The translations under genes were made by a program, and so were the position numbers. From Vulcanimicrobiota bacterium (GTDB lineage Bacteria; Vulcanimicrobiota; Vulcanimicrobiia; Vulcanimicrobiales; Vulcanimicrobiaceae): a DNA stretch of 64,000 bases. Below are positions 1 through 64,000 of the stretch, in pieces. The notes below the pieces were generated by a model. The model was not told the origin of the DNA. It ran no database searches and was given only the letters and a program-made list of their open reading frames with translations. Numbering within the stretch: the first letter of the stretch is position 1; every line of letters starts with the position of its first letter. Location of the stretch: positions 576,001 to 640,000 of the forward strand of contig CAWCIZ010000002.1 of the NCBI GenBank assembly GCA_963795855.1. The letters are read 5' to 3'.

Positions 1-1189
1 GCGAGCCTCGTCATGCTCATGACGCCGGGGCTCGCGTTTTTTTACGGGGGCCTGGTCGGCCGTAAAAACGTGCTGACGATCATGATTCAGAGACTTCATG
101 TCGCTCGGATGGACGACGGTCGTCTGGGTCGCAGTCGGCTATTCGATGTGCTTCGGCAACGACTGGCACGGCGTCATCGGCAATCCGGCGCAATACTTCT
201 TCCTGCGCGGCGTAACGCTGCACACGATGTTCATGGGCAACGACGCCGGCATTCCGCTGGTCGTGCACATCGCCTATCAGATGATGTTCGCCATCATCAC
301 GCCGGCGCTCATCACCGGTGCGTTCGCAAACCGCGTCACGTTCAAAGCATACTTTCTCTTTCTTACCGGCTGGCTGCTGTTCGTCTATTTCCCGTTCGTC
401 CACATGATCTGGAGCCCGGACGGCGCGCTCGCGAAATGGGGCGTACTCGATTTCGCGGGCGGCATTGTGGTGCATGCGTCCGCGGGGTTCGCGGCACTTG
501 CTTCGGTGCTGTTCATCGGGCGGCGCTACGTGATCGAAAACAAGCCGCATAACGTTCCGCTGATCGCGCTCGGCACCGGTTTGCTGTGGTTCGGCTGGTA
601 CGGATTCAACGCCGGCTCGGAGCTGCGCGTCGACGCCGTTACTGCGTCGGCATTTTTGAACACCGACGTTGCGGCATCGTTTGCGGCCGTTGCGTGGCTT
701 CTGATCGAATGGGCGCGCGGCAGACAACCGAAATTCGTCGGCTTGCTGACCGGCGCCGTTGCGGGGCTTGCAACGATTACTCCGGCGGCGGGGTACGTTT
801 CACCGGTTGCCGCGATTTTGTTCGGTCTGCTGGCCGGCGCGGTGTGCTACTATGCGGTCGCGCTGAAAAACCGGCTTGGCTGGGACGACGCGCTGGACGT
901 CTGGGGCGTGCACGGCGTCGGCGGCGTGCTGGGCATCACGCTGCTCGGCATCTTTGCTACGAAACTGTGGAACCCGGCCGGCGCGAACGGTTTGCTGTTC
1001 GGCGGCGCGTCGTTCTTCGGCAAGCAAGTCGCCGCTGCAGTATTTTGCAGTGCGTGGGCCTTCGCGTTTACGTACGGAATGCTCTGGCTCATCAGCCGCG
1101 TCACGCTGACCAAAGTACCGCGCGATGCCGAAGAGCGCGGATTGGACATCGAACTGCACGGCGAGGAAGCCTACCCGCTCGGCATCTGA
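1..1189 (+). CDS. amtB: Ammonium transporter (Amt family), 5'-truncated by window edge, single-base frameshift near 90
   Basis: LMTPGLAFFYGGLV in frame 13.. joins MSLGWTT...YQMMFAIITPALITGA, DFAGGIVVH, WFGWYGFNAGS, DDALDVWGVHG in ORF 98..1189; one extra A in ATTCAGAGACTTC. Confidence 0.95.
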
Positions 1190-1202
1190 CTCGCGGGAAG
1201 AC

Positions 1203-2232
1203 ATGCTCGCGCTGCTCGGCATCTTGCTGCTCGCGCAGGCGGTACCGTCGCCGTCCGCCTCGCCAAACCCGCAGCCTACCCAGACTCCGGCGCCGGCGAT
1301 CGCCGTCGCCCCGGAGTTTGCGCTGTACGATTTTCAAACGGCCGACGTGTCGGACGCATTGCTGAATTTCAGCATCAATCTCGGCAAGCTGCACGCCAAC
1401 GCGACCGCAGGCGATTATGCTTTTCCGGTCGTCGGGTTTCCGCTGGTTCCGGACAATGCTCCGGGTGCGAACGTTGCTTTGTACAGTCCGCTGCCGCTTG
1501 CCACGCTGACGTATCAATTCAATCCGCACGGCGGCATCACTGCCGGAAAATTTGCCTCACTGCTCGGTCAAGAGTCACCGTTCACCTACCAAAACCTGAA
1601 CGTGCAGCGTGGAATCGCATGGAACATGGAGCCGGCTATCAGCCGCGGCGTGCAATTCGGCTGACTCCAACGGCCCGTGGAGCGCGAATCTGCGCGAGGA
1701 CGACGCGTATTACTCCGGCAGTAATCGCGCCTTTGAGGGTCTTGTGGGCTGGTCACCGTCCACGAATACGAGCGTCCAGTTTGCGGCAATGATTCCGGGC
1801 GCAAACGTTCCGCCCAACGTAACGACGAGCGTGGGCAACAAACAAGAGTACGATTTGATGTATACGCGCACCATCGGCAAACTCGAGGTGCTGCCGTACG
1901 TTTTGTGGGTGCATTCTCCGGCGTCGCACGTGCTCGGTTATACGAACGGCGAAAACGCTAACGCGGAGGTACTGCTCGGAACGTGGACGTTCTCGCCCCA
2001 ATGGAGCGTTGCGTTTCGCTACGAGGAGGCGCGCAACGCGAGCTCCGCGTCGGACCCGAGCCCGAACGCGGATCTCGTCGGCTTTGGTGCGGGCGCCAGC
2101 GCCATATCGCAAACGCTTACTTCTGCGTATCATTTCGGAAACGGCGGCGTGGTGCGTCTCGAGTACTCGCACGTTTCGGCTACTAATCTAATTCAAAATC
2201 GCTTCGGGTTCGAATTCGGCGTCATGCATTGA
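1203..2232 (+). CDS. Putative outer-membrane beta-barrel/porin with signal peptide; frameshift near 1662
   Basis: Signal peptide MLALLGILLLAQA plus Pro-rich linker; ITAGKFASLLGQES..YQNLN segment; alternating beta-strand C-terminus (RFGFEFGVMH); ORFs 1125..1664 and 1609..2232 join by removing one base. Confidence 0.7.
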
Positions 2233-2249
2233 CCGAGGTGTGCGGCGGC

Positions 2250-2690
2250 TTAGAGCATCGTGATGCCGTGACGCCGTGCAATCTCCGTCATGATTTGCGG
2301 ATTCAACTCTTTTTGAGAGCCGAGTTCGGCGAAGAATTCTTCGATGCCGCCGGGCGTAAACCCGAACAGCACGCGCCCGGGGGCCGTTCCGATATTTTTA
2401 TAGCGATGCGGCATTCCGCGCGGCGCGAAGACGAACGTTCCGGGACCGCCCGCAACGCGATCCGATCCGCAAACGAATTCGAATTCGCCCTCGAGCACGT
2501 AGTAGGTTTCGTTCTCCTTTTCGTGGACGTGCAGCGGGGGTCCGGAATCGGGCGGGATGACGTCTTCGATGACCGTCGCTTCGCCGTTTGACTGCGCCGC
2601 GGCCAACTTCACGCGGATCTCCTGTCCGCCGTAACGGATGCACGGGCCCTGTCCCGCGGGGACATGATGAATAGCCTGCTGCTTCAGCAT
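2250..2690 (-). CDS. Cupin domain protein
   Basis: GPPLHVHEKENETYYVLEGEF and APRGMPHRY cupin motifs; RBS AGGAGG before ATG 2690. Confidence 0.9.
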   Translation of the reverse strand: MLKQQAIHHVPAGQGPCIRYGGQEIRVKLAAAQSNGEATVIEDVIPPDSGPPLHVHEKENETYYVLEGEFEFVCGSDRVAGGPGTFVFAPRGMPHRYKNIGTAPGRVLFGFTPGGIEEFFAELGSQKELNPQIMTEIARRHGITML

Positions 2691-2706
2691 GATGTTCCTC
2701 CTTCGT

Positions 2707-2731
2707 GGTACTTGAGTACCGTAACGGTACT
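2707..2731. promoter_or_regulatory. Overlapping inverted repeats, probable TetR operator
   Basis: AGTACCGT-A-ACGGTACT (2715-2731) and GGTACT-TG-AGTACC (2707-2720) between divergent cupin and TetR genes. Confidence 0.7.
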
Positions 2732-2750
2732 GTGATACTATAAGTCGGTC

Positions 2751-3404
2751 GTGATATTCCGTCAAGCCGGGCCGCGCAGGGCGACTGCGAACGTCGGCCG
2801 AGTCGCACAAAAGGAGCGCACGCGTCTGCAATTGTTGCAGGCGGCGCGCAATTTGCGCTCGGACGGCCACGTCCCGAGCGTGGCCGACGTCGCGGACGCA
2901 GCCGGCATTTCTCGTACGACGGCCTACCGGTATTTTCCGACTCAGGAAACGCTGCTCGCCGAAGCCACTGCGGAGCCGCTTATCGATGCCGTCCGAAATG
3001 CGATTGCACGCGCGGCAGATCAGTGCGACGTCGTCAAGCGGGTAGACGCGGTTTTCGCAGAACTCGTGCCGCTCTTACTTCAGCATGAGCCCGAGTTGCG
3101 CACGTTGCTGAAGCTCTCGCTCGAGAGCTCGTTGGAACAGGCGCACAAACGGCGGGCTCCGCTCTTGAGCGGCAGCTGGATTCTCGCCTGGGACGGCATT
3201 TTGGAGCCGTTGCGGCGCGAGGTGCGGCCAAAAACTTACGCGTTGATGGCGCGCACGCTGGGAACCCTACTCAGCATAGAAAGCCTCAACGTTTTACGCG
3301 ATGCGTGCGACCTTGACGAACGAGCCACGATCGAAGCCGTTCGATCTGCGGCCCGAGCGCTGGTCCGCGGATTCCTACTCGAACTACGAAAGAGAAAGAA
3401 GTAA
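2751..3404 (+). CDS. TetR/AcrR family transcriptional regulator
   Basis: N-terminal HTH: PSVADVADAAGISRTTAYRYFPTQETL. Confidence 0.9.
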   Translation: MIFRQAGPRRATANVGRVAQKERTRLQLLQAARNLRSDGHVPSVADVADAAGISRTTAYRYFPTQETLLAEATAEPLIDAVRNAIARAADQCDVVKRVDAVFAELVPLLLQHEPELRTLLKLSLESSLEQAHKRRAPLLSGSWILAWDGILEPLRREVRPKTYALMARTLGTLLSIESLNVLRDACDLDERATIEAVRSAARALVRGFLLELRKRKK

Positions 3405-3592
3405 TGAAATACGTATTGTGCCCGCCTTGCGGTACCGTTTTTGAAGGAGAGACCGAACAGGACCTCATCCGCACGACGCAGCAGCACTCCAAGGAGAAGC
3501 ACGACTACCTCCCGCCCGCGGATGAAGTGCGCAAATTCATACGTGCGACGCCGCCGCCCGCGGACGACACAGTCCATCGCTCCCAACATTGA
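3404..3592 (+). CDS. Small DUF1059-like putative metal-binding protein
   Basis: CPPC...GETEQDL...HSKEKH pattern; TAATG coupling to TetR stop. Confidence 0.6.
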   Translation: MKYVLCPPCGTVFEGETEQDLIRTTQQHSKEKHDYLPPADEVRKFIRATPPPADDTVHRSQH

Positions 3593-4094
3593 AAACGCGG
3601 TTCGCGCGGGCCCGCATGTTTTCAAACCCGGCGACGCTTGCAAGCTCGATGAGCTGCTCCTCCGAAAAGTGGCGGCGCAGTTCGGCGTAAAGATCGTCGC
3701 CGACGTTCGCGGGCGTCTCCGCGAGTGCGTCCGCCATGCGCAGGAGCGCCGTTTCTGCAGGCGCGAATCCCTCGAGCTCGCCGGATGTAATCGACGCCAG
3801 CTCGGCATCGGTTAGGCCGTACATTCTGCCACCTGCAGAATTTGAGTCGATTCAAAACGGGCAGCCGACGCGCGCCGCCGTTCGCAAGGCGACAATCAAG
3901 GGCTGCCGTTTCGGCAAGGCGGACCTCTCGAAGAGCAGCCACTGCGCCAGACCATGCAACCAAAAGACGCGGGGTACGCGGGCCGCGATTAACTGCGGGG
4001 TAAGGTCGCGGCCCATCATTTTACGCACTTTGTTGAAGACAAACCGCATCGAGAACGGGGCGCGTTTCGGGTCGATGCCGCTGATTCGTGCCAT
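3537..4094 (-). CDS. AhpD/carboxymuconolactone decarboxylase family protein with in-frame UGA (3852-3854), probable selenocysteine in a CPFU motif
   Basis: ORFs 3852..4094 and 3537..3824 are in one frame: ...RTAARVGCPF-UGA-IDSNSAGGRMYGLTDAEL...ELRRHFSEEQLIELASVAGFENMRARANRV; RBS AAGGAG. Confidence 0.85.
3823..3841 (-). promoter_or_regulatory. Putative bacterial SECIS hairpin
   Basis: AUUCUGC-AGGUG-GCAGAAU, 7-bp perfect stem starting 10 nt after the UGA. Confidence 0.75.
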
Positions 4095-4114
4095 TTTTAC
4101 TCCTTTACCGAATG

Positions 4115-4141
4115 GACGATTCGCGAGTGGGAAAAGTGACT
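4115..4141 (-). promoter_or_regulatory. ECF41-type promoter
   Basis: AGTCACT-N16-CGTC versus consensus TGTCACA-N16-CGTC, directly upstream of the CMD/AhpD gene. Confidence 0.6.
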
Positions 4142-4151
4142 CTGCTTGGCG

Positions 4152-4829
4152 TTAATCGGGAAACGTCACATTAGTCAGATGCAGTATACTCGTGAACTGC
4201 ATATCCTTCGCATCGTGCGGCGGCGGAAGCCAGGTTGCACCGATTGAGTCGATCCACCATGTAGCATTTGGCGGAAACGGACGGAATGAATAGTCGATGC
4301 TCGCAAACCACCCGTCCTGATGCATCGCGTACGTGAGTTTGCGTACGTCATAGGTCGTTTCGTCGGTCCACACAGCGCGCAACGGGTAATAGTCGGGATT
4401 GCCAATCGGCTGCAGCAGCAGATGGTAGCAACGGTGCCCCTCGACCACCTGTTCGCCGGCCAACGCGACGGTATAGTGCAAGGCATGCACGGAAGCGATC
4501 GTGGCGAGCGGACCGACGAAGGGATCGAGTTGCGTGCTCGCCGGATACCTGGCGGAGATGTTGAAACCCAACGGCGAACCTGCAGGCCCGACGCATGACG
4601 GTCCGTCGCTGGTCGTCACGTCGGGCGAATCCGAATCGATTTCGCGCGTCCGGCACCAGTGATCGAACGTGCGCAGCAGAACGTGCTCGTTACCCGTGAC
4701 CTCTTTTCCGGAGACGTAACGATGCCGTATTGCTATGTCGAACTCGACGTAGCGCGGCAAACGGCGAGCTTCCCATGCATTCTGCGCACGCTGGAAGATG
4801 ACGACGGCGGCAGGTGGAGTCAACAACAT
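4152..4829 (-). CDS. Hypothetical exported protein (possibly LolA/sorting-protein-like fold)
   Basis: 225-aa ORF; YTVALAGEQVVEGHRCYHLLLQP...LRAVWTDETTY pattern. Confidence 0.55.
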   Translation of the reverse strand: MLLTPPAAVVIFQRAQNAWEARRLPRYVEFDIAIRHRYVSGKEVTGNEHVLLRTFDHWCRTREIDSDSPDVTTSDGPSCVGPAGSPLGFNISARYPASTQLDPFVGPLATIASVHALHYTVALAGEQVVEGHRCYHLLLQPIGNPDYYPLRAVWTDETTYDVRKLTYAMHQDGWFASIDYSFRPFPPNATWWIDSIGATWLPPPHDAKDMQFTSILHLTNVTFPD

Positions 4830-4939
4830 CTCGGTCTCTGTCCAACGGCACTACAGCCAAATCGCGAATTCTGCCAAAACCCAACGGGTTGGCTTTTTCC
4901 CAAAATTGCGGATCAAGGTGTGCCGCCACCAGCGCCAGG

Positions 4940-6163
4940 TTATTCCAGTTCGGCGATTCGGCCGGCGATGTAGCGGCGTTCTGCCTCTTGCTCCGTCAAC
5001 TCAAGTGCGCGGGCATACGCAGATCTCGCTTCCCCGATTCGCCCCAAACGCCGGTACATGTCGGCACGCGCCGAATGTGCAAACCGATAGTCGCTGAGCG
5101 CTCCGCGATCGATAATTTCCTCCATCAGTGCAAGGCCGGCAGCCGGACCATCCCGCATCGCAATCGCCGCCGCGCGGTTGAGCTGGATAATCGGCGACGG
5201 GTCGAGTTCGAGCAGAACGTCATACAGCCGAACGATTTTGGTCCAGTCCGTATCTTGCGGGCGCGGCGCTGCGGCGTGGACTTGCGCGATCGATGCCTCG
5301 CACGCGTAGCGTGACATGCGACCATCTTCGAGCGCACGCTTTAAGAACGCTTGTGCTTGTGAAATCGCCGCCCGGTCCCATTTCGAACGATCTTGATCGT
5401 CTAGGAGAATCAACTCGCCCTCTGGTCCCATACGCGCGTTTCGCCGCGAGTGCTGGAACAGCATTAGCGCGAGCAGGGCATAAATTTCCGCGCTCGGCAA
5501 AAGTTCTGCGATAAGCCTCGCAAGGCGAACCGCCTCGCCGCAGAGATCGACGCGGAGGAGCGATGGACCGAACGACGCTTCGTAGCCTTCGTTGAAAAGC
5601 AGATAGATCACGTGCAGTACGCCTTGCAGACGCTGCGTCAGATCTTCGTCCGCAGGCACTTCATAGGCGATACCGGCGTCTCGAATTTTTGACTTTGCGC
5701 GAACGATGCGCTGTGCGATCGCCGAGGGTCTCGCGACAAACGCTTGCGCGATCTCTTCCGTCGTCAATCCGCATGCCTCCCGCAGTGTGAGCGCAACTTG
5801 CGCGTCCAGCGAGAGCGCGGGATGACAGCACAGAAAGATCAGGCGCAAATCGTCGTCCGCTATGTAATCGAAATCTGCGCTCAACTCTTCGCTCACCTTC
5901 GACTCGTGCGCGAACCGCTTCAGGGAGGCATCGTAACGGGCACGCCGGCGAACCGCATCGATTGCTTGAAAGCGCCCCGCCGAGATCAGCCACGATCGCG
6001 GATTGCGCGGCATGCCCTCACGCGGCCATTGTTCGGCAGCGGCGAGAAACGCTTCGTGCAACGCGTCTTCCGCGAGATCGAAGTCGCCGAGCAGCCGAAT
6101 CAGCGTCGCCAGGACATGCCGGGATTCCGCGGCATAGACTGACTCGAGGTCGAGTGCCGTCAT
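4940..6163 (-). CDS. ECF42-type RNA polymerase sigma factor with C-terminal TPR extension
   Basis: VLATLIRLLGDFDLAEDA, DDDLRLIFLCCHPAL, AQRIVRAK, IYLLFNEGY, LLDDQDRSKWD, TDWTKIVRLYDVL; coupled to YciI/DGPF gene. Confidence 0.92.
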   Translation of the reverse strand: MTALDLESVYAAESRHVLATLIRLLGDFDLAEDALHEAFLAAAEQWPREGMPRNPRSWLISAGRFQAIDAVRRRARYDASLKRFAHESKVSEELSADFDYIADDDLRLIFLCCHPALSLDAQVALTLREACGLTTEEIAQAFVARPSAIAQRIVRAKSKIRDAGIAYEVPADEDLTQRLQGVLHVIYLLFNEGYEASFGPSLLRVDLCGEAVRLARLIAELLPSAEIYALLALMLFQHSRRNARMGPEGELILLDDQDRSKWDRAAISQAQAFLKRALEDGRMSRYACEASIAQVHAAAPRPQDTDWTKIVRLYDVLLELDPSPIIQLNRAAAIAMRDGPAAGLALMEEIIDRGALSDYRFAHSARADMYRRLGRIGEARSAYARALELTEQEAERRYIAGRIAELE

Positions 6164-6511
6164 GACGGCTTGGGAATGTCGTGTACCGGACGGATTTCTA
6201 TCGCATCGTAAGACGCCGCGGGGTGGGCGCCGGCGATGCGGATGGCTTCATTCAGATCGCGCGCTTCGATGATGAAAAAGCCGCCGAGGTGTTCTTTAAT
6301 CTCGGCGAACGGGCCGTCGGTCATCGAGAGCTTGCCGTTCCGGCGGCGAACGGTCGTGGCCGTGTCGGCATCTTCGAGCGCCTCGAGGGCAACGAGATGG
6401 CCCTTACGTTTGAGCTCTTCGTGGTAGGCAATGCTGTCGTCGCGCAGACTGCGCTTGCTCGCCCTCGGGCAGCGGCTCGTCGTCACCGTAAATAAAGCAT
6501 GCATATTTCAT
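6160..6511 (-). CDS. YciI/DGPF family protein; frameshift near 6450
   Basis: ATTVRRRNGKLSMTDGPFAEIKEHLGGFFIIEARDLNEAI...IEIRPV; likely start MKYACFIY at 6511 with RBS GAGGAG. Confidence 0.88.
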
Positions 6512-6534
6512 GTCGTACGTTCTCCTCGCCCTAT

Positions 6535-6562
6535 TGTCGATTTTCGCCTGCCCGAATCGACC
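6535..6562. promoter_or_regulatory. Overlapping divergent ECF42-type promoters
   Basis: + strand TGTCGA-N17-CGAC; - strand GGTCGA-N17-CGAC on the same 28 bp. Confidence 0.55.
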
Positions 6563-6665
6563 AGAGGCATGTGTTTGGAATGCATCCCCGGAGTAGCACC
6601 GCTGGTCGTGGACGCCGTCGTGGCGCTCCGCCCCATGCTGCTACTGTATATGAAAGGAACCCACC

Positions 6666-7454
6666 ATGATGACGCACCCGAAGATCGCGACGCGCGAGGA
6701 ATGGCTCGCCGCTCGGCTGGAGTTGCTGAAGTCGGAAAAAGAATTGACCCACCGCAGCGACGAGCTGACGCGCCGGCGCATGGAACTGCCCTGGGTTCGG
6801 ATCGACAAGGAATATCGGTTCGAGACGGACGAGGGCACGGCGTCGCTTGCCGACCTCTTTAAAGGACGCTCGCAGCTGCTGATCTACCACTTCATGTTCG
6901 GACCGGATTACGAGGCGGGATGTCCGTCGTGCTCGTCCATTGCCGACGGCTTCAACGGCATCGTCGTGCATCTGCAGAATCACGACGTCGCGTTCAGCGC
7001 GGTGTCGCGCGCTCCGCTCGCCAAATTGCAAGCGTACAAGAAACGCATGGGCTGGAGTTTCCCATGGGCATCCTCGTCGGAGAGCGACTTCAACTTTCAA
7101 TTCAACGTCTCGTACACGGAGGAGCAAGAGCGCGAAGGCGACGTCGAGTACAACTTCCGGCGGATGGAAGCGGATCCGACGCCAATCGAAAGTTCGGAAG
7201 AGGAACATCGCTGGTCGAAGCGCTTCGCCGCGATGGCTGGAACCGATCGCGCAACGTACGGTCGTGAAGCACCCGGCGTAAGTGCGTTCGTACGCGAGGA
7301 CGGTGTCGTGTACCACACGTACTCGACGTATGCGCGCGGTCTGGACGGGTTATGGAATATGTATCAGTGGCTCGACCGCGCACCGCGAGGACGCAACGAA
7401 AGCTTCGATGCCGAACCATGGCTGCGCCAGCACGACAGATACGGAACGCCGTAG
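6666..7454 (+). CDS. DUF899 thioredoxin-like protein
   Basis: ATREEWLAARLELL, LADLFKGRSQLLIYHFMFGP, GCPSCS, YHTYSTYARG, LDRAPRGRNE. Confidence 0.92.
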   Translation: MMTHPKIATREEWLAARLELLKSEKELTHRSDELTRRRMELPWVRIDKEYRFETDEGTASLADLFKGRSQLLIYHFMFGPDYEAGCPSCSSIADGFNGIVVHLQNHDVAFSAVSRAPLAKLQAYKKRMGWSFPWASSSESDFNFQFNVSYTEEQEREGDVEYNFRRMEADPTPIESSEEEHRWSKRFAAMAGTDRATYGREAPGVSAFVREDGVVYHTYSTYARGLDGLWNMYQWLDRAPRGRNESFDAEPWLRQHDRYGTP

Positions 7455-7522
7455 CGCCAGCGCTAATTCCGCAGCCTATCGCTGTCGATTTACCGCGGCA
7501 CCGGATCTGCACGTTACCGAGT

Positions 7523-8371
7523 CTACGGGTTGGAGTGGCTCTTCACCAGAGCTAATGCTGCAGTGATCGCGTCGACTACACAGCCGGGTTGATCGACTTG
7601 GATGTAATGCCTGGATTCCGGAACGAGGACGTGCATCGCGTGTGGGATTGTCGCTAAGAACTTTTCATGAAGCTGCAGTTTTAGGTCCTGTTCGAGGGGA
7701 TTTCCCGGAAAGGCAGGGTTCTTTTTCGTACCGGTAAGTAGGATAGTCGGAACTACGGGTAATGGAAAGGCCATCGACGCTTCGACGCCGCTCGACTGCA
7801 ATGCTTCGTTTTCTCGACGTACTGCCGGAGGCATTGCGCCCTCGCTGGCTTTTATCGAAGCAAGGCGCGCTGCATAATCAGCCTTTGACATGTGCTCTTT
7901 CACTGCTGCCTCGAGGCCTTCCGGAACGGGATCGACGAAAACAAGAGCGGCGGTTTCACGGGGATACGTGTGCGCGAACACGCGAATTACCAGACCACCT
8001 AAAGAATGTCCGACAAGCACGTAGGGTGGCGGCACATCAAGCATCCGTAAGAGCTCGTGCAGATCAGCCGCCATCGTCGCCGCGTCCCGTTTGCGAGATG
8101 TGGCCGCGGATTCTCCAAGCCCGGGACGGTCATAGGAAACCGTTGTAGCGAATTTCGCAATCGCCGGGACCACTTTCGACCAAGTTGTTCCATCTTCACC
8201 CAAGCCGGACTCAAAAACCACCGCTGCATCACCCGCATGTCGCGATACGACCGCGTGTACTGAAGTACCGTTCAAGTTAACATAGGTGTCGCCACTGACG
8301 GAAACGGGCGGCGGCGACACGGCGAGCGCGAATAGCGCAACGCAAGCACCAGCGACGCGAAATGCGATCAC
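7523..8371 (-). CDS. Secreted alpha/beta hydrolase
   Basis: Signal peptide; VVFESGLG, SYDRPGLGES, LVGHSLGG nucleophile elbow, SRHYIQ. Confidence 0.9.
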   Translation of the reverse strand: MIAFRVAGACVALFALAVSPPPVSVSGDTYVNLNGTSVHAVVSRHAGDAAVVFESGLGEDGTTWSKVVPAIAKFATTVSYDRPGLGESAATSRKRDAATMAADLHELLRMLDVPPPYVLVGHSLGGLVIRVFAHTYPRETAALVFVDPVPEGLEAAVKEHMSKADYAARLASIKASEGAMPPAVRRENEALQSSGVEASMAFPLPVVPTILLTGTKKNPAFPGNPLEQDLKLQLHEKFLATIPHAMHVLVPESRHYIQVDQPGCVVDAITAALALVKSHSNP

Positions 8372-8410
8372 ACACTACCGTCCTCAGCACGAAGGAAGTT
8401 AACTCTTAAT

Positions 8411-8439
8411 ATATTAGTTGATGTTCGCCGCGTTGTCAA
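8411..8439 (-). promoter_or_regulatory. Sigma70-type promoter of hydrolase gene
   Basis: TTGACA-N17-TAATAT. Confidence 0.6.
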
Positions 8440-8574
8440 TTGTGGCACGAGAACGAACGGGTGATTCGCAAGATTGCGCAATGCGTGTCGCAGAAAAACT
8501 CGCGCCAATGTGGTGAGTGCGGCGTTGTCCGGCACGACGCGGGAAACGCACATCCGCACCGCGTAGCTCGCCGA

Positions 8575-10602
8575 ATGATGCTCGCTGCGATTGCCTTTTC
8601 ATTGGCACAGGTTCTTTCGTATCCGCTTCCTACGGCGCTCAGCGCGAGCGCCGATGGCCGCACGATCGTCTACGCTATAAATCAGCAGGGCAAGCGCAGC
8701 ATTTGGATCGCGCGCGCACCGCAATATCAACCCAAAAGAATCGTCGCGTACACGAGCGACGATGGGCAGAGCATCGGTTCGGTGCAAATCTCGGCGGACG
8801 GCTCGCACGTCGTGTACGTGCACGGGAATTCCGAGAATCCGAGCCTGCAACTGAGCAAACCAGAGCCACAGGTCTACGCCGTCGACGTGGGCACCGGCGC
8901 CCAGGCGCTGCTCGGTGCGGGATATGGGCCGGCGATCTCGGCCGACGGCGCGCAAGTCGCGTTTCTCAATAAAAATGCGGTCTGGACAGTTCCCATTGAC
9001 GGGCAAACGGCGGCGAGGCAACTGTTCTACGATCAAGGCAAGGATTCGGATCTGCAGTGGCAGCCGCACGGCGATGCGCTGGCGTTCACCTCGACGCGCG
9101 ACGATCACTCGCTCATCGGCGTTTATCGGGGCCCGAATCGGCCGCTGCAATTTCTTGCGCCGTCCGTTTACAATGACATGGAAGAACGCTGGTCGCCGGA
9201 CGGCACGCGCATCGCGTTCGCACGCACACCGGGTGACGGCGGCGCGCCGCAGTCGCCGCTGCAGCGGCCGATTGTGCCGTGGTCGCTCATGGTTGCGCAG
9301 ATCTCCGATGGAAGCGCGCGCGCCATGTGGCGCGGTCCGCGCACCGAACGCGCGTCGTTTCCGACCGAAGGGGGCGACGTCGATCTCACGTGGGCCGGAA
9401 ACGATCGAGTCGTATTCATCAGCGAGATGGACAATTGGCCGCATCTGTACGCGGTCAGTGCAGAGCAGAGTGCGAAGCGATTAACGAGCGGCAATTTCGC
9501 AGTCACGTCGTTCACCGTTTCTCCTGATGGGCAATCGATAATCTACTCGGCGAATACCGGTAGAACGGCGGGTGATATCGATCGCTGGCATCTGTACCGC
9601 GTGAATATTGCGAACGGGGCAACGCAGACCTTGACCTCGGGCGCATCGTCGCAGTGGTGGCCGGCGCAGCTCGCGGACGGGCACATCATGTACGTCACCG
9701 CAACCGCGCAGCAGCCGCCGATGATTGCCTTCGCGGATGCAAACGGTTCGCAGCGGCGCCTGCTCGACGGCTTGCTGCTGCCGGGCGATTTTCCGGCATC
9801 GAAACTCGTCACGCCGCGCGACGTGACGTATCATGCGCCGGACGGCACGCTCATTCACGCGCAACTGTTTGAACCTTCCACAAACGCGCGCCGAGTGACA
9901 AACCGATACCCCGCGGTTATTTTCGTCCATGGCGGACCGATGCGACAGATGCTGCTGACCTGGAATTCGAGCGGATATTATTCCAATGCGTACGCGGTGG
10001 ACCAATATTTAGCGCAACGGGGTATCGCAGTTCTTTCCATCAACTATCGTTCGGGTATCGATTACGGGCACGATTTCCATTACGCGCTTCGCCGCGGATG
10101 GACCGGTGCGAGTGAATACCAAGACGTGCTCGCGGGGGCCCACTGGCTCCAGGCGCAGCGGGAAATCGACGGCGCACACATCGGCATCTGGGGCGGTTCG
10201 TGGGGCGGTTATCTGACGGCCCTTGCCCTGGCGCGAAACTCCGACGTCTTCAAGGCAGGAGTCGATTTTAGCGGCGTGCACAATCTCTCGCACGACGCGG
10301 TGTGGTACTTCCATGGCGAGCAGGCCGACACGATCGACCTGAAGCCGTGGATCCAACTCGGATGGCAATCTTCGCCGGATGCCTCGATTGCGAAATGGCG
10401 CTCGCCGGTGCTGCTGATTCAAGGCGACGACGATCCGGACGTTTCTTTTCATCAACTCGTCGACTTGGTGCCGCGTTTAGAGGAGCATCACGTGCCGTAT
10501 CAACTGCTGGTGTTCCCCGACGAGGGACATTCCTTCTTACGTTATGCAACGTGGTTGCGCGCCGATACGGCGACCGCCGCATTTTTGACGGAGCACTTGT
10601 AA
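8575..10602 (+). CDS. S9 family prolyl oligopeptidase/dipeptidyl peptidase with N-terminal beta-propeller
   Basis: PD40-like repeats (WSPDGTRIAF); VHGGP, GIWGGSWGG, QGDDDPDV, FPDEGHS catalytic triad motifs. Confidence 0.92.
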   Translation: MMLAAIAFSLAQVLSYPLPTALSASADGRTIVYAINQQGKRSIWIARAPQYQPKRIVAYTSDDGQSIGSVQISADGSHVVYVHGNSENPSLQLSKPEPQVYAVDVGTGAQALLGAGYGPAISADGAQVAFLNKNAVWTVPIDGQTAARQLFYDQGKDSDLQWQPHGDALAFTSTRDDHSLIGVYRGPNRPLQFLAPSVYNDMEERWSPDGTRIAFARTPGDGGAPQSPLQRPIVPWSLMVAQISDGSARAMWRGPRTERASFPTEGGDVDLTWAGNDRVVFISEMDNWPHLYAVSAEQSAKRLTSGNFAVTSFTVSPDGQSIIYSANTGRTAGDIDRWHLYRVNIANGATQTLTSGASSQWWPAQLADGHIMYVTATAQQPPMIAFADANGSQRRLLDGLLLPGDFPASKLVTPRDVTYHAPDGTLIHAQLFEPSTNARRVTNRYPAVIFVHGGPMRQMLLTWNSSGYYSNAYAVDQYLAQRGIAVLSINYRSGIDYGHDFHYALRRGWTGASEYQDVLAGAHWLQAQREIDGAHIGIWGGSWGGYLTALALARNSDVFKAGVDFSGVHNLSHDAVWYFHGEQADTIDLKPWIQLGWQSSPDASIAKWRSPVLLIQGDDDPDVSFHQLVDLVPRLEEHHVPYQLLVFPDEGHSFLRYATWLRADTATAAFLTEHL

Positions 10603-10676
10603 CATCGTGCTGGCCGGATCACGACGAGCGGGGAACGACCTTGTTTGGTTTGCGGCGCCACAATGACGCACCCTTA

Positions 10677-12119
10677 CTAGTAAGTCAGCGTATCGATAAC
10701 CTCGGCGCCCGCAACGAGGCCGTCGTCATCGCGGCTGTATGCGTAAAGCAGCGTTTTCTTCGCCGTCTTTACCATGAAGAGATACGCGGTGGTGGGCGGC
10801 CGGCGATCCGTCGAAACCAGCTTGTACGTGCGACTGCCCAATGACCCGAGCGCTTGCAACGCCGCGCGGTGCGCCGGAATCAGATGCGCGCGAAAGTCCG
10901 GACGCAACTTCGACATGTCGACGCGGCCGGCGATTGCATCGTCGAGCCAGCGCTGAGCCGCCGCGACCATTGCCGGATCCGCCGGCGGGCGCGCGGCCTT
11001 ACCGGGCGTGGCTCCAGGATGCGGCGAGGGCTTCACCGCCGCGGACGGAACGAGCGCGCGATACAGCGCGGACACCGTGCTGTTGTAGCTGAACGCACCG
11101 CTGTTCGCTAAGACGACGATGCCGAGATGGTCGTCCGGAAAACGCGCATCCTGCGTTGCGGCGCCGTACGTGTTGCCGCCGTGCGAGATCATCAAGTGCC
11201 CGTTCGGCAAATGCGAAATCTCGATTCCGAATCCGTAATCCGGAAACGGATCGTTTTTACCGATGCGGTGCGGCGTCATCATTTCGGTGAGCGAATGCTT
11301 GGAGAGCAGTCTTCCGCCGGATAGCGCGGCATTCCACTTTGCAAGGTCGCGAGCGTTACTGATGATCGCTCCCGCGCCGCCGAACCACGTGTAATCCAGG
11401 TGCGTCGCGTGCTCCCACGGTCCGAGCGCAAACGACTCGTATTCCGTCGCGACGTTGGGGCGCGTGTCGTCGTAGCCGCGCACGAAGGTCGACGTCATGC
11501 CGAGCGGTTTAAAGATCCGCTGCTCGAGGAAATCGCCGTAACTCATGCCGGAAACGTGTTCGATGAGCAGCGCCAGCAGATTGTATCCGGTATTCGAATA
11601 CTCGCGCGCCGTTCCGGGCGTGAATGCAAGCGGCCGATGATCGACCGAGTTCACCAAGTCCTGCAGCGTGGTCGGGCGGTTCCCGATTTCATCGAAGGTC
11701 CCGATCTCGGTGTATTCCGCGTAACCGCCGGAGTGCGTGAGCAAATTGCGCAGCGTCACCTGGTTCGCATGCGGGATATTCGGCAAGTATTTGGAGAGGC
11801 GATCGTCGACGTTCAGTTTCCCTTCGTCCTGAAGCATCAGGATCGCCGTCGCGGTGAACTGCTTGGTGTTCGAACCGATCGGGTAACTCGTGTCGCCGCG
11901 CGCGGGGACCGCATCCTCGACGTTCATGTAGCCGAAGCCCTTGGCATAAACCACCGAGCCGCGGCTCAGGATCGCAATGGTGACGCCCGGCGCCGCTCGC
12001 CCGGCGACCGACTTGTTTCCAATGGCATTAATCGCAGCGATTTGTTGCGGCGTGAGCGAAAGGGGCGCAGCGCCGAGAAGGCCCAGCAGTGCCGCTGCAG
12101 CGGCGATCGTTCGAATCAT
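10677..12119 (-). CDS. Serine hydrolase, beta-lactamase/AmpC-like family
   Basis: SxxK (SNTK), LLTHSGG, YSN, HGG motifs; signal peptide. Confidence 0.9.
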   Translation of the reverse strand: MIRTIAAAAALLGLLGAAPLSLTPQQIAAINAIGNKSVAGRAAPGVTIAILSRGSVVYAKGFGYMNVEDAVPARGDTSYPIGSNTKQFTATAILMLQDEGKLNVDDRLSKYLPNIPHANQVTLRNLLTHSGGYAEYTEIGTFDEIGNRPTTLQDLVNSVDHRPLAFTPGTAREYSNTGYNLLALLIEHVSGMSYGDFLEQRIFKPLGMTSTFVRGYDDTRPNVATEYESFALGPWEHATHLDYTWFGGAGAIISNARDLAKWNAALSGGRLLSKHSLTEMMTPHRIGKNDPFPDYGFGIEISHLPNGHLMISHGGNTYGAATQDARFPDDHLGIVVLANSGAFSYNSTVSALYRALVPSAAVKPSPHPGATPGKAARPPADPAMVAAAQRWLDDAIAGRVDMSKLRPDFRAHLIPAHRAALQALGSLGSRTYKLVSTDRRPPTTAYLFMVKTAKKTLLYAYSRDDDGLVAGAEVIDTLTY

Positions 12120-12196
12120 GCCGGGTCTTACGGCGCCTCAACGATATTTTCCCGCATTCGGCAGTATTTCGGCCGACATTCCCAAAAAGGCCAACC

Positions 12197-13753
12197 ATGA
12201 ACAAGACGGTCTTCGTGGGCGCAACGGTCGTGGACGGCACCGGCGGACCCGCTCGCGCGTGCGACGTGTTCGTTGACGCAGAGCGCATCGAAGACGTACG
12301 GCCGCATGCGGACACGCACGCAGGTTGGAGGACCGTCGATGCCACGGGTCTGGTAATCGCGCCGGGCTTCATCGACGTGCACTCGCACGGCGACAACGCC
12401 CCGCTTCTTCCCGAAGACGACACGATGAAGATACTGCAAGGCGTCACGACCGAAGTGGTCGGCAACTGCGGCATAAGCCTTGCGCCGACCTCACCGCAGC
12501 ACCGCCCCGCGATGCTGATCGGCACGCATTTTGCCGACCTGCTGCGTGCCACGGACGCGCGGGGGTACGTCACCAATTACGCGCCGCTCGTGGGACACGG
12601 CTCGCTGCGCGCGGCGGCAATGGGGATGGATCGCCGCGCAGCAACGGCGCAAGAACGCGCATCCATGCGGGCATCGCTCGAAGAAGCGATCGAGGCTGGA
12701 GCATTCGGGCTTTCCACAGGACTCATTTATCCGCCCGGCGTGTTTTCCGATTTGGACGAACTCGTCGATTTGGCGAAATGTCTGCCGGCCGGAACAATCT
12801 ACACATCGCACATCCGCGGCGAGGGCGATACGCTGCTCGACGCCGTCAGGGAGGCGTTGGCGATCGGCGAAAAAGCACGCGTTCCGGTGCAAATCTCGCA
12901 TCACAAAGCCAGCGGCAAGAAAAACTGGGGAAAGACGCGCGACTCGCTCGAGTTGATTCGACAAGCACGCGCGCGCGGCGTGGTGGTGCATCAAGACGTG
13001 TATCCTTACACCGCCGGCAGCACCTATTTGAAAGCGGTGCTCCCGCCCGAATTCCACGAGGGCGGGAATGAAGCGACGCTCGAGCGTCTGCGCGATCCGC
13101 AGCGATTGAAAGAACTGCGAAACACGATCGAGGGCGATACGGCGGATTTTCAAAATTTCGTTGCGGAAGCGGGATACGACGGAATTCTGATCGCGTTCAC
13201 GCCGAGCCATCGTTTCGAGGGCCGGACAATTGTCGAAATTGCGCGGGAGCGCGGCTGCTCGGAATTCGACGCGCTGATTCACGTTCTCGTGACCGAACAA
13301 CTGTCCGCGATGATGACGATCTTCCTGATGAACGAGGACGACATCGCGCGCGTACTGCGCGACGAACACACGGTCATCGGTTCGGACGGAGCGGCGCCCG
13401 GCGTGCAAGGGCGCCATCATCCGCGATCGTACGGCACCTTCCCGCGGGTCATCGCGCAACACGTGCGCGAACTCGGCACGCTTACGCTGGAAACAGCCAT
13501 TCACAAGATGACCGGCTTGCCGGCCCGCATTTTCAACATCGCCGATCGCGGCACGATCGCTCCGGGGAACTTCGCAGATCTGGTTGCGTTCGATCCGCAG
13601 ACGTTTTCGGACGATCTGGATTACCGCGATCCGGTGCGCAATCCGAAAGGCTTGGCCTGGGTGACGGTGCGCGGCACCGAAGTGGTTCGCGGTACGACGT
13701 ATCTGGGGAGGCGCTGCGGCGCACGATTGACGCCGGCGGCTTTCATGCAGTAG
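12197..13753 (+). CDS. N-acyl-D-amino-acid deacylase (amidohydrolase family)
   Basis: APGFIDVHSH, QGVTTEVVGNCG, GAFGLSTGLIYPPG, DVYPYTAGST, GSDG, HPRSYGTFPR. Confidence 0.92.
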   Translation: MNKTVFVGATVVDGTGGPARACDVFVDAERIEDVRPHADTHAGWRTVDATGLVIAPGFIDVHSHGDNAPLLPEDDTMKILQGVTTEVVGNCGISLAPTSPQHRPAMLIGTHFADLLRATDARGYVTNYAPLVGHGSLRAAAMGMDRRAATAQERASMRASLEEAIEAGAFGLSTGLIYPPGVFSDLDELVDLAKCLPAGTIYTSHIRGEGDTLLDAVREALAIGEKARVPVQISHHKASGKKNWGKTRDSLELIRQARARGVVVHQDVYPYTAGSTYLKAVLPPEFHEGGNEATLERLRDPQRLKELRNTIEGDTADFQNFVAEAGYDGILIAFTPSHRFEGRTIVEIARERGCSEFDALIHVLVTEQLSAMMTIFLMNEDDIARVLRDEHTVIGSDGAAPGVQGRHHPRSYGTFPRVIAQHVRELGTLTLETAIHKMTGLPARIFNIADRGTIAPGNFADLVAFDPQTFSDDLDYRDPVRNPKGLAWVTVRGTEVVRGTTYLGRRCGARLTPAAFMQ

Positions 13754-13809
13754 CTTGCCGACCCGTGGTCACACCCGCTGAAATGGGTTTTTCGCTAAAA
13801 CCGGACGCG

Positions 13810-14385
13810 TTAAAGCGGCGACCTCGCAGCGACGACGGCCGCGGCCATCGCGAGTTTGTGATCGGCGTTCCAAGGCGGACCGATTGTTTTGCGCAGTTCG
13901 AGAAAATATGCGTCGAGGTTTTCGAGGTGCAGTGCTTGCGTTGCGGAAGCGAAGACCGTCTTCGCGTCGTACCAATGGACCCGCAAACCGCGCGCCTCTG
14001 CAGCGCCGGCAAGTGCTTTGCGATACATCACCCAGTCGGCGAGGTTTCGCGCGCGGTAGTCTTTGATGCGTTCGGCAATCGTCGGCGGAAGCGGCGGGCA
14101 GATGCGAAGTGCTATGTCTTCAATCCCCGGTACCGCTGCCGCGGTGGCATCCAGCGCAAGCACCGCATGTTTTTCTGCGGAGGCGTGCACGCGCTCCACT
14201 AACGCGACGGCTGCAGCGTCCGGTAACATCTGCGCTTCGTGATGATGCGGAATACTCGGCAAGGACTCATCCACAAGTTCCACGCGGCGGCGATCCAGGA
14301 GCGTTCCATCGCGCGTTGCCGTCACGAACACCGCCCAGCCGCCGTGATCCGAAACGCCGATTATAGCGCGATTCGGGACCTTCAC
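13810..14385 (-). CDS. Conserved hypothetical protein
   Basis: IIGVSDHGGWAVFV...DRRRVELVD...PHHHE...GPPWNADHKLA; GTG start overlaps upstream stop (GTGA). Confidence 0.65.
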   Translation of the reverse strand: MKVPNRAIIGVSDHGGWAVFVTATRDGTLLDRRRVELVDESLPSIPHHHEAQMLPDAAAVALVERVHASAEKHAVLALDATAAAVPGIEDIALRICPPLPPTIAERIKDYRARNLADWVMYRKALAGAAEARGLRVHWYDAKTVFASATQALHLENLDAYFLELRKTIGPPWNADHKLAMAAAVVAARSPL

Positions 14386-15207
14386 ACCGCCGTCAGCGCC
14401 GTGGCCTGCAAAAACAAGCTGAACCAGTTGTAACGCTGCATCAGTTCGTCGTGCGCTACGGTCGTCAGCACGAACGTCGGTGCGCGGGTTTGCAACTCGG
14501 CCAGCGTCATGCCGTGCGCCGTATGGACGAAGATATTCGGCGTCGGCCCCTGGATCAGGGACATGAGGTAGACGTTTCCGTTTTCCGTGTCCGCGGTGAA
14601 AAGGCTGAGCAAATGATTGCCGTCTCGCGCTTTGACCCAAGACGCGAAGACGTCGTAGAACGCATACGCGGTGTCGAACATGAGGACGTCGGTAATGGCA
14701 TCGCTCAATCCACCGCGAGCCAGAACGCCCGCTTCGCCGCCGTAACCGCCACTGTGCGAACTTAGGACGACTTTTCCGGTGCCGGTCGCTTGCGTTACGC
14801 CCTGCGTACGCAGAAACGCGGCGATCTCATCGATGAGACGCGCGAAGCCCGCCGTCATCGTGCTCGAGCTTGCCGAAGTCGTCATCGCGCGCATCTTTGG
14901 GGCCCTGCGGAACCACGAGGATCGCGTTGCGCCCACTCAGATCCAGTTGTTCGCGTAATCGATAGCGCTGCAGCACGTGGCTGACGTCATTGCAAAAGCC
15001 GTGAAAGTGAACGACGTAGTCGATGGTGTCGGTGGCACGGAAGGCCGCGGGAACGTAAATGCCGACGGTGGAGTCGCGATATGGACGCCCCGCATGCGGA
15101 TACGGCGCGGCATCGAACGGCCGCAGGAACGTACGTCCTTTGAGAGCGGGCAACACCGGCGACGCGAGCGCGCCTCCGGCGATACAGAGGAAATCGGAGC
15201 GACGCAT
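14382..15207 (-). CDS. Tat-type secreted alpha/beta-hydrolase-like protein; frameshift near 14855
   Basis: MRRSDFL signal; VVHFHG, ILVVPQGP, LSSHSGG elbow, MFDTAY; ORFs 14827..15222 and 14382..14936 join. Confidence 0.7.
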
Positions 15208-15255
15208 AAGCCGTTGTTCCATTTGTTGGGCTACGCCCCTCTCGTCGATTGTCGA

Positions 15256-16356
15256 TCAGCGTTTCGCGAACGAGCCGATCGCAAGCGCAGCCTCCGCGAA
15301 GGCTGCGCGCCGCAGGCGGTACATGACGAAGTATCCGTTGCGGTCGCGTTCCACCAGACCAGCGTGAAAAAGCATGCGCAGATGCCGCGAAACTTGCGGC
15401 TCGGTCGTGTCCAGAAAGCCGGCCAGTTCGCGCGTGGACAAATCCCTTGCGCCAAGCAATTCCACGATGCGCAGCCGCGTTTCATTGCCGAGAGCCGCAA
15501 CACTTCGCGCAAGGGCTGCACGATCTCGCAGCGGCCTTGTGCGAGCAGAGAGCGGGACGACCGGGTAGGCGATGCTGACGCGCAATCCACGCGGCGTGCG
15601 AAGGACGAACGCCTGCAAATGGGGCCAACAGAAATACGAGGGCTCCAGCGTGACCGTGCAGCGCCCGCTCAGATCCACTTGCGCGTCGGCGGCGCCAAAA
15701 ACCAGCGTTGCGCTGCCGTCGCGAGCCTGCCGAACCGAAAGATCATTTGAGAGCGTGCGCATCAGCGCGGTAACGCCGTGGTTTTCGAGCAGCGCCCGGC
15801 GCATTGCGATGTCGTTCAGTAGGCGCGAATGGATCTCGCCCCACACCGGCTCGACGATTTCTGCTTGCACTTGCAGGAGCATGCCGCAGAACCGTTCCAA
15901 ACTCGCAGCGGGCGACGCGACGAACTCGTCCAGCATCGGGCCTGCATCCGGATGACGTTCTGAATATTCCCGGACAGCACGGCGGTACCAGCGCGGCTTG
16001 TCCAGCTCCCGAACCTGATTTGCAGCAAGAAGTTTCGCGCCGCTGAGCCGTCGCACGACGGCTTCGCGGTACGCGCCTACATTCCGACCAAGCACGTCGA
16101 TCTCTGCGGCAGCCGTGCCGGAGCGCGTCCCGCGCCAAAGTTTCGGAAATATCTCCGCTCCCGATGAAAACAAAAACCGGAAGTGCGCCATCTCCGAGCG
16201 CAGCCGCAGCGTGAGGCGCCGTCGAGCATTTCGGATCCACGGCATCTGCTCCGCATGGTGCGCCGGATGCAAGAGCACCTCGACGCTGCGCAGCGTCTCG
16301 CGCGCGGCGGAGAAAGCGAAATGGACCTGGCCCTCGCGGACGCCGTTCAGCTGCAT
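15256..16356 (-). CDS. ArsR-family regulator with N-terminal DUF5937-like domain
   Basis: HFAFSAARETLRS, LEPSYFCWPH, IAYP; C-terminal ALGNETRLRIVELL..STRELA..VSRHLRML..AGLV. Confidence 0.85.
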   Translation of the reverse strand: MQLNGVREGQVHFAFSAARETLRSVEVLLHPAHHAEQMPWIRNARRRLTLRLRSEMAHFRFLFSSGAEIFPKLWRGTRSGTAAAEIDVLGRNVGAYREAVVRRLSGAKLLAANQVRELDKPRWYRRAVREYSERHPDAGPMLDEFVASPAASLERFCGMLLQVQAEIVEPVWGEIHSRLLNDIAMRRALLENHGVTALMRTLSNDLSVRQARDGSATLVFGAADAQVDLSGRCTVTLEPSYFCWPHLQAFVLRTPRGLRVSIAYPVVPLSARTRPLRDRAALARSVAALGNETRLRIVELLGARDLSTRELAGFLDTTEPQVSRHLRMLFHAGLVERDRNGYFVMYRLRRAAFAEAALAIGSFAKR

Positions 16357-16414
16357 TGATTGCGTATTCCGATAATCAGTTGCCGGTCTGCACCGGGACG
16401 CTTATCATACCGGA

Positions 16415-17545
16415 ATGCACCTGATTTTTCTATGCCTGCTCGCGCTGCGCGCCGGTTCGACGCCGGCGCCCGGAGATACGCTCTTCGCGCACGGCCGGTT
16501 TACCGAAGCGAACGCTGCATACGCAAAAGCCGTTGCGATCGATTCGCGCGACGTTGACGCGCATGCAGGCCTCGCGCGTGTCGCGCTCTTCGAAAATCGT
16601 TTGGGTGAAGCGGCGCGGGAGGCCCACGCGGCGCTCGCGCTCGATCCTCACAACCGCGTCGCAGAACGGATACTCCACACCGTCGCGCAGCGTCGCGGCG
16701 TGCTGGAAAGTGCGCAAAAACTCGACATTCCCGCTGGAGGCATCATCGTTCCCTTTTTGGCGGTCGATCCGCTGCCGCTGATGCAGTTCAAGGTCAACGG
16801 CCGCATCGGGAATTTTTTACTCGACACGGGCGGCCCGGACGTCGTTCTTGATCCGGGTTTTGCAAACGAACTGGGCTTGGCGGTTACAGGCGGCAAGACC
16901 GGCACGTTCGCGGGCGGGCGCACCGCCCAGGTTCGGCAAACCTTCATTTCCGAAATGAGCGTCGGGCCGCTCGTGCTGCACAACTTGAATGCCGACGTCC
17001 TTCCATCGCGCGGGCTTCCGTTTTTCGGCGAACGCAAGGTCGACGGAGTCGTCGGTACCGTGTTCTTATCGCGGTTTCTTGCGACGATCGATTACCCGCA
17101 TCGACGGCTGGTCCTCAAACCGCGCACCGGCGCCGCTCCGCCCGGTACCGCAGTACCGATGTGGCTGGTTGGCGACCACTTCATCTTCGCCCGGGGCAGC
17201 GTCAACGGCTTGCGCGACCAACTTTTTCTCGTGGACTCCGGCTTGGCGGGCGGCGGCTTTTCACCCGAGGCGAAAACGATAGCGGCCGCGCACCTGAAGA
17301 CGTTTCCGGACAAGGCGCAAACCGGCATCGGCGGCGGCGGTCCCGTCAAGTTCATTCCGGTTGTCGCAGACGAATTATGCCTCGCGAATGCATGCCAAAA
17401 GGACATTCCCGGCATGTATACACCCGAGGGATCGCCGTTGGCGATGTTCCCGTTTGCGGTGTCGGGCGCAGTATCGCATAAGTACTTGGAGCACTACGCG
17501 GTAACGCTCGATTTTTCGAGGATGGAGCTGACGCTGTCGCCCTGA
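16415..17545 (+). CDS. Secreted TPR plus tandem retropepsin-like aspartyl protease
   Basis: Signal peptide, TPR-like helices, FLLDTGG and FLVDSGL catalytic motifs, DGVVGTVFL. Confidence 0.85.
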   Translation: MHLIFLCLLALRAGSTPAPGDTLFAHGRFTEANAAYAKAVAIDSRDVDAHAGLARVALFENRLGEAAREAHAALALDPHNRVAERILHTVAQRRGVLESAQKLDIPAGGIIVPFLAVDPLPLMQFKVNGRIGNFLLDTGGPDVVLDPGFANELGLAVTGGKTGTFAGGRTAQVRQTFISEMSVGPLVLHNLNADVLPSRGLPFFGERKVDGVVGTVFLSRFLATIDYPHRRLVLKPRTGAAPPGTAVPMWLVGDHFIFARGSVNGLRDQLFLVDSGLAGGGFSPEAKTIAAAHLKTFPDKAQTGIGGGGPVKFIPVVADELCLANACQKDIPGMYTPEGSPLAMFPFAVSGAVSHKYLEHYAVTLDFSRMELTLSP

Positions 17546-17584
17546 GCGGGATGAGTCGCGCGCTGTTCGCGAAATATCGAGGGT

Positions 17585-18607
17585 ATGAATAGGTTCGAGT
17601 TCACCGTCTCGTCCGCAGCAGCGGTTGCCGCAATGGTGTCACCGATTCAGGCTGCCGCAAATCCGCCGGCTAGGCCGGCGTTTCGATTTCGCAGCGGCTT
17701 CTGGCAGAATTTACACCATACGCTGTACTATCAGGCGCAGGTGCTCGAAACGATCTACGGTGCCGGCGTCGGGCAGCTTGCGCCCATCGATCGTGCCGCC
17801 GATCGAGACTTCCTGACGGCTACCAACGCAAACGAAGATCTTTGGTTTCGCGCCATACGCATCTACCACGACCACTACGCCTCGATGAGTTTCGTTTTCG
17901 ACCAGACGCTTATGAACGCCGACAACGCCATTTCCGGGGACGAGGCGCAGCCATTACCGGCATCGCTTCCGGCGCCGATGCGCGAAGCGCTCCGCATCGC
18001 CGCGCCCGTTTACAGGAACGCGCTATGGAAAACGCACGACGCATCCAACCGCGCCTTCATCGATCGGCTCAGCGCCCTCGTCACGCGATATCATGCCGGC
18101 CTATCCGCGCGTTTGGCTCGTATTTATGCAGCGCAGTGGCTCGCGCAGCCCTACGTCGTGGATGTCGTGCAGTACGCGCAGTGGAACGGCTCCTACTCCA
18201 ATAACGCGGGCGATTTCGTGCACATCGTTATGTCGGCGCAAGATCCATCGGAACGCGGTATGGGTTCGCTCGACATGCTGTTTCACGAAGCGTCACACTC
18301 GGTCGCCGATCCGCAGCACGGAACGATCGGAGGCCCGATAACGGCTGCAGCAGCGAAACTGAACCGGCCGGTGCCCGACCAGTTTTGGCATGCGGTCATC
18401 ATGTACGCGCCCGGAAAAACAGTGGAAGACCTCGCGAAAACATCGAACGAAAAGTACACGATGGTGTGGATGCAGCCGGGACTCTTCGGCGGCTCCTGGC
18501 GCCGGTATTACGACGCTTTGCAGACGCACTTCTATCGGTACATGCAGGGAACAGGAACGCTCGATTCCGCACTGGCCGCGTGCGTCAGGGAGATTGTGAG
18601 TCTATGA
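17585..18607 (+). CDS. Secreted putative zinc metallopeptidase-like protein
   Basis: Tat-like N-terminus MNRFEF; DMLFHEASH (HExxH). Confidence 0.6.
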   Translation: MNRFEFTVSSAAAVAAMVSPIQAAANPPARPAFRFRSGFWQNLHHTLYYQAQVLETIYGAGVGQLAPIDRAADRDFLTATNANEDLWFRAIRIYHDHYASMSFVFDQTLMNADNAISGDEAQPLPASLPAPMREALRIAAPVYRNALWKTHDASNRAFIDRLSALVTRYHAGLSARLARIYAAQWLAQPYVVDVVQYAQWNGSYSNNAGDFVHIVMSAQDPSERGMGSLDMLFHEASHSVADPQHGTIGGPITAAAAKLNRPVPDQFWHAVIMYAPGKTVEDLAKTSNEKYTMVWMQPGLFGGSWRRYYDALQTHFYRYMQGTGTLDSALAACVREIVSL

Positions 18608-19050
18608 TTCGGCGAATTGCCGCGCCCACGTCTCCCCCGCCGCCAAAGTACACAACCTCCCAGTAGTTGTCTTCCGGATCCGCAAAATATGCGGATCGGC
18701 CATCGAAAAGCGTTGCCTCCACGGGTTCTTTCGTAATGCGGCCTCCGCCCGAACGAATCTTCGCGATCGCCGAATCGACCTGTTCTCGGGAATCGACATT
18801 CATTGCGAGGGTAAACCCGCGCATTCCGGTTCCCGGCGAGTTCGCTTTGAGCTCGAGCATCCGCTTCGAGCGCGCTTAGCTCGAAGACGGCGAGCAACGC
18901 GCCCAGCGTTTGAAATACGACGAAGTCTTCAGAATCCACGAGCAGCGGCCAACCAAGGCCGGCGTAGAAGTCGCGTAGTTTCTTCACGCTACGCGCGCCA
19001 AGCGTTATTACGGTCATGCGCGGCGGCACGCCGCGGTCTTCAGATGACAT
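18585..19050 (-). CDS. VOC/glyoxalase family protein; frameshift near 18850
   Basis: MTVITLGARSVKKLRDFYAGLGW joins GFTLAMNVDSREQVD...GRSAYFADPEDNYWEV. Confidence 0.85.
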
Positions 19051-19269
19051 AGCGCCCTTCTATTGCGCCTCCGCGCTAGGTAGAAGTTCGACGAATGGAG
19101 CCGAAGAACATGGGAGCGCGCGCATAACCAACAGGCGCTAGGAACGGCAAGCCGGGAAACCTAAAGCGGCAGAGGAGCCGGTTGCGCGCATGATGATGAG
19201 TGAATTGGCAAAGAAGTGGGAGACGCAATTGACGCCCGTGCCAGAAGCATACTGGTTCGTCTCCTAGTG

Positions 19270-19906
19270 ATGGGCAAGAATTTAAGGGGTAGATCGACGA
19301 AGCCGCTCGACGCCGCGCAGACGCGGGATCGTTTGCTTAAAGCCGCATTTCGGGAGGTTTACAAAGTCGGCTTTCAGAGCGCCGGCATCGATACGATCTT
19401 GGCCGCGGCTAATTTAACCAAGGGAGCATTTTACCACCATTTTGAAAGCAAAGATGCCCTTGGGCTCGCGATTATTGAAGAGATCGTCTCAGGAGCTCAC
19501 TCGCGATCGATGGGTAGTTCCGCTTGAAAAGAATCGGGATAAGGACCCGATCGATTTGTTGGCCGGCATCGTCACAGCATTGCCGGCTCGGAAGAAAAAC
19601 GTAAACGGCGGATGTCCATTAGTCACTCTTGCGCAAGAGATGTCGCTTCTCGATGAACAATTCCGCACGCGACTACAGAGAATTTTCCGCTCTTGGCAAG
19701 ACGAAGTTGCCGCGACTTTGCGGAGAGGGCAGTCCGATGGCACAGTCCGCAGAAACTTGAATCCGGAGAAAACAGCGAGTTTCTTGATTGCGATGGTCGA
19801 AGGTTACGCAGTCTTAGCAAAGAACGCGCAAGACACGGAAGTGTGGAAGATAGGGATTGCAAATATTGTGAGCTGGCTGTACTCTCTTCGCACGCCGCGC
19901 ACGTAG
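19270..19906 (+). CDS. TetR family regulator (LmrA/YxaF-like C-terminus); frameshift near 19490
   Basis: TRDRLLKAAF..GFQSAGIDTILAAANLTKGAFYHHFESKDALG joins GGCPLVTLAQEMS. Confidence 0.88.
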
Positions 19907-19920
19907 TTAAACCTAATGAG

Positions 19921-20780
19921 TTATAAACGGTCCCGGATGATCGTGGGCGATTTTCCAGTGAATCGCCGGACGCATCGCGCCATATGACTCTGGTTGGCGA
20001 AACCGGCCTGAGCGGCGACCTCTCCTAAGGGAAGGCGACTTAGCGCGATGAGGTTCACGGCCAGATCCACTCGCGCTCGCATCACATATCCATGCACCGG
20101 GACACCCATTGATTCTTTAAAGAGCAGATTGAAGTGCGAGGGACTTAACGCGGCGAGCGCGGCGAGTTCGATAATCGAAAGATCCGCACCCAAATGCTCA
20201 TGGATATAGTCGATGGCGCATTGAATGCGCCGCTTTGGAAGCGTACGCAGCGCTGGCGGCGATCCTTTATTTCTGTACCGGCGAAGTAATTGCGTGCACA
20301 GCGCTAAACCGAGACTTTCAGCGTAAAGGCGCCCAAAGGGCTGCTCCTCCTCCAACTCGGCTTTGAGCGCCCAACTGATGTGCTCGATGCGCAAATCGCG
20401 CACGTGGAGTGCGGCTCCGCATGGTTGGCCTGCGCGTCAATCCCGTTTTCCGCAGACGACATCAGCGAGGGGTGTAGCCGCACGGTCAAAATAGTTGCGG
20501 GACTTTCATCTTGCCACGCAGCGGACACGTTTGCAGGCATGACATCGAGATCGCCTGCGGTCTGCAACCGCGACAATAACCGGCCGTTACAGCGACAAGT
20601 ACTTTGAACCGGCGCACCCAAATGCATGCACACGAGGTGATCGACCGAAGGAGCCAATTGCCTAAAACCTGGAGCGGTATCACAAATGAACGCTTCAAGA
20701 CCAGACCAGCCGCGGTCTTCACTGCCGACGCGAACGACGGTTTCGTGTCCCTGCTCGACCTGTTCGGATTTGAGTTCCAT
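19921..20780 (-). CDS. AraC family transcriptional regulator; frameshift near 20410
   Basis: GWSGL N-terminus; YAESLGLALC, AIDYIHEHL, LSPSHFNLLFKESMG, GFANQSHM. Confidence 0.88.
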
Positions 20781-20829
20781 CGTGCATGAGAACTATCGCT
20801 GCGAAGGACCCCGGTGTGACCGTCTCCAT

Positions 20830-20847
20830 ACAGACCGGTTGGTATGT
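20830..20847. promoter_or_regulatory. Imperfect palindrome, candidate TetR operator
   Basis: ACAGACC-GGTT-GGTATGT between divergent araC-like and TonB-receptor genes. Confidence 0.5.
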
Positions 20848-20971
20848 GCTTCTTTGTGACCCGAATGTGTTTCTAATCGGCCGAATAGACGCGACTGCCA
20901 ATCCTGCTGTGATGTATTTTTGACTAAGGTTCCTCTGCGACGCAGTGGAGCCACAGACAAAGGAGAGAACC

Positions 20972-23900
20972 ATGCTAAGAGTTCGATTTCGGCATGCGTT
21001 CACGGCTTTGGCTTTACTCGGTTCGATGCTGGTCCAGGAAACATGGGCACTGGCAGGCACGACCGGCGGAATCCAAGGTAACGTGACGGATGCCTCGACC
21101 GGAGTTCCTATTGCAGGAGCGATGGTAACGGCCGTGTCTCCGTCGCAGCGTGCAAACACGACGACGGACAATACAGGTCACTACGTGTTTCTGGCGCTGG
21201 ATCCGGACACGTACACCCTGTCAACAGAAAAGAGCGGCTATCAAGCCGCGTCACAAGCCGGCGCCACGGTCTTTGCCGACCAGGTCGCCACGCAAAACTT
21301 TCGCATACACCCCGGATTGCGCACCATTGCTCAAGTGACGTCTCGGGCAGCCGGCAACCTCGTCAAGCCGGGGGTGACCGCCGACGTTTACAGCGTCAAC
21401 TCGACAGCGGCCGCTGCGGCTGCGCCGTTGGGCGGCGGCGGCAACCTCGACAGCGCGTACTCGGCAATGTCGTCGGTTCCCGGTCTGAACGTCCCAATCG
21501 GCGGGACCGGCTGGAACAACAACACCGCGCCGTACATTCACGGCCAGGATTACTACTTTACGGCGTTCGAGTATGACGGCGTTCCGGTCAACCGCGCTTT
21601 CGACAACTACAACGCCTCAACCGAATCGAGTCTCGGCCTGCAAGAGACTGCAGGTCTACACCGGCGGTGGTCCGGCTTCGAATTCATCTGCCGGAACGTC
21701 AGGGTTCGTAAACCAAGTCATCAAAACCGGAACGTTTCCCGGTTTTGGAACGCTGGACGGAAGTTTGGGCGGACCGCAGTACTACCACCAAGCAAAAGTC
21801 GAAGCAGGCGGCGCATCGCCGAACCGCGACTTCAGTTATTACGTAGGCCTGAGCGGTTACGACCAAGGCTTCAACTACTACGACCACAGCAACGGCGCAT
21901 CGCTGTTCCAGCTCGGCGGAACCTATGATTTTGCGGGGCAGTTCGGCGTGCTGCCGAACCTGAACAGCGTCACGGGCCGCGGCGTCTGGCCGGTCTGCAC
22001 GGGAGTTTCAGGTCTAACCTCGCCGATCGCCGGAACGCAACCGTTCCTGACAAACCCGGCGTGCTTCAACTACGATCCGGCCGCCGGATTGTACGGTGAC
22101 GTCGCATCGATCAGCGACCGGGAAAGCGTCGTCAATCTGCATTTCGGAATTCCGCACAAGAACGGGATGCGGGACGATCTCCAGCTTCTCTGGGGTGCGT
22201 CGTCCATAAACACGGCCGAATACACCAGCCCGAATGATGCCGGCGGCCCCGAGCAGTATTGGGCGGCCGTTACGGGCGGTTTCAACCCGTTAGCGGGCAC
22301 CTTGGGCAATACGTATTGTCCGGCCAGCGGCTCCTACAACGGCGCGGCATGCACGCCGACGCCGGGTATCTCGTACCCGAGCTACATCGATAATCCCAAT
22401 ACATACAATCTGCCGTTCGGAACGCCGATTCAACCTAACGGCGTCCCATTGCCCACGCAACGCTATCTGCAGCCATCCAGCCAGCAGAATCGGCAAACGT
22501 TGGCGCAAGTGCCGAACGATCTGCGTGATACCATTTTCAACGACACCGGCGTGACGAAGATCCAATACACCCATTCGCTGGGCTCGAACGCGTACGTTCG
22601 GCTGTTCGGCTACACGTTCTTCTCCGATTGGACGCAAGCCGGCGCGAATGCGACCTTCAACGAATACCTTTACGGCATTGGTGGGCCGTTCACTCCGAAC
22701 GTTTCTGCCAACTACGATCTGATCACTCATACGGCCGGCGGCGAATTGCAGATCGCGGATCAGATCACGGCCAAACACCTAGTGCAGTTTACCGCCAACT
22801 ACACCACGGCCGGCGTGACCAGATTCAATAACACCGGGTTTATCGGCGATTTTGGAAATGGCGGATCACCGGTCGGCTATCTGGCTTACCAGAATGGCCA
22901 GTACACCTGTTACGACCCCGCCACGGGGCAGCCATCGAGCTGCTTCGGCGGCGCGGCGCGCAGCGTTGCTGGTGCGGGACCATATCCAGTCGCTGCGGCG
23001 GGAACTCCGGCAGCCCTCGCCGGTGCGCAGTGGGTGACGCTGCAAAACGGCTCTACCTATGGAACGTTCAATACGGTCAAACCGAAGTTCACGTTCATGT
23101 CGCTTACGGATGATTGGCGTCCGAGCGATAAGCTCGACTTCAACATCGGGCTGCGCTTCGACAACTACCTGTACGATCTCGCACCGGTGACACCGGGAAC
23201 GCAGTTCTATGCACAGCGAATCGAACAACAGGTATGCCAAAACAGCGCAGGTCAGATCTACACCGCCGTGTTGAAGTCGGGGCAAGCGCCGCCCGCGCCG
23301 GTTATCTACACCACGACTTGCCCAGCCGGATTCTTCCATCCGGCATTCAGTGCGAGTTCGCCGAGTTCGTACAAGTTGGGCGATCTGGCGCCGCGCGCAT
23401 CGTTCACTTACACCCTCGATCCGCGCACGGTGATTCGCGGCGAGATCGGGCGTTACACACAGCCGCCGATCTCCGCCTCGTTGCAGTACCTGAACAGCTC
23501 GGGCAACGCGCTAACGGTCTGGAACGCCGGTCTTCCGCTTGGATTCCACAGCCCGTTCCATCCGATTCCGGCGCAATCGGCTATCCAGACGGATCTGTCG
23601 CTCGAGCACCAGTTCAATGGAACGGACATCACGGCCAAGATTAGCCCGTTCTTTAACTACACGGCAGGGTATCAGCAGCAAAGCTTCATCGGTCCGAATT
23701 TCGTGACGCAAGTCCCGGCCGGACAGTTCCGAAGCTACGGTGTCGAAATGGCACTGAGCAAGGGCGACTTCAACCGTGAAGGTCTTTCCGGAGTCCTGGC
23801 CTTGACGTACACGAATGCAGCCATCCAATTCCAAAACAAGTACTTCGGAAACAACCAGGTCAACGCGATGGACTATGCAATTCAGCAGTTCAACGCGCTG

Positions 23901-24755
23901 ACGAAGGCCGGCGGCGGTTCGGCATGCTACACCGCATCGAACGGGTCGGCACCCGGGACGCCAACATCCTGCGGCACGGCCGGGGCAATTGCCAATCCGT
24001 ACTACGGCATGGCGCTGCAGCCGCAAATCGATCCCAACGGTTGGTATCCACCGTTCGGCGTAGGACTTTCTCCAACGAACAACACGCTTTCAGCGACAGA
24101 CGGAGACGCGCCGTTCGTGACCTCGCTGATCCTCAACTACAAGCATCAACGGTGGGCCATTACGCCGAGCTTCCAGCTTTCCGAGGGTTCGACGTACGGC
24201 AATCCGTTCGACGTTGCGGGGTACGACCCGCGCGCTTGCACGCAAAACTCGGCCGCGGCCGGCATCACGGCGGTGTCGCCGCAAACGAATGCCAATCAGT
24301 GCAACGTCCTGAGCGTCTTCACCGGAAACGCAACAGTGGGTGCGGTAGCAGGTCAATTCTTCGTCCCGAACCTGCAGACAGGGAAGTTCGCGAGCATCGG
24401 ACAGTTCCGCGATCCATGGATAGCGCTCGCCAACATGCAACTGCGCTATGACGTCTCGCCGAAACTGACGGCTCTCGTGACGCTCTCCAATCTGTGGCAC
24501 ACGTGCTTCGGCGGTTCGAGCGAACCGTGGACGAAGGCGTATGCACCGGGTCCGAACGTTTGCGGCTATAATGCGAACGGCTTCTACGTCAGCAATTACT
24601 ACAACGGAACCAGTCCCACTGACGCAGCGGCAAACGGCGTGCCCGCACAGAAGTGGCTCCAGCAATCCTATCTGCCGAGCGGGATAGGCGGTTCGATCGG
24701 ATCGGGTCTGCCGTTCCCGTTCAACGCCTACTTCCAGCTGCAAGTCAAACTGTAA
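20972..24755 (+). CDS. TonB-dependent receptor with N-terminal carboxypeptidase-regulatory-like domain; frameshift near 21643
   Basis: AGTTGGIQGNVTDA..PIAGAMVT, LDPDTYTL; plug YDGVPVNR..LQVYTGG..SGFVNQVIKTG; C-terminal AYFQLQVKL; RBS AAGGAG. Confidence 0.88.
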
Positions 24756-24787
24756 CCGCTAACCCTGATCTCCCTGACGGCCGGATA

Positions 24788-24817
24788 GAGAGGCGCACCG
24801 TCCGCGGTGCGCCTCTC
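24788..24817. terminator. GC-rich hairpin between convergent genes
   Basis: GAGAGGCGCACCG-TCCG-CGGTGCGCCTCTC, 13-bp perfect stem; no U-tract. Confidence 0.65.
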
Positions 24818-24834
24818 CCGAGAGCAATGCGGGA

Positions 24835-27800
24835 TCACATGCCGGCGGCTGCTCTTATCCGTGCGATTCCCGCGTCGGCTTGCGCCTCGAGTTGCTTTGC
24901 CGCATCTATTTCCGCGGCGGTTGGAGCCGAATACGAAAGATCGAGCGAGTTCATCAGCATCGCGAGGTGGTCGCGAAGCTTGGATGGGAACATGACGTCC
25001 GCCTCGCTCGAACGATAGATCGGTTGGTATACCGATGTGACGGCATTTTCGATCGCGGAGCGCTTGGCGGTGGAGGACGACGCCGCCTTGCTCTGCGCGG
25101 CGTTGACCGCCGTGTCCATTTCGTCGATCTTGTTCGAAAGCTCCATGGCGAGCGACAAACGCGACGCCAACGCATCCGCCGGCGGATTGAAGCGCGGATC
25201 GAGTTGAATCTTCAGCGGCGCCTTGCTGACGCGGCCGCCGTAATTCAACACGACCGTATAATCGCCGGGAAGCGCCGTCGGACCCAGCAAGTCGTCGCGG
25301 AAGTCATCCGTGGGAACGATGTGCTGACCAACGATTTCCGCAGCCGGCGCGTAACGCAGATCCCAGAGGAATTTGTTCATCCCGGGTTCGACGGCGGTTT
25401 CTTGCGAGAGACGATAATTCGCTACGCTGATTGCATCCATTGCCGTCAGCTGCCAGCCCTCGTATTTCTTCGCCTTCTTATTCTTTAGATGCAACGTAAA
25501 CGTTCGAATCGTTTTGCCGCTTGCGTCTTGGAATGAAAGCGTGGCCGGCGTGCGTCCGTTGTAATTAGACGGGAGATTGAAGAAAACGCTCGCGCCGTAG
25601 TCGGGGTTTTCGCCCGCCGGACCGAAGGCGCCGCCGCCATATGCATGCGTCAGCCATGCCGTTTCCGGTTGGAATACTTGCGCGGTCGCCGTAGAGGGCG
25701 ACGATTCGCGCGCGATGTCTTCGATCTGCTGAAGGTCGTCGAGCGCCCAGAACGAGCGCCCATGCGTTGCAATCGCGACTTCGCCTTCACGAGCATTGAT
25801 TGCGACATCGCGGACCTCGACAGGCGGCAGATTCAACGCCAGCGATTGCCACGAATCTCCCCCGTTGAGGCTCACGTACACGCGGCTGCGCGTTCCGGCG
25901 AACATCACGCGCGGCTCGCGCGGGTCGATACGCACCGCGTAAACGGATTGGTCGGACGGAATGCCGTTCGTCATCGACGTCCAGCTGGCGCCGCAATCCG
26001 TCGTTTTGAAGACGTACGGACGCATATCGTCCCACATGTAACGCGACGCCGTCATCCACACGGTGCACGGCTGCGTTTGCGAGGGTTCGAAGCTCGTAAT
26101 CCGAGACCACGTCGAGCCCATTTGTTTCGGCGTTACGTTTTTCCACGTCGTGCCGCCGTTTTGCGTCACGTGAACGAGTCCGTCGGCCGAACCCGCCCAA
26201 ATGAGATCTTTGTTGACGGGCGAGAAGCCGAGCGATGCGATGTCGGGATAGGTCTCGGCGCCGGTTTGATCCCAATACACGTCGCCTCCGCTCGGACCTT
26301 CGGTGGACTTGTCGTTGCGGGTCAAATCGGGGCTGATCACTTTCCACGTGCGTCCGTAATCGTCGCTGCGGAAAACGACCTGAGCCGTCTCGAACAGCGT
26401 ATGCGGTTCGGCCGGGGAGAACATGATGGGGTGCGTCCAGCTGAAGCGATATTTCTGGTCGCTGGCCTGATGTCCCGGAAGATAGAGCGCCCACGGCGAG
26501 ACGTTCTTTACGTCGCCGGTCGCCGTATCCATACGCGCGAGCAGGCTGTAATATCCGGCGCCGTACGTGACTTTGGGATTGTTCGGATCGACCGCAACGT
26601 ACGTGCTCTCGCCAAGCGCAACGCCGTGGACGACGTTGGCGCCGAGCCCTTCGTTCGATGCACTGGGAATTTCGAATGCGCCGGCGTCCTGCATCGCGCC
26701 ATACATGTGATACGGGAATTGCCCGTCGAGCACGATGTGATAGAACTGCGAGAGCGGTTGATTCTGCGTCGTGCTGAACGTTTTTCCGCCGTCGACGGAG
26801 ACGTTCGCGCCGCCGTCATCGCCGATAATCAAAAGCCTGGGATTACGCGGATTGATCCAAATGATATGGTTGTCGCCTAAACCCGGTCCGAGGGGCTTCC
26901 ACGTGTGCCCGCCGTCGGTCGTTTTGAAGACGCTATCCACGTTCGGCGCGTATGCAACCTTCCAATTCGTCGGGTCGACGTAAATTGCCATGTAATAAAA
27001 CGCGCGCTGCCGCAGCTTCCATTCGTCGTTGACGCGCGACCACGTTGCGCCGCCATTGTCGGAACGGAATACGCCGCCGTCGCGCGCTTGCACGATCGCG
27101 TAGACGACGTTCGAATTGTTGGGAGCAACCGCCACGCCCATTTTGCCGAGCAGGCCCTTTGCGAAGCCGGGGTTACTCGAAATCTTCTTCCACGTTTTAC
27201 CGGCATCGGTCGTCTTGTAGATCGCGCTGCCGGGACCGCCGCTCTTGAGCGCCCATTCCGTTCGCTGCGCTTGCCACATCGTTGCGTACAAGACGTTCGG
27301 ATTCTTCGCGTCCATGACGACATTGTTTGCGCCGGTGTTGTCGTCGACGAAGAGCACCTTGGTCCACGTCTTGCCGCCGTCGGTCGTTTTGTAGATGCCG
27401 CGATCCGGGTTCGGTTTGAAGACGTGACCCAACGAACTCGCATAGGCAACGTCGGGGTTATGCGGATCGATGACGATCGTACCGATTTGCCGCGTTTCGC
27501 GCAGCCCCGCGTATTTCCACGTTTTCCCGGCGTCGGTCGATTTATATATGCCTTCGCCGTTGGCCCAGTCACCGCGAATGTCGCTTTCGCCCGTACCGAC
27601 GTAAATGATTTTCGAATTCGACGGAGCCACGGCAATCGCGCCGATGCTATGCGAAACGGTGCCCATTTTACCGTCGGTGATGTTATCCCAAGAGTTGCCG
27701 TAATTTTCGCTCTTCCAGACGCCGCCCTGAACGCCGCCCATATAAAAGAGATTCGGTTGGTCGGGTACGCCTGCGACCGCAACGACGCGGCCGCCGATGT

Positions 27801-27927
27801 ATGGCCCGACGAGACGCCACTCCATCTTGCTCAGCAGCTTTTGCGATGCGGAGCCGGACGCGGCGGGAACAGCACTTGGAGCCAGGGCAAAAGCCGCGGC
27901 GAGCAGGGTAGCAACGATGCGCTTCAT
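24835..27927 (-). CDS. Secreted VPS10/BNR (Asp-box) repeat glycosyl-hydrolase-like protein
   Basis: WRLVGPYIGGRV, many S/TxDxGxTW Asp-boxes, ISPDLTRND, IATHGRSFW. Confidence 0.9.
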   Translation of the reverse strand: MKRIVATLLAAAFALAPSAVPAASGSASQKLLSKMEWRLVGPYIGGRVVAVAGVPDQPNLFYMGGVQGGVWKSENYGNSWDNITDGKMGTVSHSIGAIAVAPSNSKIIYVGTGESDIRGDWANGEGIYKSTDAGKTWKYAGLRETRQIGTIVIDPHNPDVAYASSLGHVFKPNPDRGIYKTTDGGKTWTKVLFVDDNTGANNVVMDAKNPNVLYATMWQAQRTEWALKSGGPGSAIYKTTDAGKTWKKISSNPGFAKGLLGKMGVAVAPNNSNVVYAIVQARDGGVFRSDNGGATWSRVNDEWKLRQRAFYYMAIYVDPTNWKVAYAPNVDSVFKTTDGGHTWKPLGPGLGDNHIIWINPRNPRLLIIGDDGGANVSVDGGKTFSTTQNQPLSQFYHIVLDGQFPYHMYGAMQDAGAFEIPSASNEGLGANVVHGVALGESTYVAVDPNNPKVTYGAGYYSLLARMDTATGDVKNVSPWALYLPGHQASDQKYRFSWTHPIMFSPAEPHTLFETAQVVFRSDDYGRTWKVISPDLTRNDKSTEGPSGGDVYWDQTGAETYPDIASLGFSPVNKDLIWAGSADGLVHVTQNGGTTWKNVTPKQMGSTWSRITSFEPSQTQPCTVWMTASRYMWDDMRPYVFKTTDCGASWTSMTNGIPSDQSVYAVRIDPREPRVMFAGTRSRVYVSLNGGDSWQSLALNLPPVEVRDVAINAREGEVAIATHGRSFWALDDLQQIEDIARESSPSTATAQVFQPETAWLTHAYGGGAFGPAGENPDYGASVFFNLPSNYNGRTPATLSFQDASGKTIRTFTLHLKNKKAKKYEGWQLTAMDAISVANYRLSQETAVEPGMNKFLWDLRYAPAAEIVGQHIVPTDDFRDDLLGPTALPGDYTVVLNYGGRVSKAPLKIQLDPRFNPPADALASRLSLAMELSNKIDEMDTAVNAAQSKAASSSTAKRSAIENAVTSVYQPIYRSSEADVMFPSKLRDHLAMLMNSLDLSYSAPTAAEIDAAKQLEAQADAGIARIRAAAGM

Positions 27928-28135
27928 TCAGGCGCTATACCGCTGCTTTTTGCCGGTTCCTTTCGGCGGCAGGTCAACGACGTGGCACAGACGTGCGCGC
28001 TACGGAGCGCCGCTGCAGACTATCCTGTAGTCATATGTGGCGGCGGTTCGATCGTGCTTGTAATGCGGCATCGCCGTGCTGAGGCATCGCAGAGGTTGAT
28101 GCCGAATGGCTGCCCCAGCCATCCGGGAGGAACCG

Positions 28136-28693
28136 ATGAACCTCGAAATTTGGAGCATCCTCGTCAGTGCGGGGACGTTCGTCGTCATCGCTGCCACTGC
28201 AATTGCGGCGCTCGTGCAATTGCGTCATATGCGCGCCGGCAATCGACTCACCGGATTGCTTGACGTCCTGAGCCGCGTCGAATCCCCAATGTTCAACGTG
28301 TATACGGATAAAGCCAAGCACATGCTGGAGCAAAGTCTTTCTTCGCAAGTCTATCGCGAGGCCATCGAAAGCGGCGATTTCCCGCGTGAAGACAATGCTT
28401 GGCTGAATCTTGCAAACTCGTACGAATGGGTCGGCAGTTTGGTGAAGCACGGTTTGATTCCCGAGGAGCCTTTCATGGATGTGTACTCCTCACGATTGAT
28501 TCGGGCATGGTCGATCGTCGAGCCGGTCATCGCCATAGCGCGGCGGCCGGGAGATCAGTCTCTTTGGGAAAATTTCGAGTTTCTCGTCGTTCGCGCTCAC
28601 GATTGGGAGCGCTCGTTCCCGAACGGGGCATATCCACGCGGCTTGCGGCGCTTGAAGATCGTCGATGAGTGGGCGCAGCACGATCGGGTGTGA
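28136..28693 (+). CDS. Membrane-anchored hypothetical protein (DUF4760-like)
   Basis: N-terminal TM helix then ALVQLRHMR; NSYEWVGSLVKHGLI, WENFEFL; RBS GGAGG. Confidence 0.65.
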   Translation: MNLEIWSILVSAGTFVVIAATAIAALVQLRHMRAGNRLTGLLDVLSRVESPMFNVYTDKAKHMLEQSLSSQVYREAIESGDFPREDNAWLNLANSYEWVGSLVKHGLIPEEPFMDVYSSRLIRAWSIVEPVIAIARRPGDQSLWENFEFLVVRAHDWERSFPNGAYPRGLRRLKIVDEWAQHDRV

Positions 28694-28700
28694 TTGAATC

Positions 28701-29426
28701 TTATAGCGGCGGTCCCGGTGTGCCGTCCGACCATTTGCCGAGCGGCACGAAGAAGATCGTTTGCGGCTCAGGCCACAACTTGTGGGCGCTATCCATCACC
28801 ACCGGCGACGCGGGCAAGTTTGCTCCCCAACTTGCGCCCGCGTTTGAGCCGTCCGCTTTCGGTACGTGAAACATCAGGTGCGGATACCAATTGCGGACGG
28901 CATCGTTCAGGTACTGATGCTTCGACATCATGTACGACATCGATCCCGGTTCCGGCGTAGGCAGCCCGCCCTTCGCAACGATTGCGTTGAGGCGCGAGTA
29001 CATTTGCGATTTCGACAGCCCGGCGAGCACCAATTTCACGCGCGCGTAATCGTAACGGAGCACGGTTCTCGACGCCGGCGGATTGTAGCAAACAGCGCCG
29101 CGGCCTTTGGGATTCCAGAATTGCGGATCGTCGAACGCGGACATCCAGTCGCGTTCGACCAGGCACGTAAAGCCGTTGCTGCCGTCTACCGCCGTTACGT
29201 AACCGTGCGAGGTCAAGATCAATACACGCGCGTCTTTCGAAATGGAGCGAGGTGCTGCACTTCGCGCTAGTGCGATCTCGGCGTTCCTGACCATCATGTA
29301 CTGCGCCAGCGGCGCCATCCGCGCGTAGGTTTCGTGGCCTTTGCCGCGCGCCGGCAGGACGACGACCGCGGCGCATGCCAGGGCAATTGCGGGTAGCAGA
29401 AATCGCAGCAGTGCCATTCGCTTCAT
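28701..29426 (-). CDS. Conserved secreted hypothetical protein
   Basis: Signal peptide; EIALARSAAP, GSNGFTCLVER, MSYMMSKHQYL, WYPHLMF. Confidence 0.7.
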   Translation of the reverse strand: MKRMALLRFLLPAIALACAAVVVLPARGKGHETYARMAPLAQYMMVRNAEIALARSAAPRSISKDARVLILTSHGYVTAVDGSNGFTCLVERDWMSAFDDPQFWNPKGRGAVCYNPPASRTVLRYDYARVKLVLAGLSKSQMYSRLNAIVAKGGLPTPEPGSMSYMMSKHQYLNDAVRNWYPHLMFHVPKADGSNAGASWGANLPASPVVMDSAHKLWPEPQTIFFVPLGKWSDGTPGPPL

Positions 29427-29541
29427 ACAGCGCTCCAGTTATGTTTTAGGCAATCAGTCTTGTTTATAACCGGCTGCGCACCGGTGATGTGACGGTTCGG
29501 GCGGCAGCGGTGCTCGGCCGCGGCGCGTCGAAGCGGTTCCC

Positions 29542-29712
29542 ATGAGCGGTCCACGGATAGGTACGGCGTTCTATCTGGCGGCGATGATAGTCGTCATAGT
29601 CGCTTTAGACGTCGCATTCTTTAGAAATCGATTCTGGGAACGGCTGATCGCAAACATCGGTATCGTGCTTGTGTTCGCAGCCTTCTACATGCGCTTCTTC
29701 AGGAATCCGTGA
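29542..29712 (+). CDS. 56-aa two-TM small membrane protein (below ORF-track cutoff)
   Basis: MSGPRIGTAFYLAAMIVVIVALDVAFFRNRFWERLIANIGIVLVFAAFYMRFFRNP*. Confidence 0.7.
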   Translation: MSGPRIGTAFYLAAMIVVIVALDVAFFRNRFWERLIANIGIVLVFAAFYMRFFRNP

Positions 29713-29720
29713 CCTCCGGG

Positions 29721-30649
29721 TTACAAAACGGAGGACCGCGTTTGCGCCATAATCCACGATTCAAAATCCGGCTTTAACATAGGGGCCGCCATTGCAACGC
29801 TCTGCGCGTACCGGACTTCAAAGGAGCGCAGGACATTCCACTGCAACTCGCGGTCCCCGTGCACGTAGATGTCCCATGGAAGCACGCCGGCCCAGCCGGT
29901 TTCCAAACGATCCACGGGGATTTTCACAAAATTGAGCGGCAGCGACTGCAGCAGGCTCACATCGATGACGGTTCTGGAATCATCCATCTCGACGCCGACT
30001 TCCCCGATGGCGGAAAGCCGCCGCACCACGCCGGCAAAACGTTCATCGTATTGACCGTCGTGTTTGAGCTCCAAGACGAGCATCGCGGGAGCGGCGGCAT
30101 GCGTCGCACTCGCTGCGTCGAGAAACGAAGTTGACTCAGCGTCGGCCAACGTTACGTTCACGTGCATTTTGTCGATGCCGTTCGCGCGCAGGCTCGCGGC
30201 GATCGTCGAAGACGCATGAATCGCATCTATTGGCGCGCCCAGAGCTGCACTCGCGTCGCCCGGCGAAGAGCCACCGAAAATATCGGCTGGATTCGCAGAA
30301 GGCTTGCGTCCGTTTGCGCTGTCGCTGTCGGTGCCGCAGTACCTTCTGCCGGCGCGTGTGAAACCAATTGTGCGAGCAGCTCGACGACCCAATCGTCGAG
30401 CAACGATGGTAGAACGAACGATTGCTCGTCGCGAGAACCGCAAACTAAGCACCAATCGATGCCGCCTGCATCGAACTGCTGATGTATTGCGTAATCCAGG
30501 TGCAGCGACTTGCGGACACCGCGCCACGCGTTCTCGCTCTCGCCCTCCCACGGAACCGTAGCACCGGCCAGCTCGGCATCATTCGATGCGGCGACCAGCG
30601 CGCTGTTGCCGGCGATCCGTAGGAGAGCGAAGATGCGATCCGCGCTTAT
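29721..30649 (-). CDS. Degenerate EAL-domain protein; frameshift near 30230, possible ATA start
   Basis: LRIQPIFSV..RVQLWAR (in place of YQPIV..VEALLR), HVNVT, LVLEL, VEMDD, LQSLPLNFVKI, VRYAQS. Confidence 0.55.
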
Positions 30650-31308
30650 TCGTCGTTCAGCGTCGCGCCTACGTGGCCATCCGTTTCCAGCCGCGCCCGC
30701 TCTTTTCGAAGTGAAGCCGACACGTGCTGCGTTTCCTCGACTGGGCGCTTTTCCACGCCGACCTCCTCGGTTGTGACGACTTCTTTTTCGACTTGCACTT
30801 CATCGCGCAACACCGGAATGCGAACTTCTTCGCCTTCACCGAGTTCGGCCCGATCCTCGGGCTCGTCGACGCGGCGCCGGGTAAGGAGAACCTCTTCGCG
30901 CTTCACCGGTACGTCGATCTCTTCTTGTCGCGTCTCGACGTCCTTGGTGAGACGAACCTCGCCTTCTTTTTCGGCATGTTTCGTAACGTTTAGGCGCTCC
31001 TCGTGCAGCTTCATCGTGCCGCCGTTTGTTTCCGTTGCGCCCATGCGCCCGCCGTAACGAGCGAGAACCGGTTCGAGCGTTTCGCGATCCGCGCGCTGCA
31101 CGACGAGCAGAGCACCGTCCCCGTTACTTCCATCAAGTTCCTCGCCACTGAAGAATCGCTTCACGCCATCGAGAAAGCCGCCGCCTTCGGAACCTTGTAC
31201 GGCAATGTCGCCGTTATCCACACCGGAAGCGCGTAATTCATCGGCCGCTGCGTCCGCCGAGGCACGATCGGGAAAGAATGCTCGGATTTGATTGCTGCCA
31301 TCGTCCAT
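30646..31308 (-). CDS. YsnF/AvaK (DUF2382) domain protein
   Basis: MKLHEERLNVTK..GEVRLTKDV..IDVPVKREEV..VRIPVLRDEVQVEKEVVTTEEV..SLRKERARL. Confidence 0.88.
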   Translation of the reverse strand: MDDGSNQIRAFFPDRASADAAADELRASGVDNGDIAVQGSEGGGFLDGVKRFFSGEELDGSNGDGALLVVQRADRETLEPVLARYGGRMGATETNGGTMKLHEERLNVTKHAEKEGEVRLTKDVETRQEEIDVPVKREEVLLTRRRVDEPEDRAELGEGEEVRIPVLRDEVQVEKEVVTTEEVGVEKRPVEETQHVSASLRKERARLETDGHVGATLNDE

Positions 31309-31313
31309 ATCGC

Positions 31314-32075
31314 TTAAAGTCTCCGTCGTTTCAGATCTAGAGGGGAGCTTTTCCCTTCGGTAGTAGCAGCAAACGTGCTTGTGCGATCCCCGGTCGAGCA
31401 ATCGACATGATGCACTTCGAGCACTTCATGACGCAGCGGTTCGCTAATGTGCGCCACCGACTCGGCGGACTCGCGACGAATGGTAACCTCATTCGTGACG
31501 ACCATGCGTTTTTGCAGGTCGACTTCCTCGTGTTTGGTTGGTATGCGTAAGACTTCAGGTTCTTCTCCGGGCGACGTGCGGACCACGACCAATTCCTCGC
31601 GCGTGAGCGGAACGTCGATGTGTTGCGTGACCGAGCGGACGATTTTACGTATGCGTACCTCCGCGTCGCTGACGTACCGTTTGCTGACCTTCAACTTTTC
31701 CGCGTGCAACGGGATACGGACCGTTTCGTCGCTCGGTTCGGCAAGTGCATCCGCACCGGCTTCGCGCAGCGCGTGCAGGCGCTCATCGGCATGAAAGGCG
31801 GCCGGCAGCAAAAGCATGACGCGGCCGGATGCGATTTGCCGCTCGGCGTCCGCGGCACGTTCGACCGACACGCCAACTTCCTGCAATTGCGGCGCAACCG
31901 GACCTTCGCACGGTATGGCACCGGTCTCGTTACAGAAGTCAATGAGATCGCGTACGTCGGCAATCGCGGCGCAAACCTCATCGGGCAAAACGCCTTGCGC
32001 CGCGAGCGTTTGTATGCCGCCTGCGGCGGCTTGCCGGTCGTCGAACAGCGCCGTGATGTAACTGCGGCCGTCCAT
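31314..32075 (-). CDS. YsnF/AvaK (DUF2382) domain protein
   Basis: IPLHAEKLKVSKR..EVRIRKIV..IDVPLTREELVV..LRIPTKHEEVDLQKR..EPLRHEVL. Confidence 0.85.
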   Translation of the reverse strand: MDGRSYITALFDDRQAAAGGIQTLAAQGVLPDEVCAAIADVRDLIDFCNETGAIPCEGPVAPQLQEVGVSVERAADAERQIASGRVMLLLPAAFHADERLHALREAGADALAEPSDETVRIPLHAEKLKVSKRYVSDAEVRIRKIVRSVTQHIDVPLTREELVVVRTSPGEEPEVLRIPTKHEEVDLQKRMVVTNEVTIRRESAESVAHISEPLRHEVLEVHHVDCSTGDRTSTFAATTEGKSSPLDLKRRRL

Positions 32076-32230
32076 AACGAGAAGGTCATACCCGTTTTAA
32101 ACGCAGGTGCATTGTTTGCCGGATGCGACGAGCAAGCTGCGTCGTTTATCGAACGCTTTAAGAACGATCAAGTAGTATGTTTAGTGCTACCAGGGCAGCG
32201 GGCGGCGATTCGCGCGGATAGCACGCTCGA

Positions 32231-32249
32231 CCGTCCGATTTCCGTCCGA
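32231..32249 (+). repeat. Direct repeat with 11-bp period, candidate SARP binding site
   Basis: CCGTCCGA at 32231 and 32242, upstream of BTAD regulator. Confidence 0.5.
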
Positions 32250-32320
32250 AGTAACGGACGCGTGAGGGACTCTTCGAGACCTATCCTTGGCTCATCACCC
32301 CATTCCGTGAGGGTCGAGGC

Positions 32321-33083
32321 ATGCGTCAGTCGATAGTCCAAAGATCCCGGTCCATTCGGATTATGCTACTCGGGGCACAACGTGTCACGGTGGGCGGCCA
32401 ACGCGTGGATCCGCTCCTTTCCTCTAAGGCGCTCTTAGTGCTTGCGGTTCTCGCAATGCGTGGTTCCGAGTCCATAACGCGCGAGGAGCTTGCGTTTGGC
32501 TTATGGCCTGACTTGTGCGAAACTGAGGCGCGCGCGACACTGCGGCGGCAGACTTTACGCAATCGACCACACGCTTTCGGGCGAAGACGCGTCCGTCCTC
32601 ACGCGCAATTCGCAGTTTGTCTCCTGGGCGAACGACACGGAAGTTCAGGTCGACGCACTGGAGTTTATGCGGCTCAGCGATCACCCTGAGACTTTAGAGG
32701 ATGCTGCGGCAGTTTACGGCGGTGATTTCGCACCGCAGATCGATCACAAATGGGGGCGCGAAATTCGAGATCGATTACAGCGCAAAATGTGTCATGTGCT
32801 GGATCAACTGATAGCGCAGTACCGAAACAGCCAGGACCCGCGTCGATCCCTGGATTACGTCGAACGCCTACTCAGCGTAGATCCGTGGCGCGAGGACGTC
32901 GTGCGGGACTTCATGATGATGCGCTACTTCGTCGGCGACCGCGTCGGCGCATTACGATTCTATCGTTCGTTCGTCCAAAATCTACGTTCGGAATTCGACG
33001 TCGAGCCAATGCCGGAAACGGTAAAATGCTTTGAATCGATTTCCAATGGTTCTCGTCCGCGCGTAGGCGAAGGAGCAGCATAA
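32321..33083 (+). CDS. SARP-family (wHTH + BTAD) regulator; frameshift near 32550
   Basis: IRIMLLG, TREELAFGLWPD..ARATLRR, VQVDALEF, YGGDF, VDPWREDVVRDFM, EFDVEPMPET. Confidence 0.82.
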
Positions 33084-33610
33084 TGAAAGGGATCACGCTC
33101 TTCCGGACGGTCGATGACGCACGAATCGAGGGCTTCGAAGTCTACAATGATTCCTATCTGGAGTACGTGATCGTCTGCAAAGAAAGAACGGGACAACGGG
33201 TGTTCGCGATAGCGCTTCGAAACAGCTGACAATATGCAGGCCGCGTTTTCCAAATCGGTCGGGCAAAAGTCATTCATCGCGTCGTGAAAGGATCTCCAAA
33301 AGCCGTCTTTGGCCTCCACAACCTTGTCTCTAACAGCCTTTGGAAGGCCTAGTGCCCATATCTTGATTTCGATTCGAGGCACAGCGTTATCGCATACGAT
33401 CGAAAATTCCAGGTGCTTGGCGAGCACTTGTGAGCACAAGTCGTTCCAGTCGGCCCTAGATTTATTCCAAACATTACGGCTGAAATAGTCGAAGGCGGCT
33501 TGGACTTTGTCGCTGCGAATCGCCAGATAGGTGGGAACGCCTCTTCCTACATACATCCACCGTACACCCCGTTTCGGACGCCGGAAAGCGAACAGGAGGA
33601 AGACTTGCAT
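32960..33610 (-). CDS. Hypothetical protein; boundaries uncertain
   Basis: Protein-like open frame filling the gap between the two BTAD genes; no recognised motif. Confidence 0.4.
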   Translation of the reverse strand: MQVFLLFAFRRPKRGVRWMYVGRGVPTYLAIRSDKVQAAFDYFSRNVWNKSRADWNDLCSQVLAKHLEFSIVCDNAVPRIEIKIWALGLPKAVRDKVVEAKDGFWRSFHDAMNDFCPTDLENAACILSAVSKRYREHPLSRSFFADDHVLQIGIIVDFEALDSCVIDRPEERDPFHYAAPSPTRGREPLEIDSKHFTVSGIGSTSNSERRFWTNER

Positions 33611-33682
33611 CGTCTTCCCGAGAAAAGTCACGCGGTTCGCGTAGGAGTCTAGCGGGCCCTGCCCGCGGGAGGCGCTCCGGCC

Positions 33683-36600
33683 GTGGAGATCAGGCTTTTC
33701 GGCAGGGTGGAAGTAGTGGATCGACGCCGTGAAGGCGCCGCGGCGATCTCGCTCCCTGCTGCTTCGAAATCGCTGCTGGCTTGGCTTCTTCTGCATCGCG
33801 GCGTCCTCTCGCCGCGCCAGACCGTCGCATTTTCCTTATTTCCGGACGAACCGGAAGAAACTGCGTTTGCGAACCTGCGCCGCCACATTCATACGCTTTC
33901 GCGCAAACTTGCCCAGGCGGATTCCGCAAACCAGTGGATTCTTGCGGACCATCAGAACATCGGTTGGAATACAAGTGTTCCCTTGGACCTTGATATCGAC
34001 GCGTTCACGCACGCTTGCGACACGCCCGGTTTCGGGCTGACTGCTGCAGCGCTTTACCGCGGCGAGTTGGCTGAGGAAGTCGGTGCAGCGTGGATTGTTC
34101 CTTACCGCGATCGATTTCAAGAGCGCTTTGCCGACGCCTGCCTTACCGGCGCGGCTTACCAGCACGCAAAAGGTGATGATGCGGTCTGTCTAAGGTTGCT
34201 GCAAACTTATCTCGATCGTGAACCATGGCACGAGAGCGCTCTGCGCTCGCTAATCCTCGTTCAGGCGCGAAGCGGAGAGCGCCTTAACGCGCTTCAGCGG
34301 TTTGATGCATTTCGGGAGGAACTCGCACGGGGAGTCAACGTTGAGCTGTCCGCAAATCTTTTGCGTGCCGTAGCATCCATCAACAGTGGAAATTACGAGG
34401 AGCCATTTCCAGACAGCCGCCGAAGCGAACGTGCCTCCTCCACGGCGTCGCATGACACTCAAACTTTGAACCCGCATTTGGGGTCTGACAGTTTTCGGGG
34501 CCGAGAGCGACACGTCCAGACCATCTTGAAAGCGCTGGATGCGCGCGTTGCTTCGGGCACTGTGGCGGTCGTTACGGGTGCGGCCGGAATCGGCAAGACC
34601 CGCTTAGCAAGAGAGATTGCGTATATTACGACGAAGCACGACAGGCGCACGTTCAGCGTTACGTGCGCGATGGAGTCCCGGCGCCCGTACGGGCCGCTCA
34701 CGGACCTCATTGCCCTGCCCACGTTTAGTACTCAGCACGAGCTTTGGCTTGCAATTGCCGCAGCATTGAATCGCCTCGGAGGCAACCGGCGCACGCTCAT
34801 CGTTATCGACGACGCGCATTGGGCGGATAGCGCCACGCTGGAATTGATTCGCGGCTTACGTAACCTGCGGGCGGCGATTCCCGACATGCTGCTTCTTTAC
34901 CGCTCCGAATGCGAAGATGCCAACATCCCAATTAGTGAGTTTCGAAATATCGCCGACGTCTTTCTGGAACTCGGTCCGTTAGATCAGGACGAACTAAAAG
35001 CAATCGCGTCAGAAACAGTACAGGGGATGGACGCTCCGGAAGAGGTGCTCCAAAGCATTGCCGAGAGCTCGATGGGCAGCCCGTTGCTGGCGCAGGAATT
35101 GGCGCGCTACACGATGCTTAAAGGCGCGAAACAGGGCGCCGTTCCTACCCTGCCGGCCTTCGTATCCGCAAGCATTTCATCGACGCTTGAGCGAGTTTAG
35201 CGATGAAGAAATCACCGTACTAGAAGCGGCGGCGGTATTGGGATCGACGTTTTCAGTAGAGATTCTCCTGCGTATTTGTGGTCGCTCCGAAACCTTTACC
35301 CGCCAAGTGCTGCGAAAGGCACGCGACCTGGCCTTTCTGAAAGCGGGCGCAGAAGTGCGTTTATGAGCTTCGCGCACAACCTTTTCCGTGAGGCGATTGG
35401 GGCGCGGCTTCTGGCCGATGAGCGGATGGCAACTTCATCGCCGCATCGCCAATGAGATCGATAAGCACCCCTCAGAAGAAAGCCTCGCCGATCTCGCTTA
35501 TCATCTTCGCCAAGCCGGGGAACACGAGCGGAGTGCCGGAAGATCTACAGCGCCGCAGCCGACCGCGCATGCCTGCTTTACGCGCTTCGGGACGCCTCCG
35601 ATTACTATGACGCCGCACTTAAGCAGTGTGACAACAGCGAGCTCGCCAGAGTAATTGCGTTGAAACGCGCTGAGACGCAGGTTGCACAAGGATTGCTGGA
35701 CGAGGCTCGACGAGGCTTCGAAGCGTTGTTGGAGCAGGTGGAAGGCGATAGCCATGCAGATCCGCTGATTCGAGCGACGCTTTTGTTGCGGTTGAGCATT
35801 TGCGAATGGTCGGCGTTACGACGACAGGCTTCCGTTTTTTGGGCGACTCTGTGCCCGCGATGTTGCCGCGGCTTCCGACGCGTGTGGGGCGCAGAGCGCT
35901 GAAGCAACAGTGATGCTAGCGCGCGCTGCAGTATTGCGTGGCGACGCCACTGAAGCGCTCGATTATCTGGAGGCAGTTAGGGAAACCACGGAGCCCCGCT
36001 TGCGACTGAGTGCTGCGGGCTATCGCGGCTTAGCCCACGGCATGCTCGGAGATCAGTGTGCCGCGATCGAGTCGGTCACCATGCCTGGCGGAGTCCGACT
36101 TTCAGTATGCGGACGTTTCAACGCTCGCGGCTTTTCGACAAAATCAGGGCATCACGTTCGGCTGGTTCGGTCGCTTAGCGGAATCTCGCGCGTCATTTGT
36201 TGCCGTTGCCGACATCGGTCACAGAGCGCGTAACGACATTATCGAAAGCATCGGCAACGTCGGAATGGGCTACGTCGCACTTTACCGCAATGACATCGAT
36301 ACGGCGCGCAAATGCTACGCTGTTGCGGCTGCATTGACAGATGGGCGGCAAAATGTTGCCACTTTATACACCACAGCGCTCGGGTTAAGGCTGGCAGTTG
36401 CCACGAAAGATCGGGCGCTTGCGCAGAGCCTAATCAGCGAAAGCTCTTTGAAGTTTGCGAAACGCGGGATGACGTGCTTTTTGCAAATACACTTACGGGC
36501 GGGCTTATCGAATACGCATCGGAGTTTGGAGAAATGGAACGCGCAAAGCTCTTGCTCAAATTTTATTTGTCTGCGCTGAGGGCAGGATCAGGACTGATAT

Positions 36601-36890
36601 ACATTCTTCCGAGCGTTCTTCACATTGGCGATGACGACGACATGGACCAAGCGCTCTCTCTTGCACGGGCTTGGATCACGAGCGGCGATAATAGGATGGG
36701 GGAAGCGTTCGTGGCGGTCCTTTCTGCGGCGCGGCAATTCTCCGCCGGCGAGGCCAGAAGTGCTAAGGCAGCGTGCCTTTCCGCGATCTCTTCCTTCGAG
36801 CAACTCGGAATGCATCGTTTCACGAGCGTTGCGGAGTCGCTCGGAACGCGCGCGCTCGCCGAGAGCGCGCTGCACCGTTCAGGAGGTTAA
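33683..36890 (+). pseudogene. Large SARP/BTAD + AAA ATPase + TPR-like regulator with multiple frameshifts (pseudogene or assembly errors)
   Basis: EIRLFGRV, ANLRRHI, LYRGEL, EPWHE; Walker A GAAGIGKT, Walker B LIVIDDAHWAD, GSPL; continues in fragments LEAAAVLGSTF, FAHNLFREAI, LAYH and helical repeats to 36890. Confidence 0.75.
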
Positions 36891-37641
36891 GACCCCGGTA
36901 TAATTCGGTTTAAGGTACTTCGCCGTGAATTCACCGGTCCCGGGCTCGATTTGTGACTGCGTCGCATCGAGGCGTTGCCAGTTGCTCCAATTTCCATGGC
37001 GATCGCGACTCGCCAGGCGAGCGTTTTGCCAACCAACAGCAGCGGTGCCGGAATAAGGATGCAGGAGGGAGTCGCTCGGCTCGATTGTGGGCCCCCAGGA
37101 GCCATCAAATGGGAATTGGGTCTTTTGTTGCGATGCCTTTGATTGGTACGGCGCGGTTTTGTAGAGTTGGTGAACCTGTTGCCCAGCTTGGTCACTGATG
37201 CAGAGTTCATTGACCCAGCCTGCAGGGGTGCGGTACGTCATATTTTTTATCGTGAGCACTTTAAGATCGAATCCTGCGAGGTTCGTCGTCGACACGAACG
37301 GGTCGAACGTGCGCGAGGCAATCGGGGTGAGCGGAAAAAGAAAATTGTTGGTGCCACGATCATATATTCCGAAGGCCGGCGCTATGCTCTTGTGATAGGC
37401 CACAAGCCCCTCGCAACCGAGTGAAGCGCGATTCGCAGCGGTGATGTAGATGTGGTTGTCATCGTTGGGATCGAAATTTCCGCCTATGGAATCAGAAAAT
37501 AAGATATCCCAAAGTATTGCCGTGCCGGTGTCCCAATCGGCCTTAAATGCCCGGCGTGTAGCGAACAACGTACGATGTGGAGTTGTTTAAAACGTTAATG
37601 GGAGCCGGTCCTTTGCGTAATCCACCAGATGATAAGCGCAT
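36879..37641 (-). CDS. Hypothetical beta-rich protein (possible neprosin-like fold); probable frameshift near 37550
   Basis: ORF 36879..37568 plus upstream ATG 37641 with RBS GTGAGG; IYITAANRASLGCEG and SWGPTIE motifs. Confidence 0.55.
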
Positions 37642-37682
37642 ACGAACCTCACATTGAGATCACGTCCAATGAACGTGCCACA

Positions 37683-37710
37683 AGCATAAGGCGACCGGCG
37701 CAAATGTCAA
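37683..37710 (-). promoter_or_regulatory. Sigma70-type promoter
   Basis: TTGACA-N16-TATGCT about 40 nt upstream of ATG 37641. Confidence 0.55.
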
Positions 37711-37897
37711 TAACGCCGCTCGGAACGTCTTCGCGCAGTAGGCGAGTTATCGCTCGCGCGCACACACCGCGGTGCCTTCGAAGCCTCAGATATCCCTTTA
37801 CGCGGACGCGGCCGGGACGCCTATTTGCTACGAATATCTCATGGAACGCGAGTCCGCGGACCGCTTCGCGGCCGTAGGACGAGAAAGGCTGTGGATT

Positions 37898-38290
37898 ATG
37901 AGATCGATTCGAACAATTTTGGCGCTTATCGCACTTCTATTCGGCGTTGCGCTTTTCGGTGCCGGAACACATCCGGCGTCGGCGCAGAATATAACGACGG
38001 GCACTTGTGCGAGGCTCACCGCGACGCCGTACGTAATCGCCGGCACAGCGCTGGGCGGCAGCCACTACATCGTAATGGTTGGGAACGTCAGTTGTGCGCA
38101 AGCATCATCGTGGATTAAAAAGATTCTTGCGCAGCGTTTGTCCGGCCCACCTGACGAGGACATGGATGTGAAAGGCCCGGCAGGCTATGCGTGCCGCGCT
38201 TCGCTGGACGGCCGAGGCCATCCATATCAGGGGCGGTGCGACAAGAACGGTGCCAAAGACACGGGATTTCAATGGGTTATGGGCGGTTAG
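37898..38290 (+). CDS. Small secreted Cys-containing protein
   Basis: Signal peptide ending PASA; four Cys (GTC, VSCAQA, GYAC, GRC). Confidence 0.65.
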   Translation: MRSIRTILALIALLFGVALFGAGTHPASAQNITTGTCARLTATPYVIAGTALGGSHYIVMVGNVSCAQASSWIKKILAQRLSGPPDEDMDVKGPAGYACRASLDGRGHPYQGRCDKNGAKDTGFQWVMGG

Positions 38291-38352
38291 CGACGCTCCG
38301 GCCGTGAACGCTGCCGCAGGTGGGGAAGTCTGCAACAGGAAGCGTTTCCGCG

Positions 38353-39297
38353 ATGATGCGTGGGCAACGGTACAGGCGGGTCGCCCGATATGCGACGCTT
38401 GCCATTGCGTTGTGCGCTTCTGCGTGCGCGAGGCCGGCGGAGAAACCTGCGGCGGCAACGACCTCAATACCCATAAGCCTGCGCGCGCGGGACAATATGG
38501 TCGTTCGCATCGGCACGCCAATGCCATCGCTCCCGCCTCTTACCCCGGCGCAAGAAGCCCTGGTGAAATGGCGCGAACGCGGCTGGTATGAGATTGCATC
38601 GACCAACGACCGAGTGTACACCCAAAGCCAATCGGGTTTGCAAGCACTCCGTGCATCGGATGCCTCCGTAGTATGGCGAAACCCCAAGTGCAAGCCCGGA
38701 GGAGCGACGCTTTCCATCATCGGCGACGAGCTGTTCACCGTCTGCACCCCAGGTTTTTTGAGCGTCTTGAACGCGAATACCGGCCGAATTTTACAAACTG
38801 CGCCCGTACGAATGGACGGAATCAATAGCGTTGCCGTCGCCGGCAAAGAATGGCTCGCGGTGCAGGGCTGGAGCGGCGGAGCCGCGCTGGTGAATATCCT
38901 CGTCATCCTCAGACGGAACACCTTACAGCCGATTAACGATCGACCAATTACCGATGGCACGTTCCTTGGCGTTATCGGCGATCGCGCTTACATCGACGAC
39001 TGGTGCTGCCACGGCCGCGCGGACGAGTACCGTCCTGCAACGATTTACTCGATCTCTTTGCGAGATGGAACGCAAAGCGCGCCCGTCGATCTGAGGCCTG
39101 ACCCGAATCGCCATCCGGCAAATTTGCAGCCGTTGGGTCAAGGCGAACACAACTACATGCAAGGGCACTATTTGTACGTCCCGGTTGACGATGTGTTGTA
39201 TCGCTATGACATTTTGCATCTGCGCCTGCCGCCGAAGCGTACGCGGATTCCGGCTCAGCCTCCGCCGCGGACGCCACCGCCGGCAAACACCCAGTGA
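38353..39297 (+). CDS. Putative lipoprotein with PQQ-like beta-propeller
   Basis: Lipobox-like LCASAC; ALRASDASVVW and VLNANTGRIL repeats. Confidence 0.6.
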   Translation: MMRGQRYRRVARYATLAIALCASACARPAEKPAAATTSIPISLRARDNMVVRIGTPMPSLPPLTPAQEALVKWRERGWYEIASTNDRVYTQSQSGLQALRASDASVVWRNPKCKPGGATLSIIGDELFTVCTPGFLSVLNANTGRILQTAPVRMDGINSVAVAGKEWLAVQGWSGGAALVNILVILRRNTLQPINDRPITDGTFLGVIGDRAYIDDWCCHGRADEYRPATIYSISLRDGTQSAPVDLRPDPNRHPANLQPLGQGEHNYMQGHYLYVPVDDVLYRYDILHLRLPPKRTRIPAQPPPRTPPPANTQ

Positions 39298-39392
39298 GAA
39301 AGCGCTGATCGCGCTTCACGTCGCCGGCGAGCCGAGCGAAACCTTTCCTGCTCTGCAGCGTATGCCGGTTAGGGCGTGGAGAGGGGTGCTTC

Positions 39393-40103
39393 ATGGACGT
39401 TCTCAATCGGAACGCCAGAACTGCCGGATGGCTTTATCTGGCGTTGGTAGTGCTGGGGCCACTACCGCTAATGATTATTCCGAACGCATTGTACGTGACC
39501 GGAAATCCCGCAGCGACCGCGCACAACATCGCGACGCACGAGGTTCTCTTTCGCGCCGGCATCTTGGATCTCTTAATCGCCGGCACAGTGGAAATTCTGC
39601 TTGCGCTTTCGTTCTACCGGCTGTTCAGCGTCGTGGATCGCAGTCTAGCCGCGGTCCTTGTCGCGTTCGGCGTCGTGTCGGTACCGATTTCATTTGTGAA
39701 CGAACTGAACAGCGTCGGTATGCTGCTCTGTGCAAAAGGCGGTGCCTTCTTGTCGGCCTTTACACCGGCGCAGCGTGAGGGTTTGGTGACGCTGTTCGTC
39801 AATCTGCATCACTACGGAAACGTCGTCAACGAAATGTTCTGGGGGCTCTGGCTGCTGCCGCTCGGCATGCTCGTGTATAAGTCGGGATTTCTGCCGAAAG
39901 TTCTCGGCGTTTGGCTCGTGCTCAACTGTTTCGCGTACGTAGCGCAGTGCATAACCGGCATCCTTTGGCCGCAGTCCATCGACGTGGTCGATAATATCGC
40001 GTTTCCCGTGCAATTCGGCGAAGTCGCCATCATGCTGTGGCTGATTATCATGGGTGCAAGGCCGACGCTATCGTTCGCACGGCGCGTATCCGGCGCAATC
40101 TAG
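39393..40103 (+). CDS. DUF4386 family membrane protein
   Basis: ARTAGWLYL, GNPAATAHNI, FWGLWLLPLG, KSGFLPKVLG, GEVAIMLWLII. Confidence 0.88.
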   Translation: MDVLNRNARTAGWLYLALVVLGPLPLMIIPNALYVTGNPAATAHNIATHEVLFRAGILDLLIAGTVEILLALSFYRLFSVVDRSLAAVLVAFGVVSVPISFVNELNSVGMLLCAKGGAFLSAFTPAQREGLVTLFVNLHHYGNVVNEMFWGLWLLPLGMLVYKSGFLPKVLGVWLVLNCFAYVAQCITGILWPQSIDVVDNIAFPVQFGEVAIMLWLIIMGARPTLSFARRVSGAI

Positions 40104-40183
40104 CCGGGTTTTGTTCAGCCACCTATGCCACCGTTTCAAAAAGCGTGCCGATTTGCGCTAATTGCGGCATATTACCTGTTCCG

Positions 40184-40708
40184 TCATTCGACGATCGAGA
40201 ATGCCTCCGGATATGTCGCGTGCGCGTGCCCATCCGATAGACTCGCGGGCTTGATCTCCAGTGCCATCCACGCAGCGCCGGCTTTCGAATACGGGCTGCT
40301 TACGCGCCGAGCGATATCCGATGAAAAGCCGAAACGTGAGTAATAAGATGGATCGCCAAGGACGAAAATAGCGGCGTAGCCGTGTCGTGCGGATGCGCGC
40401 ACGCCATGCTGAATGATCCTCGATCCCACGCCCTGCCGTTGGTACTGAGGCAGCACCGCGACGGGTGCCAGCGCGAGCGCGTCAATCCGGCCATCCGAAG
40501 TGGAGACGGAAATGCGGCTGAAAATGGCGTTGCCTACGATCTCGTTCCCGATTTCCGCTACTACAGATGAAACGATGCGAGCCTCTTCTCTAAGGCGGTC
40601 CACTAGGGTTGCCTCAGCGTCGCGCCGGAACGCCTTTTGATGAGCAATTCGCACGCCAGAAATATCTGATGGCCGTTCATCGCGAATGACGGCGTCTACG
40701 TGATGCAC
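40184..40708 (-). CDS. GNAT family N-acetyltransferase (YhbS-like)
   Basis: LALAPVAVLPQYQRQGVGSRII, VLGDPSYYSRFGF. Confidence 0.88.
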   Translation of the reverse strand: MHHVDAVIRDERPSDISGVRIAHQKAFRRDAEATLVDRLREEARIVSSVVAEIGNEIVGNAIFSRISVSTSDGRIDALALAPVAVLPQYQRQGVGSRIIQHGVRASARHGYAAIFVLGDPSYYSRFGFSSDIARRVSSPYSKAGAAWMALEIKPASLSDGHAHATYPEAFSIVE

Positions 40709-40901
40709 TGCGGACTCGTTATGGCAAGTTCTTCGCAAACCTGCTATACATGCTGTCGCATAACTCAATCAACAACTCCGACATAACGGGTATAGTGCCA
40801 TCTTGCGTCCATCAACGCGAGTATCCCCTTCACGAAGAGGATTCTCCGCGGGCGGTTCCGGGCCGCGCAACCATTTTTAGCAGCGCCGCCTCTTGCGTAG
40901 C

Positions 40902-41807
40902 ATGCAACAGACGACTAGACAACTTCACGAATTACGGCGTCAGCCTGCGCCCGCCGGCCGCTGCCAACCGCTCGCAGTCTTCGACGGTTTACTTTGGACG
41001 GGCTCGTGGGACACGGATCGAATCTACGGGATCGATCCCAACACTTGGAGCGTTGTACAGGAAGTCTCGGCTCCTGGAAAACCGTACGGTATCGCGACGC
41101 TAAGCGACGCGCTGCATATCGTCGTTTCCGACGGCGGAGAGGAAGACGATCGCTATATCTATCGCTACGTTCCGCTCGAGGGCTTTGTTGCGGAAAGTAA
41201 GACGCCATGTCCGCAGATGACGGGATCGCACCTGACCTCGGACGGCAAGCGACTCTACCTCGGACAAGCCCACGAACGCCGAATCGTCACACTGGACGCG
41301 GCGTACGGTATCACCGCCGCGTTTGGCCTGTCGACCCGCACCGGGGGATTCGGTTTCGGACCCGAGGGCAAGCTTTATTTCATCGCTGCCGATGAGGATT
41401 TCGACAACCTCAAGTTTGGAACGCTCGAGTTGAAAACCGGCGATTCTGCATTCGAAGCGATCGCGACGATGGACCCGGGATTTCGGTCGCTCGCGTTCGA
41501 CGGCTCCGTATGGTACACATCTGACCGCGAAGACGGCGAGATCGTCACCTTCACCGTTGTTAGGGAATTAGTCGCCGGAGTAATCGCCGTTAGCACCGGA
41601 GTTATAATTCGGCGCCGAATTTATCCAGCGAGCGCCGAGTTTCGCGTAATCGGCCGTACCCACGCCTACCATGCTGTCGCCCGCGTGCAGAGTACCATGC
41701 GGGGCGACGCAAGTTCGACGATGCACGCACTTTTCTGCGCGCTCGACTCAGCGTGTACGAAAAACAGCTGCGGTAGTGGGTGCGTCGGGGTCGAAAACGA
41801 TTCGTAA
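40902..41807 (+). CDS. Hypothetical beta-propeller protein (glutamine cyclotransferase-like); true 3' end probably near 41570
   Basis: PAPAGRCQPLA..LWTGSWDT, APGKPYGIA, SLAFDGSVW repeats. Confidence 0.6.
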   Translation: MQQTTRQLHELRRQPAPAGRCQPLAVFDGLLWTGSWDTDRIYGIDPNTWSVVQEVSAPGKPYGIATLSDALHIVVSDGGEEDDRYIYRYVPLEGFVAESKTPCPQMTGSHLTSDGKRLYLGQAHERRIVTLDAAYGITAAFGLSTRTGGFGFGPEGKLYFIAADEDFDNLKFGTLELKTGDSAFEAIATMDPGFRSLAFDGSVWYTSDREDGEIVTFTVVRELVAGVIAVSTGVIIRRRIYPASAEFRVIGRTHAYHAVARVQSTMRGDASSTMHALFCALDSACTKNSCGSGCVGVENDS

Positions 41808-42590
41808 CACATACGTACCGGCCTGCGGCGTACAGTAGATCGTCTTCGGATAATACAATGTGTTACGAGCGGCATCGATACCGGTGCGATCGATGTCTGC
41901 GTTCCCGCTAGAAAGGACCACGCGCGCGTCAGAGGCGCGTCCATGCGCATCGATCGTCACGCGTACGTAGGTGATTCCGGGGCCGAATCCGGAAGATCGC
42001 GCGCTCATCGGATATGGCGGCGCGGCCCACGTTTTTAGCGTGGCGTCTTGATAGTAAGGCATGCGGCACTCCGCGTCAGCGGCAGTGTCGGCATCGGACA
42101 CCCACGTTGCGACATCCGGCGGCACCTGCTGCCCGGACTGTTTGTACGCCATCGCGACGTAGCGCAGAAATTTCGCGAGGAAGATATTGTTTGCGGGCAT
42201 GACGTCGTGCAAATCGCGCAGTCGTTGGGTCATCGCGTTCACGAGCGGCTGCGAGACGCGCTCAACCTTCGTCTCTTCCTCATACCAATATGCGGCGAGC
42301 ATATCGTACGGAAGCTTTATATCATCGCCGCAAGTGGGCAGTGTGGCATGAAAGTCGAGGCCGATATCATCGAACGTCTTCGCCGTTTGCTGCACTGCCG
42401 CATTAAGAGCCTGTGCTGATGGCGCCAGAGACTTATACTGCCAGAGCAGTTCGTAGCTGTGAGATGTCGCTTTGCCGATGGTGTAACACGCGGGCGCGGC
42501 GCTCGCGCGCGAAGATGCGAAGAGTGCCAGCATCATACACGTTGCGCTAACGAGAACGAAGCGCGAGGTTTTTAGGGTGTGTGTTTCCAT
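41748..42590 (-). CDS. Secreted protein with TonB C-terminal-like domain
   Basis: Signal peptide; PPYPMSAR..G..VRVTIDAHGR..ARVVLSSGNADIDRTGIDAAR..YYP. Confidence 0.7.
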   Translation of the reverse strand: METHTLKTSRFVLVSATCMMLALFASSRASAAPACYTIGKATSHSYELLWQYKSLAPSAQALNAAVQQTAKTFDDIGLDFHATLPTCGDDIKLPYDMLAAYWYEEETKVERVSQPLVNAMTQRLRDLHDVMPANNIFLAKFLRYVAMAYKQSGQQVPPDVATWVSDADTAADAECRMPYYQDATLKTWAAPPYPMSARSSGFGPGITYVRVTIDAHGRASDARVVLSSGNADIDRTGIDAARNTLYYPKTIYCTPQAGTYVLRIVFDPDAPTTAAVFRTR

Positions 42591-42659
42591 TCTCAGCTCG
42601 CCTCTCCATGCATTCGACACCAGACCGCATTTTGCCGCCTAGGTGCATCAGAAACGAAA

Positions 42660-42689
42660 TAGTTCAATGAATCGAAGTTCATTGAACTA
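42660..42689 (-). terminator. Intrinsic terminator of tmRNA
   Basis: TAGTTCAATGAA-CTTCGA-TTCATTGAACTA 12-bp stem followed by TTTCGTTTCT on - strand. Confidence 0.8.
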
Positions 42690-42700
42690 AAGCAGAAAAT

Positions 42701-43056
42701 TGGTGGAGCTGTCGGGGTACTGCCCCCCCGAGTCCGAAAAGGCGGACCAGCGCTTTCTCCAGGCTCAGCTTCGAATTTGACTTACTCGAACGCACGCCCC
42801 GAAGCCGGGCTTATCGTTCGCAGCAGACCCTTTCTCTTACATACGCGTCGAGTCGATCGCGTATGCCAGCCCGAGTTCATGACCGGAAGGCGAAGTGGTT
42901 CGGGCCGACTCTTCACCGCCGGTGGCTAGCTTAGATTAAGCAGCCAGTGCGTATTCAGTGTTCGCGTGTATAACGCTTGCGATCGTTTTAGGAGTGCTCG
43001 CAACTCCGCCTGCTTACGTTGACCGCGGACCTTCCCGTCGAACCTATTTCAGCCCC
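42701..43056 (-). ncRNA. ssrA: tmRNA, one-piece, tag (A)ANTEYALAA
   Basis: 5' GGGGCTGAAATAGGTTCGAC; 3' CAGCTCCACCA with G3:U pair; internal GCG AAC ACT GAA TAC GCA CTG GCT GCT TAA; 356 nt. Confidence 0.96.
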
Positions 43057-43066
43057 GCGTCCAGAG

Positions 43067-43075
43067 AGTATAACA
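43067..43075 (-). promoter_or_regulatory. Extended -10 promoter of ssrA
   Basis: TGTTATACT 10 nt upstream of mature 5' end. Confidence 0.6.
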
Positions 43076-43161
43076 CGGCTTCGCAAGGCTTGGTTGCATG
43101 GTGGCTCCGGGGCAGGCGTGGGTATATTCGCCGGTACCCACCTCCGAATTAAGGAGCAACC

Positions 43162-43644
43162 ATGCGAACGGTCCTCGCGTTGACCATCGCGCTAGCCCTG
43201 CTCGCCCCCGCGGCGGCGCCGGCTGCGCAAAACTCGTCAACAGATCTCAGCCAAATGGTGAGCGCGTACCAGCGTGTCCAAGTCGTCCGGGTGATCGAGC
43301 GATTCGAAAACGGCGCGGTCGCAACCGTAGAAGTCATGCCTTCGGGTCAGTATCGAATCGCGAGCACCGGCGGACAAGATCCCGCGCTTATTGTGAAGCT
43401 CGCGACGCAGCCCGTGCCCGACACAACCGCGCTCGGAACGAACGTGAAATCGCTCGGTACGAAGACGCTCGACGGCGTTAAATCGAGCGGTTATACAATC
43501 GCAACGGCCGACGGGTCGTACACCGCAACGGTGTGGGTGAACGACCATCATCTGCCCGTCAGCGAAGACGTGCAGACGCAAGGACACCGCGTCTCGCTGC
43601 AGTTCGGCGACTACAACAATTCGACGTTAATCGGCGCCCGCTAA
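43162..43644 (+). CDS. Secreted hypothetical protein
   Basis: RBS AAGGAG, signal peptide, LGTKTLDG..YTI..TVWV..LPV..FGDYN beta-rich pattern. Confidence 0.7.
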   Translation: MRTVLALTIALALLAPAAAPAAQNSSTDLSQMVSAYQRVQVVRVIERFENGAVATVEVMPSGQYRIASTGGQDPALIVKLATQPVPDTTALGTNVKSLGTKTLDGVKSSGYTIATADGSYTATVWVNDHHLPVSEDVQTQGHRVSLQFGDYNNSTLIGAR

Positions 43645-43657
43645 CAGGGCGCCTCCT

Positions 43658-45638
43658 TCACTCTTCGAGCGCGGCTTTGACTTGCGCGGCCAAAGCCGGC
43701 GTCATTCCTTTGACTGCCGCGATCTCGTCGACGCCGGCGCGTTTGATGGCTGCGAGCGATCCGAACGCGGTCAGTAAGCGCTTTTTGCGCACGGGACCGA
43801 CGCCGCTCAACGCATCGAGCGCCGAATGCGTCATCGCTTTGGCGCGGCGCTGCCGATGATACGTGACGGCAAAGCGGTGCGCCTCGTCGCGAATGCGCAT
43901 CACCAAGTGCAGCGCGGCGGAGTTGGGGGGCAGAACGATCGGCTCGGACTGTCCGGGCATGTACAGCCACTCGTGTTCTTTCGCGAGTCCAGCAACCGGA
44001 ATGCCGGTCATGTCGAGCTCTTCGAGCACCTCGACGACGGCGTTGAGCTGGCCTTTGCCGCCGTCGATCAGCAGCAAATCGGGCTTCTTGTTGAACTTCT
44101 CTTTTTTTGCGAGCTGCTGCTGCTCGGCGGTTACCTCATTGTCGGTACGCGCGCGCAAATAACGAAGGCGGCGCCGCAGCGTTTCCTGCATCATCGCGAA
44201 ATCGTTCGGGCCTTTGTCGTACTGAATCTTGAATTTTCGATATTCGCTTTTTTTCGCGCGTCCTTCGGTGAATACGACCATCGAACTGACCGGATTCGTC
44301 CCCTGAATGTTCGAAATGTCGTAGCATTCGATGCGGTGCGGCAGTTCGGGCAATTCGAGTGCATGCGCCAGTTCCGCCAGTGAGCGCGCCTGCGCGCTTT
44401 CCTGAACCTCCTGATGCGCAAGAAATGCTTTCAAGTTTTGCTCGGCATTCTTTTGCACGAGGCGCATGTAGTCGGCGCGATCGCCGCGCCGCGGGACGAG
44501 CATTCGGACGCGCACGCCTTTGCTTTCCGTAAGCCAACTTTCGATGACGCTGAAATCTTCGGGAAGAGCTTGCACCAGTATTTCTTTCGGAACGGCGCTT
44601 GCGCTGCCGCGCGATCGCCGCTTCTGGGGCACGGGCGCCTGGTTATCGCGCGCGGCGCGCAGGTGCGCGAGCGGCGAAACGCCCGGCGCTTCCGGGGCCG
44701 CTGCCGTGCGAGCCGTGTAGAACTGCTTTGCAAATTCGCTGAACAGCACCGCGTCGCTCTGCTCGTGCACGCCGTCCAAAATGAAATGTTCCTGGCCGAT
44801 GAGTTTTCCGTCGCGAACCATGAAAACTTGCATGCACGCCTGTCCTTGCGCGCGCGCGACCGCGATGAGATCCATGTCCAAACGCGAGCGCCAGACGACT
44901 TTCTGGCTTTCGGTCACGCGGCGCACCTGCACGATGCGGTCGCGAATGCGTGCGGCCGTTTCGAAATTGTAACTCTCCGCGGCATGCACCATTTCGCCCT
45001 GCATGCGCGTTAGCAGCGATTCTTGCTTGCCTTCGAGGAACAGCACGACTTCCTCGATCATGCCGGAGTAGTCGCCTTCGCTTTGATATCCCACGCAGGG
45101 CGCCAAGCAGTGTTTGATGTGATACTGCAGACATGGACGCCGCCGGCGTCCGTCGATCGGTTCGGGACACGTGCGAATCGGAAAGACCAAGCGCACGAGA
45201 TCGATCAGTTCGCGCAAGCCGTGCGCGTTCGTATACGGGCCGAAGTAGCGCGCGCCGTCATCCTTGACCACGCGAGTAAACAGCACGCGCGGGAACGGTT
45301 CGTTCGTGACCTTCAAATACGGGATAGCGCTTGTCGTCACGCAGCCGCACGTTGTACGGCGGCTGGTACCGCTTGATGAGGTTGGCTTCCAGAATGAGCG
45401 CTTCGACTTCGTTCGTAACGACGATCGTGCGCACGTCGACGACGCGCTCGACCATCGCCTGCGTACGAACGTGATGCGCGGCGCTTTCTTGGAAATACGA
45501 ACGCACGCGGTTGCGCAGCGATACCGCTTTCCCGATGTAGAGCACGTCGCCGTTGCGATCGACCATCATGTAAACGCCAGGAGAGTCGGGCACCTGGCCG
45601 AGCGTCTGGGCAAGCGGCTTGGAGTCGGCCGGAGTCAT
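43658..45638 (-). CDS. uvrC: Excinuclease ABC subunit C; frameshift near 45322
   Basis: PDSPGVY, YIGKAVSLRNRVRSYF, EALILEANLIK, RIECYDISN, PDLLLIDGGKGQL, RDEAHRFA, HhH GVGPVRKK. Confidence 0.95.
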
Positions 45639-45659
45639 CGAGCCTCTATTTCGCGCTTT

Positions 45660-46274
45660 TCACCCGGTTTCCGATTGCGAGCGGCGGGTTTTCACGAAAA
45701 CGAAGACGATCGCGGCCAGCACCGCGATCACGATAATCAACAGCGCGTATTTCTGCACGGCGGCAATGACGGCTTGCGAGTGCGAGCCCAGCGCATTTCC
45801 GGCCAGGATCAACCCGCCGCAGAACAGCAGCGAGCCGCAAAACGTCCAGAAATAAAACGCGCCGAGCGGCATTTCCGCAATGCCGGCCGGAATGCCGACG
45901 ATTCCGCGAATGACCGGAACGAAGCGGCAGATGAATATCGCGAAACGCCCGTAGCGGGTGAAAAACCGCTCCACTTTCTCCATTTCGGCGTGGTGAAAGC
46001 GCACGTATTTACCGTAACGATCGACGAAGGGGCGTCCGCCAAAGCGGCCGACGGCGTAACCGATGCTTTGTCCGGCCAGTTCGGCTACCACGGCGACTGC
46101 AATCGCAAGCCAAACGCTCGACAGAAATCCTTTCGCAGCCATCGCGCCCGCTGCGGGGAGAACGACTTCGCTGCCGATGGGCGCGCCGATATTCGCGAGC
46201 GTCATCACCGCGAACAAGCCGCCGTAGCCGGCGTGATGCAGCAAGTTCAAAAAGAACTCCGTGAAGCCGTGCAC
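45660..46274 (-). CDS. DedA family membrane protein
   Basis: PIGSEVVLPAAG, YAVGRFGGR, RFVPVIRGIVGIPAGIAEMP. Confidence 0.9.
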   Translation of the reverse strand: MHGFTEFFLNLLHHAGYGGLFAVMTLANIGAPIGSEVVLPAAGAMAAKGFLSSVWLAIAVAVVAELAGQSIGYAVGRFGGRPFVDRYGKYVRFHHAEMEKVERFFTRYGRFAIFICRFVPVIRGIVGIPAGIAEMPLGAFYFWTFCGSLLFCGGLILAGNALGSHSQAVIAAVQKYALLIIVIAVLAAIVFVFVKTRRSQSETG

Positions 46275-46283
46275 TTGCGCTTC

Positions 46284-46694
46284 CTATTCGGAGGCCGTCG
46301 CGGTGCTGGTCGACTTGGCTCGACGCAGAATTTCCGCCGCCAAACTGCCGCCTTCGGCCATGATCGCATCCAGCAAGTCGCCGGGTTCGACGGGGCGATC
46401 GCCTGCTTGCGTTTCCGCGAGACTCACGACTTTTCGGACGCGCGGCGTGACGAGAATTCCTTCCCACATGCGATCCTCACCCGTTCCGAGAGCGCGCCGC
46501 GCCTGCGCGTGCACTTCGGAGAGGTCAATCCGTTCCGCGCTCAGACGATCGGAAACGGCGGGGTCCTGCTCCTCGAGCAACGCGACAAGCAGATGTTCGA
46601 CTCCGACGTAGTAATGGTTGTGATTGCGGCACTCTTGTTCGGCCGCGCGCAGCACGCGGCCCGAGGCTGGACTAAACTTTGCGAACAATTTCAC
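46284..46694 (-). CDS. Stand-alone Clp protease N-terminal domain protein
   Basis: FSPASGRVLRAAEQEC..HYYVGVEHLLVALL; second repeat TPRVRKVV..VEPGDLLDAI; no AAA+ domain. Confidence 0.82.
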   Translation of the reverse strand: MKLFAKFSPASGRVLRAAEQECRNHNHYYVGVEHLLVALLEEQDPAVSDRLSAERIDLSEVHAQARRALGTGEDRMWEGILVTPRVRKVVSLAETQAGDRPVEPGDLLDAIMAEGGSLAAEILRRAKSTSTATASE

Positions 46695-46743
46695 GTCCGG
46701 GGCGCACGGCGTTTACGCCGGAGTGCCTGCGATGTGGAGAATA

Positions 46744-46817
46744 TCGGGGCGACTGGATTCGAACCAGCGACCTCTTCGTCCCGAACGAAGCGCTCTACCA
46801 AGCTGAGCCACGCCCCG
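46744..46817 (-). tRNA. tRNA-Pro (anticodon CGG), CCA not encoded
   Basis: CGGGGCGTGGCTCAGCTTGGTAGAGCGCTTCGTTCGGGACGAAGAGGTCGCTGGTTCGAATCCAGTCGCCCCGA cloverleaf. Confidence 0.96.
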
Positions 46818-46920
46818 ACAACAAAAACTCCCATTGGTTCGGGCGGTCGTCCCTCCCTCCTGCAAAGACGCCGATCCGGTGCGGGAAAGTCGTAAAGCGC
46901 TAAGAAGACCCTTCAAACGC

Positions 46921-47604
46921 ATGAGATATCTGATCGTCGGTTGCGGTCGCGTGGGTTCGACCCTCGCCAAGCTCCTCGACGCCGACAGCAACGAAGTCAT
47001 CGTCGTAGATGAAAATCCTTCGGCCTTCAAACGGCTCGGTCAGAAGTTCAAAGGACATGTCGTCGTGGGCACCGGGATAGATTACGACGTGCTCAAACGC
47101 GCCGGCGCTCAGACCGCCGACGGTTTCATTGCCGTAACCAACGGCGACAACCGCAACGTCATGGCCGCTCTCATCGCGCAGCGGATGTTCGGCATAAAAA
47201 AGGTCGTTGCCCGAATCTACGATCCGACGCGCGGTATGATGTATCGGGATTTAGGTATCGAAACCGTTTGTCCGACCACGGTCGGCGCGAAAATGATTCG
47301 CGACATGCTGCTGGAGGCGCCGTGGGATGCGCTGCAGTCGTTCGATTTCGGCAAAGTCACCTCGGTGCGCGCGGTCGTGCGCGCCGCCGATTCCGGCAAA
47401 CGGGTAGCGGAATTCGAACGTCCGGGACGGATCAGGATCGCGGCTGTGCGGACCGGGAAGACCGTGCGCGTGCCCGGCGACGATACTATCCTGAGCGAAG
47501 GCGATGAGATCAACGCGATCGTGGCGCCGGACGGCGTCAGCGAATTCGCGCAGATGTTTCAACTCGATCGCGAACGCGTCGCGGCGTCATCCGGAGGCGC
47601 ATAG
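46921..47604 (+). CDS. trkA: TrkA family potassium uptake NAD-binding protein
   Basis: LIVGCGRVG, AVTNGDNRN, VVARIYDP, C-terminal RCK_C. Confidence 0.88.
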   Translation: MRYLIVGCGRVGSTLAKLLDADSNEVIVVDENPSAFKRLGQKFKGHVVVGTGIDYDVLKRAGAQTADGFIAVTNGDNRNVMAALIAQRMFGIKKVVARIYDPTRGMMYRDLGIETVCPTTVGAKMIRDMLLEAPWDALQSFDFGKVTSVRAVVRAADSGKRVAEFERPGRIRIAAVRTGKTVRVPGDDTILSEGDEINAIVAPDGVSEFAQMFQLDRERVAASSGGA

Positions 47605-47605
47605 C

Positions 47606-48028
47606 GTGTTCGTCCTGATCGTCGGCGGCGGGAAAGTCGGTTCGTATCTGACGCGCGCGCTCCTGAAGCAAGGCCACGAAGTCGTCATGGTCGAGAAAGA
47701 GGAACGCAAGGCGCGTATGCTCGAGCAAATGATCGAGCAAAAAGTCACCGTCGTCGGGGACGGCTGCGATCCGCTCGTCCTGGAACAAGGCGGGTTGGCC
47801 CGCGCCGACGTCGTGGTCGCAGATACGGGCGACGACGAAGACAACTTGGTCGTTTGCTTGATCGCGAAAAAAAAGAACGCCGTCGCGCGCTGCATTGCAC
47901 GCGTCAACAACCCCGCGAACAAGATGATTTTTGATTCGCTCGACCGGAGCAACCCGGTTTCGATCATTTCGTCCACGGAGATCATCCTGGACGTCATCAG
48001 CAAACAGATCAGCGAACCGGTTCCCTAG
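47606..48028 (+). CDS. Second TrkA-like protein, RCK_N domain only
   Basis: LIVGGGKVG, GDGCDP, TGDDEDNLVVCL, IARVNNP. Confidence 0.85.
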   Translation: MFVLIVGGGKVGSYLTRALLKQGHEVVMVEKEERKARMLEQMIEQKVTVVGDGCDPLVLEQGGLARADVVVADTGDDEDNLVVCLIAKKKNAVARCIARVNNPANKMIFDSLDRSNPVSIISSTEIILDVISKQISEPVP

Positions 48029-48035
48029 ACTCCGT

Positions 48036-49130
48036 TCACAAGTCCAAACGCTGCAAGCGCCACGTCAGCGTGAGCGTGCCCACGAGTATCGTCACGACGA
48101 CGACCGCAAATGTGGCGTCGATTAGCAACGTTCGCTGCGCGATCGCAGCGGGAGTAGCCAACGCCAGTGCGAGGGAAAGTGCGCCGCGAATGCCGGCCAT
48201 GCGTACGACGGTTTGCCAGAGCGGCTTGAGCTGGGCGCGCGCGAATGCGAGCAACCCGTACGAGAGCAGCACTCGGGCAAGCAGAACTGCGGCCAGCGTT
48301 ATCGCCGCCGCCGGTAATACGCGCGCCAATCGCGTGAAATCGAGAGCCGCTCCCACGAGGAAGAACAGAACGAAGTTTGCGGCGAGCGCCGCAGCATCCC
48401 AAAACTTTTCGACGCCCTCGGCGGACGCCACGCTGAGGCGATGGCGTTCTAGTTCGCGAAGCACGATGCCGAAGGTCAGGACGGCGAAGATTCCCGACCA
48501 GCTGAAACGCTCGGCCAAAGCATAGGCGCCGTAAGCGCCGGCGAACGTCGCGAAACTCTGCACTGGCGCGGCAATCTGCTCGCGAAGTGCGAAAGCCGCC
48601 GCAAAGGCGAGCGCGGCGCCAATCGCGATTCCGGCGAACACGCCGACTATTGCTTGCGCGACGGCATGAACGACCGTACCATTCGTTCCCGACAACAGGA
48701 TCGCCGCGACCGTTGCGCGATAGAGCACGACCGCAACGGCATCGTTGAGCAGCGACTCGCTTTCCACGATGGTGGCGAGCTCGCGCGGCACGGGCAGCCG
48801 GCGGAACAACGCAACGACCGCGACCGGATCCGTCGCGCTGAGAATCGCGCCAAGTACGAGCGCGGCACTCCAGCCGAAGCCGCCGGCGTAATGCACGCAC
48901 AGCGCGATCACGACGGCGGTCAGTGCGACGCCTGGAACGGCCAGCAGCACGATCGGCCACGACGCCCTGCGCATCAGATGAAAATCGAGATGCCAGGCGC
49001 CTTCGAAAATCAGCGCAGGAAGAAAGACGTAAAGCGTCGCTTGACCGAAAAGCGTCGTCAACCGGCCCGGAAACGCGACACCGACGGCAATTCCCGCAAT
49101 CAGCAGTGCGGCGATGTGCCACAGCTTCAC
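48036..49130 (-). CDS. Cation:proton antiporter (CPA1/NhaP family)
   Basis: FLPALIFEGA, GAILSATDPVAV, ESESLLNDAVA, GIRGALSLALAL. Confidence 0.92.
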   Translation of the reverse strand: MKLWHIAALLIAGIAVGVAFPGRLTTLFGQATLYVFLPALIFEGAWHLDFHLMRRASWPIVLLAVPGVALTAVVIALCVHYAGGFGWSAALVLGAILSATDPVAVVALFRRLPVPRELATIVESESLLNDAVAVVLYRATVAAILLSGTNGTVVHAVAQAIVGVFAGIAIGAALAFAAAFALREQIAAPVQSFATFAGAYGAYALAERFSWSGIFAVLTFGIVLRELERHRLSVASAEGVEKFWDAAALAANFVLFFLVGAALDFTRLARVLPAAAITLAAVLLARVLLSYGLLAFARAQLKPLWQTVVRMAGIRGALSLALALATPAAIAQRTLLIDATFAVVVVTILVGTLTLTWRLQRLDL

Positions 49131-49142
49131 TGCGGCGCCGCT

Positions 49143-50351
49143 TCAGTGCGTGTGCGTGAAGTTGCCAACGGCGACGCCCGCATCGCGAACGGCGGCCAGC
49201 GCGCGACGCATGCCGACCGGCTGCCGCGGCCGTCCGACCGTTTCGAAATACCATTCCGGATCGATGTTGAGGGTGCGCGTTTGAATCATATCGACGTGAA
49301 TCTCGCTCAGTATCGCCTGCATGACGGCAACTTCTTCTTCGTCGTCCGTGATGCCCGGATGCGTGAGCAAGTTCAGCGATAGGCGCAGTCCCGCGCTCGA
49401 GGCGATGCGCATGGATTGGAAAACGTCGTCGAGATCGTATCCGGCCGGCCGGTAATACGCGGCGTAAGTGTGTGGGCGAAACGAATTCAGGCTAATGCGC
49501 ACCGCCTGGAGCCCGGAGTCGATGCAGCGCTGCAGCGCCGACGGCATGCTGCCGTTCGTATTGAGATTGATCGTGCCGTTACTACACTCTTTGCGAATCA
49601 GTTCGATGGCGCGCGCAATCGTAATCGAACGCAGCAATGGTTCGCCCTCGCAGCCTTGCCCGAAGGAGACGATGCCGTCAGGCACGCGTTGAAGATGGTG
49701 AACCGCGACCCGTGCCAACTCTTCGGCGGACGTTTCGAACGTTATACGCGTCTGGGGCGAAGGCAACGCTGCTTCAGGTTCTTGTTCGGAAATGCAGCCG
49801 ACGCAGCGAGCGTTGCACTTGGGAGAAACGGGAAGCGCGGCCTCGCCGCGTTCGAGGAACACGTTCTGCGCCGTAAAGCAGCCGTACTCGCGCGAGCAGA
49901 GCGCGACTTGGCGCAAAACGCGATTCGCCGGATCCGCCGCGATGCGCCTCTCCAAGAGCGCCTCGAGTTCTCCCTCCGCGAACCGCCGCGGCTGCCAGTC
50001 CTCGCTCTCATCGGTGCGCATCGCCGCAACGTGCAACTGGTCGTCGACGACGCACGCGAAGGTGTAGCCGAAAAGCGGCAGCGATGGTGCATCTGCGTCG
50101 CGAGCGTATGCGGGCAGAAGCAATCGCGTGTACCCCGCGGGAAGCATCGCGGCGAGCGCGTACCGGCGTTTCGCCGTGCCTTCGCGCAGCAGCGGATGGC
50201 GCCCCGGCAAAACCATCGGCACCGTTCCGTCTGGTGCGGGCACGAGTTCGCCGGGCTCGACCGCGCGTACGGCACCGCCGTCAGCGAGCGGTTCCCGATG
50301 CTCGTCGAAATAGATCCGTCCCGCTTTATCGCAGTAGGCAAGCCCGATCAT
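49143..50351 (-). CDS. Uncharacterised radical SAM protein
   Basis: CNARCVGC (CxxxCxxC), SFGQGCEGEP, NLNTNGS; ATG overlaps GNAT stop. Confidence 0.9.
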   Translation of the reverse strand: MIGLAYCDKAGRIYFDEHREPLADGGAVRAVEPGELVPAPDGTVPMVLPGRHPLLREGTAKRRYALAAMLPAGYTRLLLPAYARDADAPSLPLFGYTFACVVDDQLHVAAMRTDESEDWQPRRFAEGELEALLERRIAADPANRVLRQVALCSREYGCFTAQNVFLERGEAALPVSPKCNARCVGCISEQEPEAALPSPQTRITFETSAEELARVAVHHLQRVPDGIVSFGQGCEGEPLLRSITIARAIELIRKECSNGTINLNTNGSMPSALQRCIDSGLQAVRISLNSFRPHTYAAYYRPAGYDLDDVFQSMRIASSAGLRLSLNLLTHPGITDDEEEVAVMQAILSEIHVDMIQTRTLNIDPEWYFETVGRPRQPVGMRRALAAVRDAGVAVGNFTHTH

Positions 50352-50797
50352 AGTTCTTTGTTGAATGCGTGCTGAGTCTTGAGTACGTCGTACCCCAGGC
50401 GCTTGTAGAATTCGTGCGCGCGCTCCCGCACGACGTTCGAAACCAAACGCATGGACGTGCAGCCGTGACGCTGCGCCCACGCCTCGGCAGACTCGACGAG
50501 AAGTTGACCGATCCCGTTTCCGCGGTATTCGTCCTCGACGACGAGTCCCTCGATGTGCGCGCGTCCGCTTTCGATTAGCGAGTTGCGCAGCGCGACGCCA
50601 ATCCATCCGATGACTCCCGCCCGCGGAACGACCGCGACGAGGACCGCTCGTTCGCCGTTCAGTGCGTTCAAAACACGCGCGACATGCGCCGTTGAAACTT
50701 GGTATCCGAGTTGGCCGGCAAGGCTTGCGATGCGTTGTGCGTCGCTCGCGAGCGCATCGCGCACGGAGGCGCCGTGCCGGCTAGACGGGGACTGCAT
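50348..50797 (-). CDS. GNAT family N-acetyltransferase
   Basis: LVVEDEYRGNGIGQLLV, AHEFYKRLGY. Confidence 0.9.
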   Translation of the reverse strand: MQSPSSRHGASVRDALASDAQRIASLAGQLGYQVSTAHVARVLNALNGERAVLVAVVPRAGVIGWIGVALRNSLIESGRAHIEGLVVEDEYRGNGIGQLLVESAEAWAQRHGCTSMRLVSNVVRERAHEFYKRLGYDVLKTQHAFNKEL

Positions 50798-51545
50798 GAA
50801 CCGCTTCCACGACCGTATCGAAGACGCGCACTGCCGGTCCCGTCAAGCGCGGTTCGGTCGTGCCGTTCCACTCGACGAGCACGTGACCACCCGGTACGCG
50901 TATGTCGACCGGCGAATCCGCCAATCCGCGCCGAATCGCCGCCGCGGCGCACGCCACTGCTCCGGTGCCGCACGAATACGTCAAACCGGCGCCCCGTTCG
51001 TAGTGACGCACGCGCATGTGGTTCCGGTCGATGACGACGGCCGCGTGTATGTTCACGTCGGGATTCGATCGCCCGAGCATCTCCACGTCCACGTCTTCGA
51101 GCGATCGCGCGAAAATCACGACGTGCGGATTCCCGACCCACACGAAATCCGCGTCGGAAAACGGAAGCGTCCGGGCTTCGAAACGCGGCATGCTGACGTT
51201 CAGGCGCACGTCGCCGTTTTCGAGCACGCTCGCGAGGATCGTTCCGGCCAGCGTTTCGAAACGAAAATCCGACCCCTCGCCCGCGTCGGCTAGAAAACGT
51301 GCGGCGCAGCGCGCGCCGTTACCGCACATTTCCGCTTCGCTGCCGTCTGCGTTGATCACGCGCATGCGCACGTCGGCGGTTTCCGAGGGAAATAACGCGA
51401 TTACGCCGTCTGCGCCGACGCCCCCGCGCCGATCGCATGCATTTCTTGCAAATGCGTGCAGATCCGCGACGGTCGGGGGCCGCTGGTCGAGAACGATGAA
51501 ATCGTTGAACGTGCCGTGCATCTTCGTCACGGCGACGGAGGACAT
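50781..51545 (-). CDS. dapF: Diaminopimelate epimerase
   Basis: KMHGTFNDF, GVGADG, NADGSEAEMCGNG, VGNPH, ERGAGLTYSCGTGA. Confidence 0.95.
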   Translation of the reverse strand: MSSVAVTKMHGTFNDFIVLDQRPPTVADLHAFARNACDRRGGVGADGVIALFPSETADVRMRVINADGSEAEMCGNGARCAARFLADAGEGSDFRFETLAGTILASVLENGDVRLNVSMPRFEARTLPFSDADFVWVGNPHVVIFARSLEDVDVEMLGRSNPDVNIHAAVVIDRNHMRVRHYERGAGLTYSCGTGAVACAAAAIRRGLADSPVDIRVPGGHVLVEWNGTTEPRLTGPAVRVFDTVVEAVHAVPV

Positions 51546-51826
51546 CAGCCTGACGTTACTTCTTCGCGCTCGGGCGTTTGCGCCGGCGCGGGTTCGGGAC
51601 TGGCGAACGGACCTTGAGGCGAAATCGTCGAGACGGCATGTTTGTAAATCAAGTGGGTCTTACGCTCGTACTCGATCAAAATGGTGAAGGGATCGAAGCC
51701 CTTGACGATGCCGCGCAATTGGAAGCCGTTGACCAGATAAACGGTCACGGGAACGCCTTGCCGCTTGATTTCGGCTAGGTACGTATCTTGCAGGCTGCCC
51801 GGCATGTTAGCGGGCTTCAAACCCAT
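51545..51826 (-). CDS. hfq: RNA chaperone Hfq
   Basis: LQDTYL..PVTVYLVNGFQLRG..FDPFTI..LIYKHAVSTI. Confidence 0.95.
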   Translation of the reverse strand: MGLKPANMPGSLQDTYLAEIKRQGVPVTVYLVNGFQLRGIVKGFDPFTILIEYERKTHLIYKHAVSTISPQGPFASPEPAPAQTPEREEVTSG

Positions 51827-52713
51827 CGAAGATTTTCCCTTGCCAGACGCTCTACGTCAGCTCCGCGCGCCCACTGCGTCTGCGGCTCTGCGCGAAACCA
51901 CGCGGCCTGTCGCCGGGCATAACGGCGGGTCGCGCGCGCAAGCAGCGCGTGCAATTCGCCGCGCGTGCTCCATCCGCGCAGATACGCGAGCGCTTGCGGG
52001 TAACCTACCGCGCTGGCCGCAACTGCGTCCTCACCGATTCGTTCCGCCTCTTCAAGCAAACCGGCGGAAAGCAGCGTTTCGGTGCGGCGCTCGATGCGCC
52101 GGTCCAGCTCTGCCGAATCGATTTGCAGAAAAACCTTCAGAAACGGGATATCCGCGCTCGCGAGCGATTCCAGCGGCGTGTCGCGTAACCTGGACTCTTG
52201 CGGCGCGATCGCAACTTCCAGGGCGCGCAGCACACGGTATGAATCGCCCGCATGCAGCATCGCCGCGCGGCGCGGATCCCTCAACCTCAGCCATTCGTAC
52301 AAAAAGGCCGGCTCGTGCAGTTTTGCTTCATGCGCGAGCCGCGCGCGAACCGCTTCGTCGTACTGCGGCGCGAGATCGACCGCGCCGGTCAGCGCACGAA
52401 TATAGAACCCGGTGCCGCCGACGACGATGGCGCGCTTACCGCGTGTGTCGATGTCGCGCACGATACGTACCGCGTCGGTTGAAAACCGGGCCGCGGAGTA
52501 CCGTTCGTGCGGATCCAAAAAGCCGACGAGATGATGCGGAACCGCCGCGAGTTGCTCGGGCGAGGGCGCCGCCGTGCCGATGGGCATCCCGCGGTAGATT
52601 TGACGCGAATCCGCGCCGACGATCTCCGCGTCGAAGCGTTTGGCCAATTCGAGCGCAAGTTCGGTTTTTCCCGACGCCGTCGGGCCCGCGAGGACTAGGA
52701 CTCCGGTTCGCAC
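51817..52713 (-). CDS. miaA: tRNA dimethylallyltransferase
   Basis: GPTASGKT, ADSRQIYRGMPIGTA, VGGTGFY, TRRYARRQAAWF. Confidence 0.95.
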   Translation of the reverse strand: MRTGVLVLAGPTASGKTELALELAKRFDAEIVGADSRQIYRGMPIGTAAPSPEQLAAVPHHLVGFLDPHERYSAARFSTDAVRIVRDIDTRGKRAIVVGGTGFYIRALTGAVDLAPQYDEAVRARLAHEAKLHEPAFLYEWLRLRDPRRAAMLHAGDSYRVLRALEVAIAPQESRLRDTPLESLASADIPFLKVFLQIDSAELDRRIERRTETLLSAGLLEEAERIGEDAVAASAVGYPQALAYLRGWSTRGELHALLARATRRYARRQAAWFRAEPQTQWARGADVERLARENLRWV

Positions 52714-53165
52714 CGAACCGCGAAATTCACCGAGCGGGCGATAAAGCACAGTTCGTGCGCGCGGTGATGCAGAGAACGAAGCGTTTCGGCGTCGACGCTT
52801 TGCGTGAAACTCGCGTGCGGCCGCAACACCACCTGCGTAAACTGACCGGAGCCGTCCGCATTAATCTGCATCGTGCCCTCGGATTCGTCGGTGTACGCGG
52901 TAACGACGATGCCCGCCTGGGCGCACAAGTGCAGAAACCACAGCATGTGACAACCGGCGAGCGAGCCGATCAGCAACTCCTCCGGATTGTAGCGATCTTT
53001 ATCGCCACGGAAAACCGGCGTCGACGATGCCAGAATCGGCGCGCTTTTTTCCGCCGCCACGATTTCGTGATCGCGCCCGTACGCGCGGTACGTGCTCGTG
53101 CCGCTGCCCCTGTTGCCGGTCCACGTCAGGGTGGTGGTGTACCGGTGTTCGTCGTTCAATGCCAT
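52695..53165 (-). CDS. OsmC/Ohr family protein
   Basis: TWTGNRG, FRGDKDRYNPEELL..LAGCHML, AHELCFIARSV. Confidence 0.9.
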   Translation of the reverse strand: MALNDEHRYTTTLTWTGNRGSGTSTYRAYGRDHEIVAAEKSAPILASSTPVFRGDKDRYNPEELLIGSLAGCHMLWFLHLCAQAGIVVTAYTDESEGTMQINADGSGQFTQVVLRPHASFTQSVDAETLRSLHHRAHELCFIARSVNFAVRCEPES

Positions 53166-54847
53166 CAGAGTCTCTTGAATAACCTTTGAATTGCTTCGCT
53201 GTCCATGCGCACGATGGTCGGACGTCCGTGCGGGCAATGCATGGGATTATCGCACGTCTGCAAGCGATCGACGAGCATCGTCATCTCGGCCATGTCCAGC
53301 CGTTCACCCGCGCGCGTCACGGAATGGCACGCGAGCGAAGCCCACAAGCGTTCGCGCACGTCGCGCTGCTTGGGTTCTTCCGTCAAGTCTTGCAGGAAGC
53401 CGGCGACGTCGAACGCCCGCGAACGATAACCCGCGGGAGCGGCGACGATGCGGTACGTTCGCTCGCCGAAACTTTCGACTTCCAGTCCGCCCTCGCGCAG
53501 CAAATCCATCGCGCGATCCAGCGCCGCGCTTTCCGCCGGACCCAGTTCGAACGTATGCGGCACGAGGAGCGCTTCACCCGGCGCGCCCTGCTGCGCTGCG
53601 GCGACGATCTTTTCGTACGCGACGCGCTCGTGTGCCGCGTGCTGGTCGACGAGCAAGAGCGCACGTCCGTCCGTTGCCACGATGAACGTATTATCGAGCT
53701 GCGCCAACACGCGAAGGCCGCTCGCGTGCTCGCCCGAACCCGAACCGTTCCCGTTGTGTGCGAACAGCGATTGCAACTGCGGCAGCGCGGAATCCATCGC
53801 TTGCGGCGCTGCGGACACTGCAACGGCATCCCGAAAACGCGCCGTCGCATGGTCGCGCAAGCTCGTCGCGATAGCGCGCTTGACCGAGTCGAATACTTGA
53901 TGACCGTACCGCAGGCGCACGTCGCTTTTCGTCGGATGCACGTTGGGATCGACTTGTTCGGGCGGCAGATTCAAAAACAGCACGCCGTACGGCTGGCGCC
54001 CAAGCATCGCGAACGTCGAATACCCGGCGGTCCACGCACCCGCAAGCAGCGTGCTTCTAAGCAGCCTTCCGTTCACGAACAGGAGTTGCATGCGCCGGTC
54101 TGGGCGATCGTTCCCCGGCGTGCTGATGTAGCCGCTGAGCGTACCCTGCAGCCCGCGCGCCGCTTCGGAACTCAGCGGCATCAGCGTTTCGGCGGCGCTT
54201 TTGCCGAACACCGCGGCAAGGCGCGCGCTCGGATCGCCGCTCGCGGGAATCGTCCATACCTCTTTACCGTCGTGATGCAGCGAAAACGTTATATGCGGAT
54301 ATGCCAAAGAGAACGTCGAGAGCCAGCCGGATATGCGGTTGAATTCCGCGCTTGCGGAACGCAAATACTCGCGGCGAACCGGCACGTTCGCGAACAGGTC
54401 GCCGGCGCGTACGGTAGTGCCGACCGGCGCTGGTGCGGGCTCCACGCTTTCCGCGCGCTCCGCATGCGCGCGAATACGCGCGCCGATTTGCATGCCGGCG
54501 CGGCGCGTCAATATTTCGAGTTGAGCGACTGCGGCGATGCTCGCTAGCCCTTCACCGCGAAAACCGAGCGAGTCGATGGACTCCAAATCCGCCGCTATCG
54601 CCAGTTTGCTCGTGGCGTGACGCTGCACGGCCAGCGGAAGATCTTCCGGAGCGATGCCCGCGCCGTCGTCCGCCACTTCCACCAAACGCACGCCGCCGTC
54701 TTCGAGCGTGACGGCAATCCGCGCCGCGCCGGCATCAACCGCATTTTCTACGAGTTCCTTCACCACGGAAAGCGGCCGCTCTATCACCTCGCCGGCCGCG
54801 ATTTGCCCGACGGTTTGCGGATCGAGCAGGCGTATCGCGCTAGTCAA
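53165..54847 (-). CDS. mutL: DNA mismatch repair protein MutL (endonuclease type)
   Basis: IAAGEVIERP, GFRGEGL, DPNVHPTK, DQHAAHERVAYE, CPHGRP. Confidence 0.96.
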   Translation of the reverse strand: MTSAIRLLDPQTVGQIAAGEVIERPLSVVKELVENAVDAGAARIAVTLEDGGVRLVEVADDGAGIAPEDLPLAVQRHATSKLAIAADLESIDSLGFRGEGLASIAAVAQLEILTRRAGMQIGARIRAHAERAESVEPAPAPVGTTVRAGDLFANVPVRREYLRSASAEFNRISGWLSTFSLAYPHITFSLHHDGKEVWTIPASGDPSARLAAVFGKSAAETLMPLSSEAARGLQGTLSGYISTPGNDRPDRRMQLLFVNGRLLRSTLLAGAWTAGYSTFAMLGRQPYGVLFLNLPPEQVDPNVHPTKSDVRLRYGHQVFDSVKRAIATSLRDHATARFRDAVAVSAAPQAMDSALPQLQSLFAHNGNGSGSGEHASGLRVLAQLDNTFIVATDGRALLLVDQHAAHERVAYEKIVAAAQQGAPGEALLVPHTFELGPAESAALDRAMDLLREGGLEVESFGERTYRIVAAPAGYRSRAFDVAGFLQDLTEEPKQRDVRERLWASLACHSVTRAGERLDMAEMTMLVDRLQTCDNPMHCPHGRPTIVRMDSEAIQRLFKRL

Positions 54848-55367
54848 AGTGGTGCTGCTCGACCGCAGCTTTTACCGCGGTATACACGCGCTCGACGAGC
54901 GCGGCGTCGGTATCGTCAGCCGGGTCGCCGGCGAGCACCGCAAAGATCGTATTGCGAAGAGTATCTGCATACGAGTCGCCAATGGCAATCTCGCCGGAAA
55001 GCATGGCTTCGACGAACGCCTCCACGTCCCCGGAGTCGTTGGCAGAGGCGACGACGTCGTTGTACTGCGCTTCGGCGCCTTTCGTCCACGCGTATGCGAA
55101 CGTGTCGCACAAACTGCTCGCCTCTTCCGCCCGTTCGCCGTAGAACACGAACGAACGCGCGCCGGCACTCGCGTCGAATTCAGTCCAGTCTTGCAGCCCA
55201 CCGAATAACTCGTTGAGCAGCCATCCCAGTTCGTCGCTTTTCCACCCATTCTTCAGCACTACCGCAGCGATTGAATAACCTTGCGGCGCTTCCGATCCGC
55301 CGGCGCCCGGCGTCGCGGGCGCAAAAATCTCACGCCCGTATGCCGATCCGACGTGCGTGTACGTCAT
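54840..55367 (-). CDS. Acidic hypothetical protein between mutS and mutL
   Basis: 175-aa ORF overlapping both neighbours on the same strand. Confidence 0.65.
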   Translation of the reverse strand: MTYTHVGSAYGREIFAPATPGAGGSEAPQGYSIAAVVLKNGWKSDELGWLLNELFGGLQDWTEFDASAGARSFVFYGERAEEASSLCDTFAYAWTKGAEAQYNDVVASANDSGDVEAFVEAMLSGEIAIGDSYADTLRNTIFAVLAGDPADDTDAALVERVYTAVKAAVEQHHFD

Positions 55368-57843
55368 TCGCGGGAGAGCAACGAGAGTCTGCGAGGCCGG
55401 CGCGACTTTCGGCAGCTCTGCGTTTTAGAGGAACTTGTTCTTCCAGATCCGCGTGGCCCGACAACGCATCCGCGATCTCTTGCGCGCGCTCCACCACTGC
55501 GTCCGGAAGGCCCGCCATGCGTGCGACTTCAATGCCGAACGAACGTGAGGAACTTCCCGGCAGAACGCGGTGCGAAAAGACCGGAGCGCCCGCGCGCGCG
55601 GTATTCTCGACCGCCGTGATGTGATAGTTTGCTACCAACTTCCAATGATCGGCGAGCGAAACTAACTCGTGAAAATGCGTCGCGAACAGCACTAGCGGCG
55701 AATGTTCGTCCAGACCGAGCAGAAATTCGCAGATCGCTTGCGCGATCGCCAAGCCATCGATCGTGCCGGTGCCACGGCCCACTTCATCGATGAGCAGCAA
55801 GCTGCGGCGCGTGCAGCGGCGTAGAATCGTCGCCGCTTCGGCCATCTCCAGATAAAACGTCGACTGTCCCGAAGCGAGATCGTCGCCCGCGCCGATGCGC
55901 GTGAAGATACGATCTACGATTCCGAGGTTCGCCCGTTTTGCCGGCACGAACGAGCCGATTTGCGCCATAATCGTCAGCAGCGCCGTTTGACGCAAGTACG
56001 TCGACTTGCCGCCCATATTCGGCCCGGTCAGCAAAATGAACCGGTGCGATTCCCCGCGCAGATGCAGATCGTTCGGCACGAAATGGGTGCGCAGCACCGC
56101 TTCCATCACCGGATGACGGCCTTCGGCGACGTCGACCTCGCTTTGCTCGTGGAACGCGGGTCGCACGTAGCCGCGTTCGGCGGCGCATTGTGCCAGCGAG
56201 CAGAGGACGTCCAATTCGGCCAGGGCATGTGCCGTTCGAAGCAGATCGTCTATGCGAAGCGCTACGCGATCGACCATTTCGGCGAAGAGTCGTTCTTCCA
56301 GCCGCAATTGACGGCTCTGTGCGGTCGTGATCGCGATCTCGAGTTCTTTCAATTCCGGCGTGACGTACCGCTCGCCCGAGGTGAGCGTTTGTTTCCGCAC
56401 GTAGTCGGGGGGCACTTGCGCGGCGAAGCTCTTGCCGATCTCGATTGCGTAGCCGAAGGCGCTCGCGTACTTGATCTTCAGCGACTTGATTCCGGTGCGT
56501 TCCCGTTCGCGCTCTTCGAGTTCGTTCAACTTTCCGCGCGCGTCCGTGCGCAGCGTGACGCACTCGGCCAAGCCGGCGTCGTATTCCGGGCGGATGACGC
56601 CGCCGTCCGCGATCTGCGCGGGAGGTTCATCGACCAACGCACGCTGCAAATCCGCGAGCAAGTCATCGAATTCCGCAATCTGTTCTACGTGAAATGCGAG
56701 CGCCGTCGGAGCCACTTGCCGCAGAGGCCGCACGATGTCGAGCGTGCGCCGCAGAGAAGCGAGGTCGCGTGGAAGCGCGCGTTTGAAGCGAACTTTTTGC
56801 GCGATACGTTCGAGATCGAAGCAGCCTCGCAGCAGCTCCTGCAGCGATTCCCGCCGCACGTGCTCGTCGATGAGGGCCTGCACCGCGTCCGCGCGCCGAA
56901 CGATCGCGGCGCGATCCACGAGCGGAGCAAGGATCCAGCGCGCCAGCATGCGAGACCCCATCGACGTCGCGCATTTGTCCAGCGTCGCAAGCAACGTCGC
57001 CTTCGGATTCGCGCCAAGCGCTTTGGTGAGTTCGAGATTCTTTCGCGTATTCGGATCGAGCGCGAGAAACGTCTGATGCCGGTAAAATTCCGGCGGCGAG
57101 AGCGGCGCATCGGACGCGGCGACGCCGGTGCGGCGCACGAAACCGACGAGTGCGTCGAGCGCGCGGTGCATCGCGAGCGATTCGTCGAGCGAAAAGCCGT
57201 TCACCGGCGCGCGGCTGCGCCCGTTCACTACGGTCAAGGTCGGAGCCGTCACGCGGGCGCCGATACCTTCCAAAGCGTTCGTCAACGCCGCGCGCACGTC
57301 GGCTGCGGCGTCGGCCACGAGTTCCGCCGGCGCGATGCGCCCCAATTCCGCAAGCAGTTCATCGTACGCCGCTTCGCCGGTCAGCGCCGTCGCCGCGCAC
57401 AAGCCGGTCGAAACGTCGGCGTATGCGAGCGCGAACGTTTCCTCAATTGCCGTCACGGCCGCGAGATAATTGTTCTGCTTGCCTTCCAGCAATTGGTCTT
57501 CGATCAGCGTGCCCGGCGTAACGATGCGCACGACGTCGCGCCGAACGAGCTTGTTCGCCTGTGGAGCCTCGAGTTGTTCGGCGAGCGCAACGATGAAACG
57601 CTGCTGCACCAAGCGCGCCAAATATTGCGCGAGCGCGTGGTGCGGAACGCCTGCCATGGCGACGCGTCTTCCGCTGCCGGCTTCTTTCGACGTCAGCGCA
57701 ATAGAAAGCGCACGCGCGATCGTCTCCGCGTCTTCCCCATAGGCTTCGTAAAAGTCACCGACGCGTGAGAGTAAGATCGCTTCGGGATGACGCGATTTCA
57801 TTCCGAAGTACTGCTCGAGCATTGGTGAGTAGCCGGCACTCAC
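55330..57843 (-). CDS. mutS: DNA mismatch repair protein MutS (extreme C-terminus possibly frameshifted)
   Basis: SPMLEQY, GDFYE, MAGVP, TGPNMGGKSTY, DEVGRGT, FATHFHEL, SFGIEVA. Confidence 0.96.
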   Translation of the reverse strand: MSAGYSPMLEQYFGMKSRHPEAILLSRVGDFYEAYGEDAETIARALSIALTSKEAGSGRRVAMAGVPHHALAQYLARLVQQRFIVALAEQLEAPQANKLVRRDVVRIVTPGTLIEDQLLEGKQNNYLAAVTAIEETFALAYADVSTGLCAATALTGEAAYDELLAELGRIAPAELVADAAADVRAALTNALEGIGARVTAPTLTVVNGRSRAPVNGFSLDESLAMHRALDALVGFVRRTGVAASDAPLSPPEFYRHQTFLALDPNTRKNLELTKALGANPKATLLATLDKCATSMGSRMLARWILAPLVDRAAIVRRADAVQALIDEHVRRESLQELLRGCFDLERIAQKVRFKRALPRDLASLRRTLDIVRPLRQVAPTALAFHVEQIAEFDDLLADLQRALVDEPPAQIADGGVIRPEYDAGLAECVTLRTDARGKLNELEERERERTGIKSLKIKYASAFGYAIEIGKSFAAQVPPDYVRKQTLTSGERYVTPELKELEIAITTAQSRQLRLEERLFAEMVDRVALRIDDLLRTAHALAELDVLCSLAQCAAERGYVRPAFHEQSEVDVAEGRHPVMEAVLRTHFVPNDLHLRGESHRFILLTGPNMGGKSTYLRQTALLTIMAQIGSFVPAKRANLGIVDRIFTRIGAGDDLASGQSTFYLEMAEAATILRRCTRRSLLLIDEVGRGTGTIDGLAIAQAICEFLLGLDEHSPLVLFATHFHELVSLADHWKLVANYHITAVENTARAGAPVFSHRVLPGSSSRSFGIEVARMAGLPDAVVERAQEIADALSGHADLEEQVPLKRRAAESRAGLADSRCSPANDVHARRIGIRA

Positions 57844-57867
57844 GGTGCGGACTTTCGTCGGTCTGCC

Positions 57868-57876
57868 TGTGGATAA
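57868..57876 (-). promoter_or_regulatory. Perfect DnaA box
   Basis: TTATCCACA in the 50-bp miaB-mutS spacer. Confidence 0.6.
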
Positions 57877-57893
57877 CTTGTGAGGGGCAGCGT

Positions 57894-59306
57894 TCAGGAG
57901 GAGAGCGCGAGCAAATCGATCGCGGCGCGCGGTACGGAAACGCCGTCATCCGCATAGCGCGTCGCGCGACGAACGATCGTGCCGGCGCAGCCCCAGACGA
58001 AACCTTCGTGAATTTCCACGTCCAGCCACGGTTCGCGAGCGTACACGGCTGTGTCGTAATCCGGCGGCATAGGCGCGATCACGCTCACGTTGTCCGTCGA
58101 TTTGCCGGCGAGCTTCGCGGCGTCTTTCTTCGACGGCCCTTGCACGAGCACCCGAACGGTCGTGCCGATTTTGCGTTCGTGATATGCGCGCGACGCCGTA
58201 TTCTGCGCGGCCGCCAATCGTTTGAACCGATCGCTTGCGGCAGCCGGATCGACCTGCTCCCAGCGCGCCGCCGGCGTGCCGCGGCGCGGAGAGTAAATGA
58301 ACATGTACGCGTTCGCGAAGAGACCGGTCTTCACGTAGTCCAGCGTTGCCGCAAAGTCCGTTTCGGTTTCTCCCGGAAAACCGACGATGACGTCGGTCGT
58401 GATTGCCCACCCTGGAAGATAGCGCCGAATCAGCGCGACCTTCTCGCGGAATTGTTCCATCGTATATTTGCGGTTCATGCGGCGAAGCACTGCGTCGCTG
58501 GCAGATTGAAGCGGCAGGTGCACGCGCGGGTTCAGCTGCGCAGCGGATGCCAAGTCGCGAACGATCTTCTCGGTGAAATCCTTGGGATGGGGCGAGATGA
58601 ACGACAGGCGCTCGAGTTGCGGCACCTCCGCGGCGACGCGCTTACAAAGGTCGCCGAAGTCGCTGCCGTCGGCAGGGTCTTTGTAGGCGTTGACGGTTTG
58701 TCCGACGAGCATCACCTCGCGAGCGCCCGCATCGACGCGTTCGCGCACTTCGCTGACGATCTCGCGCGCCGGGCGATGATCGAAACGGCCGCGCACGTGC
58801 GGAACGATGCAGAACGTACAATAGTACGAGCACCCGCGCTGGACCGTCACGAAACCGCGAAGATGCGAGAAAGCATCCGCGATGCAGTCCGCCGCACCGC
58901 CGAAAGGCATGAGCAGCGCGCGCTCTTCCGTCAGATCCGTATCTTCGAATCCGGGGCGCCACTGCGCCAAAGCATCGCCCATTTGTACGAGCTCGGACGT
59001 GCCGAACACCGCATCGAGATGCGGCACGATCGACTGCATGCGATCGCGGTCTTGCTCGGCCAAGCACCCCATCACCACCAGCTTGAGCGCGGGATCCGCT
59101 TGTTTGAGCACTTTGAAGTGATTCATGCGACCGTATGCGCGGCGTTCCGCGTTGTCGCGCACCGTGCAGGTGTTGAGCACGACGACGTTCGCGTCTTCCG
59201 GACGTTCGGCGACCGCATAACCGGCTGACGCGGCTCGATCCGCTATGTACTGCGAATCGGCCTCGTTCATTTGACAACCGAAAGTCTCGATATAGATGCT
59301 CGCCAT
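57894..59306 (-). CDS. miaB: tRNA methylthiotransferase MiaB
   Basis: TFGCQMN, NTCTVR, GCSYYCTFCIVP, DVIVGFPGET, YSPRRGT, TRAM domain. Confidence 0.94.
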   Translation of the reverse strand: MASIYIETFGCQMNEADSQYIADRAASAGYAVAERPEDANVVVLNTCTVRDNAERRAYGRMNHFKVLKQADPALKLVVMGCLAEQDRDRMQSIVPHLDAVFGTSELVQMGDALAQWRPGFEDTDLTEERALLMPFGGAADCIADAFSHLRGFVTVQRGCSYYCTFCIVPHVRGRFDHRPAREIVSEVRERVDAGAREVMLVGQTVNAYKDPADGSDFGDLCKRVAAEVPQLERLSFISPHPKDFTEKIVRDLASAAQLNPRVHLPLQSASDAVLRRMNRKYTMEQFREKVALIRRYLPGWAITTDVIVGFPGETETDFAATLDYVKTGLFANAYMFIYSPRRGTPAARWEQVDPAAASDRFKRLAAAQNTASRAYHERKIGTTVRVLVQGPSKKDAAKLAGKSTDNVSVIAPMPPDYDTAVYAREPWLDVEIHEGFVWGCAGTIVRRATRYADDGVSVPRAAIDLLALSS

Positions 59307-59347
59307 GCCCTGCGGGAATACCCCGCGACGCCCGGAAACTCCCACGC

Positions 59348-60727
59348 GTGCAACCCCTTGAAGACCATGACGGCACGATGCTGCGTCCGGCGAGCGTCGC
59401 GATCGTCGGTCGTCCGAACGTCGGCAAAAGCGCGCTCTTCAACCGATTGATCGGGCAGCGGCTGGCAATCGTCGAGGACACGCCCGGGGTAACCCGCGAC
59501 CGCTTGTACGGTCTATGCGAGTGGCAAGGGCGCACGTTCAGCCTCGTCGATACCGCCGGCATCGATCCCGCACAAGACAAAGCCGGCGACCACATCGCCG
59601 TTTCCACTCGCCGTCAGGCGGAAGCCGCGGCACAAGAGTCCGACGCCATCGTCTTCGTCGTCGACGCCGCGTCGGGGCGCAATCCGCTCGACGAAGAAGT
59701 GGCGCGCATTCTGCGCCGCACGCGCAAACCGGTTCTCCTGGTAGCGAACAAGGCGGAGTCGCCTTCTGCGGCCGCGTCGGTGTACGGCGAGTTTTCCGCG
59801 CTCGGATTCGGCGAGCCGGTCGCGGTCTCGGCGATTCACGGCGAGGGCACCGGCGATTTGCTGGACCGCGTCGTAGAACATCTGCCCGAACGAGCTCCGC
59901 CGCCGGATTTGCAAGGCGAGATTTCGCTTGCGCTCGTCGGCCGTCCGAACGTCGGTAAAGACTCGCTGCTGAACGCTCTTCTCGGCGAAGAGCGCGCGGT
60001 CGTTTCCGATGTGCCGGGCACCACACGCGACGCCATCGACACGATCTTCCAATTTCACGAACACCGGATTCGTCTCATCGACACGGCGGGCGTACGCAAG
60101 AAGCCGCAGCAGCACGGCGCGATCGAGTATTACTCGGCGCTGCGATCGATCTCCGCAATCAATCGCTGCGACATCGCGCTTCTGCTTTTCGACGCGATGA
60201 CGGGCCTGCAAAATCAGGAGCGCCGGCTCGCCGGAATGATCCTCGAAGAGCGTAAAGGCCTCATCATCGTCGGCAACAAGTGGGACCTCGCGCGCGAGCA
60301 GGGCGAATACAGTCAAGGCGAACTCATCGGCGTCATCTACGAACAAGTGCCCTTCGCGCGCTTCGCCCCCGTCACGTTTCTGTCCGCAAAAACGCGGCGA
60401 CGTTTGGGCAGCTTGATGCCGCTCGTCATGAAAGTCGCCGCTAACTTGGATCGGCACGTTCCGACCGCGAAGCTCAACGCGGCGATCCGCGACGCGACGC
60501 TTGCACATCCCGCGCCGGCGCCGGGCGGAAAACCGTTCAAAATCTATTATTGTTCGCAGCCGGCAGCGCATCCGCCGCTCTTCGTTTTCCATTGCAACGA
60601 TCCGGAACTGGTTCAGTCGCCATACAAGCGGTTTTTGGAAAACGTCATTCGGCAGCACTTTGATTTCGAAGGCGTGCCGCTTTCGCTGGAATTCAGGGAA
60701 CGGTCGCGCGCGGAGCTCGAAGAGTGA
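59348..60727 (+). CDS. der: Ribosome biogenesis GTPase Der/EngA (start 59348 or 59378)
   Basis: Two GTPase domains (GRPNVGKS, PGVTRD, DTAG, NKxE/D) plus KH-like domain YKRFLEN..FDFEGVP. Confidence 0.96.
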   Translation: MQPLEDHDGTMLRPASVAIVGRPNVGKSALFNRLIGQRLAIVEDTPGVTRDRLYGLCEWQGRTFSLVDTAGIDPAQDKAGDHIAVSTRRQAEAAAQESDAIVFVVDAASGRNPLDEEVARILRRTRKPVLLVANKAESPSAAASVYGEFSALGFGEPVAVSAIHGEGTGDLLDRVVEHLPERAPPPDLQGEISLALVGRPNVGKDSLLNALLGEERAVVSDVPGTTRDAIDTIFQFHEHRIRLIDTAGVRKKPQQHGAIEYYSALRSISAINRCDIALLLFDAMTGLQNQERRLAGMILEERKGLIIVGNKWDLAREQGEYSQGELIGVIYEQVPFARFAPVTFLSAKTRRRLGSLMPLVMKVAANLDRHVPTAKLNAAIRDATLAHPAPAPGGKPFKIYYCSQPAAHPPLFVFHCNDPELVQSPYKRFLENVIRQHFDFEGVPLSLEFRERSRAELEE

Positions 60728-61338
60728 GCGCGATCGCCTACGCGGGAATCGCGCTCGGCGCGTTTCTGCTGGGCTCGGTTCCGTTCGGCGTCGTCATTTC
60801 ACGCTTGTTTTACCGCCGCGACATCCGGCAAGGCGGGAGCGGCAACATCGGCGCAATGAACGCGCTTCGCACGATCGGAAAAACCGGCGCGCTGGCGGTG
60901 CTCGTGCTGGATGCATTGAAAGGCGCGGTGCCGGCGCTGCTCGTGATGCGGATGCTGCACGACACGCATCTCGCGGCGATCGTCGCGGCGTGCGCAATGC
61001 TCGGTCACTGCTTTTCGCCCTGGCTGCGTTTCAAAGGCGGCAAAGGCGTCGCGACGTCGTTCGGAGCGACGTTCGCTCTTTCGTGGCCCGCAGGCGTCGC
61101 ATCCATTGTGGCTTGGCTCGCTGGCGCGCTCTCGACGACGTACTCCTCGGTCGGTTCCATGCTCGCGCACATCGTCACGCCGGTCGCGCTCTGGTACTTC
61201 ACGCGCGACGCATGGCTGACGGGCTACGGCGTGTTTGCAGCGATTCTCGTGTTTTACACGCATCGCGAAAATATCGCGCGAATTGCCGCAGGCCGCGAAA
61301 GCGGAATACCGTTCCTGCGTCGCGGGAGGGCTCCGTAA
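60724..61338 (+). CDS. plsY: Glycerol-3-phosphate acyltransferase PlsY
   Basis: LGSVPFG, GSGNIGAMN, DALKG, GHCFS..FKGGKGVAT, HRENIAR. Confidence 0.95.
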   Translation: MSAIAYAGIALGAFLLGSVPFGVVISRLFYRRDIRQGGSGNIGAMNALRTIGKTGALAVLVLDALKGAVPALLVMRMLHDTHLAAIVAACAMLGHCFSPWLRFKGGKGVATSFGATFALSWPAGVASIVAWLAGALSTTYSSVGSMLAHIVTPVALWYFTRDAWLTGYGVFAAILVFYTHRENIARIAAGRESGIPFLRRGRAP

Positions 61339-61363
61339 CCCCTGCTGCGTATTGGGGCAGGTC

Positions 61364-61927
61364 ATGATTTCATCGAACGATCTTCGCAACGGCGTCACCA
61401 TTATCGAGAACGGCCAGTTGTGGACCGTGATCGAGTTTTTGCACGTGAAGCCGGGCAAGGGGTCGGCGTTCGTTCGTACGCGCCTCAAAAATGTGAAGAC
61501 GGGCGCGACGGTCGAGAAGACGTTTCGAGCCGGTGAAAAACTCGAACGCGCGACGGTCGACAACCGGCAGATGCAAATGCTGTATAACGACGGCGACGGA
61601 TATCACTTCATGGACCAAGAGACGTTCGAGAATGTGACGCTCCAGCGCGAAGTCATCGGCGATCCCGCCGACTTTCTCAAAGACGGCATGGTCGTGGACG
61701 TGCAATTTCACGACACGAATCCGATCGGCTGCGATCTGCCCGCCCACGTGGAATTGAAAGTGGATCAAACCGATCCGGGGTTCAAGGGCGATACGGCGAC
61801 CGGCGCGACGAAACCCGCGACGCTCGAAACCGGCGCGGTCGTGCAAGTTCCGCTCTTCGTCAATCCCGGCGATCTGATTCGAATCGACACGCGCGATCGC
61901 CGGTACATCGGCCGCGTCGGCACGTAA
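61364..61927 (+). CDS. efp: Elongation factor P
   Basis: HVKPGKGSAFVR, PGFKGDT, KPATLETG, VPLFV. Confidence 0.97.
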   Translation: MISSNDLRNGVTIIENGQLWTVIEFLHVKPGKGSAFVRTRLKNVKTGATVEKTFRAGEKLERATVDNRQMQMLYNDGDGYHFMDQETFENVTLQREVIGDPADFLKDGMVVDVQFHDTNPIGCDLPAHVELKVDQTDPGFKGDTATGATKPATLETGAVVQVPLFVNPGDLIRIDTRDRRYIGRVGT

Positions 61928-61942
61928 CGCCAGCCAAAGCAC

Positions 61943-62731
61943 ATTCACCACGCGTATTGGCTCTACGTCTGGCTTTTCGTCGCCGGGCTCGGAGCGAGCA
62001 TCTTTGGATCGATGGTCGGCCTCGGCGGCGGATTCATCATCGTTCCCGTGCTGCGCTTGTTCTTTGGTTTAGGTCCTGCCGAGGCATCGGGAACCTCGCT
62101 CGCGCTCGTCATCGCAAATAGCGGAAGCGGCGCCTTTACCTATTTGATGCAACGTCGCGTGCACGTGCGCATAGGCCTGCTGATCGCCGCCGCCGGTTTT
62201 CCGGGTGCGATTCTCGGCGCGATCGCGGTGAAGCACCTGCCCGCGCACGTCTTCGATTGGTTGTTTGCGGCGTTCCTCATTGCCGTGGCCGCGGACATCA
62301 TCTTCAACCGCGACCGGCGCCTGCGCGATCGCGACGAGCAGGCCGAGATACACGCGATATCCGGAATGCCGTGGTACACGGCGCTCGTGTCGGGCTTCGG
62401 CGTCGGATTCATTTCGAGTCTCTTCGGCGTCGGCGGCGGCGTCGTGCTCGTGCCCACGCTGCTGTACTTCTCCGATTTGCCCGCGCACGCAATCAGCGCG
62501 ACCTCGCATTTCGGCATCGTCCTGACCTCGCCGATCGGTTTCGTTACGCATTATTTGCAGAACGACGTCGATTGGCAAGACGTCGTGCCGCTCGTTGCGG
62601 GCGGTCTGCTTGGGGGGCCCATCGGCGCACGGCTCTCGCTGCGGCTTCACTCGCAGCGCCTGTTGAATTTCGTCGCCGCCGCGCTCGTCATCGCCGCGTT
62701 TGCGTTAGTTTTACGCCACGTCATAGGGTAG
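61943..62731 (+). CDS. Sulfite exporter TauE/SafE family protein (first ATG 62012; probable upstream start)
   Basis: GLGGGFIIVP and GVGGGVVLVP repeats; in-frame TM helix upstream of 62012. Confidence 0.88.
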   Translation: MHHAYWLYVWLFVAGLGASIFGSMVGLGGGFIIVPVLRLFFGLGPAEASGTSLALVIANSGSGAFTYLMQRRVHVRIGLLIAAAGFPGAILGAIAVKHLPAHVFDWLFAAFLIAVAADIIFNRDRRLRDRDEQAEIHAISGMPWYTALVSGFGVGFISSLFGVGGGVVLVPTLLYFSDLPAHAISATSHFGIVLTSPIGFVTHYLQNDVDWQDVVPLVAGGLLGGPIGARLSLRLHSQRLLNFVAAALVIAAFALVLRHVIG

Positions 62732-62760
62732 GCATCCCAGCGCAAGAATAGCACCCAGGT

Positions 62761-64000
62761 ATGTATCCGCTCGGCGCCCTTTCGAGTGGGGCCGGTTCCG
62801 TTACGGAACTCGAACGGCTCTTCGAAATAACGCGGGACGTTCTTGGCGCGTCTTCGCTCGACGCGGCGCTTACGTCGCTGGCTCGAGGCGTTCAGGATCT
62901 TTTCGGTTGGCGATGCGTCACGATGGTCGCCGCGGAAGAGCCGAACGGCGAATTGCTGCGCCGCGTCATGCTGGGGTGGCCGGAAGAAGTCACCCGCGAC
63001 CGGCTGTACGAGCGCATCGATCGCGGCGCCTTCGACGCGATGCTCGGTGAAGCAGTCCGCTTTTTCGAAGATTGCTATTTCTTCCCGGCGGAACGGGAGG
63101 CGCATTGGGAGCGATCCATTTTCACCGGGATCAATCCGAACGGCGCGTTGCGCAAGTATCCCAGTCAATGGCTCGAACGCGACGCGCTCGTTCTGACGTT
63201 GCACGACCGCGACGGCATGATGATCGGCTACATGTCGCCCGACGGTCCGCTCAACGGCGAGATTCCCAGCGCGCAAACGCTGCGCGCGATGCAAGTTTTC
63301 GTGAACCTCATGGGCATGGCGCTCGAAAACGCGCGTTCGCAAAGCCGGCTGCAATACGAAGCGACGCACGATTCGTTGACCGGATTGCCCAACCGCACCG
63401 TGTTTTCGCTCGAGCTCGCACGCGCGCTCGAAGCGCTCGGCCGCGGCGAGAGCGTCGAGCGCGCCGTCATCTACCTCGATCTCGATGAATTCAAATCCAT
63501 CAACGACACGCTGGGGCATCTGGCGGGCGACGACGTGCTCAAAGAAGCAGCGGCGCGGCTGCGCGCGATCGTCGACGAACGCTGCACGGTCGCACGCATG
63601 GCGGGCGATGAATTCGCAATTCTTTTCGTCGATGCGCGCCCCAGCCGCATCGCGCAATTACTCGAGGTCATGCACGAGACGCTTCGGCATCCGTATCACA
63701 TTGCCGGCCGCAGCATCGTCATGAGCGCGAGCATCGGGATCGCGCCGATCGACCGGCAATACGCGTCGATCGCGGAAGTGCTGCGCGACGCCGACACCGC
63801 AATGTACTTTGCCAAGAGCGAAGGCCGCGATCGCAGCGCGATCTTCACGCCCAGCATGCACGAGGCGGCGTTGCGGCGCCTGTCGTTGCGCATGCACCTG
63901 CGCAGCGCCATCGACGAGCAGCAATTCGTCGTCCTCTACCAGCCGATCGTCGCGCTGGAGGACCGCAGCATCAGAGGCGTCGAGGCGCTCTTGCGCTGGA
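62761..64000 (+). CDS. Sensor (GAF-like)-GGDEF-EAL protein, truncated by window end
   Basis: Open frame from ATG 62761: HDSLTGLPNR, DLDEFKSINDTLGH, RMAGDEF, ADTAMYFAK, YQPIV, VEALLRW. Confidence 0.92.
   Translation, partial: MYPLGALSSGAGSVTELERLFEITRDVLGASSLDAALTSLARGVQDLFGWRCVTMVAAEEPNGELLRRVMLGWPEEVTRDRLYERIDRGAFDAMLGEAVRFFEDCYFFPAEREAHWERSIFTGINPNGALRKYPSQWLERDALVLTLHDRDGMMIGYMSPDGPLNGEIPSAQTLRAMQVFVNLMGMALENARSQSRLQYEATHDSLTGLPNRTVFSLELARALEALGRGESVERAVIYLDLDEFKSINDTLGHLAGDDVLKEAAARLRAIVDERCTVARMAGDEFAILFVDARPSRIAQLLEVMHETLRHPYHIAGRSIVMSASIGIAPIDRQYASIAEVLRDADTAMYFAKSEGRDRSAIFTPSMHEAALRRLSLRMHLRSAIDEQQFVVLYQPIVALEDRSIRGVEALLRW

Follow-up and report, generated by a model that had tools for sequence, protein, structure and literature searches.

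The accessible text of a 2005 paper on the Sargasso Sea (PMC1088965) describes selenoproteins of the AhpD-like kind with a CxxU motif as well as 'CMD domain-containing' ones with the same motif, which bears out the premise of the original prediction for the locus studied here, namely that AhpD-like CxxU selenoproteins exist. In the available parts of further sources, AhpD-like/CMD selenoproteins were counted among the most frequent families of the ocean samples surveyed (GOS, 2008; PMC2398784), Acidobacteria were credited with three selenoprotein families (2006; PMC1794560), and the table of a 2026 review carries the entries 'CMD-like protein PF02627 CxxU' and 'AhpD-like protein TIGR01926 CxxU' (PMC13188914). 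A search of the accessible literature for papers containing both 'Eremiobacterota' and 'selenocysteine' returned none, and the strings 'Eremiobacter' and 'Acidobacteri' were absent from the main text of two 2026 papers, the supplementary family lists of which may include the clade described below.

In the window (the whole stretch of 64,000 nucleotides analysed here), the minus-strand gene that heads Table 1 very probably encodes one 185-residue selenoprotein of the CMD/AhpD fold.

Table 1. Positions in the window of the candidate selenoprotein gene and of its sequence elements
Feature	Position	Strand	Basis
Candidate selenoprotein gene, 185 codons plus terminal TGA	3537..4094	minus	Translation; Pfam CMD; fold model
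In-frame UGA, codon 81, putatively read as selenocysteine	3852..3854	minus	TGA column conserved; Cys in distant homologues
Cys78 codon TGC, partner of U81 in the CxxU motif	3861..3863	minus	Translation; alignment
SECIS-type hairpin	3823..3841	minus	5' arm 3841-3835; loop AGGUG 3834-3830; 3' arm 3829-3823
Shine-Dalgarno-like AAGGAG	4100..4105	minus	5 nt upstream of the ATG at 4094-4092; read from the sequence

The reading frame and its protein family

Translation of the minus strand gave one frame in which the TGA at codon 81 was the sole internal stop, in agreement with the prediction that two ORF fragments form a single frame broken only by UGA; under translation table 11 these appear as ORFs of 80 aa (3852-4094) and 95 aa (3537-3824, from Met91) that share the frame. 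The context of the codon (RVGCPF-U-IDSNSAGGRMYG) yields a putative redox motif, C78-P-F-U81, and places the UGA, as had also been proposed, at the second position of the CxxC site of the family. Residue C78 was invariant across the 24 rows of the alignment used for the structure model, and in the 19 nearest full-length homologues aligned (approximately 28-34% identical), the U column was Cys without exception and CxxC was present in 18. In the genome at large TGA was the commonest stop codon, closing 1260 of the 2696 frames of at least 300 codons as well as the selenoprotein gene itself, and a genome-wide recoding of UGA was excluded on the basis of these long frames.

The protein matched the Pfam CMD family (PF02627), reaching 35.6 bits where the cut-off is 23, residues 51-122 lying on profile positions 11-83 of 84, across the UGA. 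An AlphaFold model made from 24 aligned sequences (pLDDT 89.1) was all-helical with nine helices, and Foldseek matched it with a probability of 1.00 to AhpD/CMD structures (TM 0.80-0.86, rmsd 1.7-2.8 A, 172-180 columns); 6e8l (AhpD of S. pneumoniae), 2prr, 3lvy and 6ohi/6ohj (debrominase Bmp8) share the fold of the model. The solved CMD/AhpD structures are Cys enzymes with 16-22% identity over full-length matches, and M. tuberculosis AhpD was a weak structural match (TM 0.55). Conservation was lowest in the C-terminal tail of the protein, and there too the model had its lowest confidence (pLDDT <50 for residues 178-185).

None of the NCBIfam cut-offs was passed. The best NCBIfam model, NF053654 (GroundWater_YciW, 'YciW-related (seleno)protein'), gave 83.1 bits against a cut-off of 310, in an end-to-end match of residues 1-176 on profile positions 1-177 of 179; an acidobacterial orthologue (L057) scored 95 bits with it, and two paralogues, L029 and L031, scored 252-265 bits. 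These two near-members have the motif C-x-F-U-x-D-x-N in common with the selenoprotein, the clade of which is, as judged from the sequences, a sister subfamily of NF053654 and not a member of it. For TIGR01926 (peroxidase-related enzyme), the score was 33 bits against a cut-off of 81.8, a model with which paralogues in related genomes gave 98 and 80 bits.

The His of the CxxCxxxH motif is a defining catalytic residue of AhpD. The CxxC of 2gmy aligns by sequence with C78/U81, and 2gmy, 2ijc and the TIGR01926-like paralogues have the His at +4, a position at which the selenoprotein has Asn85; Asp83 was invariant. Given Asn85, it cannot be taken for granted that the predicted enzyme has a proton relay like that of AhpD.

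Standard pipelines had been expected to break the gene, and in searches with word-indexed and HMMER tools, public gene calls were indeed found either to split it or to read W at the Sec column. About 100 matches from the word-indexed search were C-terminal halves with MYG as their first residues, such a half being named 'hypothetical protein' in one NCBI record, and W stood at the Sec column in six close full-length metagenome proteins (P0002-P0007), all from one source. Since no TGG was present in 80 metagenome loci, the W in these six proteins is probably a TGA read under another code. With the subfamily broken by gene calls and lacking an NCBIfam model, the selenoproteomes of soil Acidobacteriota and Eremiobacterota would be under-counted.

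The habit of gene callers of starting the C-terminal half at the ATG of codon 91, and the retention of Met91 in 54 of 57 orthologues, could also be taken to mean that UGA is passed as Trp or Cys by near-cognate read-through, or that two peptides are made (residues 1-80, and from codon 91 onwards). This we regard as extremely unlikely: the codon-91 ATG falls within the 3' hairpin arm described below, which explains its retention, Cys aligns at the UGA in distant homologues, and a full set of Sec genes is present in the genome. The CMD domain (residues 51-122) and the predicted fold both cross the UGA, which argues for one protein and not two.

The downstream hairpin and its conservation

The perfect hairpin predicted ten nucleotides downstream of the UGA was found in place (AUUCUGC/AGGUG/GCAGAAU), with a 7-bp stem starting 10 nt past the codon and a span of 11-29 nt downstream, within the codons for N85-S-A-G-G-R-M91. 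A 21-nt piece containing it folded with -8.3 kcal/mol (z = -4.3), and none of 200 shuffles folded as well. For wider pieces the total folding energy was ordinary relative to shuffles (40 nt, z -0.75; 61 nt, z -0.28), as expected at the 62% G+C of the genome; at this composition total energy fails to separate Sec from Cys genes, and position-specific hairpins and synonymous sites were used. A comparison of window positions 3400-4200 with Rfam gave no hit with an E value of 10 or below, a result that carries no information either way. A naive genome-wide scan for CxxU/UxxC plus a hairpin, which returned 388 of 2477 candidates, mostly in non-coding frames, was too noisy and was set aside.

The likeness to the E. 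coli fdhF SECIS that had been put forward holds for its register: codons +6/+7 after UGA140 of K-12 fdhF are GCA GGT, identical to those found here, and in both hairpins GGU lies in the apical loop at an equal distance from the UGA. The fdhF hairpin, however, has one unpaired (bulged) base in its 5' arm, whereas the stem in the window is perfect over 7 bp without a bulge, and the stem sequences differ. The U of the fdhF GGU is not kept in Acidobacteriota orthologues either, in which codon +7 was GGC (22), GGA (15), GGT (12) or GGG (8). A small apical loop with G, in a stem-loop just past the UGA and under selection, is how the accessible text of PMC1088965 words the mark of a selenoprotein, and this combination was found at the locus.

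Related loci were collected from a scan of one genome per species (57 loci) and from a scan of metagenomes (80 loci). TGA was present at the column in 56 of the 57 genome loci (54 by pattern, L096 and L105 by eye), the 57th, L108, being a C-terminal remnant without the UGA region, and in 80 of 80 metagenome loci (79 by pattern, L167 by eye), none of which had a sense codon there. UGA together with a conserved hairpin was thereby seen in 136 orthologous loci from genomes and metagenomes, the kind of homologue that the original prediction had called for. The remnant L108 covers residues 121-176 only and lies on one Eremiobacteraeota chromosome record with L098, a full orthologue with a frameshift near its 3' end.

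The same 136 loci bear on the reading of the gene as a plain pseudogene, with its TGA due either to faulty sequencing or to a nonsense mutation of recent date. Indel errors do occur in this assembly, and no public sequencing run over the site was found (one weak match, available as contigs and with 6% of sampled words, gave 8 small pieces on positions 1-20000, none of them over 3336-4002, and no RNA run was among the matches); the TGA is nevertheless shared by independent loci from other genomes and metagenomes, and the lesions seen in the assembly are indels and not substitutions, which leaves this reading with a negligible probability.

Codon use was compared over 57 distinct orthologous sequences, with L089 dropped (it reads LFU, and the pattern required PFU). 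The hairpin-arm codons were near-fixed (AAT 54/57, TCT 56/57, GGC 56/56 and AGA 56/57), whereas the Gly codons at -4, +7 and +12 had about 1.9 bits of synonymous entropy each and Arg elsewhere was mostly CGN. TCT and AGA are odd choices for such G+C-rich genomes. This pattern of synonymous fixation indicates that at the hairpin arms the RNA is under selection as well as the peptide.

In the related genomes, 38 of 61 matched the protein, with an in-frame TGA in 19 of 52 among the matches listed. Of 30 loci read from these genomes, 17 had C-x-x-U and 12 had Cys at the second position, so that the interchange of UGA and Cys at this column, proposed as a check, was observed among relatives as well as in the distant homologues; L046 was without the motif. 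A perfect hairpin of at least 6 bp (6-8 bp) starting 10-13 nt past the UGA, or at the corresponding place, was present in 13 of 15 CxxU genes versus 1 of 12 CxxC genes (L048), in a comparison that left out L046 and also L023 and L024, duplicate records of L052 and L053; when L030, L042, L043 and L049, from genomes flagged as unpublished, were excluded, the counts were 11 of 13 and 1 of 10. The exception, L048 (genome G041), is a Cys-form CMD gene (GCSFC/TGT) with a perfect 7-bp hairpin 11 nt past the Cys codon, and may be a recent Sec-to-Cys conversion or a product of chance in G+C-rich DNA. Relatives in the Eremiobacterota have further CxxU CMD genes with hairpins of their own (L029, L031, L026-L028, L032, L034, L037, L040 and L045), and this lineage's relatives, as read from these gene sequences, carry several distinct predicted CMD selenoproteins; the genome of the window has five CMD genes, with TGA in the selenoprotein gene only.

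Between these subfamilies the arm sequences vary while pairing is kept (AUUCUGC, CUCUGCC, UGCUGC, ACCGCCUU, GGUGCCUU and UGCGCCU). Because MAFFT broke the structural register of 19 hairpins, loop-centred 21-mers were scripted instead. In the 17 distinct 21-mers, standard pairs filled 108 of 119 stem cells and each of the seven stem pairs showed 2-4 pair types, against only 38-46 standard pairs of 102-119 cells in registers shifted by 1-2; these pair counts lean towards structure, since the hairpin itself was used to fix the register, and related sequences are not independent of one another. Covariation was thus seen as pairing kept through changed sequence in paralogues, with the arms frozen in orthologues.

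The best 150 hits were read from an exhaustive HMMER search against 1.84 billion representatives. Among these, all hits above approximately 45% identity were half proteins (ending at 80 or starting at 82-91), the full-length ones were at most 37% identical, and no Cys orthologue above approximately 37% identity was found. On these comparisons the clade is apparently Sec-only.

Selenocysteine machinery and the quality of the assembly

The selA, selB, selC and selD genes, the presence of which was the first check suggested for the prediction, were all found in the genome above cut-offs. The tRNA-Sec, with the anticodon TCA, scored 72.6 bits, above the gathering score of 47. The selD gene (386 bits; contig 3, 568275-569198) has an in-frame TGA of its own at ...SSCAGU-ASKLG, approximately 27 nt past which lies a 7-bp hairpin, rich in G+C and topped by GCAGGUC. 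The selA match came in two pieces (324 and 190 bits), and that to selB as 278 bits plus a C-terminal piece; the two genes adjoin each other outside the window (contig 3, 124879-128115), and one frameshift splits each, near 127,300 in selA and near 125,650 in selB.

If these frameshifts were real, the Sec pathway of the strain would be broken, and the copy in the window would be a decaying relic with translation stopping at UGA81. The split of selA into two frames, by a single base that the genus relative G002 lacks, and that of selB into two frames are what such decay would leave. The same assembly (86% complete, 6 contigs, 62% G+C), however, has the essential rpoB split over three frames (contig 2, 270154-273402; rpoC is whole), and a BBP2 (OmpL-like porin) gene at 1125-2232 of the window (plus strand) is likewise frameshifted, with profile positions 31-141 in 1125-1664 and 146-315 in 1609-2232. 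The statement of the original prediction that the other lesions in the window are indels therefore stood for the porin gene, and the frameshifts in rpoB, selA and selB extend it to the rest of the genome. Furthermore, selA was whole in all five relatives checked, and the selenoprotein gene, its UGA and its hairpin showed no other damage in this copy. The relic reading is accordingly considered very unlikely. Since rpoB and the porin gene are also split, selA is whole in relatives and the assembly is 86% complete, the frameshifts in selA and selB are most likely assembly indels rather than signs of decay.

A selA gene over the cut-off was present in 58 of the 61 genomes of the class (six flagged as unpublished). 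This genome of the Baltobacteraceae (Eremiobacterota), and most of its class, would on this count use selenocysteine.

Distribution, proposed mechanism and relation to known selenoproteins

By record titles, the hosts of orthologues were Baltobacteraceae/Eremiobacteraeota, many Terriglobia (Acidobacteriota) and two Binatia genomes; within the family of the window, orthologues were found in 4 of the 37 genomes searched, that of the window counted. A tree was built from the 55 orthologues that remained after filters had removed 3 of 58 candidate rows, with three paralogues as a long-branched outgroup. The seven Baltobacteraceae rows formed one clade (100/100) in it, nested in a starred acidobacterial clade (98/94). 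The apparent nesting fits one transfer from Acidobacteriota to Baltobacteraceae, in which the SECIS would have travelled with the gene.

The neighbours of the gene are a weak LolA-like ORF, an ECF sigma factor/DUF6596 gene with a YCII gene, a TetR regulator and a DUF1059 ORF. The last of these (62 aa, 3404-3592, plus strand) is convergent with the selenoprotein gene, the final 56 nt of which lie in the overlap. The ECF-type sigma factor (407 aa), which has DUF6596 and ends in a TPR tail, lies at 4940-6504 (minus strand) with the YCII-domain gene (114 aa) ahead of it, a known pairing; the pair is not conserved beside orthologues of the selenoprotein. No conservation of flanking ORFs was found beside the orthologues, except for one ORF in two loci, and there was no operon clue to the substrate. 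A promoter and terminator scan gave no promoter-like sites and a number of terminator-like sites near that expected from shuffles.

The conserved UGA, the selected hairpin, the interchange with Cys and the sel genes together support the proposal that the UGA is a Sec codon, from which we infer Sec insertion itself. When the ribosome reaches UGA81, the downstream hairpin would act as a bacterial SECIS and recruit SelB-GTP with Sec-tRNA(Sec), selenocysteine being inserted instead of termination taking place. C78-P-F-U81, located where a helix begins, would then be the redox centre of a putative thiol/selenol oxidoreductase, either peroxidase-related or a disulfide reductase in type. Nucleophilic attack would fall to U81, C78 would resolve the adduct to a selenenylsulfide, and a cellular thiol reductant would recycle the enzyme. 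In M. tuberculosis AhpD, the second Cys of CxxC is the nucleophile.

A more far-reaching reading joins several of these points: the clade would be Sec-obligate, it would have reached the Baltobacteraceae from Acidobacteriota by a SECIS-borne transfer, the peptide N-S-A-G-G-R-M would be constrained by the RNA hairpin no less than by protein function, and the active site would be a His-less, selenol-only one acting on a substrate unlike that of AhpD. Obligate use of Sec is suggested by the finding of Cys in none of the 136 orthologues, the nearest Cys forms being about a third identical; that the hairpin holds N-S-A-G-G-R-M is suggested by the arm changes between subfamilies, which alter both paired codons (S..R to A..S). 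The low pKa of a selenol could make the His relay dispensable. Taken jointly, these propositions are tentative, and it is rather doubtful that all of them hold.

Compared with the AhpD-like/CMD CxxU selenoproteins that the accessible literature describes, the protein predicted here is alike in its Pfam domain, in Sec at the second position of CxxU, in a G-loop hairpin past the UGA and in having Cys homologues; a CxxU AhpD/CMD redox protein with a SECIS hairpin would be textbook bacterial selenoprotein biology. It differs in that the known proteins have His four residues past U, a position at which this clade has Asn, and the hosts of the clade are soil Acidobacteriota and Eremiobacterota. On sequence comparison, the gene thus appears to belong to a known selenoprotein kind, as part of a new and apparently Sec-only subfamily in Baltobacteraceae and Acidobacteriota.
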